Assembly: GCA_001661245.1 (NCBI GenBank)
Contig: KV454016.1
Span: forward strand, 866,268-930,267
Direction: 5' to 3'
Length of the DNA: 64,000 nt
Origin: Pachysolen tannophilus NRRL Y-2460
Lineage: Eukaryota
A model generated the notes under the pieces. The model worked only from the letters and a program-made list of their open reading frames with translations, had not been told where the DNA came from and made no database searches. The first letter of the stretch is position 1; each line of letters begins with the position of its first letter. Below, piece after piece: positions 1 to 64,000 of this stretch. The translations under genes were made by a program, and so were the position numbers.

Positions 1-33
<33 letters not shown>

Positions 34-76
34 AAAAAGAAAGTAGTGAGCAAAAAACAAAAAAACACAGTAACAA

Positions 77-94
77 TTAGGGCTTTAACCCTAC
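77..94. promoter_or_regulatory. Tbf1-type near-palindromic element TTAGGGCTTTAACCCTAC
   Basis: Inverted TTAGGG/ACCCTA half-sites resembling the TTAGGGCTATAGCCCTAA Tbf1 element of Candida ribosomal-protein promoters; close to a poly(dA) tract at 1-30. Confidence 0.55.
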
Positions 95-295
95 TTAAAG
101 AGATCTTATGTAAGGATGTGGGAAGATCTATAGTGGAGGAAGGCCATATAATTCCCCTTTTCTTTATTTTCCCCCTCTTCTCCCCCTTATTACCTCCTGC
201 ACCACCACCCTGCACCACAGACCGATTTGAACTTCTTACCCCTTTTTTTTTCAAAGTAGCTATCCATTCTTAAAGAAGATACATACATACATGAA

Positions 296-1335
296 CTATA
301 ACTTTATGTCTATATTTTCAATTACGACTTCTTCAACTCCACTTTTGTCCTTTATGAAATGAAGAAAGAAGTTAGCATTATAATAATGGTCTATATTAAT
401 GTTTTTTTTCTTACTTTTTGCAAGTATACTTACCAAGACTTTCTTGTAATCGTCGAGATTATCTTTCAACAATTTGCAGAAATTATCAAACTTAATAATT
501 TGTTAATATATTAATACTATTATTTGCTTTTTTTATTGCCTAATTGATGGTACTTACGATTTTTTTCCTTTCTTTGAAGTGTAAACTCATTATCTTTGTT
601 CTTTCTTTAACTTTATCGAGTTCTTCTCTGTTTAAAGTTGGTTTGTCATTGTTAGACAACTCTTTAATTCTTTTATCACTTTTTTCATTTTCTTCTTTTA
701 GTTGCTCTATCTTTTTGACCAATTCATCATTTGAAGGCTCAGATAGTATTTTGTTTAATTCTATGTTTTGTTAGTAGGTTTTATTTTATTTTATTTTATT
801 TGTTTCTTATCTTTTGGTACAGTTTGTTTCTCGAACAATTTATAAGATAATCATACCTATCGATAAATTTTTAACTTCTTTTGAAACTTCATGAAACTGG
901 TTTCGTAATTCATTGACTACTTCCAAAGTAATTTTGTCTTCAGTTGATTCAGTTTGATCTTTTTCATGAGTGCTATGTTCCTCTTTACATACATAAAAAG
1001 TTAATTTCCCATAAGATTTACTAACAATTTCTCCCTGTTCCAGTAAAGAATCTAATGCTTTAATTGCATTAGCCTTACTGATTTTGTTATGTAAATTAAG
1101 AACTATATCAGCTGCTGAATAAGGTCTATACTGCTCTCTCAAATACGTCTTGATTATTTCTTCGGCTATTAAAACAACAAAATTCAAAATTTAAATTAGG
1201 TAAAAAAAAAAATAACAATATTAATGTCAGTTAGTTTTGAACCCCCTTTTGAAAAAAACTTTCTTAAAAAAACATACCTTCATCTCCTTTGACTTGAGCA
1301 TCTTTGGATGTCTTAACCTTCTTCTTCGGTGGCAT
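296..1335 (-). CDS. HOP2: Meiotic homologous pairing protein Hop2 (TBPIP family), 5 exons, about 226 aa
   Basis: Exons 1335-1278, 1165-857, 760-558, 490-434, 349-296; donors GTATGT/GTATGA/GTAAGT/GTAAGT, acceptors TAG/TAG/AAG/AAG; exons splice in frame to MPPKKKVK..GDEAEEIIKTYLREQYRPYSAADIVLNLHNKI..KSYGK (winged helix) plus coiled coil. Confidence 0.88.
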
Positions 1336-1548
1336 AATCACTCTACAGTTACTTTGATTTGTCTTAGGTTTAAATAAAATATATAGATATTAATATCCTT
1401 TGTCTTTAAATAGTGCGGAAAATATAAGCACTACAACATTGAAAATGTTGTAAATCTATTTTTCTATATAAGGAAACAAAATACTAACAACGTATATATA
1501 TATATATATATATTTTATTTATTTAATTTATTTATTTTTTATTTAATT

Positions 1549-3984
1549 TTATTTGATTTGTTCTGGCATTTTCATGATAGAGATGGCCAAAGCGGTCCAT
1601 CCCAAGAAATGTTTTGTACGTGCTCCTTTTCCTGTATTTTCGTCGTACTGTTCAAAGGCAAACCCTGTTCTTTCCCATTCATTAAAAATATTTTGAACTA
1701 AATTAACTCTTAAATTTTTATAAGTGTCTTGAATTAATTTTTTAGTTTTGGAATCTACTAAATCTGGTTGTTGACCATAGTGTAAAAGGCTCTCTAAGAC
1801 CAAATAATTCATGTTTACCCAAATATTTCCTCTCCAATAATCCTCTCCTGTGCGGAAATATTTGTTTGACTTGGATAATGATCTAATACCATAATCTGAC
1901 CATAACTCTTCTGGATCTCTAATTAATTGAACAATCTTATAGATTTTGGCTGAATTTGCAGGAATAAATTTGTGTAAGAATGGGAATAAAGAAACATACC
2001 CTTTGTTACAAACAAATAAATCTTCATCGTTATCATCAACTGTTACATCACAATAGCATTCATCCTTTTCAGACCAATGTAAATCATCAATATTTTTAGA
2101 AATGTCATGTAATATAGAAGAATATTTTTGGGCATCATCTTGTTTATCCAACAACTCGGCCATGGTTTTAATACTTCTTGTCATGACTCCTATCCATGAT
2201 ATAAGATCGACATTTAACTCAGCTGTATCTGGAGATTCTGCTCGTGGATAATCATCAAGACCACTCAGTAAGCAATGCTTCTGAGTACGGCCTCTCCATC
2301 TATATGCTTCATTCTTCGAAAAAGGTGTTCTTTCAAACTCTTCTAAATCCCCCTTTTGTGTTTTACGGAACCACTCGTAATGTTTTTGTAACTTTGGATA
2401 AATTTCCTTTGCATAGTTTATCAATAATTCTGGATGAGTTAGGTATGCATCAGCTAAATTCTCGTTTTCATAAAATTCTGCTCCAAAGCCACCAAATTCG
2501 TCAACTTTTTTAGGTTCATCAATTAACTGATCATGTCTTTCTTTGGCTAATGCCAAAATTTTGGTAAAAACTAAAAGCATTGTTGGCGGGTTAGCAATAT
2601 GAGGGTTTTGAACTTGAAATTCAGGAGGTACTTTTGATCTTGCTTCAGGACCCAAGATTTGTTCTCTACTTATATATCCATCTTCATCAATAAGTGAGAA
2701 CCAACTTTTGAGAATTTCTAAACTCAAACCAACGTCATATTCAGTGATTGGTAAAAGATGAAAGCCTTCATCCCAATAAAAGCCTCTTGGGAAAAAAGAT
2801 CTACTTGGAACGGAGGTAAATAACTCATGTGCAGGCTCAACTTTCCCATTCAAAAGAGTTGGTTCAAATTTAACTTCATCCAACGGGGTTTCACGATCCA
2901 CTAAAGAATCTCCATAAAAATAGCCAATTCCACCAAGCAAATTTGATAAGAAATCTTTCGCAAAAACAGAATAGTTCTTATCGGAATTGAATGGTGGTTG
3001 CAACTCAAAAGTTTCAGCAAATCTTTCTTCAAAGTGCTTAATAGATGATTTGATTTTACTATTTATATTTTCAGGTGTGAATTTTTCAACAGCATTTTCT
3101 TTGTTAAAAGTGATAAATAATTCAAATTCTCCAACAAAAAATTTTTGTATGAAATGTAAATTACCGTTAAAATTATTCATATTTCTGATTGAAAATAATT
3201 GTTCTGGAGGAACCTCATGTAAATTCTGATGTTCTTTTGTCAATTCTTCAATAGATTCTTTTAACAATGCCATAAAAATATCTTTGGCTTTCCAAATATT
3301 ATCATCGGGTACATGCAAAGATAAATAATGTGTTTTTGATGGATCAGAATTTGGCTTAACCAATTCTTTTCCTTCAGGTTTCTTATTTTTAATACTTTCC
3401 GTAATATCAATATCAAAACCACCACCTAATTGTTCTGCAAGTCCACCTAACTTTACATGGGTTGATTCTATAATATCGCTCTCATAGAAAGAAGTTAATA
3501 TTCCATCACCTTCCAATCCAGCATAAAAAATCAATGAAGTCTTCACGTCTTCATGTCCTTTCTTCGGTATACCTTTTATTTTCAAACCCCAATTACCATC
3601 ATTATCTTTAGCAAATTCTGTAATCAAACTTAATTTGCAATCGTCATCTTTAATAATCTGTCTTCCACCTGTTCTAGGATCATATTTTGTCCAACCAAAA
3701 CCCTTCAAGTTGTCATTTTGATCACACGCATGTTTAATCTTTCCAACTCCTTGATAGTCATCAGCGTTAAACCACATAAGACCCGTCATTAAGGAATGAG
3801 GTATACGAGGCCTGATACCTAGATATAAATTCGACCTATATGGCCCCCAAAGTAATGAAGCATTTGAAGCCTTTGAGTATTGATCTATAAATACCTGATT
3901 CTCGCTGTTTCCATTGAGTACTGTTTCCGAGCTGCAAACAATTGAATACACAAAGATTAAAGCTATCGCAATATATGACTTCAT
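1549..3984 (-). CDS. CWH41: ER glucosidase I (mannosyl-oligosaccharide glucosidase, GH63)
   Basis: ATG at 3984, N-terminal hydrophobic signal/anchor, LLWGPYRSNLYLG, VPSRSFFPRGFYWDEGFH, SGLDDYPR, YWRGNIW; adjacent to TRP5 as in S. cerevisiae. Confidence 0.96.
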   Translation of the reverse strand: MKSYIAIALIFVYSIVCSSETVLNGNSENQVFIDQYSKASNASLLWGPYRSNLYLGIRPRIPHSLMTGLMWFNADDYQGVGKIKHACDQNDNLKGFGWTKYDPRTGGRQIIKDDDCKLSLITEFAKDNDGNWGLKIKGIPKKGHEDVKTSLIFYAGLEGDGILTSFYESDIIESTHVKLGGLAEQLGGGFDIDITESIKNKKPEGKELVKPNSDPSKTHYLSLHVPDDNIWKAKDIFMALLKESIEELTKEHQNLHEVPPEQLFSIRNMNNFNGNLHFIQKFFVGEFELFITFNKENAVEKFTPENINSKIKSSIKHFEERFAETFELQPPFNSDKNYSVFAKDFLSNLLGGIGYFYGDSLVDRETPLDEVKFEPTLLNGKVEPAHELFTSVPSRSFFPRGFYWDEGFHLLPITEYDVGLSLEILKSWFSLIDEDGYISREQILGPEARSKVPPEFQVQNPHIANPPTMLLVFTKILALAKERHDQLIDEPKKVDEFGGFGAEFYENENLADAYLTHPELLINYAKEIYPKLQKHYEWFRKTQKGDLEEFERTPFSKNEAYRWRGRTQKHCLLSGLDDYPRAESPDTAELNVDLISWIGVMTRSIKTMAELLDKQDDAQKYSSILHDISKNIDDLHWSEKDECYCDVTVDDNDEDLFVCNKGYVSLFPFLHKFIPANSAKIYKIVQLIRDPEELWSDYGIRSLSKSNKYFRTGEDYWRGNIWVNMNYLVLESLLHYGQQPDLVDSKTKKLIQDTYKNLRVNLVQNIFNEWERTGFAFEQYDENTGKGARTKHFLGWTALAISIMKMPEQIK

Positions 3985-4266
3985 AATCGATATGATTCCC
4001 AGCAATTGAGTTATAGCAAGTTCATCAAAACATTAAAAAAATAGAAAATGAATTATTACTTAGTTGTACAATTTTGAAACTTTTTTTGACAAATTTCGCT
4101 TAGAATAAAATAGTCAAATTTATTAAGTAAATGAAGATTGAAAAGTCTTAAGTTATACTGAATTGAATAATAAATCATTTACAAAAATTCAAATTAATAA
4201 GGAATTTCAATAAAACTATACAATGTGGTTTAAAAATTAGATAAAGAAAAGACATAGTATGAGGTT

Positions 4267-6493
4267 TTAATTTTTTTGTCCAGGCATTTGTTCAAATCTT
4301 AAATCCCAACCAATTTGAGGACCTAATCTTGGTAAAACTTCTGCAACACTTTGAACATCTTTATCACCTCTACCACTTATGGTAATAACAACAGTCTTGT
4401 CCTTTGGCATGGTTTTTGCTAATTCAACTGCACCAAAGACAGCATGGGAGGATTCTAATGCTGGAATGATACCTTCTAATTGTGATAATAATCTGAAACC
4501 TTCTAAAGCTTCGGCATCAGTGGCAGCGATGAATTGCACTCTTCCTGACAGTTTCCAGTATGCAAGTTCTGGTCCAACACCAGGGTAATCTAAACCAGCA
4601 GAGACAGAATGTGTATCGTGGACTTGACCGTCTGTATCTTGTAAGACATAAGTCTTAACACCGTGGAAGACACCAGGTATACCAGCAGTTAAAGTGGCAG
4701 AGTGTCTTTCTGTATTGAGACCATCACCACCAGCTTCAACACCTAAAAGTTTAACGGATAAATCATTTTCAAAAGGTGAAAACATACCACTTGAGTTTGA
4801 ACCACCACCAACACAGGCAACTATTGCATCTGGTAATTTACCATCATTTAATTTTTGAAATTGTTCTTTAGTTTCGTTACCAATAACACTTTGAAAAGTT
4901 CTAACTAAAGTAGGATAAGGATGAGGTCCAATTGCAGAACCAACAACATAATGAGTTGTTTTCAAGTTGGAAACCCAAAAACGGAAAGCTTCTGAAGTTG
5001 CATCTCTTAAAGTTTGAGTACCATTTGTAACGGCAATAACTGTTGCACCTAGTATCTTCATTCTAAAGACATTAAGAGCTTGACGACGTACATCCTCAGC
5101 TCCCATAAATACAGTACATTCTAAACCAAATTTTGCACATGCAGTAGCAGTGGCAACACCATGCTGACCAGCACCGGTTTCAGCAATAATTTTTTTCTTA
5201 CCAAGACGTCTAGCTATCAATACTTGTGCTAAAGCATTATTAATCTTGTGAGAACCGGTATGATTTAAATCTTCTCTTTTTAACCAAATTTGTGCACCTC
5301 CACAGTGTTCGGTTAATCTTTCTGCCTTATGTAAAGATGATGGACGACCAATATAAGAATATAATGATCTAAATTCTTCCCAAAATTTAGGATCTGCCAC
5401 AGCATCTTCAAAACCTTTTTCTAATTCAGCAAGACAAGCATGTAAAGCTTCAGGAACGTACTGACCACCAAATTGGCCAAAACGTGGATTATATTTGTGT
5501 TTTTCTTCAAAAACTGTAGTATCTTTATCCTTTTGGCGATGTGGAACTGTTGCCGGTATAGGTGTTGATATTGAGTCATGTTTTGAAAAAGGAGGATGTT
5601 CACCCAAGATGCTTTTAACATAAGCAGTAGCAGCTTTACCTCTTTCACCTGGTGCAGATTCTCCAATTATTGTAACAATCTTACTTCCAATAACAACACC
5701 ATCTGCTGCAGCACCAACTGTTAAGAAATGCTCTCTGGTACTAACACCAAATCCGACAGCCAATGGAGTGTTACCAGTAAATTTTCTAACTCTTGAAGTT
5801 AAACTTGAAATTGAATCATTGATTGTTCCAGTTGCACCTGTAGTACCCATTCTTGAAACAACATAAATAAAAGAATCTGCAATTTCCCCCAACAATTCCA
5901 ACCTATCATCAGTTGTTGAAGGAGCAACCAATGGAACATAACTCATATCATTTGCAATACAAAAACCTCTAAATTTTACAGCTTCTTCAGGTGGAAGATC
6001 CACTACAATAAAACCATTGGCACCTGCAGCTTTTGATTCTTTTATCATTTCTTGTTCACCAAATCTTAAAATCGGATTATAATAACCCATCAATATAATC
6101 GGAACAAAAACACCTTTACTTCTTGCCAATTTAACTAATTCCAAACATTTACCAACTGTAACACCATTACTTAAAGCCAAAGTATTTGCAGCTTGAATTG
6201 TTGGACCATCTGCAATTGGATCAGAGAATGGAATCCCCAACTCAATAACATCAACACCACCCTCCTGCATTCCTAACAAGATGGGAACCGTATCCTCAAT
6301 CGTTGGATATCCAGCAGTTATAAAAGTGATTAAAGCATTACGACCTTTAATTATTCATTTAAAAGTTAGTACCTTCTGAACGCAATGATAATTCAAAATC
6401 AAAATCAAAAAAAAAAAAAAAAAAAAAATAAAGTATAAATTTCTTACCTTCTTCTTTGCATTTTGCAAAAGTTTCTTTTAAAAGAGAAGTCAT
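4267..6493 (-). CDS. TRP5: Tryptophan synthase (fused alpha/beta), 2 exons
   Basis: Exon 1 6493-6448 ([15 protein letters not shown]), intron 6447-6345 GTAAGA..TACTAAC..AAG, exon 2 6344-4267; [17 protein letters not shown] and [12 protein letters not shown] (PLP Lys). Confidence 0.98.
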
Positions 6494-6607
6494 ATTATAT
6501 TATGGAATAGTTATAGTTAAATTCAAAAGCTATATGATTATCAATAATAAAATATCAATCTTTCAATATACAAAGATAATAGACATTAATACCACTTCTT
6601 TCAAAAA

Positions 6608-6613
6608 GAGTCA
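6608..6613 (-). promoter_or_regulatory. Gcn4 binding site (TGACTC) upstream of TRP5
   Basis: ATGACTC on the minus strand about 115 bp upstream of the TRP5 ATG; TRP5 is a classical Gcn4 target. Confidence 0.6.
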
Positions 6614-6895
6614 TCATATCCATCGAGGCAAGTGAAAAATTTCGCATAGAAAACCTTTTCAGTACTAATTACACGCCGAAAATTCAAATTAAAGATTAAA
6701 GAGAGTTCGGTTAGTTATAAGAGCAATAGATAAGATAAAAGGTAGTCTTACAAGAATATGTTAGTGATGGTATATGTAAGTTCATTTCTATATGATGCCA
6801 ACATGAGATTGTAGAAAATATCCTTTTCCTGTAATGAAATATAAAGTGATATAAAATTAAAAAAAAAATAATAATTTTTACATCTAGTAAAAATT

Positions 6896-7299
6896 CTAGA
6901 GTAAAATTGGTTGTGAAGGGTTGTTACCTAAATTCTGGTATCCTTCATTATTATTGTTCTTATTATTATTATTTTCTCCATTTGCAGCGTCATTCAACTT
7001 CAAGTTTTTCCGAGCTCCAGGAGCTTGCTTTGCTCTTGGTTTTCTTGCTGGAATTTTTTTAGTAGCAGCAGTTTTACCAGTATTCGTATTAGTATTAGAA
7101 TTTATATTTGAACTTGTTCCTATAGAACTTGTAGTTCCTGAAGTCCCCGCAGTGCTCGGAATATTTGTATTATTAGTTGTATTTGAAGAATTTGGTGTTG
7201 GAACAATATGCCCCACTCCTCCAATATTACTACCTCCTGAGGTATTTCTATTAGAAATATTATTGGTATTCAAATAACCAGCACTTGGATTATTACTGC

Positions 7300-7336
<37 letters not shown>

Positions 7337-7741
7337 GTTGTTTGCATCTTTATTAAATATTGGTCTTTCAATCTTAACTTCTTGTTTCATAATCGGTATC
7401 ATAATCTTATCATTAACACCGATTTGTTCTTTTGAATACTCAACAATTGGTAAAATCTTATTATATCTTTCAATATAATTATCTAAATTCTCTTTTAATA
7501 TCATCAAACAATTATTTATTTCTTGGAAAAATTCCAAAGGAGTCTTACTATTATTATTATCTTCATTAACAGTTGCTAAAAGTCTTAAAAATGAAATCAT
7601 ATCATATCTTAATGTTGATATCTTAGTTTTCAATAATTGTAATTCTGTTATAAGATCATCTATATTATACTGATCCATTTCTAAATCTTGTATAGATATC
7701 TGATCAGGAACTTTAGATACATCCTCCAAAACTTTATCCAT
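6896..7741 (-). CDS. PGD1: Mediator tail subunit Med3 (Pgd1)
   Basis: ATG 7741; helical N-domain (LRYDMISFLRLL..TPLEFFQEI..ILPIV), N/T-rich low-complexity region, QPILL tail; order CWH41-TRP5-PGD1 matches S. cerevisiae. Confidence 0.7.
7301..7333. repeat. (ATT)n microsatellite encoding poly-Asn in Med3
   Basis: About 11 tandem ATT units. Confidence 0.9.
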
Positions 7742-8014
7742 CTTATTATTCCACAGAAACAAATCCTGATTTTTTTTTCTTATTACAAATTTCAACTTTA
7801 CTTTGCTCCAAAAAAAAATAATTTATTATGATTTATTATGATTTATTATTATGATAATTATCTATTCTTTTTTTACTTATAATTACTTTAGATTATTTAA
7901 ACCCATACATTTTTTAATACATTTTTTACACTACAAGGTGTTGATACTTTTTTTAATTGAAAAGCTTTTCATATAAATTATATATTAAAGTAGTAGTTAT
8001 ATATTCATTTGTAT

Positions 8015-9261
8015 TCATCTTTTAACTCTTTCTCTCACCTGTATGGTGTCAGGGGAACTATCTTTATCATATTTCCAATTTAAAATGAATTTTTTTTGCA
8101 AATAGACCCAATCGTGTCCTGTTATTCTTTCTAAATCTTTTTTACTAAATACAAAATATGATTTACCAATACAATACAAATAATAACTTAATATTTTATC
8201 TTCACCAAATTTCATTATTCGATAGTTGTTCAAGTTAAATAATTCTTTATCCCATAGTTTTTTCCAAGTTAAAAAATCGTTATTACACCAACTTTTCAAA
8301 ATTTCTAATATCTTGTATTTTTTCGGAATATAGTTATAATATAAATTAAAAGCTTTCAAATTATCATTATTAAAATGAGAAACATGTAATATCAAATAAC
8401 TTGCAATTTCTTCTAATTCATGACTTGACAAAATATTTGAATTTTTTAATAAGTAATTAATACTAGGTAAATAAGTTTCATAATTCCCAATTTTTGTTGA
8501 TATTCTAATGGAATATAAGAATACTTCTTTACCAAAACTTCCTGGTTTCTGTTTTAATAATGATTCACGTAATTTTCCTTTAATAAATAAATAATTATGT
8601 TTATTTGAAAAGTCAGTTAGTACTTGTTTTCTTTTTTTGTGTTTCTTTTTTTTTTTTATAACTTACTTAAAGACAATAATATACTATCCAAAGTGATTTT
8701 TTCATTTTCTTCTCTTTGCTGTGATGTTGATATTTGTACCAGTGGTGATTCTTCATTTTTTTCATTCAAGCTTAATCTTTCAAATTCAAGTCTTAAAAAT
8801 TCTTTATCTTTATTTTCATAGCAATATTGTATAAACGATTTTTGAATTTTCAGAAAATACAATTTCCTCAATGATTCATTTTCTTGTAATCTTGAATCTT
8901 CACCTCTACTCACTAATCCAAAATCAAGCTTGGATTTTCTATGATATTCTTTTGATTGTTGTAAAAATTTTTGCTTTCTCTTATTCAGTAACGATTTATC
9001 CAGCAACAATGGATCTGATTCCAGGTCCAGCCCAGTTAAAGACAATTTAGTCATACTTTTTCTACCAAGAGAATGAAACTTTGAACTCTTATTACTCCTA
9101 ACAGTCGAATCATTAAATTTCTCATGATCTTTATTATTGGAATTAATTGAATTTTTTTCAAATACATATTGTGATGAACCTTCTTGTTGATCTTGTTGTT
9201 GTTTCTTATTGAATTTCGAATGAGACCAGCTACTACCAGTAGCATAATTACTCTTACTCAT
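8015..9261 (-). CDS. Uncharacterised conserved fungal protein, probable SAC3/PCI-like helical domain, 2 exons
   Basis: Exon 1 9261-8667, intron 8666-8578 GTAAGT..TACTAAC..AAG, exon 2 8577-8015; splicing joins DSILLSL-RKLRESLL (Sac3/Thp3-like LRKLRE motif) and merges two ORF-track ORFs. Confidence 0.7.
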
Positions 9262-9486
9262 GGACACTAAATATCTTCATCATTGAATAAACACAGGAGA
9301 GAAAAAATTGGCGAAAAATTTATTAATCAACTATAGGAGATCATTTAAAATAAGATCTTCAACAACTCATACCTTCTTCTGTTTGTGGTTGATAATTAAA
9401 AGGGTAAAAGAAAAAAAACACAGGTAGTGCAATACATAATACACTATATACAAACCGAATAGATTGATTACTACTGACTTTCCATT

Positions 9487-9542
9487 AGAGCTAAAGAGCT
9501 AAAGAGCTAAAGAGCTAAAGAGCTAAAGAGCTAAAGAGCTAA
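9487..9542. repeat. 8-bp tandem repeat (AGAGCTAA)x7
   Basis: Seven tandem units immediately 3' of the stop codon of the minus-strand MFS gene. Confidence 0.95.
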
Positions 9543-9549
9543 GAACTAA

Positions 9550-11186
9550 CTAACTAACTATAAGATTGTTTGGATGAAGTTTTATATGACGATTTCTCTG
9601 GAGGATCAATGGCCAAAAGTTCAAAAATCCTACCATACAGAAGCCTATTAATGCTAGGAAAAGGGTTATTTTAAAAATACTGTTATAACAACCAATACCC
9701 AATTCACATACTTCTAATATGGAATTAGAATTAGGTACTTTGACTTCTTCAGTATTTGAATCGTATACTGCTCCGAATTTATTGGTCAAATAGAATCCCA
9801 CCACTATTGGTGATAGGTTTACCATACCATAATTGAATGAGAAATATTTCATACCGAATTTGTCTCCAACTAATGTTGGGAATAATGAATAGTTGAATCC
9901 GTAAAAAAAACCAGTTAATAAAGACATTGTCCATAATCTTTCCAAGTCTTTATTATATAATAAGAAAAATTGAGCTATAGAGAATGAAATACTTGATAAA
10001 AATGCCAACCATGATTTGGATTTGTTAAAATTATTTGTTAATACATCTCCCAAGATTCCTGCTAATATCCTACCAACATAATTCGATATAGATATGATAC
10101 CAACTTGTAGTTGTTGATTTTTTTGTAATGAAATGTCATATTGTGTTAAATCTGAAAATGATAAAATATAATTTGAATCTCCTAATAATGCTTTCACTAT
10201 ATAACCAACGGAATATATGTACATTTGTCCAATACCAGAAAAGATTCCCAAGATACAAGTCATCAACCAAAAATCTAAACTTTTAAATAAATCTTTTGCT
10301 GAAAATTCCGGATTTTCTTTTAAAGTATCAGGAATATTAACATATCTACTGGCACTATTATTTCTTCTTGAAGGAGAAGATTCTGAAGAACCAGGCCTAT
10401 TTGGAGTTCTAGACCTAATGTTTTCCAATTCAATTGATTCTATAAAATTCCTTGAGCTTGATTTTATTGGGGAATCTAATTTCAGAGATGACCTTTCAAA
10501 TGAATGATGTGATAAATGATCAATATCTGTTAAAAATAACAGTGGTGCACATAATATGAAAATGACAAAACATGATATATATAAAAATTGTAAAAAACCA
10601 GATGTATCACCGGGATAAAAATTGGATCCAATTAATGAATAAAATGATGCACTTAATCCATACATTGAAATTGGTAATGATGTAGCAATACCTCTAATTT
10701 TTGGGAAATTTACAGCACATTTTTTAATTGCACAGCTACAAATAGCCGTTGAAGCTAAACCTATCAAACCTAAACAAAAACTAGAAACAACCACATTTGG
10801 GAAAGAATTATCATATTGATATTGTAACCCATAATATCCAACTATAATCGAAATATCTCCAATAACCAATGGCAGAAAATACCCATACCTATCAATTACA
10901 ATACCTATCATCGGCCCTGTTATCATGGAAATTAAAGAACCACACATAATGATCCTCGATGAATCCGATGTAGTATAATGTAGCCTAAGAGCCAATTGTG
11001 GACTATAAGCAGAATAAAGATACAAAGTTCCACATATTAAACCTATTTAAAATTATCGTTAGTATATCATATCTACTTCATGTACAACAATTTCAAAAAT
11101 TTAAAATTTAAAATTTTAAACTTCAACTTACTTATAAATGAAGAAGATGATAATATAACAATTTGTTTCAGAAGTAAATGATTCAT
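9550..11186 (-). CDS. MFS transporter, Mch1/nodulin-like family, 2 exons
   Basis: Exon 1 11186-11132, intron 11131-11043 GTAAGT..TACTAAC..TAG, exon 2 11042-9550; about 12 TM segments, GTLYLYSAYSPQL, NFPKIRGIATSLPISMYGLSA, GQMYIYSVG. Confidence 0.85.
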
Positions 11187-11557
11187 CGGAAACCCGCCTC
11201 GAAGAAGCTGTAAAATATCACTCAACCCAACCATTGAATCGATATCATATACATATTTAAATAATAATCAAACGTTCTTACTCTACATTTCATCTGTTTA
11301 TGTGTTGGGCTCTTATCACCACTTCAAACACCCTAAAGATAAAAGCGGTGCAAACGAAAAAAAATTTAAAAAAAAAAACAAAAAAAAACCGGAGAAGATT
11401 TGAATCTTCTCCTTTCTCCACTTGGGTCATTTGGGTTCCGCAACGGAGAACCCAGAACGGAGAAGTTTTGAAAATGGTCTTTAATTAAAAGAAGAAACAA
11501 GAGTAATTGTTATTGATTATTGGTAGCAGAAGTTTGGAACTTTCTTTGGTTGAAGTT

Positions 11558-12706
11558 ATGTTATTGGTGCTTGGTGTCGGTGGAAGGTTGACGTGGAAGA
11601 AAGTGTGGCTGTATAAAAGGTATGGTGTTTCTGTTTCACCGGGACGAAGACTTTGTACAAACGGTGATAATTTGAAGATTGCATTTTTTGGGTCAGATCA
11701 ATTCAGTATTAAATCGTTACAATATTTGCTTGAATTACAGCAAAGGAAACCTGAAATAATTTCGGCCATTGATGTTATAACAAGACACCCGAAGTATGCT
11801 GGGCGACATAATAAGCAGTTGATCGATGTTCCCATTGCCACATCGGAGATTGTTGAGAATTTAAATATTCATAGAGCTGATTCTGGGCAAGATATATTAA
11901 ATCTTTTAAAGTTAAATCAAAATAGATATAATTTAATAGTAGCAGTTTCTTATGGGAAGTTGATACCTGCTGAGTTTATTATGCAATGCAAATATGGTGG
12001 TTTGAATGTTCATCCTTCTTTGCTTCCTAGATATTCAGGTGCTTCTCCTTTACAATATTCGTTATTAAATAACGATGAATTTACAGGTGTTACATTACAG
12101 ACTCTACACCCAACAGAATTTGATAAAGGTGATATAATCTTACAACAAGATTGTGTTAAGATTGACAAAAATGAGACTTTAAAAACTTTGACTGATAAGT
12201 TGGCTGAAATTGGAGGTCAATTATTATCAAAAGCCATAGAGGAAAAATTATTTATTAGTCCTAAAAAAATTATACCAAAATATGAATATTCTTATGCTCC
12301 TAGATTAAAATCAATTACCAAAAAAATTAAATGGAATGAATTTAATGCTTTTGATATTTTTAGAAGATTTAATACTTTGGGCCCATTATATACTTTTATT
12401 TTTTCCCATATAATTAAGAAAAATAAAGAATTAAAAAGTTTCAAAAGGGTTATATTGAATGATATACTGCTAATCAAGAACGAAGATGTAAATAATCAAT
12501 TTGTCAAAGTTGGTGAATTCAAATTAAATAATCACGATGGGAGGCTCTTAGTTAATACAAAAAATGGGTTGATTGGTGTTGGAAAAATCAAATTTGAAGG
12601 TTTTGCAGAAGAAACCCCTGTTCAGTTTATTAATTCTTTGAAAAAACGTTGTGGCAATGTTAATCTGAATACATTCACAGATAATGAATTAGTTTCAAAA
12701 GAGTAA
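11558..12706 (+). CDS. FMT1: Mitochondrial methionyl-tRNA formyltransferase
   Basis: First ATG 11558; IAFFGSDQFS, VAVSYGKLIP, LNVHPSLLPRYSGASP, FDKG motifs; basic N-terminal presequence. Confidence 0.93.
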   Translation: MLLVLGVGGRLTWKKVWLYKRYGVSVSPGRRLCTNGDNLKIAFFGSDQFSIKSLQYLLELQQRKPEIISAIDVITRHPKYAGRHNKQLIDVPIATSEIVENLNIHRADSGQDILNLLKLNQNRYNLIVAVSYGKLIPAEFIMQCKYGGLNVHPSLLPRYSGASPLQYSLLNNDEFTGVTLQTLHPTEFDKGDIILQQDCVKIDKNETLKTLTDKLAEIGGQLLSKAIEEKLFISPKKIIPKYEYSYAPRLKSITKKIKWNEFNAFDIFRRFNTLGPLYTFIFSHIIKKNKELKSFKRVILNDILLIKNEDVNNQFVKVGEFKLNNHDGRLLVNTKNGLIGVGKIKFEGFAEETPVQFINSLKKRCGNVNLNTFTDNELVSKE

Positions 12707-12889
12707 ATAAACACTTTTGTTATAATGTAAAGTTTATTCTTGCAAAAAAGACAAAAAAAAAAAAAACAAAAAAAAGAAAAATGGAACATTTATTTTTAAT
12801 TAAGTAAAACATAATTATTTATTATAAAAAGATGAACAAATTGCCAAAAAAAACAAAAGGAAAAAAAAAAAAAAAGGAAAGAAATGATA

Positions 12890-15800
12890 TCATATAATGA
12901 CTTGGCAATGCTTATTATACTCTGCAACTGCAATTCCAATCTTCTTGTACAAAAATTTCTTGCTTTCAGGATCAGAAATTGGAATAAATGGTCCATCAGC
13001 AAATCCGGTATTATTCTTAACACCAATTTTTATTCCTGTTTTCTCTAAAGACACACTCTTTATTTGATTATATTTAATACACCATTTACTGGTCATAGTG
13101 ACAATGGACATTAGTATAATACATTTAAATGACACCAATATAACATTTTCTTCACCAGGTAGAACAATATGAGCTAAGTATTTTTCCTTGTAATATTCAC
13201 CGTTATCTACATTTTTCAACCAAAATTGGCCCTGAGATTCTCTCTCCGAGAAAGGTCTAATAACTGAATCATAATCAATATAACGTGGTAACCTGACTCT
13301 TTCTAATCCTTGGCCATCGAAAACGGTGGTTGTATTACGAATGCCCTCACTGACATTGGAAGCTAAATCAAAAACTCCAATAGCTGTTTTGGTTGGTAAA
13401 CCAATTAAACCTTTACCAAGACCTTTAAAAAAACCGGCGGTTCCTTCTCTCGATCCTTGAACTGGAGCAGTTGCGATACCAGTTATACCACTAGAAACAC
13501 TATCTACAAATAATGATGCGCCATTAGCAAATCCATATAATGCATGGTTTGGTTTATTTGGACGTTGATTCAACCTGCGCCTTTCTTGAAAATTTTTATC
13601 CAAGGTAGCAGCTGTTAGACCCTTTGCCATTGAGCCTGTAAACTTTGCAAAACTGTCTGAAAATCCGAAAACTGATTTCTTCAAAAAACTAGCCCCTCCT
13701 TTAGCAAGTCCTATACCTAATTCTTGTGGCCTGTCATTCATAATAAAACCCTGATATGGTTCATAGAATATGTCCATTAATCCGGAACTGATATTATTGA
13801 ACAAACCAACAGGATTACCCAAAACGTCAGCAGAACCTAAAATCTTATGGATCTGATACAAGAAAGCTTGCCCATAATGTGTTCCAAAGGATTGAGTCAA
13901 CACAGGAAGTGGTACTCTAACATTTTCAATAAACAAAGCGTTGAGTCTAACGGGAGCATCATTTATATTACCAATTGCCATAGTTAAAATATTGAGGAAA
14001 AACATTAACGTATTTTGCGAGTCCGTTCTATCCTCAGCATCAAATCTTTCAGTACGAACAAATGACAAATTTATTTGGGCAGGCTGAACATGCAAAGCTT
14101 CAAAATATATATCATTATCTTCTGATAGATTCTGTGGTTCCGGAATTTCCAAATTTTCATCCCATAATTTATCATGAATCTCTTTATTCCAACTAGCTCC
14201 TGGAACCTTAGAAAAGTCCAATAAAGCATATATAAAATCTTCATCCATTTCCACTGTCAATTCTTGTAACAAAATGGTTGCGTATTTTATATAAAGTACG
14301 CCGTGACTAGTATCTTTAACTTTAGATATAGAGCCAGAGAAAGTTGGATGGTTATTCATTTCCTTACTTGACTGTGGTAGCACAGCAGGATATAAGGCAA
14401 TAGGATATGTACCACCATATAATTGGTTATCTATCTGAATCCACTTCAGCTTAACACTCAAATTTTGGTAGAGATCGGACTCATTATAGCGCAACTCGAT
14501 GCCCCTAAAGGTAATATAGCATAATTCTTGCAACTTTCTATTGATCAATGAAATTCCGACACCTTCCAATCTTACAATAATCTTGGAGTAATAATTTTCA
14601 TCTTTTTCAATAGTTTCAAATTTATCCAACTGACTAATAGATGTTGAGGACTCAGACAGCCTTGATTTCAATTTATACATACTAGTTGATGGGTCATAAT
14701 TGGATATAACTAATGACTGAGTTGGTCCATCTGCAACAACATTGAGATCAACTATCGATGCTTCATATTTACTTGTTTGTGGTAGTCTCATAGGCCTCAA
14801 ATTACCAATTTCGGCTAACTGGATATGGCGTTCTCTTGAATGCGACCTGATGACAAGTTCCTTTATATTGCCCGCTGGATAATCCCATGCGTATGGCATA
14901 ACACTCTTTGGAGGAAGTCTATAGTAAATTGGTTTGAATGGTGGAGCCTGAGGATCAATCGGAACATCATTTTCATCAACGTTCGGATCACTCTGATAAA
15001 ATATAAATTCCTCATCACTGAAATTTCTGATAGAGAAAGGCCAACGATTATTTGCATCTTCAATATTGATAAATAACGTTGCTTTTTCCATCAAAATATC
15101 TGCTTTCAACAACACATGTTCAACTCCTTCTTTTAGAACTTTTACGTAGATTTGACCTATGTCATTAATGTTAAAAGGAGAAGACCAACCAGAGTTGGAT
15201 CCAAGGAAGCTCACCATTAATTGCTTTTCTTTATTGCAACGCATATTATACAACGGAACAGTTTTGCCTGGTTCAATTGAAGTCTCCTTGGATGAACCAA
15301 TTTCTGTAAAGCGAATAGTTTTCTGAAGGCAGTTATGTAATACAAATCTTGGTGAAATAGTAATAACTTTTGTAAGTTTATATTTCCCTTCACCTTCTGC
15401 TATACTGACTCCAAGATTTATTTCAGTTTGCCCATTGTTGACCGGAACAGTAATATCAAAGGATTGTCCAATTGCATCTAAACTAAGAGGTCTGCTAGGA
15501 GCAGAATCATCAACTTTGAGAATAGCTCTATTATTCCGATCAGCATCTCTATCAAAGGAGAACATGTTTGGCAAAGATACCTTCACATCTTTATCAATAT
15601 CTAAAGATTCACGAGAACCATCTCTATATGACTTCATGACATTGAATTTTTCACTCAAAAATATGCTTCTTGCCGTTCTGTTGAGAACAAGGTACGGCGA
15701 GTATATAGTGATCTTAATTCCAGCACCATGATTGCGGGTAGAAGAATAATGGATATTTAGAAATAACTTTTGACCGTTTTGATGTTTTAGACAGACCCTG

Positions 15801-18800
15801 CTTTCTGGTTTGAATTCGCTACCCGCTGGTGAATTTATAATAGCAAACTCTGACTTTTCAAAACCAGAATCCAATGGGTGAACACTCAATAATATGAAGT
15901 GTTCTAATTTGACAACATGAATAGGACTATTGCCACCTTTTTTAAGAAAATTCTTCCAGTCTTTCTTATAGCTTTTATCATAAATACGATAAGACATATC
16001 AAACGGTAACAAATTTTCGATTTCTAATGGTGCTGAAACCACAATTTTCATATGTGGGTAAACCTTGGCCAAAGCTTCTTCTTCATCATATTGAGCTTGC
16101 ACCTGAAAGTAAAAGTTAGTTTTATCCGAAGAATTTGTGGATTCACATTTCAATGATTCTGCAGAGTATAAAAGGTTTTTCCAATACAACTTGTTTACGG
16201 ACCAACCAAACCCAGGAGAGCTTATTTCTGGTTGTAAAGCAACTTTAGCATTGTAAACATAATCTATTGGTAAAGCATGTGATTCTCCAGGATTTATTCT
16301 GAATGAATTTTTGGAGATATCTCCATCTCCAAGATCAAAACCGACATTAATTGTTACCAATGTATCATTTTCTATCGTGATAGTCGACTTCAAAACAACT
16401 TTCTTAATTTTATCTTCCCGAAGACTTATTTCACATGTTAGTCTATTGTGAACACCATTTTGAGCTGGTTGCAACATAAATATTTCTTCACCCTCACCCC
16501 TCATTGAAATGTTATTCACTTTAGCGTAAGGTGATCCAACAAGCTCAACACCTAGTAATCCTCTAGCATTATCAACTTTCAAAGTTTCACGTACTTCTCT
16601 CCAATCTTCAAAAAACCAAGGTATTTCCTCATCTTTTTTGACTAAGGTTAAATTTGTACGTGAATCACTGTTATCGTCAATCCAAACATTTATGTCATAT
16701 CCCGTTTGATTCAAAAGTCTATACGGACTATCTTCTCCACGTCTTTTTAGTTCAGAATCATCTGTTATCAATGACGATATTTGAGATAATAAAGCGATAG
16801 AACGAGTTGACACTGAAATTTCAGCCAACTGTCTGGAGACAATATCAACAACTAGAGAGGGTGATGGAGGTGTCGTTTTCGATATATGAAATGCAACTGG
16901 CCAGAGTTCAATTAAAGGTTCCCATGAAGATGTAGAGTAATCAAATATATTGACATATGATTCAATGTTTGTATCAGCTTCTAGATCTGTTGACCAGTTT
17001 TTAGCAGTTATGTTGAATGGCTTTACATTCATATCAAGAACCGGTAATTCATGAACGTCACCAATCAACACTAACCTTAACCCTGATAATTCGGCTAAAA
17101 GTTTTTCATCTTTGATAATGACAAGAGGCTCCTTTAGTGAAGATTTAGATACATCTGATGTATTTGATAATTTGGAGACCACGGTAGGAGCGTATTGTGA
17201 AAGCTTTCTTCTGAATTCTTTAGTAAATGAAGTATATGCAGCTTCTTCGTTTTCCTGCTGGATTTTGCTTTTGCTTGAACCACTAACTTGAGCATAAAGC
17301 TCCGAGGCTCTATTAAATATGTTAACGGCAAGTCTGATATCACGCAAAGATAATCTCATTAACAATGGTTCCACTGACACCTCTATGTTTGTTAAAAAGT
17401 TTGTGTCTGTGGACCCTCTTGAATCAATGGTCAAGGAAGCTGAAAAATCATCAATAATACGTAATCTGTTTTCATCGAATTCATTCATTCGACACATGAA
17501 CATACCTACGTTACTGGTAGATAAAGACATTATACTTTGACTAGTAACCAAGACTTGCTCCACTTTAAAAACAATTGCTTCAGAATCAGTTGAACTTGGA
17601 TCTGCTAATAATATTACAGATGAATTAACAATATTAACTGAAAATCCGAAGGATTTAGAGGATTCATCTTGGGTTTCTGGTGCTTCTGCGGAACTTTCTG
17701 GTGCTTTCCGACTTTGATCAGTTTGGGTATTTTCGTTATTTTTATTCTCATCAGGTAAAATTTCTTTCAGTGGAGTGAATCCAGTCGATTGAGTACTAAA
17801 ACCGATATCAGCAAATTGTTTCAAGGCAAATAAGTAATCTAAAGCTAAGATACATTTTGGACTGTCTATAGATATTACGGCATAAGAATATCTCTTCTCC
17901 AGTGGTCCTTCTGAGTAAAGAGAGGCCATAAATTGATATGAATCATGATTCACTTCTGGTATGATATCCGTAAATTTGTTATCTTTGGATTTTCTAACGT
18001 CCTCTACAACGAATGACTTGATATGTAGATCAGACTTAAAATTTCCATCCTCTCTAACTGCAAGTTCGAGGCCGATATCATTAAAAGAACATCTCGAGAG
18101 GGTATTACCTGTAATATCCTCAATATTTTTGGTGTCATTATAAATTGTTAAAGATAGTTCTGGAATTTTGAAAAAAAAGTCGATCTTTTTATGGTCTGGA
18201 GGTAATGTATTTTCTGGTTGAGCAATTTTATCGACAGCTTCAGTTCCCACATCAACAGGAACTACCGCTTTTGCATCCTGATCTTTTTTACCAACGACAA
18301 TGTTAACATTTGCAGCTTCATCTTCTAAATCAGATAGTGACTTGACTTCGGAATTGTCATCTGGGCCAAATGCTTTTGATATACTCTGAGAGATCTGCAA
18401 TAAATATTGGCACTGAATTTCGGTTAATTTTATTTCTGATCCTTCAACGTCTCCTGTAATTTTCATCATCGGACGGTCTATTGAGCTACTATCAGAATAA
18501 TCAATTTGAAATGATATACCTAGACCACAAATAATTTCAGAAGATTGCTGAAGATTATTCTCAAAATGAATTATAGAGGAAACCTTGGTCGATCTAAGTC
18601 CAGCACTAATGATATTTGAAAACGATTCACCATTTGGAACGTACTCATTAGTAGCATATATTTCACCAAGATGTGCTGTTAAATTATCATAAATGTTCTT
18701 TCCAGGATCAATTAATTTCGGAAAAACAATAATTGGAGTCCTCACTAAAATATCAAAATGAATTTTATTAGCATCTTCTATATTATTAGCCTGATTCCAA

Positions 18801-21800
18801 GCAGCATCCCTAGCCTTATCATAAATATACTTCATTCTTTGAAATTGGCTTAAGAAAGCTAATATTTTGTGAAACGGTTCCTCTGAAAAATTTACCCTAA
18901 CAGAACCAGTATGAAGCTTAACTGATGAATTGAACGAATTCTTATTTGTGGTATTATCAAACGTTTCATATGCTAATTCGGCTAAATCATTTCCATCAAT
19001 ACTGACCAACTTTCTTTGTAAAGAGTCTCTTGGAGAGCCTTCATTTACTTCATCGTGTAATGTTAAAGCACCTATTTTAGCTAGAAGTTTCATTTTCTCA
19101 GGTACCATAAATAAGTTTATATCGGCTTTACTCAATTGTAAAGTCGCCAACTTTATACCATCGTCATTCAAAACAAGAATAATACTTTCTAAATTCAAAT
19201 TGACATTCATTTTTTGAGGTGCAGTTTCTTCCTCTTCTTCAGAATTATGTCTCAATTCATCAGCTGGAGTTTCAGGAGCATTTGGATCAGTAAAAGTATT
19301 TAGAACAAAATTTAACAAAGTCAATAAGGATTTTCTAGTTACTATAATCTTAAAAGCAGCCATGTTCAAATTAACATCCTGATCAAAAATTTCAATTTCT
19401 TTATTGTTAAACTCAACAATTCTTTGAGTCCTTTTATAATTTAACTTGAATAAATGGTCTCTTTTTTCAACATTTTCATATTCATTAAACTCATTAGATG
19501 TTATTAATTTTTTAAATTCGTGAGAAGCAGATTTATCAATATGATCTTCAACATTAACCTCTGACAAAACTAAGTCCACATTCATTTCCTTCAGGGTTTT
19601 ATAAAAATCTAATGCTAAATTTTTACCAATGACGTCAACCAATGGTTCGGACGCTAAAGTTTCTCCATCAGTACATCTCAGTAAGCTTAAATGAATCAAC
19701 TCAACTCTGAAATTAAACTCAAACAAACGTTGTTTCTCGGATAAAGTTAAATCTTTCTTTAAAGAGGTGGTTGAAGCAGCCATCTTATCTTCTTCCTCTG
19801 TTTCTTCTTCTGATTCATTTCCACTAGGTAACTCTTCAAGTTTAGCTTCGTTACCGGCACCAAAAGTTTTAAACGTAATACTTTCAGCTAAATCGTCATC
19901 ATCAGAGAAATTGAAATTAGGAATAGCTTTGTCAATCAATTGCATGAATATCTTATATTGATAATCATTCAAAGCTGCCTTGAATATAGGAACATCACCG
20001 CTAATTTTAAATTTTGGCAAGGTGCTAGCAGTTGATATTATACATAGTTCCACTAAGAATTTCATACTGAAATTATCTAAAAGTAGAGCTGGCTTTTCAA
20101 TATCACTATGTAGTTGCTCAATAGTGGTCTTAATATTCGGACCAATTAAAATTTGGGCATCTTGTAAATGTAAGTTAAATTTATCGTACATCAAATTGTT
20201 TAATTTAGACCAGTCATCATCACTATACTCATGGGAAATTTTTGATTTAACTTCTTCAACTAAGGTCTTATCAGCTAAATCACTAATAACACTTATATGA
20301 CCTGCATCTAAGATAAGTACAGGTGAAGACCAACTTGAAGGATCTAGCGGTGTTATTATCAAAGGTGCTTGTAAATCTAATTTACAATTCAATGTCTTGT
20401 GCTCTTCTAAAGCATATTGCAAACCAATTCTGGTTTGATTTGTAAAACCTTCAATGGTGGATTCCGCGGCATTCATAATCATACCAATGGTGTCTAAGTG
20501 AATTTTTGGAGGAGTGAAAAATTTCGCAATATCTTCAATAAATTTTGGATTATGGAAAATTGTCATACTACGTAATTTAGCAGATAAAGCAGAATCTGCA
20601 GTTCCATCCAATGGATTATTCTCAAATGAGACATGGAAAAAGGGTTCTTCTTCTTCTTCATCAGTAGTAACTTCGGCATTTGCACTATGCACATCGGAAT
20701 GTAATGGTTTAACGCTAACAACATGTTTATATAAGGTAGAATCTGTACCATCTTCAACTCTACATTCTTGCATTTGAAAATTTGCCAATAATGAACCTGG
20801 TCTTTGATATATTTGTGTTTTACAGCCTTCAAATATGACTTCTGCCAAGTTTGAATTTTTATTTTTCTTAATTGTCAAACCACCTTTTTGAAGAACGGTT
20901 AAGACTTCAAATTTAACTCTATCTTTAGGAATATCAATAGCTTCAATTAATGCTTGTTGTTCATCATATTCAATAGCATTATAAAGTTCTTGTCTTTGCT
21001 GATCAGTCATTTGAATGTCATCATTAGAGCTATCACCATCAGCAGAGGAGTTTGGTGTTGTTGCAGACTTGCCTGCACCCCACCAGGAAAACCACCCACC
21101 GCCACCAGCGGTTTTTTGGCTCTCGGTACCTGCAGAAGCTGTTGTTGTGGTCTTAGAAGAATCGGTTGTGGTTGAAGTTGATGGCTCAACAGATGCTGTT
21201 TCAGAAGAATGAAGACTAAGTGCACCACTATTAAGAGTCAAATGTTCTTTTCTGTATTTAGATTTGGCCAATGATCTATAGAATCTAATATCTTCAAAAC
21301 TTAAGATTTCTTCTAATTTATCTAATTCAAGCTGCTGCTGCAGTTTTAAAGTTGGATTTTCAATTTTCAGTTTCCATAATTTCAAATATGAAACACGTTG
21401 ATCTCTTCTAGTTTTAAAGTATTCCCAAGACCATTTGTAATTTTTTTCATGAATTTCATCAAGAACACATTTGGCAGTATATTTAAACCATTCCAAAGGT
21501 GATTCTTCTACAGAAACTTTTGGTCTAAATTTCCTAAATTTATAAGTCTTTGCATACCAATGGAATTTTGAAGCTGTCCATAAAGCGTCTCTATATTGAT
21601 CACTATCAAGATCAATACCAAATTCATCGAAAAACAATTCAGCTTTAATATGAGGAGCTTTTTCTGTTGTACCTTGTTTATTTACTGTGAGATGACCATT
21701 ACCAGATACTGGTCTTAATAAAAATTGAGTATCTTCAGTATTTTGTGAATTTTTTTCAATTAATTCTTGGAAAATTTGAACTAATTCTTCTAAATTCTCA

Positions 21801-22598
21801 GTGAAAATAGATTCTGAATTTGTATTCCAATATGTTGTTAAAGATTTTAAAGTTAATAATTTTTTAGTAAACAATGTTGATACAGATATAAATGCAGGAA
21901 CCCATGATTCATCAGCAGATACTGCAGAAAATTCTTTTAAAGTTAACCCTATAGAGTAAGGATTTTCTGTGAAAACACTTGAATCTTCATATCTAATGTG
22001 AATATTTTTGATTGTAATTTGTAAATTATCTACAATCTTTGTTATTAAACTTTCTGTAAAACTTTCATTTCTTGCTTCTTCTTCTTTTGTTAGAGTTCCT
22101 ATTTTAGGTTTTGATTTATTTATTATCTCCAAATCTTCTAATTTTTCTTTTTTCAACAGCATTTCTCTCCTATGTTCTTCTTCTGCATCATAATTTTCTG
22201 CTAAAATTGGTGATGCCAACAAATAAACATTTTCAATTAATATCTTACAAGGTTTTGCTTTTAAATTTGACCATGGAATTTGTAATGTCAATTCACCCAA
22301 ATGACCAAATTTGACATCAAGCGGTAATTGAAACTTATCCAATGACTATTATTTTTTTTTTTTTTTTGAAATGGTTAGTTTAATAATTAAATCTTATAGA
22401 TAAATAAAAACTTGTAACAAAAGACAACAATTACAAATAATTCTCTTTTTTATATATACATACTTCTTTCTTTAAACGTAAATTTTTCAATTTTACATCA
22501 CCATTCCATATACCAATATTTAACTGTTTTGGATCAAAATTCTCAACATATGCTCCAAGAAATCTATTCAACAATCCCGCCGCAAGAGATTCCAACAT
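12890..22598 (-). CDS. VPS13: Vps13 lipid-transfer protein (chorein family), 2 exons, about 3196 aa
   Basis: Exon 1 22598-22464 ([22 protein letters not shown]..), intron 22463-22346 GTATGT..AACTAAC..TAG, exon 2 22345-12890; Chorein_[23 protein letters not shown]. Confidence 0.97.
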
Positions 22599-23136
22599 CT
22601 TCTTTATATTTCTCTATTTTATAATAAAAGTTTAAAAAAAAATTTTAAACAAACAAACACATACACAACACACTTGTGCAGATTCTATATTGATGTGATA
22701 CGGCGCTTAGCATAAACCACAAATCATGAATTTTTTCCAAAGCGGAAACACTCAATTGAGTTTTTATACAAAAGTTAAGATTAATTCCTAACACACAAAT
22801 ATAATAAACAAATAATTATTAACAAATTATAGATATATTTTAATTAATATATATATATATGAAATGGGATCCTCATTGCTTTATTGGTTTTATATTGTTA
22901 TTTAAAATTCAAATTAGTTAGTATCTGAACTTGGGTGAGATTGCACTACCATTATCATTACTAGGTGATCATTTACTATGATCAAATTGACTTTCTATGA
23001 AGAGCAAATGAGTTAGTCTAGTTTTTATTTATATATATATATATATATACATATGAAGATAAAGAGAGTAAGAGAGTATGTAATTATAACAAAGTTAAAT
23101 AGAAAATAAGTTAAAAAAAAAAAGAAAGTCAATTGA

Positions 23137-24030
23137 TTAGTTGAGGAAATCTCCATTAGTCATTGCGATTTCGTATTCAAAATCTGGTTGAAATTCTCCA
23201 TATAGAGTTTCTGGATCAGCAGACATGTGATATGTATAAGCAGCTTCTTCATCGCCAATGATTACTTTTTCCATGTTACCATTTGCACAAGCGGCTTCTA
23301 CCAATAATTGTGTTTCACATGATCTTTCCATCAAGGTAAAACAATAAGCTGCTTCATCAACGGTTTGACCTACAGTTAAGAGGCCATGATTCATCAAAAT
23401 TGCACCTTTACCCTTTTCCCCTAAAGCTTTTGCAATTGCTTTACCTTCTTCTGCTTCAAATGCAACTCCACCAAAATCAGAGTAAACAGTATGAGCTTTA
23501 TAAAAAGTACATACATCTTGATTAATCATATCTAAAGGTTTACCAAATGTTGACCATGCTTTACCATAAACAGAATGAGCATGACAAGCAGCATTTATAT
23601 CTGGATAAGCCTTGTGCAATTCCGAATGAATGGCAAAACCAGCTGCATTAATTGCTTTTTTAGAACCACCAATAATATTACCATTAGAATCAACTTGAAC
23701 CAAATCTGAAGCTTTAATTAAACCAAAATGTTTAGCTAATGGGTTTATCCAAAATGTATCTGGATCAACTGGATCTCTAACAGATATATGACCTGCAGCA
23801 CCTTCAGTATAACCTTTTCTAGCAAAAATTCTAAATGCACCAGCCATATGTTGTAAAACCCATTTCCTCTTTTCATAAGGATCTGAAAATTTAGGAATCT
23901 TATGAGGATGAGAATCACCTAATGCAAGATTATGACTTCCAGGTTTACCAAGCTTATAACCTCTTGAAGTAGAAGCCTCAACTGATGATGGAACTGAAAC
24001 ATTGGCCGTTTCAACAACTGAAGAACTCAT
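23137..24030 (-). CDS. Class II aldolase/adducin-head family metalloenzyme (Mug14-like)
   Basis: EGAAGHISVRDP, FWINP, AGFAIHSELH, ACHAHS, ILMNHGLLTVG Zn-binding motifs. Confidence 0.9.
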   Translation of the reverse strand: MSSSVVETANVSVPSSVEASTSRGYKLGKPGSHNLALGDSHPHKIPKFSDPYEKRKWVLQHMAGAFRIFARKGYTEGAAGHISVRDPVDPDTFWINPLAKHFGLIKASDLVQVDSNGNIIGGSKKAINAAGFAIHSELHKAYPDINAACHAHSVYGKAWSTFGKPLDMINQDVCTFYKAHTVYSDFGGVAFEAEEGKAIAKALGEKGKGAILMNHGLLTVGQTVDEAAYCFTLMERSCETQLLVEAACANGNMEKVIIGDEEAAYTYHMSADPETLYGEFQPDFEYEIAMTNGDFLN

Positions 24031-24453
24031 TATAACTTTGAAAAATATCTTTTTGAAAAAAAAATAAAAATAATAAAAAAAAATTAAATATTTATCTATT
24101 AATATTATTATTTTTACAGAATATAATCTGTTTAAATACTTTTCATTTTTAAACCTTCCTTTCTCTATTTCTTTCTCTTCAATCTCCTCTTTATATCTTT
24201 ATACCTCCTACATATCTATACATCAAGATGCTTACCAATAAGTCGCCAAACTCCGAATTAAGTAATGACAGAAAGATGGTTTTTAAAATAAAATTTAAAT
24301 AGTAGTGAAAGGGTATACGAAACCAGTTAAACTTTGCCTTTAATTGATATTTATTTATTTTAAGATCTTTTCTTTCAAATAGCAATTGATTTAAAATTAA
24401 AAGGTTTTTTCAAAAATAGAGTATTGAAGATAATTTAATTTTGTGAAAAAAGA

Positions 24454-25233
24454 ATGGTTACATCAACCATTATTTTCCGTACTGATGGTAAGTTTTTTTT
24501 TCAAAATAAAATAAAATAAAGATCATAAAATATAAAGTATATCAATTGAATTACCAAAAATTTTTTTTTGTTTTTATTGTTTACTAACGATTTTCTTGTA
24601 TTAAATTATATCTTAGGTTTGCCATTATCAGGGAGTGTAGATGATGATAACTCACCAGAGTTATTGGAACAGAAAAAAAAGATTAAGGTTATAGTTACCA
24701 AGATATCTTCAAATGCTGAACCTAAAGTTTCAATTGATAGTGGTGCTTATACTATTAATTATTTAATTTTAAATTCTATTATATATTTTTGCATATGTGA
24801 TAAGAATTATCCTAAAAAATTGGCATTTTCATATCTCTCAGAGATTTCTACAGAGTTTAATAATTCTCATGGTGCTGATGCAATGGGTTCAAATGTTAGA
24901 CCATATCAATTTTTATCATTTGATTCATTTATGTCAAAGACAAAAAAAATTTATCAAGATTCAAGAGCACAATCAAATTTAGATAAATTAAATAGTGAAT
25001 TAGAAGATGTTAAAAAAGTTATGAATAAAAATATCGAAGATCTATTATATAGAGGAGATTCTTTGGATAGTATGAGTGATTTAAGTTTTAAATTAAGAGA
25101 CGAAACGAAAAAATATAGAAAAGCTGCTCAAAGAATAAATTTTGAAGCTTTACTTCGACAATATGCTCCTGTGGCATTTGTTTCATTAATGTTTGTCTTC
25201 TTGATCTGGTACATATTCTTGAGAAGAGGATAG
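24454..25233 (+). CDS. SEC22: R-SNARE Sec22, 2 exons
   Basis: Exon 1 24454-24487, intron 24488-24616 GTAAGT..TACTAAC..TAG, exon 2 24617-25233; longin domain (DGLPLSGSVDD, YPKKLAFSYL), SNARE NIEDLLYRGDSL, C-terminal TM. Confidence 0.96.
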
Positions 25234-25427
25234 AAGAAGAAACTTCTATATATATATATATATATATAAGGGTTTTGTTGTATAGTATCTATCTAACCAT
25301 CTTTATTAGGGCGGTACTTTTGCATGTATAATAAATAGATAAATTTTCAACTCTTTTTTTTATTTTTATTTTACTTTTTATTTATTTAATATTAAAAATT
25401 TTATAAATATAGATGATATTTTGAAAA

Positions 25428-26348
25428 ATGCCGGTTGAATTCAAAGAGTTGGTTAGAAGTTTTAACTATAAGAGGATTTTAAAATCTGATCCTCAATTGA
25501 AAATATTGGTAATATTAGGTACTATAAATGATAAAAATGCTATAATTTCTTTGGAAAAAACACATTTTCAATTCACAGAAGATGAATTATCTTTAACTTT
25601 AATAAAAGATTTGATACTTGATATTTCTCAAATTGAAGAAAATGATATTTATTATTGGGGAGTAGATTTGTTAAAACAAGATCTAACACGATTTCCATCA
25701 TCAAAGATAAACCTCATATATCCAGCTACTGATGTACACATCAAGAAATATGACCAACAAGAATTCCATATGATAACCGAGACTCCTCAGATGTATACTG
25801 AGATTGTCGAACCTTATATTAATAAAATGAAAGGTGATAGAATTAAATGGGTTAAAAACATTTTGTTTGATAATAAAGAACTGGAGAAAATCATTTATAG
25901 AGATGATGATTTAGAAAAAGGATTTGTAATTTTGCCAGATATGAAATGGGATGCTAAGACTTTAGATTCATTATATTTGGTTTGCATAGTAATGAGACAG
26001 GATATATCGTCATTACGAGACTTAAATGAATCACATATACCATGGTTGCAATCATTGTTACAAAAACTTCGTTCTGAAATACCAAAACACTACGTGGGTA
26101 TTAAACCTGATAACTTGAGAATATTCATACACTATCAACCATCCTATTATCACTTTCACATCCATATAGTGAATGTTAAGCATCCAGGATTAGGAGACGG
26201 TATATCTGTTGGTAAGGCAATATTATTAGAAGAAATTATTGAAAATTTGAAATATTTAGGTAAAAATGGTTATAAAAATAGAAATATAACTTATGCTATA
26301 GGTGAAAATCATGACTTGTGGGAAATGGGATTGAAAGATGCTAATTGA
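25428..26348 (+). CDS. DCS1: m7GpppX scavenger decapping enzyme (HIT family)
   Basis: KINLIYPATDVHIKKY, LPDMKWD, HYQPSYYHFHIH HIT motif. Confidence 0.96.
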   Translation: MPVEFKELVRSFNYKRILKSDPQLKILVILGTINDKNAIISLEKTHFQFTEDELSLTLIKDLILDISQIEENDIYYWGVDLLKQDLTRFPSSKINLIYPATDVHIKKYDQQEFHMITETPQMYTEIVEPYINKMKGDRIKWVKNILFDNKELEKIIYRDDDLEKGFVILPDMKWDAKTLDSLYLVCIVMRQDISSLRDLNESHIPWLQSLLQKLRSEIPKHYVGIKPDNLRIFIHYQPSYYHFHIHIVNVKHPGLGDGISVGKAILLEEIIENLKYLGKNGYKNRNITYAIGENHDLWEMGLKDAN

Positions 26349-26513
26349 TAGTAACTACTATCACTTGCGATACTCATATAATAAATTACTAAATCACTAA
26401 AGCTTGCTTCTATTGTAGTCTATATAGATAACCATATATCACCTTCGAATAAATTAATATAATTAATCTGAGCGCTTGTTGTGCACTATTTCATTGCATT
26501 TTGATATCAATTT

Positions 26514-26521
26514 GCGATGAG
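26514..26521 (+). promoter_or_regulatory. PAC motif GCGATGAG upstream of the G-patch gene
   Basis: Exact PAC core about 100 bp upstream of ATG 26622. Confidence 0.5.
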
Positions 26522-26621
26522 TTTGGGGAATAAACATATATATATATATATTTATTTAGCATAGATTCAATGATTTAGTGTAATAATTGTTTAAATTAAT
26601 AAATATTTTGCCAAGTCTGAT

Positions 26622-27806
26622 ATGGTTTCAAAGAGGCCAGCTTTTGAGTCATCTTCAGAGGAGGAAACAAATGATAGAGATTCAAGTATTAAGTTAGGGA
26701 AAAAGAAGAGATTTTTTGTACCGAAATCTATAACGCAAAATGATGATTATGAAAATGGAGTGAATATTGAGTCTGATAAGCATTTTAGTGATGATGATGA
26801 AGAAGAAGAAGTTGATGAAGAAATTGAAGATTATATGACCATGAGTGTACAAGAATTTGAAGAGAGTAAAAAGACTGGAAATCGGGAAGCAGATAGGAAT
26901 GATTTACATGGTATGAAATATGATGAAATTCAAAAACTTAAAAGAGATGAAGCAATCCGTACATCTTTATTAGAGTCTCAATCTAGTGGTCAAAAATCCA
27001 GAGGGTTATCAATAATGGAGAAAATGGGGTTTAAAGTTGGTGATAGATTGGGGAGAAACAAAAGCGATTGCAAAGCTTTATCGGAACCTATATTGATTAA
27101 TCTTTCAGGAAATGAATCAAGAGCTGGATTGGGGTTTATTGATGTTGATAAATCTAAAGAAAACGATGATGAGGTAGATGATGATCAATTCAGGAAAAGA
27201 ATAGTTCTGGGTAAGGTTGAGAAGCACAGAGAGATTGTCATCAATAAAATGATGAAATTGATATTTGAATTTGAATATGAAGAATATGAACGTTTAATGA
27301 AAAAGAAGACCAAGGGTCACAATAGCGACATTGACATTTTACTGCTAGATCCACTAGATGTCAATGTTTTATGCAGAAGGTACTTAGTTACCTTGCAGCA
27401 TAAGCTTATAGATGGACTCCAATATGAAGCCGGTGATGAGGAGGATGATGAATTAGAAGAAGTTGCCAATCCCGATGAAGTACCCTTAGATATAGAAAAC
27501 GACGAAGACGACAACGACGAAGACAACAACAACAACAACAAACAAGAAATAACAAATGAATTACCCAACCTAAAGATTAAACCAGTGCCCAAGAAAAAAA
27601 AAATTGGTGCTGCTATCAACTACAAGTTTGAAGACGATACCAAGTTTATGGAATTTGCTAAAACTTCAAGCCAGGAAAAATTATCAAGATTAAACACCTA
27701 CCTTAGATCTAATTTTTACTACTGCTATTATTGTGGAGTTCTGTATAACAATATAAAAGATTTATTGGATAGCTGTCCAGGAGAAAAAGAAGAAGATCAT
27801 TGTTGA
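26622..27806 (+). CDS. CMG1: G-patch protein with C-terminal DUF4187 Zn-binding domain (Cmg1/GPATCH11-like)
   Basis: SRGLSIMEKMGFKVGDRLG..RAGLG G-patch; YLRSNFYYCYYCG..CPG..EEDH; follows DCS1 as YLR270W-YLR271W do. Confidence 0.85.
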   Translation: MVSKRPAFESSSEEETNDRDSSIKLGKKKRFFVPKSITQNDDYENGVNIESDKHFSDDDEEEEVDEEIEDYMTMSVQEFEESKKTGNREADRNDLHGMKYDEIQKLKRDEAIRTSLLESQSSGQKSRGLSIMEKMGFKVGDRLGRNKSDCKALSEPILINLSGNESRAGLGFIDVDKSKENDDEVDDDQFRKRIVLGKVEKHREIVINKMMKLIFEFEYEEYERLMKKKTKGHNSDIDILLLDPLDVNVLCRRYLVTLQHKLIDGLQYEAGDEEDDELEEVANPDEVPLDIENDEDDNDEDNNNNNKQEITNELPNLKIKPVPKKKKIGAAINYKFEDDTKFMEFAKTSSQEKLSRLNTYLRSNFYYCYYCGVLYNNIKDLLDSCPGEKEEDHC

Positions 27807-27962
27807 ATTCATTAATTAAGATATCTATGAACGTATTTGTTATATATATGTATATATTTTAGGATAGTTTTTAGTATAGAATACATGAAAAATAAAAAGT
27901 TAAAAATATTAAAATATTGAAATATTGAAATACAAAAATATAATATATAAATTATAGAGAAA

Positions 27963-28877
27963 ATGTCTACTCAGCCTGGCTTCTCAAGAGTTTCATCTAC
28001 TGTTAGGATGAATAATATGACATCACCATCAATTGCGATGTCTCCGGAGACACCAACAATCAATACAGCTGCAAATATATCTGCGTCTTCGTCGGTGGTG
28101 AATTTACAAATGTCTTCATATATTGATTCAAGTAACAAGAAATATGAAGATTTGGAACTTTTTAAAGAGTTGAATAGTTTTGAAAAGAATTTATCACTGA
28201 TAGCTGAAAGTATAACAAATTATAAAGAACCCAATATAAGAGATTTTAAAAATTTAAATAAAAATTTAGATACTATAAATCATCAATTGAATGATGTTGA
28301 GATATATTTAAAATTACTGAAACATAAGAATTTGAAATTAAATCGATCAAATAGGTTATTAAAAGAAAATTTTTTAAAAATATTACTTGAGTTGAATGAA
28401 TATCGTAAAACTTTGAGTCAACTTCCTAATTTGAATGTATCGGAAGAGAATTTAGAAAATGAAGAACAAGATAATGAAAATGGAGTGAAAACAGAAGATT
28501 TATTACAATATGCGTTGAAGTTGTCAAAATTTAGTAAGATCCCACCAAGTTTCGATCTAAATTCTATAAATCCAAGGAATTTCATATGGCCAGGTGAGGA
28601 TTCTTTAAGAAGAGGAGTGTTGGCGATGGCATCATTAAAACAAGACGAATTGATTAAAGTAGGAGATGAAGATAAATTAGTAGAAGAAAAACCAATGGAA
28701 GGTATAGTGGAAGGTCAAGATCACGAATCTGAAGCATCTGATGAAGAATTCTTGAATCAAAGAAGATCATCGTTCAATTATGAAAATAGAGGTGACATAG
28801 AGGCTCCAAAGAATGAAATTCATGAAAATGCTGTTACTGATCTTGATTTGTTTGATTCGGATGACGATGATACTTGA
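27963..28877 (+). CDS. MED4: Mediator subunit Med4
   Basis: [36 protein letters not shown]; acidic DLDLFD tail. Confidence 0.92.
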
Positions 28878-29148
28878 ACAATTTAGTAAATAAAAATAAA
28901 AAGAAAATTAGTAAAAGACTTTCTTTCTTAAATAATAGGCATCCCTTTAATATATTCTATAGCTAAACCAGTTTATAATTTGATATGTACGTAAAACTAT
29001 TGACAATTTAAAATATAAAATAAAAATAAAAATAAAAAATAAAAAATGAAAAAGAAGGTGAATAGCAAATAACGAAAGCCAAATATCCCTATGTGTTATT
29101 GTTATTGTTATTATTATTATTATTATTATTATTCTCGTTGTGATTTAC

Positions 29149-30978
29149 TCATATATTCAAATCTTTACGCATTTCTTCAAATGCTTTTTTAATTTTAATT
29201 TTTTCCTTTTCATCAATTATAGCCTCACCACTCGATATACTCTCTTTAAGAGCTTTAATTTTTTCAAAATCTTCATTGAAATTCTTCTTTAGGTCCCGCA
29301 AATCTCCATCTGGTAACCCGTATGATGGTGTGTTATAATTCAAAGTAGAGCGCAATTCTTCTTGATTGTCAAATTCAGGTATGATCTCATATTCTTCTAT
29401 TTCGTTCTTTTGTTCACTTGGCTCCAGAACAATAGGCTCTTCTTTCACCATTTCTTGTGGTTTCTTCGTTTCTATTGTGGTGTCTTGCATGTGATATTGT
29501 TTCAAAGTTTTAATAATTGGTTTGGCAAATGGACCTGAAAACACAAATATTGTAATTAAGATACTAAAATGAATGAAAAAATAAACTTGTCTCCAAACAA
29601 AGAGTGATTTTGAAAAATCTAATATAACAAACGGTTGAACTAAATATGCAAACGCCAACTGAGTTGTTATATATGAGATAATATCGTAAAAAATTTTATA
29701 ATGAGAAACATTTGAACCATTTTTACTTATGAAAAGAGGTCTTAAATTTTTTCTAAAAAGTTTACCACATGTCTGATAAAATGCACCAGTGATAAATGAC
29801 AAGTAATAACCTGGTTTTGTACCATGCCACATGGCAGAGGTAGCAAAAGTTGCAAAAGTTGATAAAAACCCTGGTTGTGGTTTAAATGTAATTGGATCTC
29901 TTTTTACCACTGTTCTAAGGTAGACATAATTTTTCAACCATTTATTAGTATTCATATTCCAAGCTTCAAAACCTGTATGTACATTTTGACTTGTTTCAAA
30001 CAGGTAAGGATCAATATTTTGAACTCTATTCCAATAAAATTTATCCTTTTGCTTATCATATCCATTATAACCGATTCCAGATAATATACAACTTCCTTCT
30101 GCAATTAGCCAAACCGCATAATATCTTAACCTATAGAAAAAAGCAGATATATATAAATACCAAATTTTATATAATAAAGTTTTTTTCTGAAATTCAGTGG
30201 TGAAAAAATATTCAGGAGAAATTTTAGAGCTAAGAATAACCATTAACAGTGCCCATCCAATACCTTGAAATACTTTATATAATGCAATTCTACCACTTTT
30301 TGGAATTTTTCTTTTTCTTCTTCTACCAGGTTTTTTATTTTCAGGAACATCTTCAAATAAATCTGTTAATATGAATTTTTCATAATCTGCATAATCAAAA
30401 GCTGGTCCAGTTAATAATGAAGGATAATAAAAACAATAACTAAGAAAACTAATAAGTTTAGGATGTTTTAAAATAACTCTTGATTTTTGGTATGTATTTA
30501 AAGTTTGATCAAATCTTTGTTTATCCTTTTCATACAATAACCCATCATAATAAGACCAACCAAAAGAAGATAATTTCATCACCAATACCATTTGAGATCC
30601 AGTGATATCAATCTTTGTAGGATCATAAACATTGAAAAATTGTGCCTCAATATGATTTAATAACAAATGTGACATCAAGAAAATAAAATTTATCCATGGC
30701 ATATATTTTGATTTATAATATTTTGTAATCAAATAAGTAAACATTGAAGATATAAACAATGTCATGAATCCAGAATATAATTCCAATATCTCAAAAATGT
30801 AAAAAGCAGAAACACCTATTATATAATAATTTTTAAAATTATAATAATGATCAGGCATTCTCTTGAAAATAGCATTCAATGGGAATGATAAAAACAAACA
30901 CACCAAGATTTTAATAGAAGCATTATCAAGACTCGACAAAGCCGATAACCTTATAATCTGCTCCTGAATCAATTGCAT
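29149..30978 (-). CDS. ALE1: MBOAT lysophospholipid acyltransferase
   Basis: ATG 30978; DITGSQMVLVMKLSSFGW, LLTGP, WNMNTNKWLKNYVYLR, SAMWHG (catalytic His). Confidence 0.96.
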   Translation of the reverse strand: MQLIQEQIIRLSALSSLDNASIKILVCLFLSFPLNAIFKRMPDHYYNFKNYYIIGVSAFYIFEILELYSGFMTLFISSMFTYLITKYYKSKYMPWINFIFLMSHLLLNHIEAQFFNVYDPTKIDITGSQMVLVMKLSSFGWSYYDGLLYEKDKQRFDQTLNTYQKSRVILKHPKLISFLSYCFYYPSLLTGPAFDYADYEKFILTDLFEDVPENKKPGRRRKRKIPKSGRIALYKVFQGIGWALLMVILSSKISPEYFFTTEFQKKTLLYKIWYLYISAFFYRLRYYAVWLIAEGSCILSGIGYNGYDKQKDKFYWNRVQNIDPYLFETSQNVHTGFEAWNMNTNKWLKNYVYLRTVVKRDPITFKPQPGFLSTFATFATSAMWHGTKPGYYLSFITGAFYQTCGKLFRKNLRPLFISKNGSNVSHYKIFYDIISYITTQLAFAYLVQPFVILDFSKSLFVWRQVYFFIHFSILITIFVFSGPFAKPIIKTLKQYHMQDTTIETKKPQEMVKEEPIVLEPSEQKNEIEEYEIIPEFDNQEELRSTLNYNTPSYGLPDGDLRDLKKNFNEDFEKIKALKESISSGEAIIDEKEKIKIKKAFEEMRKDLNI

Positions 30979-31179
30979 TGTCAAAGGATCTGGATCAAGA
31001 TTTAATTATTAGTTATATCATTTTAATATTATTTCACGTTTTTCATATTTTTTTTTTTTTGTTTTCATCATATTTTTACGTTTAATTTTTTTCTTTCTTT
31101 TCTTTTCGTTCTTTTTTGTTAACGATCAACATATAATAAGAATAAATTAGAAACTACACATATATATAAAGAGATCACG

Positions 31180-31832
31180 ATGATCAAATCATCTATAAGT
31201 CGCTCGTTACAATGTTGTTCCAGAAGATCTTTTATTAGTATACCTAACCTATCTCTGGATAGTTGTGGTCACCAAAAATATGTTATCAATAAGAGATTGA
31301 ATCACCCTGTGAAACTTATGTACGAAATTATATCACAAGTGGATAAATATGAAGATTTTATACCATATTGTACAAATAGTTTTATAGAAGAGAAAGACCC
31401 AGTCACGGGACAGCCAAGCAGGGCAGGCTTGAGAGTGGGATTCAAACAATTTGATGAAAGGTTTGTATGTGATTTAAAATGTGTTGTAGAGAAACAAGTC
31501 ATTGTAAGTACAATAAATTATAAATGTATTTTCACAAAGAAAAAAGCAAAAAAAAAAAAAAAAAAAAAGAAAACAATTCCACTAACAAACAATAGGCTCA
31601 ATCGGTAACTCACTCATTATTCAACCATTTATATTCAGAATGGAACATTAACCCTTTAAAATCAGATAAACAATGTGAAATACAACTCATATTGAAATAC
31701 GATTTTAAAAATAACTTGTACAACAAAATCTCATCGCTTTTTGCCTCCAAAATCAGCCAAATAATGTTGAAAGCATTTGAACAACGTGCCATCGACATCA
31801 GAAAGAACAATTCCCTCTCACAAAAGCTCTAG
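31180..31832 (+). CDS. COQ10: Coenzyme Q-binding START-domain protein, 2 exons
   Basis: Exon 1 31180-31503, intron 31504-31595 GTAAGT..CACTAAC..TAG, exon 2 31596-31832 (AQSVTHSLFNHLYSEW..MLKAFEQRA); YEDFIPYC, LRVGFKQFDERF. Confidence 0.92.
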
Positions 31833-32140
31833 CTCTAGTTCTTGCTCTAGTTCTTTACGAACAAATCGAATTTTTACTAACAAATTTCTGTGGTCGTGCG
31901 CGGAAACACCAATTTGGATGGCAATGTTTGATTTAAAAATATTATTGAAAGTTATAGAAAAAGTTTGTAGTTTATATATAATATTGTTTAAAAAAGTGTA
32001 TTATAGTAATAAATTAAAAAAAGTAATTAATAGATATCAATTCATTGGATAGGGATAGATAGTTTTTTGTTTCGTATTGTATGGAGTGATCTTGAAGTGT
32101 TTGAAAGTTATTGAGGAAAAAACAAGAAGGAAAAAAAAGA

Positions 32141-34131
32141 ATGGACAATCATTTATTTGGACTGGATTCTGCTTTAGTAGATGATCCATGGAAGTTACCT
32201 TTTCTGAAAGGAAATAATGATCATAATAATAATAATAATAATAATAGTAGCGGAGATAATTTTGGTCTTCATCATGATCCATGGCCGCTTGATGATAGCG
32301 ATAATGAGAATGAAGTCAATAATAATGAATATGATGATGGTTATGGACATGGACATGGAATGTCCCATGGAATGTCCCATGGACGTGTACTTGATGATCC
32401 ATTGACTCATGATATACTTTCTGGATCTCAGATAATTGAAAATAATATTCTGAATAATAATGAAACTACAACGATAAATACTTCAAGAGATGAAAGTTAT
32501 AATGACGATTTATTGAATAATATTTGGGATTTAGAATTAACCAATTCATTTAATCCTTTAGGATATCATAATTCTTCTGATAAATCATATGTAAGAGTTA
32601 AAGAAATTCCAGAAAAAGAAGGTTTATTATTTAAACATATCAATTATTTAATAACACATAATATTAAATTTGTTGGAAATAATCAACAAAGAAGTGCTAG
32701 TGATAGTGATATTAAAATTGTAAGAAGATATAGTGATTTTGCTTGGTTATTAGAAGTATTATTGAAAAAATATCCATTTAGGTGTATTCCAGAATTACCA
32801 CCAAAGAAATTTAACGGTATGTAAAAATAACTTAAAATAACTTTTTTTTTTTGTTGTTGTTGTTGTTTACCAAAATTGACATATACTAACTGAAATCTTT
32901 TTTCACCTTTAATTAAGTAGGTAATACTGCATCTCCCGATTCTATTTTTTTACAGAAAAGAAGGAGAAGTTTACAAAGATTCTTAAACCAATTGATAAAA
33001 CATCCAATATTGAATAAAGAGAATCTAGTAATTATGTTTTTAACAGTACCGACAGATTTTACAAATTGGAAAAAATTTGCAAATATAGATTTAAATGATG
33101 AGTTTAATGGTATTAAAATAGTATTACCTTCAAAATATAAAATTGAATTTAATGGGAATTTTAATAATAATCATAATGGTAATGAAATTAATGATCATAG
33201 ACGTAAAGAAGATGATGATTCTGAAGAAGAAATTGAAGGAGGAGATGGATTGCAGAATAATAATAATATAACAATCAATGAAGATACTGATGATAGAGAT
33301 AAACCAAGTTTGCAACAAGTATTGAAAAATATTCAAAATATATGGAATGAAAATGATAATAATGATTTGAATTTTATATCAAATTGTCATAATTTAAATT
33401 CAAATTTTATTATGTTAATTGATTCATGGTCAAAATTAACAATTTTAATGGAAAGATTCAAAAAAAGAGAACAAGCAATTGCATTGGATGAACAAAGATT
33501 TAAAACAATTTTAAATCATTTTTTAAATAATGATAATAAAGTTTTCCAAATGAATAATTTAATTAATATTACACAAAATTCATCTTTCTATAATTTTGAA
33601 AATGAAGAAGTACAAAATTTAGGAATTATAAATAATTTAAGTTCTAAAGTTTCTAATTTTTTTTCCAAAAAAAATGAATATAAATCAGAAGAAATGTCTT
33701 ATATGGATTCAAATATTTTGGAAAATTTTTATAAATTTCAAGATTATCTTATCTCATTTCAACATCTTATTGAAAGATTAATAATATACAAAGCAAATAT
33801 TGAAAAACAAAATAGTTTAATAATTTCTAAATTTTTAAAATCTATGGAGAAATTTAAAAATTGGCGTTTAAAACCAGACTTAAAAGGAAGCGATTTTGAT
33901 AAATTGAAAAATTTCATACTTCAACAAATAAATGACTTGAATAAAAATTTATCCAAAATATTATTGATTAAAAATTGTGTTAAATTTGAATTTAAAATTT
34001 TCATGAAAGTAAAGTATATTTTAAGTGAAATTTTCCAGGATTGGTTCAGTAGCAAATCCAAATATGGAGATTTATACAGTGATTTGTTAAATAAATGCTT
34101 TAATGAAATTCAAGATTTGCCTTTGAAATAA
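32141..34131 (+). CDS. MVP1: Sorting nexin Mvp1 (PX-BAR), 2 exons
   Basis: Exon 1 32141-32816, intron from 32817 GTATGT..TACTAAC to AAG (32917) or TAG (32920); PEKEGLLFKHINY, VRRYSDFAWLLEVLLKKYPFR..LPPKK. Confidence 0.93.
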
Positions 34132-34229
34132 AGCAAAAAGTCAATCTTTNTTTTTTTTTTTCTTTCTTTCTTTTTTATATTTTTATGTTTATTGTTACTA
34201 TTAATACTTTATAACTTTGAATTAGAAGA

Positions 34230-35333
34230 TCAGGCTATTTTCTTGGAACTATTTGTAAAACCAATACCTTTAACGGTAGCAATCAATTGATTTTGATCTT
34301 GGTCATCACTATCTTTAAAATAGAATTCAGCACCCAAGACTTCTTTAATATCCCTCAACTTCCAAATCAAATCGTCATCTATTTGCAGTTTATGTACTTT
34401 TAATCTTCCAATATCCTCTTTCCCAATGCACATGTATACCATAGCGAAAACCAATTGATTTCTACCACAACAACCACTTTCACTTATTTCTTTTAACAAT
34501 TTTAAGCAACAACTATTAGCAACATCTTCTGGTAATTCACCATTGGAACCAATATCTTCACTAATAAATCTCCAATTATTTTTCTTACTCTCAGCAGCAA
34601 GAGTTAAACCAAAACCAGGAGATTTACCAGAATTTTCACCTCTCCAAACATCTGCTGTAATATTTACTTCACATCCAATTGGTTTCAAAACTTTTCTGAC
34701 TTCGTCAATCATTCTATTTACAATTGATGGTGATACCCTCGTACAATACGCCACACCTCTTACTGACGATATCTTTGGTACTTCAAGTGCATGCAAAGTT
34801 AAAGGACTTGAAAGCAAAGTATTACAAATTAAATGAACTTCTCCTCCACCCAATGGTGGAGATCCTCTTTTCAAAGTATGGATTGAAACTTCTCGAACAC
34901 CAAATTTTTCCATTATTGGTATTATACCCCATCTAATACTTTCTATACTTGCATCAATCTTTGAAGATGTGATACCTTTAAAAATTATACTAAATTTTTT
35001 CTTTGAAAAAGGTGCCAAATACAACATAGATTCTAAAAAATAACCAACTGGTTTAGAATCTGGGCATTGATGGATCAAATTTCCCCCAATAATTAAACCA
35101 GGTTTATATATAACTGTTGTACCGGTATAAGATATCTCTATTACTGAACCATTTGTCACACTCTCCAATAATCTAAGAAAAGAAACTTCATAATCTTTAA
35201 GACCTGGGTTTAAATCATTAGACCTTATCTTCTCAATCTTGATCGCTTTCCCTGAAAGTGTTGCAAGTACCAATCTCAACCTAAAGTTCCTTGGACCTCT
35301 AAAAGTTTTTATCTTCGATTCTGATTTCGACAT
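34230..35333 (-). CDS. RCL1: RNA 3'-phosphate cyclase-like 18S rRNA processing factor
   Basis: ATG 35333; NFRLRLVLATLSGK, PGLKDYEVSFLRLLE, KRGSPPLGGGEV, GIGFTNSSKKIA; RRPE (TGAAAAATTT) at 35471-35480. Confidence 0.97.
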   Translation of the reverse strand: MSKSESKIKTFRGPRNFRLRLVLATLSGKAIKIEKIRSNDLNPGLKDYEVSFLRLLESVTNGSVIEISYTGTTVIYKPGLIIGGNLIHQCPDSKPVGYFLESMLYLAPFSKKKFSIIFKGITSSKIDASIESIRWGIIPIMEKFGVREVSIHTLKRGSPPLGGGEVHLICNTLLSSPLTLHALEVPKISSVRGVAYCTRVSPSIVNRMIDEVRKVLKPIGCEVNITADVWRGENSGKSPGFGLTLAAESKKNNWRFISEDIGSNGELPEDVANSCCLKLLKEISESGCCGRNQLVFAMVYMCIGKEDIGRLKVHKLQIDDDLIWKLRDIKEVLGAEFYFKDSDDQDQNQLIATVKGIGFTNSSKKIA

Positions 35334-35713
35334 AATGATGCCAGTCTCTTTCTTCAATTACCTTGATCAATACGACAGGAAGATATATATTATATATATA
35401 TATATATATATATTTAATACCCATTATATATCTATAATGTTTTTAGATGTTTTTACAAAAGAAAAAAAAAAAATTTTTCAGGTGATAATGTAAGCCGGAG
35501 AAGATTTTTTATTTTTTTCTCCTCTTGGTTTCCGCTATATTTCCTTAAAGGAGAAGTTCATTTTAAAACGGAGAAGTTTTGTTTTTTTAATTTTTTTTTT
35601 TTTTGGTTGTTTTTTTCTATTTTTTTTTTTTTGGGTGTCACAGTCAGTTTCTTAATGAATCGATTAAATTTATGATAATGAGCAATTGTTTTATCAAATA
35701 AATCAATATCAGT

Positions 35714-36772
35714 ATGGATAATAAGAGGCCTTCTGAGGATGATCTAAGTGGTCAGAATGATGTGAATAAAAAAATAAAGTTAGAAAATGTAAATATCGGC
35801 GGTGATAGTGATAAGAATAATGGTAATAGTAATTTAATTATTAATAATAATATTAATAATAATAATAATAATAATAGTATTAGTAGTAATGGTAATAGCA
35901 ATGGTAATGGCGATAGTAATAATGAACAACAGGTTGAACTAATAGTACCGTCAACGGTGGTAAAGGAGAAAAAAAAGTATAATAAGAAGCCAAAGGATTC
36001 TGTCACGGAATCGAATGATCAAGAAAAATTAACTGATGCTGTTTTAGCAGCAGGAATTGATTTAAAAGCTGAAGAAAACCTTTTAGCGGTTTCATCAAAT
36101 AATGCAAATGCACCTCATGGTTCCGGAATAAGTGCAAGTAAAAGATCGGTAAGGTCTGAGCTGTTTTTAAATCCACGCCAGCTTGCAGCATTTATGAGAA
36201 AAGTTGCAGCAGAAAGTGGATTAAAGCAAATTTTTGATTCAGAAAGGGAAATTTTGGAATTAATTTCTTCAGCCTCTGAAACTTATATGTCTGATATAAT
36301 AACCAATGCAGTGGTATATTCACGTCATAGAAGAAGACCAATCACTTCAAAAACTTCTCATTCTTCTACTCCTCGTAGTGATATTTCAAAAGCACTTAGA
36401 GAAATAGCTACAAGGCAAAAAGAACAAGAAGAGAAAAGAGTTCAAAAAAGAATTGCACTAGGTATTGATGCAGTAGAAGATAAACAAGAAAAAGCAGGTG
36501 CCGAAGAGACCTTGCACAGAGCAGCAAATGCAACCGCTGCAATGATGACATCTTCAAAAAAGAAAAAATATAGTTGGATGACAGGTGCAAGTGGTTCAAA
36601 TAATAATGCTCCAAAGACAAATTCTGCAATTGCCTCAAGAGGTGACTCCGGTATAAGATTCAGAGAAGCCAGAGAAGAACAGGCAGTTGTTGTCAAAGAC
36701 TTGATCGCAGCACTCGAAAACAGAAATATCGGCGTTGACAAGACATTGACTAAAGCTTACAACAAGTTATAA
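35714..36772 (+). CDS. TAF4: TFIID subunit Taf4
   Basis: LTDAVLAAGIDLKAEE, histone fold ..SRHRR, HRAANATAAMM..KKKYSWM, IRFREAREE. Confidence 0.93.
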   Translation: MDNKRPSEDDLSGQNDVNKKIKLENVNIGGDSDKNNGNSNLIINNNINNNNNNNSISSNGNSNGNGDSNNEQQVELIVPSTVVKEKKKYNKKPKDSVTESNDQEKLTDAVLAAGIDLKAEENLLAVSSNNANAPHGSGISASKRSVRSELFLNPRQLAAFMRKVAAESGLKQIFDSEREILELISSASETYMSDIITNAVVYSRHRRRPITSKTSHSSTPRSDISKALREIATRQKEQEEKRVQKRIALGIDAVEDKQEKAGAEETLHRAANATAAMMTSSKKKKYSWMTGASGSNNNAPKTNSAIASRGDSGIRFREAREEQAVVVKDLIAALENRNIGVDKTLTKAYNKL

Positions 36773-36843
36773 GTTATAATTTTTACACTCACTGTATAGA
36801 GAGAGAAATATATTATTATTATCATCAAACTTAAAGTTAACCA

Positions 36844-36995
36844 CCAAATTAGGAAGTTTATTTCCTGTTTCAGTAATCGTAGTAAACAAATTTCCCAAAA
36901 CAGTTGATAGTTTCCAAATCAGGCAACTGGGGCTGATTTTTTTTTAATTTTTTTTTTTGTTTTTGTTTTCGATTAATAAAAAAAAAGTAAACAAA
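36844..36995 (+). promoter_or_regulatory. Mcm1 CArG boxes plus forkhead sites upstream of YCS4
   Basis: CCAAATTAGG 36844-36853, CCAAATCAGG 36914-36923, GTAAACAAA 36882-36890 and 36987-36995. Confidence 0.55.
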
Positions 36996-37174
36996 ACAGT
37001 TTTTTTTTCTCTTTAATTTTTATCTGCTTTTTAACCCATAATTAATTTAATGAGTAGTATCGGCGTCTAAATTTTGTGTTTTTCTTATTTCTGTTTAGTT
37101 GATATTTATCAGTATATTGGGCTGGAAGAAAGATCGATTATAAGGAGCTCTAGCTGTGTAAAGGGAGGGGGAAA

Positions 37175-40100
37175 ATGGATTTTAATTTGTCTGAATCGTT
37201 TACGGCGTTTCAAGATGCTGATAAAGATTCATTCACGTTAGATGATGATCCAAAAGTATTATTGAACAATATTACAGATGCATTAGCCGTATCGCCGGAA
37301 TCCATAGGTAGAGATGATGTTTTTGATTCGTTGCAAATGTTGGTTAATTGTTATCCGAAATTGAATTCAAAGAAGATTCAAAGAGAGCTTGCTTATATAG
37401 TATTTTCATCGATGAATAATATTGCACAAAATACTATAAATATTATTGAAAATGGAGAACGTGATTCTTTTCTATTATATAAGAAATATTTAGAGTTGTA
37501 TGGATATCTGACTTATTGTTTATTGGATTATTTTAGCAAGGAAGATTTTAGTGGGTTGGGGAAAAAGGATAAGAAAACTATTGAGAATTTTAATTATCAA
37601 AATAAAGAACTTTCAGATTCTATGGAAGCAATAATAATGGTATTAAAAATTAATTTATCAAAATTATTTGTAACTACTCCAGAAAGAGATTTATTTATAA
37701 GTTTATTTACAAGACCAATATATCAATTAATGGAGTTTAAAGAAAGAATGAAAAATAATACCGTCAAATTATTAATGTTTAGATGTATTAGTATGGCGGT
37801 TAAATTTCATGGACATGCAAATGTTGCTCAAGGTTCAATCATTTCAAATTTAACATTTTTTGAACATTTATTTGGACCTTTAGCAGAGTTATTACAAATG
37901 TTAACTGATCAATATGATTATAGTCAGTTAACAGAAGAAATTTTAAGAGAATTATCAAATAAAGAATATAGTGAAAAAGATGTTAATGTACCAAAGACAA
38001 TTGCAGCCTTCTTAACAAGGTTATCTGAACTAATACCGAGAGTTGTAATGAAGCAAATGACTTTAATTGCTCAATTGTTAGATAATAATTCTTCGACTTT
38101 AAGATCTGCTGTTATTGAAGCTTGTGGTAATATCATTACAAATATTTGCAAAGATAAAGAAATGTATGAAATTCATAAAGAACAAGTTGATAAATTTATA
38201 GACTTATTAGAAGGTAGATTATTGGATCAATATCACTATGTTAGGTCTAAAGCATTGCAAACTATGACAAAATTATGTACTTTGGACGTGAAGTTTAGCA
38301 CTCGTCGTCAAGAATTTTTAGATTTAACAGTAAGATCATTACAAGATAAAAGTTCTTTTGTACGGAAATGTGCATTAGAATTGATTACTGAATTGGTAAA
38401 TAACCATTCATTTTCCTTGTTACATGGTTCTCAGTTAGATTCGGAAGTTTGGAAAGCAAGATTGGAGGCAACTGAACATCAATTGGAAGAGTTAGATCCT
38501 ACTTATAAAGCAATGAAGGAGGCAGAAAAGGAAATGCTAAAAGAACTGCAAAATTTTGACGAAATGGATGTTGATGAAGAAGGTAACGATGAAGATGAAG
38601 ATGGAACACCTAAGGGAGCACAACAAGATGGAGATGAAGAGGAAGAGGAAAAAAATAAAGAAGAGGAGGAGGAGCAGCAGCAGCAGAAGGAGGATGACGA
38701 TGACGACGATGATGATGATGCGAATAATGCAGCTAATTTGTCAGTGATCAATGACGACCCTATACATAAAGACCAAGCAACTATCAATAATATTGCAAAA
38801 TTAAAACTTACCATACAGTATTATATTGATGCTCTTAAATTTATAGCATCTTTAGAAAAAGCTTTAGAATTAACTTCTCAGTTATTATATTCAAAAAATA
38901 AAACAGATGTCATTGCTGCAATGGAATTTTTTGTTTTGGCAAATGCATATGATATACGTGGTAATGAGATTGGTATCAAACGTATGTTGCATTTAGTGTG
39001 GATGAAAAATGGGAATGATGAAAACGATAACATTCCCAAAAAATTGGTTGAATGCTACCATCACTTATTTTTAATTTCACCACCAAACACTTCAGCCATT
39101 CAACATGCCTCATATGTTGCCAAGAATCTATGTAAGTTGACTTATAATGCATCTGTTGCAGATTTGGCCTCTCTTGAAAAATTAATTTATTTAATGTACA
39201 AAGACAAATTAATTGATGATATGATAATCAAAGTATTGTGGCAAATTTACAGTTTCCAACAAAGAATTGAAGAGATCACAGAGAGACAACAACGGAAACA
39301 ACGTCGTGGTGCAATTATTATATTAGGCATGTTGGGCTTAGCAGATCATACTATTGCATTAAAAGGTTTGGATTTATTATTAAGTATAGGACTTGGAGAA
39401 AATGGTAAGGAAGATTTAATTTTACAAAGATATTCCTGTATTGCTATTCAGAGAATTATACCAAGTCTGAAAAATGTTGAAATGGTGGATGACACCAATA
39501 GCAATCAATTTATTATGTCCAGGGAAAAAGAAGTGATTGAAAAAGTGACTAATATATTGTTGTATTATACTGAAGATCATGAATGGTATAGTATTGCTGA
39601 ACAAGCAGTGAGTGCTATTTATGGAATTTCTCAAGCGCCCGATGAGGTATGTACTGAGATCATTAAGAGAAAGACTGTAGAAGTGTTAGGGGATTCTGAA
39701 AATAATAATGGAGCTGTAGAAAGCTCGAATAAAGATGATTCAGATGGAAAGAATAGAAAACAGATAATAGGACTTTCACAATTATTATTTATTGTGGGAC
39801 ATGTTGCCATTAAGACAATTGTCTATTTGGAGAAATTGGAAACTCAATTTAAGAAAAAAAAATTACAGATTGAGCAGTCAAAAACACAAAACGATGAAGA
39901 TGGTCTGCAAAAGGAAAATCCAGATAATGAGTTAGAAATGATTGGTGGTACTTCTGAAGATGACTTTGCTGATGCAGTTATTAGTATCAAGGAGCACCAT
40001 TTGTTGTATGATAGCAATTCGATATTATCTCGTTTCAAAGATATTGTCAAAGTCATATGTCAATCGAACTACCAATATGATAATATAATATTACAAAGAT

Positions 40101-40783
40101 CAGCAACTTTGTGTCTTTCTAAATTGATGCTTATTTCTTCTAAATACTGTGAGGAGAATTTACCCTTGTTAATTACTATTATGGAAAGGTCGCCAGACCC
40201 TATTATTAGAAGTAATGCAGTTCTAGCTTTGGGTGATATGGCTGTTGTTTTCAATAATCTTGTTGACGACAATACAGATTTCTTATACAGGCGTCTTAAC
40301 GATGATAATATAATGGTTCAAAGAACTTGCTTAATGACTGTTACATTTTTAATTCTTGCGGGTCAAGTGAAAGTTAAAGGACAACTTTCGCAAATGGCAA
40401 AATGTCTTGAGAACAAAGATCAAGGTATAAGTGATATGTGTAAAATGTTTTTCACTGAACTTGCAACAAAGGATAATGCTATTTATAACTCGTTTATCGA
40501 TTTGTTCAGTGGTCTTTCTAACGATGAAGATTTAGAACAAGATTCATTTGAGAAGATTGTCAAATTTGTCATTGGCTTTATTAACAGGGAAAAATCGAAT
40601 GATAAGCATATTAAGCAATTAAGTACTAAATTGTTACAAAGATTAAAGAAGGCAGAGAGTGAAAAACAATGGAAGAGCGTCAAATTTGTATTGAATTGTT
40701 TAGAAATTAAAAATGAAGAATTGGATAAGGAAATTAAAGATGCAATTAATGAAGGCTACAATATGGTTAGTGTTGAAAACTGA
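37175..40783 (+). CDS. YCS4: Condensin HEAT subunit Ycs4/Cnd1
   Basis: LFVTTPERDLFISLFTRP, ELEMIGGTSEDDF, IRSNAVLALGDMAV, MTVTFLILAGQVKVKGQL. Confidence 0.97.
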   Translation: MDFNLSESFTAFQDADKDSFTLDDDPKVLLNNITDALAVSPESIGRDDVFDSLQMLVNCYPKLNSKKIQRELAYIVFSSMNNIAQNTINIIENGERDSFLLYKKYLELYGYLTYCLLDYFSKEDFSGLGKKDKKTIENFNYQNKELSDSMEAIIMVLKINLSKLFVTTPERDLFISLFTRPIYQLMEFKERMKNNTVKLLMFRCISMAVKFHGHANVAQGSIISNLTFFEHLFGPLAELLQMLTDQYDYSQLTEEILRELSNKEYSEKDVNVPKTIAAFLTRLSELIPRVVMKQMTLIAQLLDNNSSTLRSAVIEACGNIITNICKDKEMYEIHKEQVDKFIDLLEGRLLDQYHYVRSKALQTMTKLCTLDVKFSTRRQEFLDLTVRSLQDKSSFVRKCALELITELVNNHSFSLLHGSQLDSEVWKARLEATEHQLEELDPTYKAMKEAEKEMLKELQNFDEMDVDEEGNDEDEDGTPKGAQQDGDEEEEEKNKEEEEEQQQQKEDDDDDDDDDANNAANLSVINDDPIHKDQATINNIAKLKLTIQYYIDALKFIASLEKALELTSQLLYSKNKTDVIAAMEFFVLANAYDIRGNEIGIKRMLHLVWMKNGNDENDNIPKKLVECYHHLFLISPPNTSAIQHASYVAKNLCKLTYNASVADLASLEKLIYLMYKDKLIDDMIIKVLWQIYSFQQRIEEITERQQRKQRRGAIIILGMLGLADHTIALKGLDLLLSIGLGENGKEDLILQRYSCIAIQRIIPSLKNVEMVDDTNSNQFIMSREKEVIEKVTNILLYYTEDHEWYSIAEQAVSAIYGISQAPDEVCTEIIKRKTVEVLGDSENNNGAVESSNKDDSDGKNRKQIIGLSQLLFIVGHVAIKTIVYLEKLETQFKKKKLQIEQSKTQNDEDGLQKENPDNELEMIGGTSEDDFADAVISIKEHHLLYDSNSILSRFKDIVKVICQSNYQYDNIILQRSATLCLSKLMLISSKYCEENLPLLITIMERSPDPIIRSNAVLALGDMAVVFNNLVDDNTDFLYRRLNDDNIMVQRTCLMTVTFLILAGQVKVKGQLSQMAKCLENKDQGISDMCKMFFTELATKDNAIYNSFIDLFSGLSNDEDLEQDSFEKIVKFVIGFINREKSNDKHIKQLSTKLLQRLKKAESEKQWKSVKFVLNCLEIKNEELDKEIKDAINEGYNMVSVEN

Positions 40784-40861
40784 AAAAAAATATAAATTAC
40801 TAGAAATAAATTTAGAATATTTTTAAGCAAATAAATTATATAAAAATATTATATCATATTA

Positions 40862-42157
<1,296 letters not shown>

Positions 42158-42397
42158 TTAGATCTGATTAGTTGACTTCGAACAAACAATTCAAAAGAAA
42201 TAGATATATATATTTATATATAAATTTTATTGAAAATAGAAAAATAGAATTGGCCTTTGGTTTAGCAATCTTCTTTCCTGCGCAAGGTGAAAATTTTTAT
42301 TAAGGTGAAAAAATAATGAATAAATTTTTATTCGATTTAACTAATTACGAGGAATACAGAGCGAGTGTATTAGTAATATATTGGGGTCTATAGAATC

Positions 42398-43684
42398 ATG
42401 AGTTCAGTTAGCTATGGAAGTAAGAATTTAGTGATTGATAATGGATCTTATGAGATTAAAATGGGGTATATGGGGGAGAAATTGCCCATAACGGTTCCCA
42501 ATTGCATAGTTCGGTCAAAGGACAGGAAGGTTTATATTGGAGATCAATTGAATTATTTATCCGATGTATCACAGGTTCAAATACGAAGGCCTTTTGAAAA
42601 AGGTCAATTGACTTCATGGGAATTGGAGAAACATATTTGGGATTATTCATTAGTTGAAAAATTAAGAGTAAACAATGATTTAGGAAATTTTAATGATACA
42701 AATTTGATCTTGACTGAGACACCATTTTCATTACCTCAATTATCAAAAAATTGTGATCAGATTGTTTTTGAGGAATATAATTTCAACTCATATTATAGAA
42801 CGCCTGTAGCTTCTTTAATTCCATGGAATATAAAGTCGAATAGATTATTATTAAATGATGATGGTCCAATTGATAAACCATATGATGATTTCCAACTTAT
42901 TGTGGATTCAGGTTTTAATTGTACATGGGTAATACCTGTGATTTATGGAGTGGTTTATTGGAAAGGAGTAAAGAAACTTGCCATTGGAGGAAGGTTATTA
43001 AGTGGGTATTTGAGAGAATTGATTTCATTTAGATATTATGATGTAACAGATGAGACTTTATTGGTGAATAATATTAAAGAAAAATCATGTTTTGTTGCAC
43101 AGGATTATAACCAAACAATATCAGATATGATTAATTTGAAAAATTCAAAGAAAAATACAGATAGCAACTTGATGGTTGAGTATGTATTGCCTGATTTCAA
43201 GACTACAACTACAGGGTATATCTTAACAAAAGAGATGAAAAAACAGAAAACCCTGAGTGAATTAGAAAATTTATTAGTTTTAAAACTATATGATGAAAGA
43301 ATATCGACTCCAGAGTTACTTATTCATCCTGAAATTGCTCAATTGAAGAAAAAAGGTTTAACAAGTACAATAATAGATTCTATTCAATCATCACCGGAAC
43401 TTGCTAGACCATTATTAGCAGCAAATATCATATTGATTGGAGGAAACTTTAAAATCCCTGGTTTTAAAGAAAGAATTTTAAAGAATTTAAAAGAAAATTT
43501 GCCTGATTTTTATAATACAAGAATTGGATTAGATAAAGAGAAATGTACAACATATGGATGGGAAAGCGGTTGTAAATTATTTGAAAATAAAGATATTGGG
43601 TTTAATAAAGTTTGTATCACTAAAGAAGAATATTTAGAGCATGGAGTTAACTGGTGTCTGAAGAGATTTAATTTTAATTATTAG
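42398..43684 (+). CDS. ARP6: Actin-related protein Arp6 (SWR1 complex)
   Basis: LVIDNGSYEIK, RRPFEKGQLTSWELE, VDSGFNCTW, YLRELISFRYYD, EYVLPDF, EEYLEHG. Confidence 0.93.
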   Translation: MSSVSYGSKNLVIDNGSYEIKMGYMGEKLPITVPNCIVRSKDRKVYIGDQLNYLSDVSQVQIRRPFEKGQLTSWELEKHIWDYSLVEKLRVNNDLGNFNDTNLILTETPFSLPQLSKNCDQIVFEEYNFNSYYRTPVASLIPWNIKSNRLLLNDDGPIDKPYDDFQLIVDSGFNCTWVIPVIYGVVYWKGVKKLAIGGRLLSGYLRELISFRYYDVTDETLLVNNIKEKSCFVAQDYNQTISDMINLKNSKKNTDSNLMVEYVLPDFKTTTTGYILTKEMKKQKTLSELENLLVLKLYDERISTPELLIHPEIAQLKKKGLTSTIIDSIQSSPELARPLLAANIILIGGNFKIPGFKERILKNLKENLPDFYNTRIGLDKEKCTTYGWESGCKLFENKDIGFNKVCITKEEYLEHGVNWCLKRFNFNY

Positions 43685-43829
43685 ATAGATGAATATAGGT
43701 ATCATAAATAGTTTTGATTAAATTAATTATTTTAACATTTTTAGGGGAAAACAACAATAAAAAAAAAAAAAAAAAAAATAACATTATAAACACTCTAAAA
43801 GTTCTTTCTTTTGTCCTATTACTTTTCTT

Positions 43830-46800
43830 TTATAACACATCAAACGTGGATGTAAATCCAACAATAACAAAGCAGCTAACAGCAACAAAAACGCACCAGA
43901 TCATCACTTGATGCCATAATGGAGGAGAATTGTATCTAACCAACATAAGGCATATGCTTAAAATGATCAAGGCCAACGAAAATACCAATCCTAGGATAAT
44001 CATTACAAGGATCATTGTAGAAACAGTGCCATTATTTGCCAAATCATCTGATTCTAAAATGGAAAAGATTATACCAACTGATATACCAGAAGTCAAGCAC
44101 GACAAAAAAAGAGTTGTCAAGTATAAAAAAGTTATAACTTTATCGTATTGTACGCGCTTATAATATGTTTCTTGTGTTGATCTGATATGACGGTGATGTT
44201 TTTTATTATTGAGATTAATTGAAGGTGTTGGTGAAGAGTATCTAACTTGAGGCGGACGGTTGTTTTCAGTAACTTCATCAACTCCAGAATCTTCATCAGC
44301 TCCAGATTCCATATCTAAATTCCCAATGGACCCGTAATTGGTGTTATAAATATTATATCCGTTTGTACTGCTACTACAACTTCCATCATTACTAAGGCTA
44401 CTATGACGATTACCATTGAGCAAATACTTATCATAATATTCGTCTTGATTACTTTCAGCGTCATCGTTTTGGTTTAAAAGCAAAAAATGTAAGCCCAAGT
44501 AATTAATAAAATGGTTGTAGCACAGTATAAACTTATTCGATAATAAAAATAAATTTCTAACTTTTTGCTGTGATAAAAATGGTGTTGTCTCCATAACTGC
44601 ACCTTCGTCTTCCAGGTTAGGATCACCATAACCTTCTTCATTGGTGTATATGAAAAAACGACCTTCGTTATCTTCAAAATCAGAGCCATTATCAAATTCA
44701 TTCCAATATTTTGTATCTGGGTTTGGAGTTTTCACAAATTTTGTCTTTTTAGGTAAATGTTGCTTAGAAATTGGAACAAAATCATTCTTATTCAATAATA
44801 TTCCTCCATTAGAACCATTGTTATTATTGTTGTTGTTATTATTGAGATTAAGAGTTTCTTGTAATATTTCACTATTTTTTGGAGGTAATTTCCTAATATC
44901 TGAATTTTGTTCAATATCATCAAACCATTTAAATCTTGACCATTCAGTAGGATCATCAATCACCACTGAATCTCTATAATATTTTAAAATGTAATAATTC
45001 ATCAAATTAAAACCAGCATTACCATCTATTTCATAAACTAAATAAGAATCTATTAATTTTTGAATTTCTGTTGGGAAAAACAGTGGTAATCCAGAGGATG
45101 CAGAAGCTGCTGACGAATCTGATGATATACTAGATACATCGTATCTTATAGTCAACAAAGAGTATGGAAAATGGTCAGATATAATATCATCATGATCTGT
45201 CCATGATCTTGTTGATAAATCTGAAATTGCAGATTGAATCCCCGTATCCAATGTAATAAAGAAATTAGGATTATGCTTGGTTAAAAATCTTGTTCTATTA
45301 AATTTTACCTTAACTATAGGATCATTATTGTTACTTAATATCCAATTAAGGGCCTTTAAATTATCTTTATTGAACATTGTACTATTGCTGTTAATACTAT
45401 TATTATCCTTCAGATTTTTCAAAAGAGTATTCAAATTTTCAGCTTTTGAATCCTTCCCATCAGTAATGAGTTCATCAATAACATCATCTGGTAAGATAGA
45501 GTATGCCACATTTTTAAATCCGCCGATGGGGCAGGATAAGAATGAATGATTTGTTTCAATTTCAGTAACAATAGAAGCTGGAATATCACTATTTTTCAAT
45601 TTCAATTCCATGTTATCACGATTGTTTAAATAAAGGCAAGTCAACATATTCCCAGGATTGAATTTATTATTATCTAATTCTTGTTTATCATCTTGATCTT
45701 GTTGGTCATCATCTTCTCCATCGGTGGCATTATTTGAGTTGTTGTTGTTGTTGTTGTTGTTGACAGTTTTATTACTTTTTGTTGCGCTTAAATTACTTTT
45801 GATGGATCTAGTTCTATTAGCTAGATGTAAATGAGATGGAGTTTTTTTCAATAAAAGTCTTGAATTTTTGGAATTTTTTATAGTTCCTTCATCATTACAA
45901 ACCAAATTAAATTCTTTTAATAAAATAAGTCTTATTTCATTTAAATTATCATCATGTATTAAGAAATTTTTAGATCTAATACCTTTTATAAGTGAATTTA
46001 AATCAAAATTTGCAGTTTTAGAATTCAATAATGGTAATTGTGATAATTGATTATGCAGACGTAATGATGAATTATTTATCTCTAAATTATTATTATTATT
46101 ATTATTGACATAGGGTAAAAATTGTTTTGAAGAATTACCATCTATTGAATTATTATCTAATGAGCTTAATACATCCATAAGTAAACTTAATTCTTGTATT
46201 CCATCATTTAAATTTGTATTAATAAAAGATTCTTGATTTTTTTCTAATAAATTACCTTTAATATAATTTATGAATTCCAGTTTATTTTCTAAATTTGAAT
46301 ATTTAAAAAATTTTTTAAATAATTTTTTCAAAATTAATTTTTGAAGATTTATAAATTTTGCTAAATCTTCATATTCAACTAATAATTTATTTGTTTCTGA
46401 ACAAATTTTATAATAATTTCTTATTCTTATCTTTGCAATACTTGGAGAAAAAATTTCTTCATTTTCATTATTATTTAAAGTAATTAATAATTGATTAATT
46501 TTTTCTCTTAATAAGATAAGTTCATTTGAATTTTTATCATTTGTTGAATTAACAAATAAAGAAACAAAATTAATTTCTTTTTGAAAAGTCTTGTATAAAT
46601 CTTTTATTAAATGGACATATTGTTCATGATGAGCAGCCAGTTCCAGACTCAGCGCCGCTTCAACACCTGTTTCCAGTACTTCTGTTCCCAGTACTTCTGT
46701 TCCCGGAACTACTTTTCCCAGTGCTACTGTTTCCACCACGGGTACCGTAGTGGCCAACTTTATCTTATACTTCAACTCATTATAATTTATATTATTATGT

Positions 46801-46847
46801 CTCCATCTAGATATTGATCTTTTGCTTAGTTCCTGTCCAAACTTCAT
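43830..46847 (-). CDS. VTC5: SPX-domain membrane protein, Vtc5/YDR089W-like
   Basis: ATG 46847 MKFG..W..INYNELKYKIK (SPX), central VTC-like region, KYWNEFD, three C-terminal TM helices; adjacent to SLU7 as in S. cerevisiae. Confidence 0.8.
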   Translation of the reverse strand: MKFGQELSKRSISRWRHNNINYNELKYKIKLATTVPVVETVALGKVVPGTEVLGTEVLETGVEAALSLELAAHHEQYVHLIKDLYKTFQKEINFVSLFVNSTNDKNSNELILLREKINQLLITLNNNENEEIFSPSIAKIRIRNYYKICSETNKLLVEYEDLAKFINLQKLILKKLFKKFFKYSNLENKLEFINYIKGNLLEKNQESFINTNLNDGIQELSLLMDVLSSLDNNSIDGNSSKQFLPYVNNNNNNNLEINNSSLRLHNQLSQLPLLNSKTANFDLNSLIKGIRSKNFLIHDDNLNEIRLILLKEFNLVCNDEGTIKNSKNSRLLLKKTPSHLHLANRTRSIKSNLSATKSNKTVNNNNNNNNSNNATDGEDDDQQDQDDKQELDNNKFNPGNMLTCLYLNNRDNMELKLKNSDIPASIVTEIETNHSFLSCPIGGFKNVAYSILPDDVIDELITDGKDSKAENLNTLLKNLKDNNSINSNSTMFNKDNLKALNWILSNNNDPIVKVKFNRTRFLTKHNPNFFITLDTGIQSAISDLSTRSWTDHDDIISDHFPYSLLTIRYDVSSISSDSSAASASSGLPLFFPTEIQKLIDSYLVYEIDGNAGFNLMNYYILKYYRDSVVIDDPTEWSRFKWFDDIEQNSDIRKLPPKNSEILQETLNLNNNNNNNNNGSNGGILLNKNDFVPISKQHLPKKTKFVKTPNPDTKYWNEFDNGSDFEDNEGRFFIYTNEEGYGDPNLEDEGAVMETTPFLSQQKVRNLFLLSNKFILCYNHFINYLGLHFLLLNQNDDAESNQDEYYDKYLLNGNRHSSLSNDGSCSSSTNGYNIYNTNYGSIGNLDMESGADEDSGVDEVTENNRPPQVRYSSPTPSINLNNKKHHRHIRSTQETYYKRVQYDKVITFLYLTTLFLSCLTSGISVGIIFSILESDDLANNGTVSTMILVMIILGLVFSLALIILSICLMLVRYNSPPLWHQVMIWCVFVAVSCFVIVGFTSTFDVL

Positions 46848-48073
46848 TACCCAATATAATCCTGCCTCGAAAAAAAAAAATAAAAAAAAAAAAACAAGAA
46901 GCAAAATAACACTTATATATATAAATATATATTATATATATATTTTTTAAAAATAACCGCTGTTTAATTTTATTTATATTATTATATTAATTGTTATTAT
47001 TACTATATTTCTTTCCCTCCTTATCTTTGATTTCAAAAAAAACAGTGGCTGCTGCAGTTTACAAAAAAGAAAACAAGTATAAAAAACAAAAAAAAAAAAA
47101 TTTTTTTTCCCCCTTTTGAATCTTTTGACCCTTACGTTTTAATCTATCTTTTTAATCTATAGCAGAATAAAAGATAACTAACTAATTTAATTCAATTGAT
47201 AATAATATCAATAATAACAATTTTATTTTAAAAAAAACAATATATATATATAAATATAATATATATAATATTAAATCATTTTTTGTTTTTTTACATAAGT
47301 GGATCTTCGCCTTATATTTAATACCACTTCGCTCGTGTGATCAATTAACTTATTCAATAATTTTAACTTTGACTCAGGATTGAAAAGCCCAAAAAGAAAT
47401 AAAGAAAATAATAATAATAATAATAACAATAATAAAAATGAAGCTGCTTCGCGCTGTGATTGGCCGAGGGGCGTGCTTGTAAAATCCCACTATTGCGGGG
47501 CGGAGAAAGTACTGTATATTTAGTCGCACATAACCGCATACTAAGAAAGAGAAAAAAAAAAGTCTGGTGTCAAATTAGAAAATCTTACCTTTACACCGCC
47601 CTCAAACTCATATCGTTACTATTTTTTTTTTTTTTTCGGAATTAAACGAATACGTTCCGCTATACAGTCCCATGTTTATCCCATTCTTACAGAGGAGAAA
47701 CGTGCTCAATCATTTTAGTAATTTATCACAATGTACAATTCTAATTTAAAAAAAAAATACGTTTGTTACGTATACATTTAAAGACAATACACATACATAA
47801 AATACATAAAATACGTTAATAAAAATTTGGACAAAAAAAAAAACAAACCAAAAATTAAAATGTTAGTTAGAAAAAACGCATAAAAGTTAATTTTTTAAAT
47901 CTTTTTTTGTACCGCTACTCCGAGGACTAATTTATTTAGTACCGATATATTTAATACTAAGAAAACTAAGAAAAAATAAAGAAAAGAAATCTTTAATACT
48001 CTAGTTTAATGATATAAACTATATATTATATGACCTAATTTAGTCACCAAATAAGTAAACTAAAAAATGAGTA

Positions 48074-49831
48074 TTATATGTCTTGAGAGCAATAACTATT
48101 TTTGTAAAGTTGTTTACAACAGATGTACCCCCATTTTGCAGTTTTTGGATCGTAAAAACTTCCCCATACACTATTATGATTTCCCGGATAAATATCTTCA
48201 TTATATTTTGAACTTGTTTTGCTAATACGTTTTGGATTATAAATATCTTGAAAATCATATGCGGCTTTATCGATTTTGGATTTGATCTTACCATCTGAAG
48301 TATATTCAATATACGTTGAGTCTGTCTTGATTGTTGGTAGTTCCAGTGATGATGATGATGAAACTGGTTGATGATCCGATGGTAATACAGAAACTTCTTC
48401 TTTAGTTTCTGATGAGTCTGTTTCTAATACACCGTATTTGGCCAATAACTCATTTCTCTTGGCGTCTTTTAACAGTTTCAGTTCTTGTTGTTTTTTCTTT
48501 ATAGCTAGGAGAACGGCTGTTGGTGAAGCCTCAGGATGGTTGTTTAGATGCTTTAAATTAGATGTGGAAATATTAGAATGACCAACAGAAGGAACTTCCT
48601 TTTTAGAAGGAGATTCCCTCTTAGAAGGAGCAACAGGAGCAGCTGCTGCTGCTTCTGCTGCTGAAGCTACATCAGCTTCCTTTTCAGAAGAGGCATCAGT
48701 AGCTGCTGTTACCACTCCTGCTTCTGCTTCTGCTTCTGCTGTTTCTGCTGTTTCTGCTGCTGCTGCTGCTGCTGCTTCCTTTTTTGCAATAGCAGCTTCT
48801 CTCCTAGCAGTTCTCTCTTTTAACTTATTATCTCTATTCAAATCCCAAGCAAATTTTTTCAACCTCTCAAGCTCTTGTGCTTCTCCACTTCTATAACGAA
48901 CAAATTGATTAAACTCATCGATATAACCAATTTTTTTAGATCTATCAGTTCTTGTCTTTGGATTATACGTTATATTACCATCATTGATATTACTTAAATA
49001 ACTTGGTTTATCTTCTCTTGATCTTACCGATAATTTTTCCTCTTCTGCAGGATGCATCTTACTTGTTAAATCTTCTTGTACCAATTCTTGTACTTTTAAA
49101 TCTCTTTCTGAAGTCAATAACCCCAATTCTGCCATTTCTAAAGCTTCTTCTTCATCCATTTCTAATTCATTATTAACTTTTGTATCTGCTTTAGCTTCCG
49201 CTTTGGCGCTAGCTTTAGCTTCTGCTTTTGCACCTGCTTTTGCAATTTTGTCTCGTCTTATACTCTCCAATTCATGCCATATCTTATCCTGTTCATCCCA
49301 ATCATTATAACCATACCACCGGTCTCTTTTCTCATCCCATCCTTCCACATTTCTTATATATCGCACACGATCCTCCTCTCTAACTTCACCTTCTCCATTA
49401 AAATCATTCTTTTTGATATATCTGGCCCCATTTTTCCGTGGTTTTTCAAGACAATCTTTCCTCTTATGATTCAAAGAACCACAATTACTACAAGCATTCT
49501 TGGGGAAAAATTTAACTTTCTTAAACCGTGAAGTTTCTTCTTCTTCTTCTTCCAGCTTCCTCTTGTTATCATCAACAAATGCATCCACTATCCCAGATCC
49601 ATGAGTCGGCTCTGCATTGGAAACAACAGGCTTTGAAGGATCCAAACGCTGATGTGATAAATAATCCTCTTTCCTATTATCTTCAACTTGCTCATCGCTA
49701 CCATTAATCTTTTGAGAATCACTATACCAAGGCGCCCTCGAAATATATTTCGGAATATAAGGATTTATACTTTTTCCATTAGCATCATACTTGATCTCTC
49801 TTCTAGTTCGAGTCGGTTTATTATAACTCAT
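48074..49831 (-). CDS. SLU7: Second-step splicing factor Slu7
   Basis: ATG 49831; NPYIPKYISRAPWY, Zn knuckle CSNCGSLNHKRKDCLEKPRK, WDEKRDRWYGY, REDKPSYL, SKYNEDIYPGNHNSVWGSFY..WGYICC. Confidence 0.95.
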   Translation of the reverse strand: MSYNKPTRTRREIKYDANGKSINPYIPKYISRAPWYSDSQKINGSDEQVEDNRKEDYLSHQRLDPSKPVVSNAEPTHGSGIVDAFVDDNKRKLEEEEEETSRFKKVKFFPKNACSNCGSLNHKRKDCLEKPRKNGARYIKKNDFNGEGEVREEDRVRYIRNVEGWDEKRDRWYGYNDWDEQDKIWHELESIRRDKIAKAGAKAEAKASAKAEAKADTKVNNELEMDEEEALEMAELGLLTSERDLKVQELVQEDLTSKMHPAEEEKLSVRSREDKPSYLSNINDGNITYNPKTRTDRSKKIGYIDEFNQFVRYRSGEAQELERLKKFAWDLNRDNKLKERTARREAAIAKKEAAAAAAAETAETAEAEAEAGVVTAATDASSEKEADVASAAEAAAAAPVAPSKRESPSKKEVPSVGHSNISTSNLKHLNNHPEASPTAVLLAIKKKQQELKLLKDAKRNELLAKYGVLETDSSETKEEVSVLPSDHQPVSSSSSLELPTIKTDSTYIEYTSDGKIKSKIDKAAYDFQDIYNPKRISKTSSKYNEDIYPGNHNSVWGSFYDPKTAKWGYICCKQLYKNSYCSQDI

Positions 49832-50139
49832 CTCATCCACTCCCAAATATATATGTCTGATCAATTTTTTATTAATATATTTAATAAATAAAATATATTG
49901 ACCACATATAAAAATATATAAAAACAAAAATTTACTAATAAGATAAAACATGGTCGTGTGAATTAGTAGTAAATTTCCAAAAAGAGAAATTTAATAAAAA
50001 ATTCTAAACATCGTGCTTTACAATACTAATTTCTTAAAACGGAAATACAAAATTAAAGTAGTGCAGTGAAATGTTAATTGCTCTTAATAGGAAATTTTTA
50101 AAAAATCATAAGTCGTGTTATTCAAATCAAACAAAATTA

Positions 50140-50171
<32 letters not shown>

Positions 50172-50241
50172 CAAATAAAGAGATAATAGATGATGAGCTA
50201 GTTTATCTAATAATTATTAATTAGAATAGCTTTGGGAGGTA

Positions 50242-51151
50242 ATGTCAGGTATTCAAACATCTTCATTTGTGAAGAAGTTGGCTGCAAATGGTATGTTTAG
50301 TTATGAAACTTTTTTATCTTTTTCTTTTTTTGCTTTGCTTTTCCTTTTTTTGATACTAACTTTTCTTTATAGATCGTCGTACAAGAGAAGCAGCAATAGA
50401 ATCATTGAAAAATTATTTAAAAAATTCTAAAAAACTTTCTGATTTAGATTATCAAAAATTATGGAAAGGTTTATTTTATTCAATGTGGTTTAGTGATAGG
50501 CCAAGACCTCAACAAAGGTTAGCTAATAATTTAGGATTATTATATTATGAGACTATTCCATTATCAAAATTCATTTCATTTTTAAAAGCTTTTTATTTTG
50601 TGATATCAAAAGAATGGTCAGGAATTGATCAATGGAGAATTGATAAGTTTTATATGTTAATTAGAAAAGTTGTTTATTATTCTTTAAAAAGATTACAAAA
50701 AGAACAATTTGATACAAATCTTATGGAGGAATATATAAAACTGTTGAGTGAAATACCTTTAAATGGAAGTCACAAAATTCCATCAGCAATACCGTATCAT
50801 CTTTGTGATATTTATTTGGATGAATTAGAAAAAATCATGTTTGAAGATCTTCAAGAAGAAGAAGAAGAAGAAGAACTGAAAAGAAAAGAAATTATAGAAA
50901 ATACTCCTATACAAAAATTATTAAAACCTTTTCAAGATTTAGCAAAAAATGCAAATTTGAAAACCTTGAGAAAAAAAATTTCACAAGATTTTTTGCAAGA
51001 TGATAAATTAGTAGAATGGGGGGTCATAACAAGGACAACAACAAAATCTCGGGTTGACATTAATAGTGACAACGAAGAAGACGAAAGCGAAAACGAAGAA
51101 AGCGAAGAAGAAGAAGAAGATAGCGAAGAAGAGTGGACAGGTTTTGCATAG
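50242..51151 (+). CDS. RRP1: 60S biogenesis factor Rrp1 (Nop52), 2 exons
   Basis: Exon 1 50242-50290, intron 50291-50372 GTATGT..TACTAAC..TAG, exon 2 50373-51151; FVKKLAAN-DRRTR, KLWKGLFYSMWFSDRPRPQQRLA; PAC-like GATGAGCT near 50192. Confidence 0.96.
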
Positions 51152-51507
51152 ACAACAGTCATCGAATAAATACTAATATAGATACATAGATAGCAAACAT
51201 AGCAAACATATGTTCATTGAAAGGATTCAGGCTACCTCATCCTTCAACAACTTAAAAGACCTTAGTAGACTTCGAAAACTAAAAATTAATCCAACAAATG
51301 TAGCCAAATCAAACAAAAGGTCGTGTGTAAAATATCAATTTACTTTAATTGTTCAATTTTTTTTTGTAAATGAAAGAAAACTCAATTACAACGTTAACAA
51401 CTCACTCAATAACAAACAATAAATAATAACATTTATCATTATCATTATTTGGCGGCGATTTGAGTAATCGATACAGTATCGAATCAATATTAATAAAATA
51501 ATAAAAA

Positions 51508-51801
51508 ATGGCCGAAGGAATGGAAAAATTAACTGAAGTTCCTACAGAGTTTATCAGAGAAGGAACTCTGTTTATCAATAAATGTACTAAACCTGATCAA
51601 AAAGGTAAGTTTTGAAAAAGAGAATATTAGTACGGAAAAAAAAAGAAAGAACCTTTCATACTAACTTTAGTCATCTATTTGTTTGTTGTTAAAGAATACT
51701 TGAGAGTTATTAGAGCTGTTGGTATCGGTTTTGTTATGATGGGTCTTGTAGGTTACGGTGTGAAATTAATTCATATTCCAATACGTTACTTGATTGTTTA
51801 A
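51508..51801 (+). CDS. SSS1: Sec61 gamma subunit, 67 aa, 2 exons (absent from ORF track)
   Basis: Exon 1 51508-51604, intron 51605-51694 GTAAGT..TACTAAC..AAG, exon 2 51695-51801; EFIREGT.FINKCTKPDQKEYLRVIRAVGIGFVMMGLVGYGVKLIHIPIRYLIV. Confidence 0.97.
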
Positions 51802-52159
51802 ACTGGAAAATTTTTTATTTACAAAAAGTTAAGAAAATAGCTGGAATAACATACACTTAGACTTTAAGTTTCTTATATAGTTTCAATAGGTTCCCATAGT
51901 TTTTTTTGCTCTCTTTTTTAAATTTTAAATCTGGTATTGATTGTTTGATAATTAATAAATTTGTAAAAAAATTTGGTGAAAAAAATTGAAGTAGTTTGTT
52001 CTGAATTAATTTTCTTTGTATAATAATAATAATAGATAAACTATTAATTATTGGTATTATCTCTATTATCAGATAGATCTATTATTTATTAAATTATAAA
52101 TTATAAATTATTACAAAGATCAATTTTTGTATATTGGGAGCTATTGGTGAAGGCATGAG

Positions 52160-53323
52160 ATGAATTTTGCAAGCTTATTGTCTCAAATAAAGAAAGATCA
52201 AGGGTCTTCTTTACTGCCTGGGAGACTGTCTTCAATACAGAATTTATCACTGGAAGGTATACGACAGAACCAAAAACAAATTCAGAAAAAAAATGATAAA
52301 ATTAATAATAATCAAGTGAAACCCAGTTTGAAACCCCATAAAACTGATAATAATGACCAGGTTGTGACTTTACCTAAAGGTGAAATTAAATCTAATTTTT
52401 TGCAATCAACAGTACCTAAAAAAATTGATCCAGCTGTTGCTAGATTAAAAGCTGCTAGATTGGCGGAAAGAGAACTGGAATTAAAGAAAAAAAATCTTTT
52501 GGAATCACAAAGGAAACAACAAAATATTTCAACTAAAAAACTGTCAAAGTCTCAGTTACCAAAAAATCAAATTCAATCAAAAAGAAATAATCAAACTTTA
52601 ATACAAAAACCCCCATTACCAAATCAATTGGTTCAAAATAAGAAAAAATTAAAATATGATGAATTGATGAAAGAAGCAGATAAATTTGATACTTCTAAAC
52701 TTGCATTGAATACTAAAATTAAATCAGCTAGTTCTGTTGTGGAACCTCCAAGAAGTCCACATTCTAGGAATTCTGTTTCTCCTAATGGGAAAGTTACAGT
52801 CAATGTCGCTATGAAACTGAAACCTAATAACGATAATAATTTTTCTTCTACAATTAAACAAAAAAATGGTATAAATAAATTAGAACCAGTTCCATTGGCA
52901 AAACCTTCTCAAAAATTATCTGAAAAATTACTGTTAAAAAGAAAAAAATCACCATTACCTTTCTCCATTGGAAAAAACAGAATTTCTTCTCATATTGGAA
53001 GTTCAGATTCAAATAATTATAATGATTATAATGATGAAGATGAAGATTTATCGGATTTCATTGTTTCTGAAGACGAAATTCCACAAGAAGGTGATAAGGA
53101 TTATTATGAACAACATAGAGATGAAATTTTAAACATGTTTGGCCGCAATAAAAGAAAATATGATGATTATAACGATGATCTTTCAGATATGGAAGCCACT
53201 GGAGCTGATATCTTAGAAGAAGAAGATAAATCTAGTAAATTTGCAAAATACGAAGATTTAAAAGAACAAGAATTGGAAAGACAAAAGAAATTACAAAAAT
53301 TGAAAAGATTGAAAAAAATTTGA
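52160..53323 (+). CDS. SPT2: Chromatin protein Spt2
   Basis: IDPAVARLKAAR, LSDFIVSEDE, RDEILNMFGR, DDLSDMEATGADILEEE..EDLKE; adjacent to RAD4 as in S. cerevisiae. Confidence 0.88.
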   Translation: MNFASLLSQIKKDQGSSLLPGRLSSIQNLSLEGIRQNQKQIQKKNDKINNNQVKPSLKPHKTDNNDQVVTLPKGEIKSNFLQSTVPKKIDPAVARLKAARLAERELELKKKNLLESQRKQQNISTKKLSKSQLPKNQIQSKRNNQTLIQKPPLPNQLVQNKKKLKYDELMKEADKFDTSKLALNTKIKSASSVVEPPRSPHSRNSVSPNGKVTVNVAMKLKPNNDNNFSSTIKQKNGINKLEPVPLAKPSQKLSEKLLLKRKKSPLPFSIGKNRISSHIGSSDSNNYNDYNDEDEDLSDFIVSEDEIPQEGDKDYYEQHRDEILNMFGRNKRKYDDYNDDLSDMEATGADILEEEDKSSKFAKYEDLKEQELERQKKLQKLKRLKKI

Positions 53324-53550
53324 AAAAAAAAAAAATCATAATTACAATTTTAACTATCTCTATAGTCTTTATAAGTCTCGTTTTAAAATTTCCCAATTTC
53401 TTTTATTGTTTTTTTTTTTTTTTGCCCATTAGTATTATATAAATCCCAATAAATAATAATACAAATATAATACTCTAATTTCCCTATATAAATAAATCAA
53501 TTTCAAACCTCAAATCATCCTTGTTTTTGTTTTTACTTTTATCTTTTGAT

Positions 53551-56500
53551 CTAAGAATAATCATCTGAATCACTGTACTCAAACTCAAACTCTTCATCGT
53601 TAGCTGGATCTGCATCTTTTTGTTCTTCATCCTCTGATATATTTTTATTCGCCTCCTCCAACGAATCTATTGACTCGACGTCGCTTTGTCTGATATCGCT
53701 TTCTCTGGTATCGCTTTCTCTGATGTCACTTTTTCTGCTACTTTCTGCTGTTGTTCTTCTATTTGAGTCCCTTCTTTCATACAGAGTGTTGTTAATTTTA
53801 GATGGTGAATGCTCTGAAACATAATTCTTATTTGTTTTTTCATGAGGAATCTTATTCAAAATATGAAAATGATCATTTTTCAAGTCATAATTGCGTAAAT
53901 CATCTAAAATACCGCTACTTGTTTTGGTTGAAACTTCATGTGAATTCTCGGGAAATTCTTTCAACGAATAATTCAGATCTTGATTCTTCTGATGGTTATC
54001 CCTCTTTTCAGAAATGAAATCACTGCTTTCGTTACTACGAAAGGAATTATCGTCAATAATAGAATCATTACCTGGCATAGCGTAATTTGTTTCTTCCTCT
54101 TCTGAAGTGTTTTCTCCTTGGAGAAAGCCACCTGCAAATTCACTGTCATCGCTTTTTCCGCCATCATCAAGATTTTCGGGACTCGGTAGAAACCCACCTC
54201 CTTCAGAACCATAGTTTGAGTCCATTTCAATACCATCATCAGTATCCCTATATATCTCATCACTCTCTTGAGTACCTCGATCCTTGTCTTTTTCCAGGTC
54301 GTCATCTTTAACTTTACCGTACTTCTCATTCAAATTTTCCATTATCTGTAATCTCGTTAAAAATAATTTCCATTTCCTCAATGAATTAACCTTAATACGT
54401 AGCTTCAACTGTTCTTCTTCCTTTTCTCTGAAATATTTCTCGACCTCGACCATTGCCTCTTCATATTCCTTCGCTACAACCACTCCTTTTTTTCTCGGAG
54501 TTGAAGAAGAGTTCTTGAAGTCAAATCCTACAACTGCTTCTGCATAATCAATTTTCAATTCAATTGCAGCTTTGAGGGAAAATCTCGAGTCACGATAAAT
54601 ACCACCAGGTGGAAGCATTGAAGACGTATATAAATCTATGTTGCCATAAGCATTCTTTGGTACCTCACCATCAACAACTGGAGGTGCAATATATGGTTCC
54701 GTTTGATCCACAGCATATAATCTGATATCAGTATCTTCAATATCAGATTTATTCAGGTCATCATCTTCTCCAAATAAATCATCATCATATCTAGAATTCT
54801 TGTCCTTTTTCAACTCCCTGATCAAAATCGGTCTTTCTCCAGTTTTTAAGACCCTACCGTGCATATACCAGGACTTTGCAGATCTGACAATGTGAACGTT
54901 CTCTCTTTTATATACTGGAATAGTTTCACTAGTTTTAGAATTTTTCTTTCTTGTTCTCCCACAAGGAACTTTTGGCATTATAACTTCATTTGATTTTAAT
55001 TGACTTTCCAAGACATAAATTGGATGGTTCTTGAAGTCTTGAATACTATTTGGCATTCCTTCTTGGTAAGATCTCTTAAGGAAATATTCATTTTCAATTT
55101 TATCTATAGAATTTTCGTAAAGTCTATTTTTTGAGCATGCAGTACAAATCAATTTACTATACCATAAGTTTCCATTTGATTCTCTAGTTATGCGTTTTCT
55201 TCTGATCTTGGCATTAAAGTTTTTAGAATAACGTCTCGTTACATCTCTTACTCCGCCTTGGTTATCAAATGCAATGACATAATACGAGTTATTTCTTTCA
55301 TCAGTAGAACGAGGTTCAAATTTGGAGTCTATTTTAACCACTTCCATATACTGAAACACTACAGGATCAATGCTAATCCATTTAGAAGCAAAGGGATCCC
55401 AGACCTCAGCCCAAAATATTGGATAATCGGATTCCTTATCAATATGTTGTGAGCTTTCAAGAGGTAATACAGATTCATTGGTATTATAACGTCTTCTATT
55501 TCTAAATTGAGCCAATAATCTTTCCCCGGGTTTTAGGCCTCTTATTATATTCCCAGCTTTAGATCTTCTACTAGTTTGAAATTGGTCTTCCACTGATGAG
55601 GAGGAACTTTTTTCTCTTAAACTAGACACTTCGACTTTAATATTATCTGTAAAATCTGGAGGTTGCAAGGAAAAAATCAAACGAGCATTTAACCCAATTG
55701 ATCTCAATAGAGCTACAAATCCCTGTGCAGCAATGTCTCTTGAACCTTTCTTTTTAAGTATTGAATATAGAAATTTTTTAAATTCAAACGATGTGCTTTT
55801 AGTATTTGAAGTTAAGCTTGTATCGCTCATTGCTAGCTCTGAAATTTCATCCCATTTCTTCTTGTAAATACCAACATCTCTAGTTATTTTGAAATCATGA
55901 TTATAGAAAATCATTAAATCTTTTAAAGCATCCAAAAATCTTCTTGATCCAATCTGTTTCTCTCTATATGGGATATTATCTGATTCTTTTAGTTTTATAA
56001 CAGGAACAAATTTAGATATAAGACTTGTTGGAAGTGTTTCTTTCAAATATTCCATTAATGAATGGCTATTACACCATTGATTTCTTAGAACTCCATGTAA
56101 CAATTGACATGCTAAGCACCAGATATGAAAATTCTTTCTAAATATCTTTTCATCTCTACCAATAATATTTTGATTTTGCTTTGATTTTTTCTTCTTTTTA
56201 TCATCTTCATATACAGGTTTCCCAATTGAAACTACAATATCACCATCTTTAGTATTATTTTCAGGTGCAGGAGAGGGACTATTTAAATCAACATTTTCAA
56301 ATTCATCTGAATCAAATTCATCTTCTGAATCATTACTATCATCTGAAGTTAAATCAATTACTTTATTTGACGATTCCGCTTCAATTTCTTCAAACAGAGA
56401 TTCTCCATTATCTGGGAAAGAAGTTGTATCTGAATTAACTTCAATAATTTCAGGAATAGAAATTGAATTAATAGCTTGATTCTTGTTTCCTAAATCTCGA

Positions 56501-56781
56501 GACTGATTTTCTATTTTCAATTGATCTGAATGTAAATCCAGTGAAGAATTATCCCTCAAAAACTTATCATGTGAAGAATCATTCTCTGAGCTTTCGGCTG
56601 ATATTGAAACATCATTGTTATTCTTTTTCCTATTTTTCTTTCTTCTCTTCAATGGCCTTGCATGATGACTATTATTATTATTATCATTACCATCACCTCG
56701 TCTATCATTTGTACCACGATCATTCCTACTTTCTCGCAAAACTCCTTTGAGCATATCACGATACATAGACATATCACCCAT
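53551..56781 (-). CDS. RAD4: Nucleotide excision repair protein Rad4/XPC
   Basis: First in-frame ATG 56781; GSRDIAAQGFVALLRS..ARLIFSLQP, FWAEVW, RDVTRRY, DFKNHPIYVLE, VPKNAYGNIDLY. Confidence 0.96.
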   Translation of the reverse strand: MGDMSMYRDMLKGVLRESRNDRGTNDRRGDGNDNNNNSHHARPLKRRKKNRKKNNNDVSISAESSENDSSHDKFLRDNSSLDLHSDQLKIENQSRDLGNKNQAINSISIPEIIEVNSDTTSFPDNGESLFEEIEAESSNKVIDLTSDDSNDSEDEFDSDEFENVDLNSPSPAPENNTKDGDIVVSIGKPVYEDDKKKKKSKQNQNIIGRDEKIFRKNFHIWCLACQLLHGVLRNQWCNSHSLMEYLKETLPTSLISKFVPVIKLKESDNIPYREKQIGSRRFLDALKDLMIFYNHDFKITRDVGIYKKKWDEISELAMSDTSLTSNTKSTSFEFKKFLYSILKKKGSRDIAAQGFVALLRSIGLNARLIFSLQPPDFTDNIKVEVSSLREKSSSSSVEDQFQTSRRSKAGNIIRGLKPGERLLAQFRNRRRYNTNESVLPLESSQHIDKESDYPIFWAEVWDPFASKWISIDPVVFQYMEVVKIDSKFEPRSTDERNNSYYVIAFDNQGGVRDVTRRYSKNFNAKIRRKRITRESNGNLWYSKLICTACSKNRLYENSIDKIENEYFLKRSYQEGMPNSIQDFKNHPIYVLESQLKSNEVIMPKVPCGRTRKKNSKTSETIPVYKRENVHIVRSAKSWYMHGRVLKTGERPILIRELKKDKNSRYDDDLFGEDDDLNKSDIEDTDIRLYAVDQTEPYIAPPVVDGEVPKNAYGNIDLYTSSMLPPGGIYRDSRFSLKAAIELKIDYAEAVVGFDFKNSSSTPRKKGVVVAKEYEEAMVEVEKYFREKEEEQLKLRIKVNSLRKWKLFLTRLQIMENLNEKYGKVKDDDLEKDKDRGTQESDEIYRDTDDGIEMDSNYGSEGGGFLPSPENLDDGGKSDDSEFAGGFLQGENTSEEEETNYAMPGNDSIIDDNSFRSNESSDFISEKRDNHQKNQDLNYSLKEFPENSHEVSTKTSSGILDDLRNYDLKNDHFHILNKIPHEKTNKNYVSEHSPSKINNTLYERRDSNRRTTAESSRKSDIRESDTRESDIRQSDVESIDSLEEANKNISEDEEQKDADPANDEEFEFEYSDSDDYS
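53681..53732. repeat. 15-bp coding tandem repeat (SDIRE/SDTRE/SDIRQ) in the Rad4 C-tail
   Basis: About 3.5 copies of TCGCTTTCTCTGATA-like units. Confidence 0.8.
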
Positions 56782-57168
56782 CTCGAAAGACAGTCCACTC
56801 TCAATCAATTTCTCCAGTCCTTTAATTAATTTATCTTACAACTATAATCAACTTGCTATCATCTATAAAAGTCACTAGATATATATTGTGTTTCAATATG
56901 ATACTAATACACTACCGCAATTCAAATTAAAGATATCACCAACACAAATTTAAGAAGATGATGATGATTTAAAGGTTAATTGAAGGAGAAGAACTCTTGA
57001 GGTTTAACTGTTTAATTCGGGAAAGAGTTGACCCACAGCAAGAAGTATTAGAATTTTTGCTTTTTTTTCTACGTATTATTTGTTTCTTTCATTCTCATGA
57101 AAGGTTTTTTTTTTTCAAAAATGATCATGTATAAAAAAACCTCACTAAATAAACTAATCTTAAAGGTT

Positions 57169-58152
57169 TTAGACAACTTCATCAACCTCTCCAATTTGGT
57201 ATTCATCTATAAAATCTGAGCTTTCGTAGTTCCTAATTGAAGCTTCTTCTTTGGAATCCCCGTGCGACCTGGATTCGTTTTCATTTTCGTTTTGTGTTTT
57301 TCTTTCTAAAAACCCATTTCCAATGGAATTTTCATCATTCTCTTCATTATTTCTTATTTCTTCCTCATCTTTATTTTCATCTTCATCTTTTTCCTTTCTT
57401 ATGACTCTAAATCTAATATACCATATAAAATGACTGACAAATATTCCAATTTCCATAGTAATACAAATACAGTACAAGACCATCCCAGTAATATCCATTC
57501 CTCCGGTCAACAAGCTAACCATTGAAAAAATGGCGCCACTACAATCGATGGCTAAGAATATGAAATTTATCCCAACAACTCTTCCCTTTCTTTTAGCAAG
57601 TTCGAAATAAGGAGGTACTAAACCTGCGGCTAACATCACTGATGCCATAATACCAAAAATTAAAGAAGGCCATGTAGTACCGTGTTGATAAACCGGTCTT
57701 AACCATAGTATGAAACCTAGTTCAGAACCAATTGCAATACTGTAAAAAACACACATTATCAGCAAGATCTTAAGTTTATTCATCTTGATCGGTGGATAAT
57801 ATATCGATTGACAAAAAGATATACTGCATAATACTGTAAAAATTTCCGGTTGTACTTGAACTGCTATCGATGGTTGAGTGATAAAGAAATATATCGAAAA
57901 CGGTATTCCACAAGCTGCCCATAGAAACATCATTAAAGGTGGAAGACCAGTACAATCTTTTCTCAAGTAATTGTATATAATTTGGGCTACAAGATAATCA
58001 AACAAAATTAGTACTAATTCAATACCAATACCTTTCAAAAAAATCAGTATAACTTGAATATGGAAAAAAAGTTACTTACGAATTAACTGAATTGACCAGC
58101 AAACAGTACCCACGGTTCCCGTAACATTGGAAGCAACAGTTGAATCAGTCAT
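57169..58152 (-). CDS. PQ-loop membrane protein (YDR090C/Ilt1-like), 2 exons
   Basis: Exon 1 58152-58080 (..GTVGTVCWSIQLI), intron 58079-57987 GTAAGT..TACTAAT..TAG, exon 2 restores PQIIYNY; GLVPPYFELAKRKGRVVGINFIFLAID. Confidence 0.9.
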
Positions 58153-58573
58153 ACTTAAAAACTAACCTTCTTCTTCTTCTTCTTCTTCAAAGAACTAAAA
58201 AAAAAAAAAAAAAAAAATGGAAAAAATATCTTGCCCTTCCCTTATCTCTGCCGATAATAAATTATATTCTATAGAACTTCAAAAATTATTGGAACTATCA
58301 TTTCAACTCTTTTCCTTTGATACCCTAACCTAGAAAGATCCATGAATTCCCAAATATAAAAGAAAGCAAGAACCAAAAAAAATAATTGAAATTTAGTATT
58401 ATTGATTTTGGTTATCAATTTTTAGTGTTTGTAATCAAAGATTTCAATTCATGAAAATATATTGAAAAATGGTTTTTTTACCTTAATCAAGAAATTATTT
58501 CACTTTTAATCAAAAATTTAATTAAATAAAAAACATCAATCATCAAGAGAAAAGGAAAAAAAAGAGTAGAGAA

Positions 58574-58798
58574 ATGGCTGAAGATCATCAACAAATCAAG
58601 CAAAGAAAGCAAGAAGAAGCTAGTGGAGCTGAGTTGGATGAAACTAGTGAAGAAAAAAAAATAGATGAAGAGGAAGAAAGTCCATATGTTTTACAGATAG
58701 ATATAGTTAAAGTTTTATATTTTTTTTCTATATTGTTATTTATTGTTATTTGTTATTTTTCATATGAGGTTTATTTTTTACCTGAAGGTAGTTTTTAA
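58574..58798 (+). CDS. Hypothetical 74-aa protein: acidic N-terminus plus one C-terminal TM helix
   Basis: Good start context (GAAATGG), coding-like purine-rich composition, hydrophobic VLYFFSILLFIVICYFSY segment; fills an otherwise empty interval. Confidence 0.6.
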   Translation: MAEDHQQIKQRKQEEASGAELDETSEEKKIDEEEESPYVLQIDIVKVLYFFSILLFIVICYFSYEVYFLPEGSF

Positions 58799-58883
58799 AA
58801 ATTATTCAAGTAATTTTGAAATATAATTAAGATATTTCTAATTAATTTAATATATATGTATATATATATATATATATATGTAT

Positions 58884-60426
58884 TTAGTGATTACTTTTTG
58901 GTGAATTTGGTAATTGTGCCAAAGATTTCTTTATAGCTTCAACACCTTTTAATAAATCTTCTTCTGAAATGACCAATGGTGGAGCCAATCTTATGATATG
59001 ATCATGTGTTGGTTTAGCCAAGACCCCATGATTTTTCATCAATAAACATAAATCCCAAGCAGTGCGTCCATTTGTCTTTTCATGATCAATTACAATAGCA
59101 GTTAATAAACCTTTACCTCTTACTTCAGAAATAATTCCTCCTGATTCTTTTTGTAAATTCAATAATTTTTCTGTGAAAAATAAACCTAATTTTGCAGCTC
59201 TTTCTGTTAATTTTTCATCTTCAATAACTTTTAATGCAGCAATTGCTACTCTACAAGCTAATGGGTTACCACCATAAGTTGAACCATGAGATCCTGGTTC
59301 TAAAATCGACATGATTTCTCTTGAAGATAGTACACAACTTATTGGTAATACACCTCCAGATAATGCTTTAGCCAATAAGACGATATCTGGTTTAACACCT
59401 TCAGAATGTTGATAACATAATAATTTTCCTGTTCTACCAATACCAGTTTGAATTTCATCACAAATAAATAATGAATTATATTTATGACATAATTTTTGAA
59501 CTTTTAATAAATAATCTTTTGGTGGTACAACAATTCCAGCTTCACCTTGAATTGGTTCTAATAAGATTGCAGCAATTTTATCACCATTTTTTGCAAAAAC
59601 TTCTTCCATATCTTCAATAACACCATACCTAATTGGTTTATTTGTATTTGGTAAATTAGAATGTAAACCTGGAATAAAAGGACCAAAATTTGTAGTTGCA
59701 TCTGGATCAGTTGACATTGAAATAATACCTAAAGTTCTACCATGGAAATTATTTTCCAGTGCAATAATAATACTTTCATTTGGATTAATTCCCTTTTTAA
59801 CATACCCCCATCTTCTTGCAATTTTTAATGCTGTTTCTACAGCTTCTGCACCTGTATTCATTGGTAAAACCATTTCATATCCAAAATATTCAGTAATAAA
59901 TTTAGCAAAAACTCCAAAAACATTTGAATGAAATGCTCTAGAACAAAGTGTCATATTTTGTGCACCTTCAATTAATGCATCAACAATTTTTGGATGAAGA
60001 TGACCTTGATTAACTGCAGAATATGCAGATAAAAAATCTAAATATTCTTTACCTTCACAATCCCAAACTTTTGCACCTTTAGCCTTTTTTAAGACAACTG
60101 GAAGTGGGTGATAATTATGAGCAGCATATTTCCTATAAAATTGAAAAAGCAAAAAAAAAAACACAATTTGTAATTAATACCAATGTTAGTATATACTATT
60201 ACTATTACTATTACTTCATGTATGGTATTAAATTTAATTTTATTTTTCACCCAAATTTTAATCGTGCATATTATTTTTCAAATCATGATATAATAATAAA
60301 TAAAACAAAATGAGATTTTGAAGTTGCAAAAAAGTATCTCCATATAATTTATGAGATGAGATAATATACTTACGATTCAAGTTCAATAGCTTCTTCAGAA
60401 CTAATATTAAATGATGGTTCAGACAT
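58884..60426 (-). CDS. CAR2: Ornithine aminotransferase, 2 exons
   Basis: Exon 1 60426-60374, intron 60373-60133 GTAAGT..TACTAAC..TAG, exon 2 60132-58884; [59 protein letters not shown]. Confidence 0.98.
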
Positions 60427-60949
60427 TTTTTAACCAATTTCAATATGAATTAATATATGAAAAATCTCTTTGTTTTTTTTTTTTTTCTTTTGAAGTTAAG
60501 AAATTAGAATAATGGGGGAATCATTATTATATAGCTTTAACAGATTGGAAGAGGACCTTCGCAAACAAGTGCACTTAGCGGCTTATTACTTAAAGAGGAA
60601 ACTTTTGATTTTTCAAATAGAATATTAAAATTGGATATGGCGCACGACTGTCTTTTTTTCCGATAAGGCTAATGGAGTTATTGTTACCGAACGGGGAAGG
60701 AGTGAGCGAGCAAACAAAAAAAGATAAAAATCAAGCGAGGTAGTGTTAGAGGTGCGAATCTGTCTCTTTTTGGTAAAGTGACAATGACACACTAAATGTA
60801 AATGTGACACTAAATGGCAACAATGACAAGACGCGGTTATGAAAACCAGCCGGAGCCAAAAAAAAAAAAAAAAAAAAATAAGTTGAATTTCTTTCCATAT
60901 ATATATTATAATAATTAATTAATTGTATTTTTTGAAACTAGTGAGAATC

Positions 60950-61516
60950 ATGTACAAGAGAACCAATTATAATTCAGTAGGAACAGAGTCAGCTCAGGGC
61001 CAGGTCCTGAGCCAGGTCCTGAGCCAGGCCCTGAACTATGATGATGAGACGAGGTTAAAGTTACAGGCAATTGGAATGAGGATTAGAAAATCAATAGCAG
61101 ATGGTTACTGTGTTCCTGGGGGTGATTCAAATGGATACTTGACAGATTTACAATCGCAACACCTTAACCAGCAGCTGGAGCTGCTGCAGTTGCAGTTGCT
61201 GGGACAAGTACTGGCACTGGGACAATCTATGGTTGCGCCTTCTTTCAAACGTGTACCACTTGCAAGTCACGTGACGCGGCCTCCAAGTTTAAGTTTTAAC
61301 AATTCAAGTACTTTAGAAGGTGAAAATTTTGAAAATGGGTTTAATATGAATCGTGAAAATTTAGGTAGGAAAAGATCTAGAGAATTTGATGAAGAGAATT
61401 ATCATTACAAAGAGAAAAAAGAACTGGAAAATCAATTTGTAATTGCTAGTAAAGATGTTCCGCTTGAAGTTTTCCAAAATAGACATGGCGCTTTACAGTT
61501 TGATCAAGATTTTTAA
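60950..61516 (+). CDS. DIF1: Ribonucleotide reductase regulator, Dif1/Sml1/Spd1 family
   Basis: ATG 60950; LQAIGMRIRKSIADGY (Hug/RNR-inhibitor motif), RPPSL..SSTLE Sml-like degron; lies between CAR2 and ECM30 as DIF1 does in S. cerevisiae. Confidence 0.85.
   Translation: MYKRTNYNSVGTESAQGQVLSQVLSQALNYDDETRLKLQAIGMRIRKSIADGYCVPGGDSNGYLTDLQSQHLNQQLELLQLQLLGQVLALGQSMVAPSFKRVPLASHVTRPPSLSFNNSSTLEGENFENGFNMNRENLGRKRSREFDEENYHYKEKKELENQFVIASKDVPLEVFQNRHGALQFDQDF
61001..61036 (+). repeat. 12-bp coding tandem repeat (CAGGTCCTGAGC)x3
   Basis: Two exact copies and one variant, each containing an in-frame CTG. Confidence 0.9.
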
Positions 61517-62220
61517 TTGATTTTTTTTTTTTTTTTTTTTGCTTTTTGACATTTTTACAAAATAGCAGATTGCACATGTGTTAGTACTTATAGCAGGATC
61601 TATTGATGACCGATTTATGTTGTATGTTTGTTCGAAATTTAGTTGGTTTAGGTGGTTTATCTTTTCATTTTTTTTTTTTATATATATATTTTAAGGCGCA
61701 ATCTCATTATTTATAGGGTTTCTTTTTTTTATTCAAGGTTTCTAGTAATCCTTCTCTATGTCCATCTATACATATATCTATATATATTCTTATTGTTGTT
61801 GCTCAGTTTTAAACTTGTAAATTTTTTTGTATTTTTTCTTTTTCTTTTTTTTTTTTTTGAACTTTTTTTTTTTTTTTTGTCCTTTTTTCCACAAAATGGT
61901 GCAACAAATTTATCACTTATTTTATACATTATAAATTGATATTTTAAATTTAAACGGCGGTTGATTTTATTTATGAGAATATCAAAAGTTTTATCAAGTG
62001 GATAGTGGTAATTTTTCATTCGTTGTTGATATTGGGTTTAAATAATTAAATATCCTTCTTCTTTAATAATAATTTTAAGCAAAACCCCAAATCTGGAAAT
62101 TCAAGTCCCCCTATTAATATTAAACAAAAAAAAATAGGAAAAACAATATTATAATTTTTTTATATAAATATAGATCTATATATTTATGAACAAGAATAGA
62201 TTATCCTTTGTTCAGAGAGA

Positions 62221-64000
62221 ATGAATTCAGCAGAGGCAAAGGCAAAGTTTAAAAATCATTTTTATAAATTAGGTGAAAAAAGAGATATTCCTGTTAGAGA
62301 GAATAAATATTGGGAAATTTTTTGGGAAAAGCCTAGATCAGTTGATGATATTTTTGAATTAATAACTGTAAATGATATTAGATCCGTTAGTAATTCTAAA
62401 AACTTTATTAGACTATTAAGAATAGTTTCTTTAAAGTTTATTAGTTTGGCTTCAGAGAAAAGAGATTTGGATACTTTACAAGTTTTAAATTGTTGTCGTA
62501 TACTTACAAGGTTATTCCCATTTTTATATGAAAACTTGGAATTATCTAAAATTGAAAAAGATATTTTTTGGTCAGTTAATGGGAGTACAGATTCAAATAT
62601 AAATACAGAAGTTCTTGATGAAACTAATAATAGAGTAGGATCAAGTAATTCAGCCACTATTGGATCAGCCACTTCTGCTAGTTCATTTTCTAATGAAGAT
62701 TATGATAGAGCAAGTGTTGATGCAAATACAAATTTTGATAATATTCATAATGCATTGGAAACACAATCAACAAAAGCTCAAGTGCATGTATCAGATAATA
62801 ATTTACCATTAGGAGCTCAATTAGTTACAACTTGTGTTAATTTATTATTTACAAAAAATTTTACAATTTCAAGTACAACAAATAAGACAACTAATGGAAT
62901 TGATTTTACAATTTGGGAACCTGGTATTGGATTAAATGAAAAATATTCAACCCCTAAATTAGAAATCGATTGTAATAGATTAGAAATTTTAAAATTATTA
63001 ATAACTTTATGTTCTCAATGTCTTTATTTTACTCCAAATAACGTCATTGAAAAAGGTTCAAGATATTTAACAGTATTAGTTACATCTACTCCAAAACTTC
63101 ATATATTAACCTTGTTATCATCTTTAATCAATTTGACATGTCGAATTGGCCGTCCAGCTAATGAAAATGGTTTGGAATTCAATAATAATTCTTTGAATCA
63201 ATTAAGAGAATTAATGATAACTAATGCAATTGATTTATTAACTTTAATGATTGTCTATCCAATACCGAAACATGATATTGATTTTTTAAATAAAACAGGA
63301 ATATTAAATGGTAGACCATATAATTTAGTAAGGTTTTATTTTGGTAAATTACACAAAGAAAATGAATTAAATTTTTTGTTAACAAACCTCATTGCAATTT
63401 TGAAAAAACCTTTAATTGAAATTTCTACAAATGAAACTTCTTCATCGTTATCATCGTTAATAAAATCTAAAACATCTACTGCAGAACCTTCTGTATGGGG
63501 TACAGAAATAGTTATGTTATTATGGGAATTATACCAATGCAATAAAAGATTTAAAATATATTTAATAGACAATTCTGGACCAGAATTAATGATAATATTA
63601 TTGTACTACATAGCATTAAACAGAAACAGTGCAATGCATAAAAATTTCGTTAGAGTCTGTCTTTATTTTTCACTCTATCTTTCAAGTGATCCGCTAATAT
63701 TAGCAAAACTATTATGTCCGTTTTCAAATCAATTATATTTACAATTACCTCAATCATTTAAGATTAGCCCAAATCCAGTTACATTCAGAGATTTTATTGT
63801 TGTGAAGATATGTCAATTGTTGATCGTTGATAAGATCAATATTTTAACACCTACATTAACTGAATTACTATATAACTTAATTCCGATTGCGGGTTTATTG
63901 GAACCTACTAATGGTAGTGGTAATATCAATGGTAATAGTAACGTATCCTCACCAAATGATACAAATCAAATGCAAAATAGAAGACTGTCGAAAGTTGATG
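62221..64000 (+). CDS. ECM30: Ecm30/HID1-family protein, 3' end beyond the window (absent from ORF track)
   Basis: Open frame from ATG 62221 (in-frame stop at 62197) to the window end; YWEIFWEKP..DDIFELI..DIR, LNCCRILTRLFPFLYE, LLFTKNFTI, IWEPGIG, NRLEILKLL; synteny CAR2-DIF1-ECM30. Confidence 0.88.
   Translation, partial: MNSAEAKAKFKNHFYKLGEKRDIPVRENKYWEIFWEKPRSVDDIFELITVNDIRSVSNSKNFIRLLRIVSLKFISLASEKRDLDTLQVLNCCRILTRLFPFLYENLELSKIEKDIFWSVNGSTDSNINTEVLDETNNRVGSSNSATIGSATSASSFSNEDYDRASVDANTNFDNIHNALETQSTKAQVHVSDNNLPLGAQLVTTCVNLLFTKNFTISSTTNKTTNGIDFTIWEPGIGLNEKYSTPKLEIDCNRLEILKLLITLCSQCLYFTPNNVIEKGSRYLTVLVTSTPKLHILTLLSSLINLTCRIGRPANENGLEFNNNSLNQLRELMITNAIDLLTLMIVYPIPKHDIDFLNKTGILNGRPYNLVRFYFGKLHKENELNFLLTNLIAILKKPLIEISTNETSSSLSSLIKSKTSTAEPSVWGTEIVMLLWELYQCNKRFKIYLIDNSGPELMIILLYYIALNRNSAMHKNFVRVCLYFSLYLSSDPLILAKLLCPFSNQLYLQLPQSFKISPNPVTFRDFIVVKICQLLIVDKINILTPTLTELLYNLIPIAGLLEPTNGSGNINGNSNVSSPNDTNQMQNRRLSKVD

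Follow-up and report, generated by a model that had tools for sequence, protein, structure and literature searches.

Which amino acid does the codon CTG specify in this DNA? The question is raised by a CAR2-like ornithine aminotransferase gene on the minus strand, in which the residue preceding an ENNFHGR motif is encoded by CTG, in the context gca CTG gaa aat aat ttc cat ggt aga. An earlier note on the window (the whole stretch of 64,000 nucleotides that was analyzed) had called attention to this codon and proposed that CUG is very probably decoded as alanine, that each leucine given for CTG in the open reading frame (ORF) track is a mistranslation, and that this would be new only if the species lay outside the CUG-alanine clade or if decoding were ambiguous. 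We conclude with near certainty that nuclear CUG codons of Pachysolen tannophilus NRRL Y-2460 are read as alanine (NCBI translation table 26). This decoding is already known: the code was described in 2016 and is applied in the public annotation. P. tannophilus is the species in which alanine decoding of CUG was first demonstrated, and table 26 is named after it.

Species of origin and public annotation

The window has a G+C content of 30%. Its 29 ORFs of at least 120 amino acids comprise 16,050 codons, among which CTG occurs 89 times, TTA 782 times and TTG 437 times. The 89 codons are not all independent events, since several CTGs were multiplied as part of short tandem repeats that keep the reading frame (46667-46735, 60999-61034 and 61171-61201). 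Amino acids 43-70 of an SPX-like ORF form an EV[CTG]GT run derived from 4.6 copies of a 15-bp unit, and the ORF at 60950-61516, which has 10 CTG codons in 188 amino acids and a table-26 protein in NCBI, carries QV[CTG]S from three copies of a 12-bp unit.

When the VPS13 ORF was searched with its CTG codons written as X, it was 100% identical to PACTADRAFT_18111 of P. tannophilus NRRL Y-2460; the next-best match was 61% identical, and homologs from Kuraishia, Ogataea, Komagataella and Scheffersomyces were 52-56% identical. For the YCS4 ORF, the match in this strain was PACTADRAFT_45056, at 98% identity. Both annotated proteins have alanine wherever the window has CTG (nine of nine sites in PACTADRAFT_18111 and four of four in PACTADRAFT_45056). 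By a taxonomy look-up, the species belongs to the order Alaninales and within it to the family Pachysolenaceae. The diagnosis of this order includes the decoding of CUG as alanine (Groenewald et al. 2023; PMC11182611), and the alanine clade consists of Pachysolen, Nakazawaea and Peterozyma according to Krassowski et al. 2018, who cite two discovery reports from 2016 (PMC5951914). Because the window is from Pachysolen, the possibility that the species lies outside the CUG-alanine clade is ruled out.

To identify the code used in the public records, we translated window ORFs with tables 26, 12 and 1 and looked up each translation by exact identity in NCBI/UniRef. The table-26 translation was present for six of eight genes, namely DCS1, RCL1, CWH41, ARP6, SPT2 and the ORF at 60950-61513. 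By the same look-up, no exact match was obtained for the table-1 translations of seven genes or for the table-12 translations of four. The FMT1-like ORF at 11558-12703 and the ORF at 8659-9261 had no exact match with any code tried; differing gene models in the annotation may be the reason.

The molecular basis of this code has been described for the same strain by Mühlhausen et al. 2016, in whose analysis the Pachysolen tRNA(CAG) clusters with alanine tRNAs (PMC4937558). The available text of that report describes a tRNA with G3:U70 within G1GGC4 and with A73, lacking an extended variable loop, that retains G37 beside the anticodon, as leucine tRNAs do. It further describes LC-MS/MS of NRRL Y-2460 in which peptides covered 1433 of 16,824 CUG positions, 907 of them fully supported by fragment ions. 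Alanine was found at 97.2% of these 907 positions; eight were ambiguous and 18 had another residue, which is close to what was seen for AUG as the control codon. A tRNA of the alanine type that acquired the anticodon CAG by mutation would account for the reading of CUG as alanine in P. tannophilus. All 89 CTG codons in the 29 ORFs are accordingly translated as alanine, and a standard-code translation wrongly gives leucine.

The window and the public records together supply the species, the use of table 26 in annotation, and the un-leucine-like behavior of CTG in alignments; the evidence on identity elements of the tRNA and the proof by proteomics are taken from published work (PMC4937558). No tRNA gene was found in the 64-kb window by ARAGORN or Rfam. 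The proposal of alanine decoding is borne out by the species, the table-26 annotation, and the published tRNA and LC-MS/MS data. Because all of these already existed, the finding itself was known: alanine decoding in the window adds nothing new scientifically, and its relevance to annotation is routine. An ORF track made with the standard or the bacterial code has leucine in place of alanine at 89 codons in 29 ORFs, and table 26 is advisable for downstream work.

Conservation at CTG columns

We asked what the CTG codons look like in alignments of homologous proteins. Three deep alignments were used, with 119 non-self homologs each for VPS13 and YCS4 and 150 cluster representatives for an MBOAT-family ORF. 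With a weighted occupancy of 0.7 as the lower limit for a column, 12 of 16 CTG sites remained; VPS13 aa1465, YCS4 aa765 and aa911, and MBOAT aa518, which falls in a gap region, were dropped. The two remaining MBOAT columns are mixed (aa244, G31/V26/A26/L22; aa326, G39/A24/K19). A 1005-aa SPX/VTC-like ORF with 12 CTG codons was excluded from the count, as its four non-self homologs are too few for column statistics.

Leucine was the dominant residue in 3 of the 12 CTG columns, compared with 353 of 457 columns for TTA, TTG, CTT, CTC and CTA in the same genes (Fisher p = 2.4e-4). The mean leucine frequency was 0.21 at CTG versus 0.63 at the other five leucine codons, and among 5000 resamplings of 12 ordinary leucine-codon sites, none had a leucine score as low as that of the CTG set. 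When summed over the 12 sites, the log-odds were highest of all 20 residues for alanine (+2.22), followed among the three candidates by leucine (-2.46) and serine (-4.49). The lead of alanine over leucine is about 4.7 nats. For comparison with the alanine sum, ordinary codons score roughly +14 to +19 for their own residue over 12 sites. With the two conserved-leucine columns discussed below removed, the remaining 10 sites gave +6.88 for alanine and +1.5 for serine.

The CTG columns do not look like typical alanine columns either. They differ from those of GCN alanine codons (Mann-Whitney p = 7e-4), and only 0.06% of resamplings of ordinary alanine codons had an alanine score as low as the CTG level. 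They are also poorly conserved, with a mean top-residue frequency of 0.39 versus 0.64 overall. In VPS13 and YCS4, the strongly conserved columns numbered 121 for alanine, 160 for serine and 271 for leucine, and CTG was present at 0, 1 and 2 of them, respectively. The columns in the window thus argue firmly that CTG is not read as leucine, and they point weakly to alanine. Taken alone, this evidence would not establish alanine; a 64-kb window has too few alignable CTG sites for the residue to be called from columns.

As a positive control for counts at conserved columns, we used a VPS13 homolog (P0124) from an apparent CUG-serine yeast translated with the standard code. It has leucine at 10 of 108 conserved VPS13 serine columns, defined as those with serine in at least 70% of homologs. 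Since leucine appeared at up to 10 conserved serine columns in the control, the count is able to detect a reassignment. The 61% identical relative (P0007 in VPS13, P0127 in YCS4) has no leucine at conserved alanine columns in either gene, a result that is uninformative as to whether these proteins are mistranslated products of a CUG-alanine yeast.

The VPS13 homologs P0124, P0087, P0076, P0106, P0107 and P0110 and the YCS4 homolog P0158 each have 6-10 leucines at serine columns. Such a pattern is expected if large automatic collections apply the standard code to CUG-serine yeasts. Standard-code translations of yeasts with reassigned codes thus leave visible errors in large protein collections.

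Individual CTG sites

The CAR2 codon lies where it had been reported, and a script found CTG in the expected context at all six other positions named in the earlier note (Table 1). The CAR2-like ORF matches Pfam Aminotran_3 (E = 5e-105), and its best PDB matches are ornithine aminotransferases. In alignments to solved structures, its CTG column has alanine in human OAT and cysteine in 5viu. The DCS1 column has serine in S. cerevisiae, valine in one homolog, and alanine in mouse and human, in agreement with the homologous sequences that the earlier note gives for S. cerevisiae (AESER) and human (AEADR). At SSS1 the solved homologs have Q, Q, Q and R, which agrees with the EGTQF given there for S. 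cerevisiae, and at TRP5 they have S, D, D and D.

Table 1. CTG codons named for individual genes and ORFs used for deep alignments (coordinates are positions in the window; aa, amino acid position in the ORF)
Feature	Site and context	Coordinates	Strand	Remark
TRP5 (tryptophan synthase) CTG	aa574, AYWK[CTG]SGR	4549..4551	-	codon confirmed
VPS13 ORF	9 CTG codons	12890..22162	-	deep alignment
VPS13 CTG	aa 2572, VK[CTG]KWIQIDNQ	14447..14449	-	ORF 12890..22162
DCS1 (scavenger decapping enzyme) CTG	aa 152, NKE[CTG]EK	25881..25883	+	exact table-26 protein in NCBI
DUF4187 (CMG1-like) CTG	CGV[CTG]Y	27741..27743	+	codon confirmed
MBOAT-family ORF	3 CTG codons	29149..30978	-	deep alignment
YCS4 ORF	4 CTG codons	37175..40783	+	deep alignment
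YCS4/condensin subunit 1 CTG	aa 112, GY[CTG]TYC	37508..37510	+	ORF 37175..40783
SSS1 (Sec61 gamma) exon 1 CTG	aa21, EGT[CTG]F	51568..51570	+	codon confirmed
CAR2-like ornithine aminotransferase CTG	aa 66, IIIA[CTG]ENNFHGR	59757..59759	-	ORF 58884..59954

Four further sites were read from PDB alignments: CWH41 aa573 (T, P, P), RRP1 aa87 (K, L, M), RCL1 aa316 (E, D, G) and ARP6 aa421 (T, E). Two others were excluded: RRP1 aa132, which is part of a low-complexity stretch of acidic residues, and ARP6 aa286, which falls in a gap region. None of the eight PDB-read sites had a leucine majority, and alanine was seen at CAR2 and DCS1. Together with the 12 deep-alignment sites, 3 of 20 alignable CTG sites are leucine-dominant. 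We also considered whether CTG sites fall mostly at residues one mutation away (L, V, M, P, Q and R). By eye this is the case for about 6-7 of the 20, roughly the share that these residues usually have in proteins, and we make no such claim.

Alternative readings of CUG

A standard leucine reading, in which the non-leucine columns would be chance occurrences at variable positions, draws on the CTG codons at VPS13 aa2572 and YCS4 aa112, which lie in strongly conserved leucine columns, and on a summed leucine log-odds that is not far below the alanine value. Against it stand the scarcity of leucine-dominant columns relative to the other leucine codons of the same genes, the 5000 resamplings of ordinary leucine sites, none of which scored so low, and the eight PDB-read sites. 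Moreover, none of the seven standard-code translations was matched in NCBI, and the published mass spectrometry assigned alanine to nearly all supported positions (PMC4937558, available text). We consider this reading hardly credible. A serine reading (table 12), as found in Candida and Debaryomyces (Serinales) or in the Ascoidea and Saccharomycopsis clades, would fit the CTG at VPS13 aa828, whose column is serine-dominant (S in 85 of 119 homologs), as well as the serines seen in some homologs at the TRP5 and DCS1 columns. However, serine dominates only 2 of the 12 CTG columns and has the lowest summed log-odds of alanine, leucine and serine, P. tannophilus lies outside the CUG-serine clades, the four table-12 translations found no match, and the proteomic data in the available text of PMC4937558 gave alanine. 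The probability of serine is thus negligible.

The last alternative is ambiguous or site-dependent decoding, with alanine and some leucine inserted at CUG, so that the codons in conserved-leucine columns would be tolerated through partial leucine insertion. Consistent with this idea, 2 of the 12 alignable CTG codons lie in columns with 85-92% leucine, and the published tRNA has the G37 of leucine tRNAs (PMC4937558, available text). The same source nevertheless counts no more ambiguous and non-alanine positions (8 and 18 of 907) than for AUG, and its tRNA(CAG) is without the long variable arm for recognition by LeuRS. Ambiguous decoding, which would have made the observation new, was not found by the published proteomics (PMC4937558), and we regard it as exceedingly improbable. 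Decoding as alanine is the reading that we retain.

Comparison with known systems leads to the same placement. Table 26, the nuclear code of P. tannophilus and the Alaninales, is the same code in the same organism; there is no difference between it and the window, which is the type case. In the CUG-Ser1 yeasts (Candida and Debaryomyces; table 12), which belong to a related budding-yeast class, CUG has likewise been reassigned by way of a non-leucine tRNA(CAG), according to the available text of PMC5951914. The inserted residue there is serine, whereas in the window serine agrees less well with the CTG columns than alanine or leucine does. Ascoidea asiatica (CUG-Ser2) has also reassigned CUG, but it inserts serine and leucine stochastically and is the known example of a sense codon with a double meaning (PMC6041473, available text). 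Its decoding depends on competing serine and leucine tRNA(CAG) genes, whereas the Pachysolen CUG is described as being as unambiguous as AUG (PMC4937558, available text).

CTG codons at conserved leucine columns

Two CTG codons had been put forward as counter-examples to alanine decoding because they seemed to lie at leucine positions, and this description of the columns is accurate. VPS13 aa2572 has leucine in 101 of 119 homologs, and YCS4 aa112 has leucine in 109, phenylalanine in 8 and isoleucine in 2 of 119. The nearest relative, at 61% identity, has leucine at both positions. The annotated Pachysolen proteins (P0006 for VPS13 and P0126 for YCS4) have alanine at both. A survey of 26 proteins with cytoskeletal or motor functions found no Pachysolen CUG codons in places where leucine is highly conserved, according to the available text of Mühlhausen and Kollmar 2014 (PMC4986446). 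In view of that negative survey, the two sites are minor exceptions, in genes other than those surveyed.

The simplest account of both sites is a tolerated leucine-to-alanine substitution that arose by one TTG-to-CTG or CTH-to-CTG mutation. It is very unlikely that they are instead relics of ancestral CUG-leucine codons that survived the reassignment, or places where a minor amount of leucine is inserted. Either possibility, if true, would be informative on whether loss of a tRNA or an ambiguous intermediate led to the change of code.

Other features of the window

For several genes the sequence suggests introns or a division between ORFs (51508-51800; upstream of 22162, 59954 and 6270; and 32141-34131). 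Exon 1 of SSS1 ends after ...KPDQKG, and the frame picks up about 100 bp further on. The annotated VPS13 protein has 3196 amino acids versus 3090 for the ORF, and for CAR2, TRP5 and RRP1 the match of the ORF begins within the respective Pfam profile, at position 60, 33 and 53. A PX-domain ORF (32141-32824) adjoins a Snx8/Mvp1 BAR ORF (33034-34131). The sole ambiguous base of the window is a single N at 34150, flanked by the BAR-domain ORF on one side and RCL1 on the other.

The 1005-aa ORF (43830-46847, minus strand) has an SPX-like N-terminus, a weak match to the VTC domain and hydrophobic segments toward its C-terminus. Its four non-self homologs, at E <= 1e-10, are 25-32% identical, and the ORF is fast-evolving or lineage-restricted. 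Elsewhere, seven copies of a perfect 8-bp tandem repeat, AGAGCTAA, occupy positions 9487-9542 and adjoin the 3' end of an MFS transporter ORF (9550-10947, minus strand).
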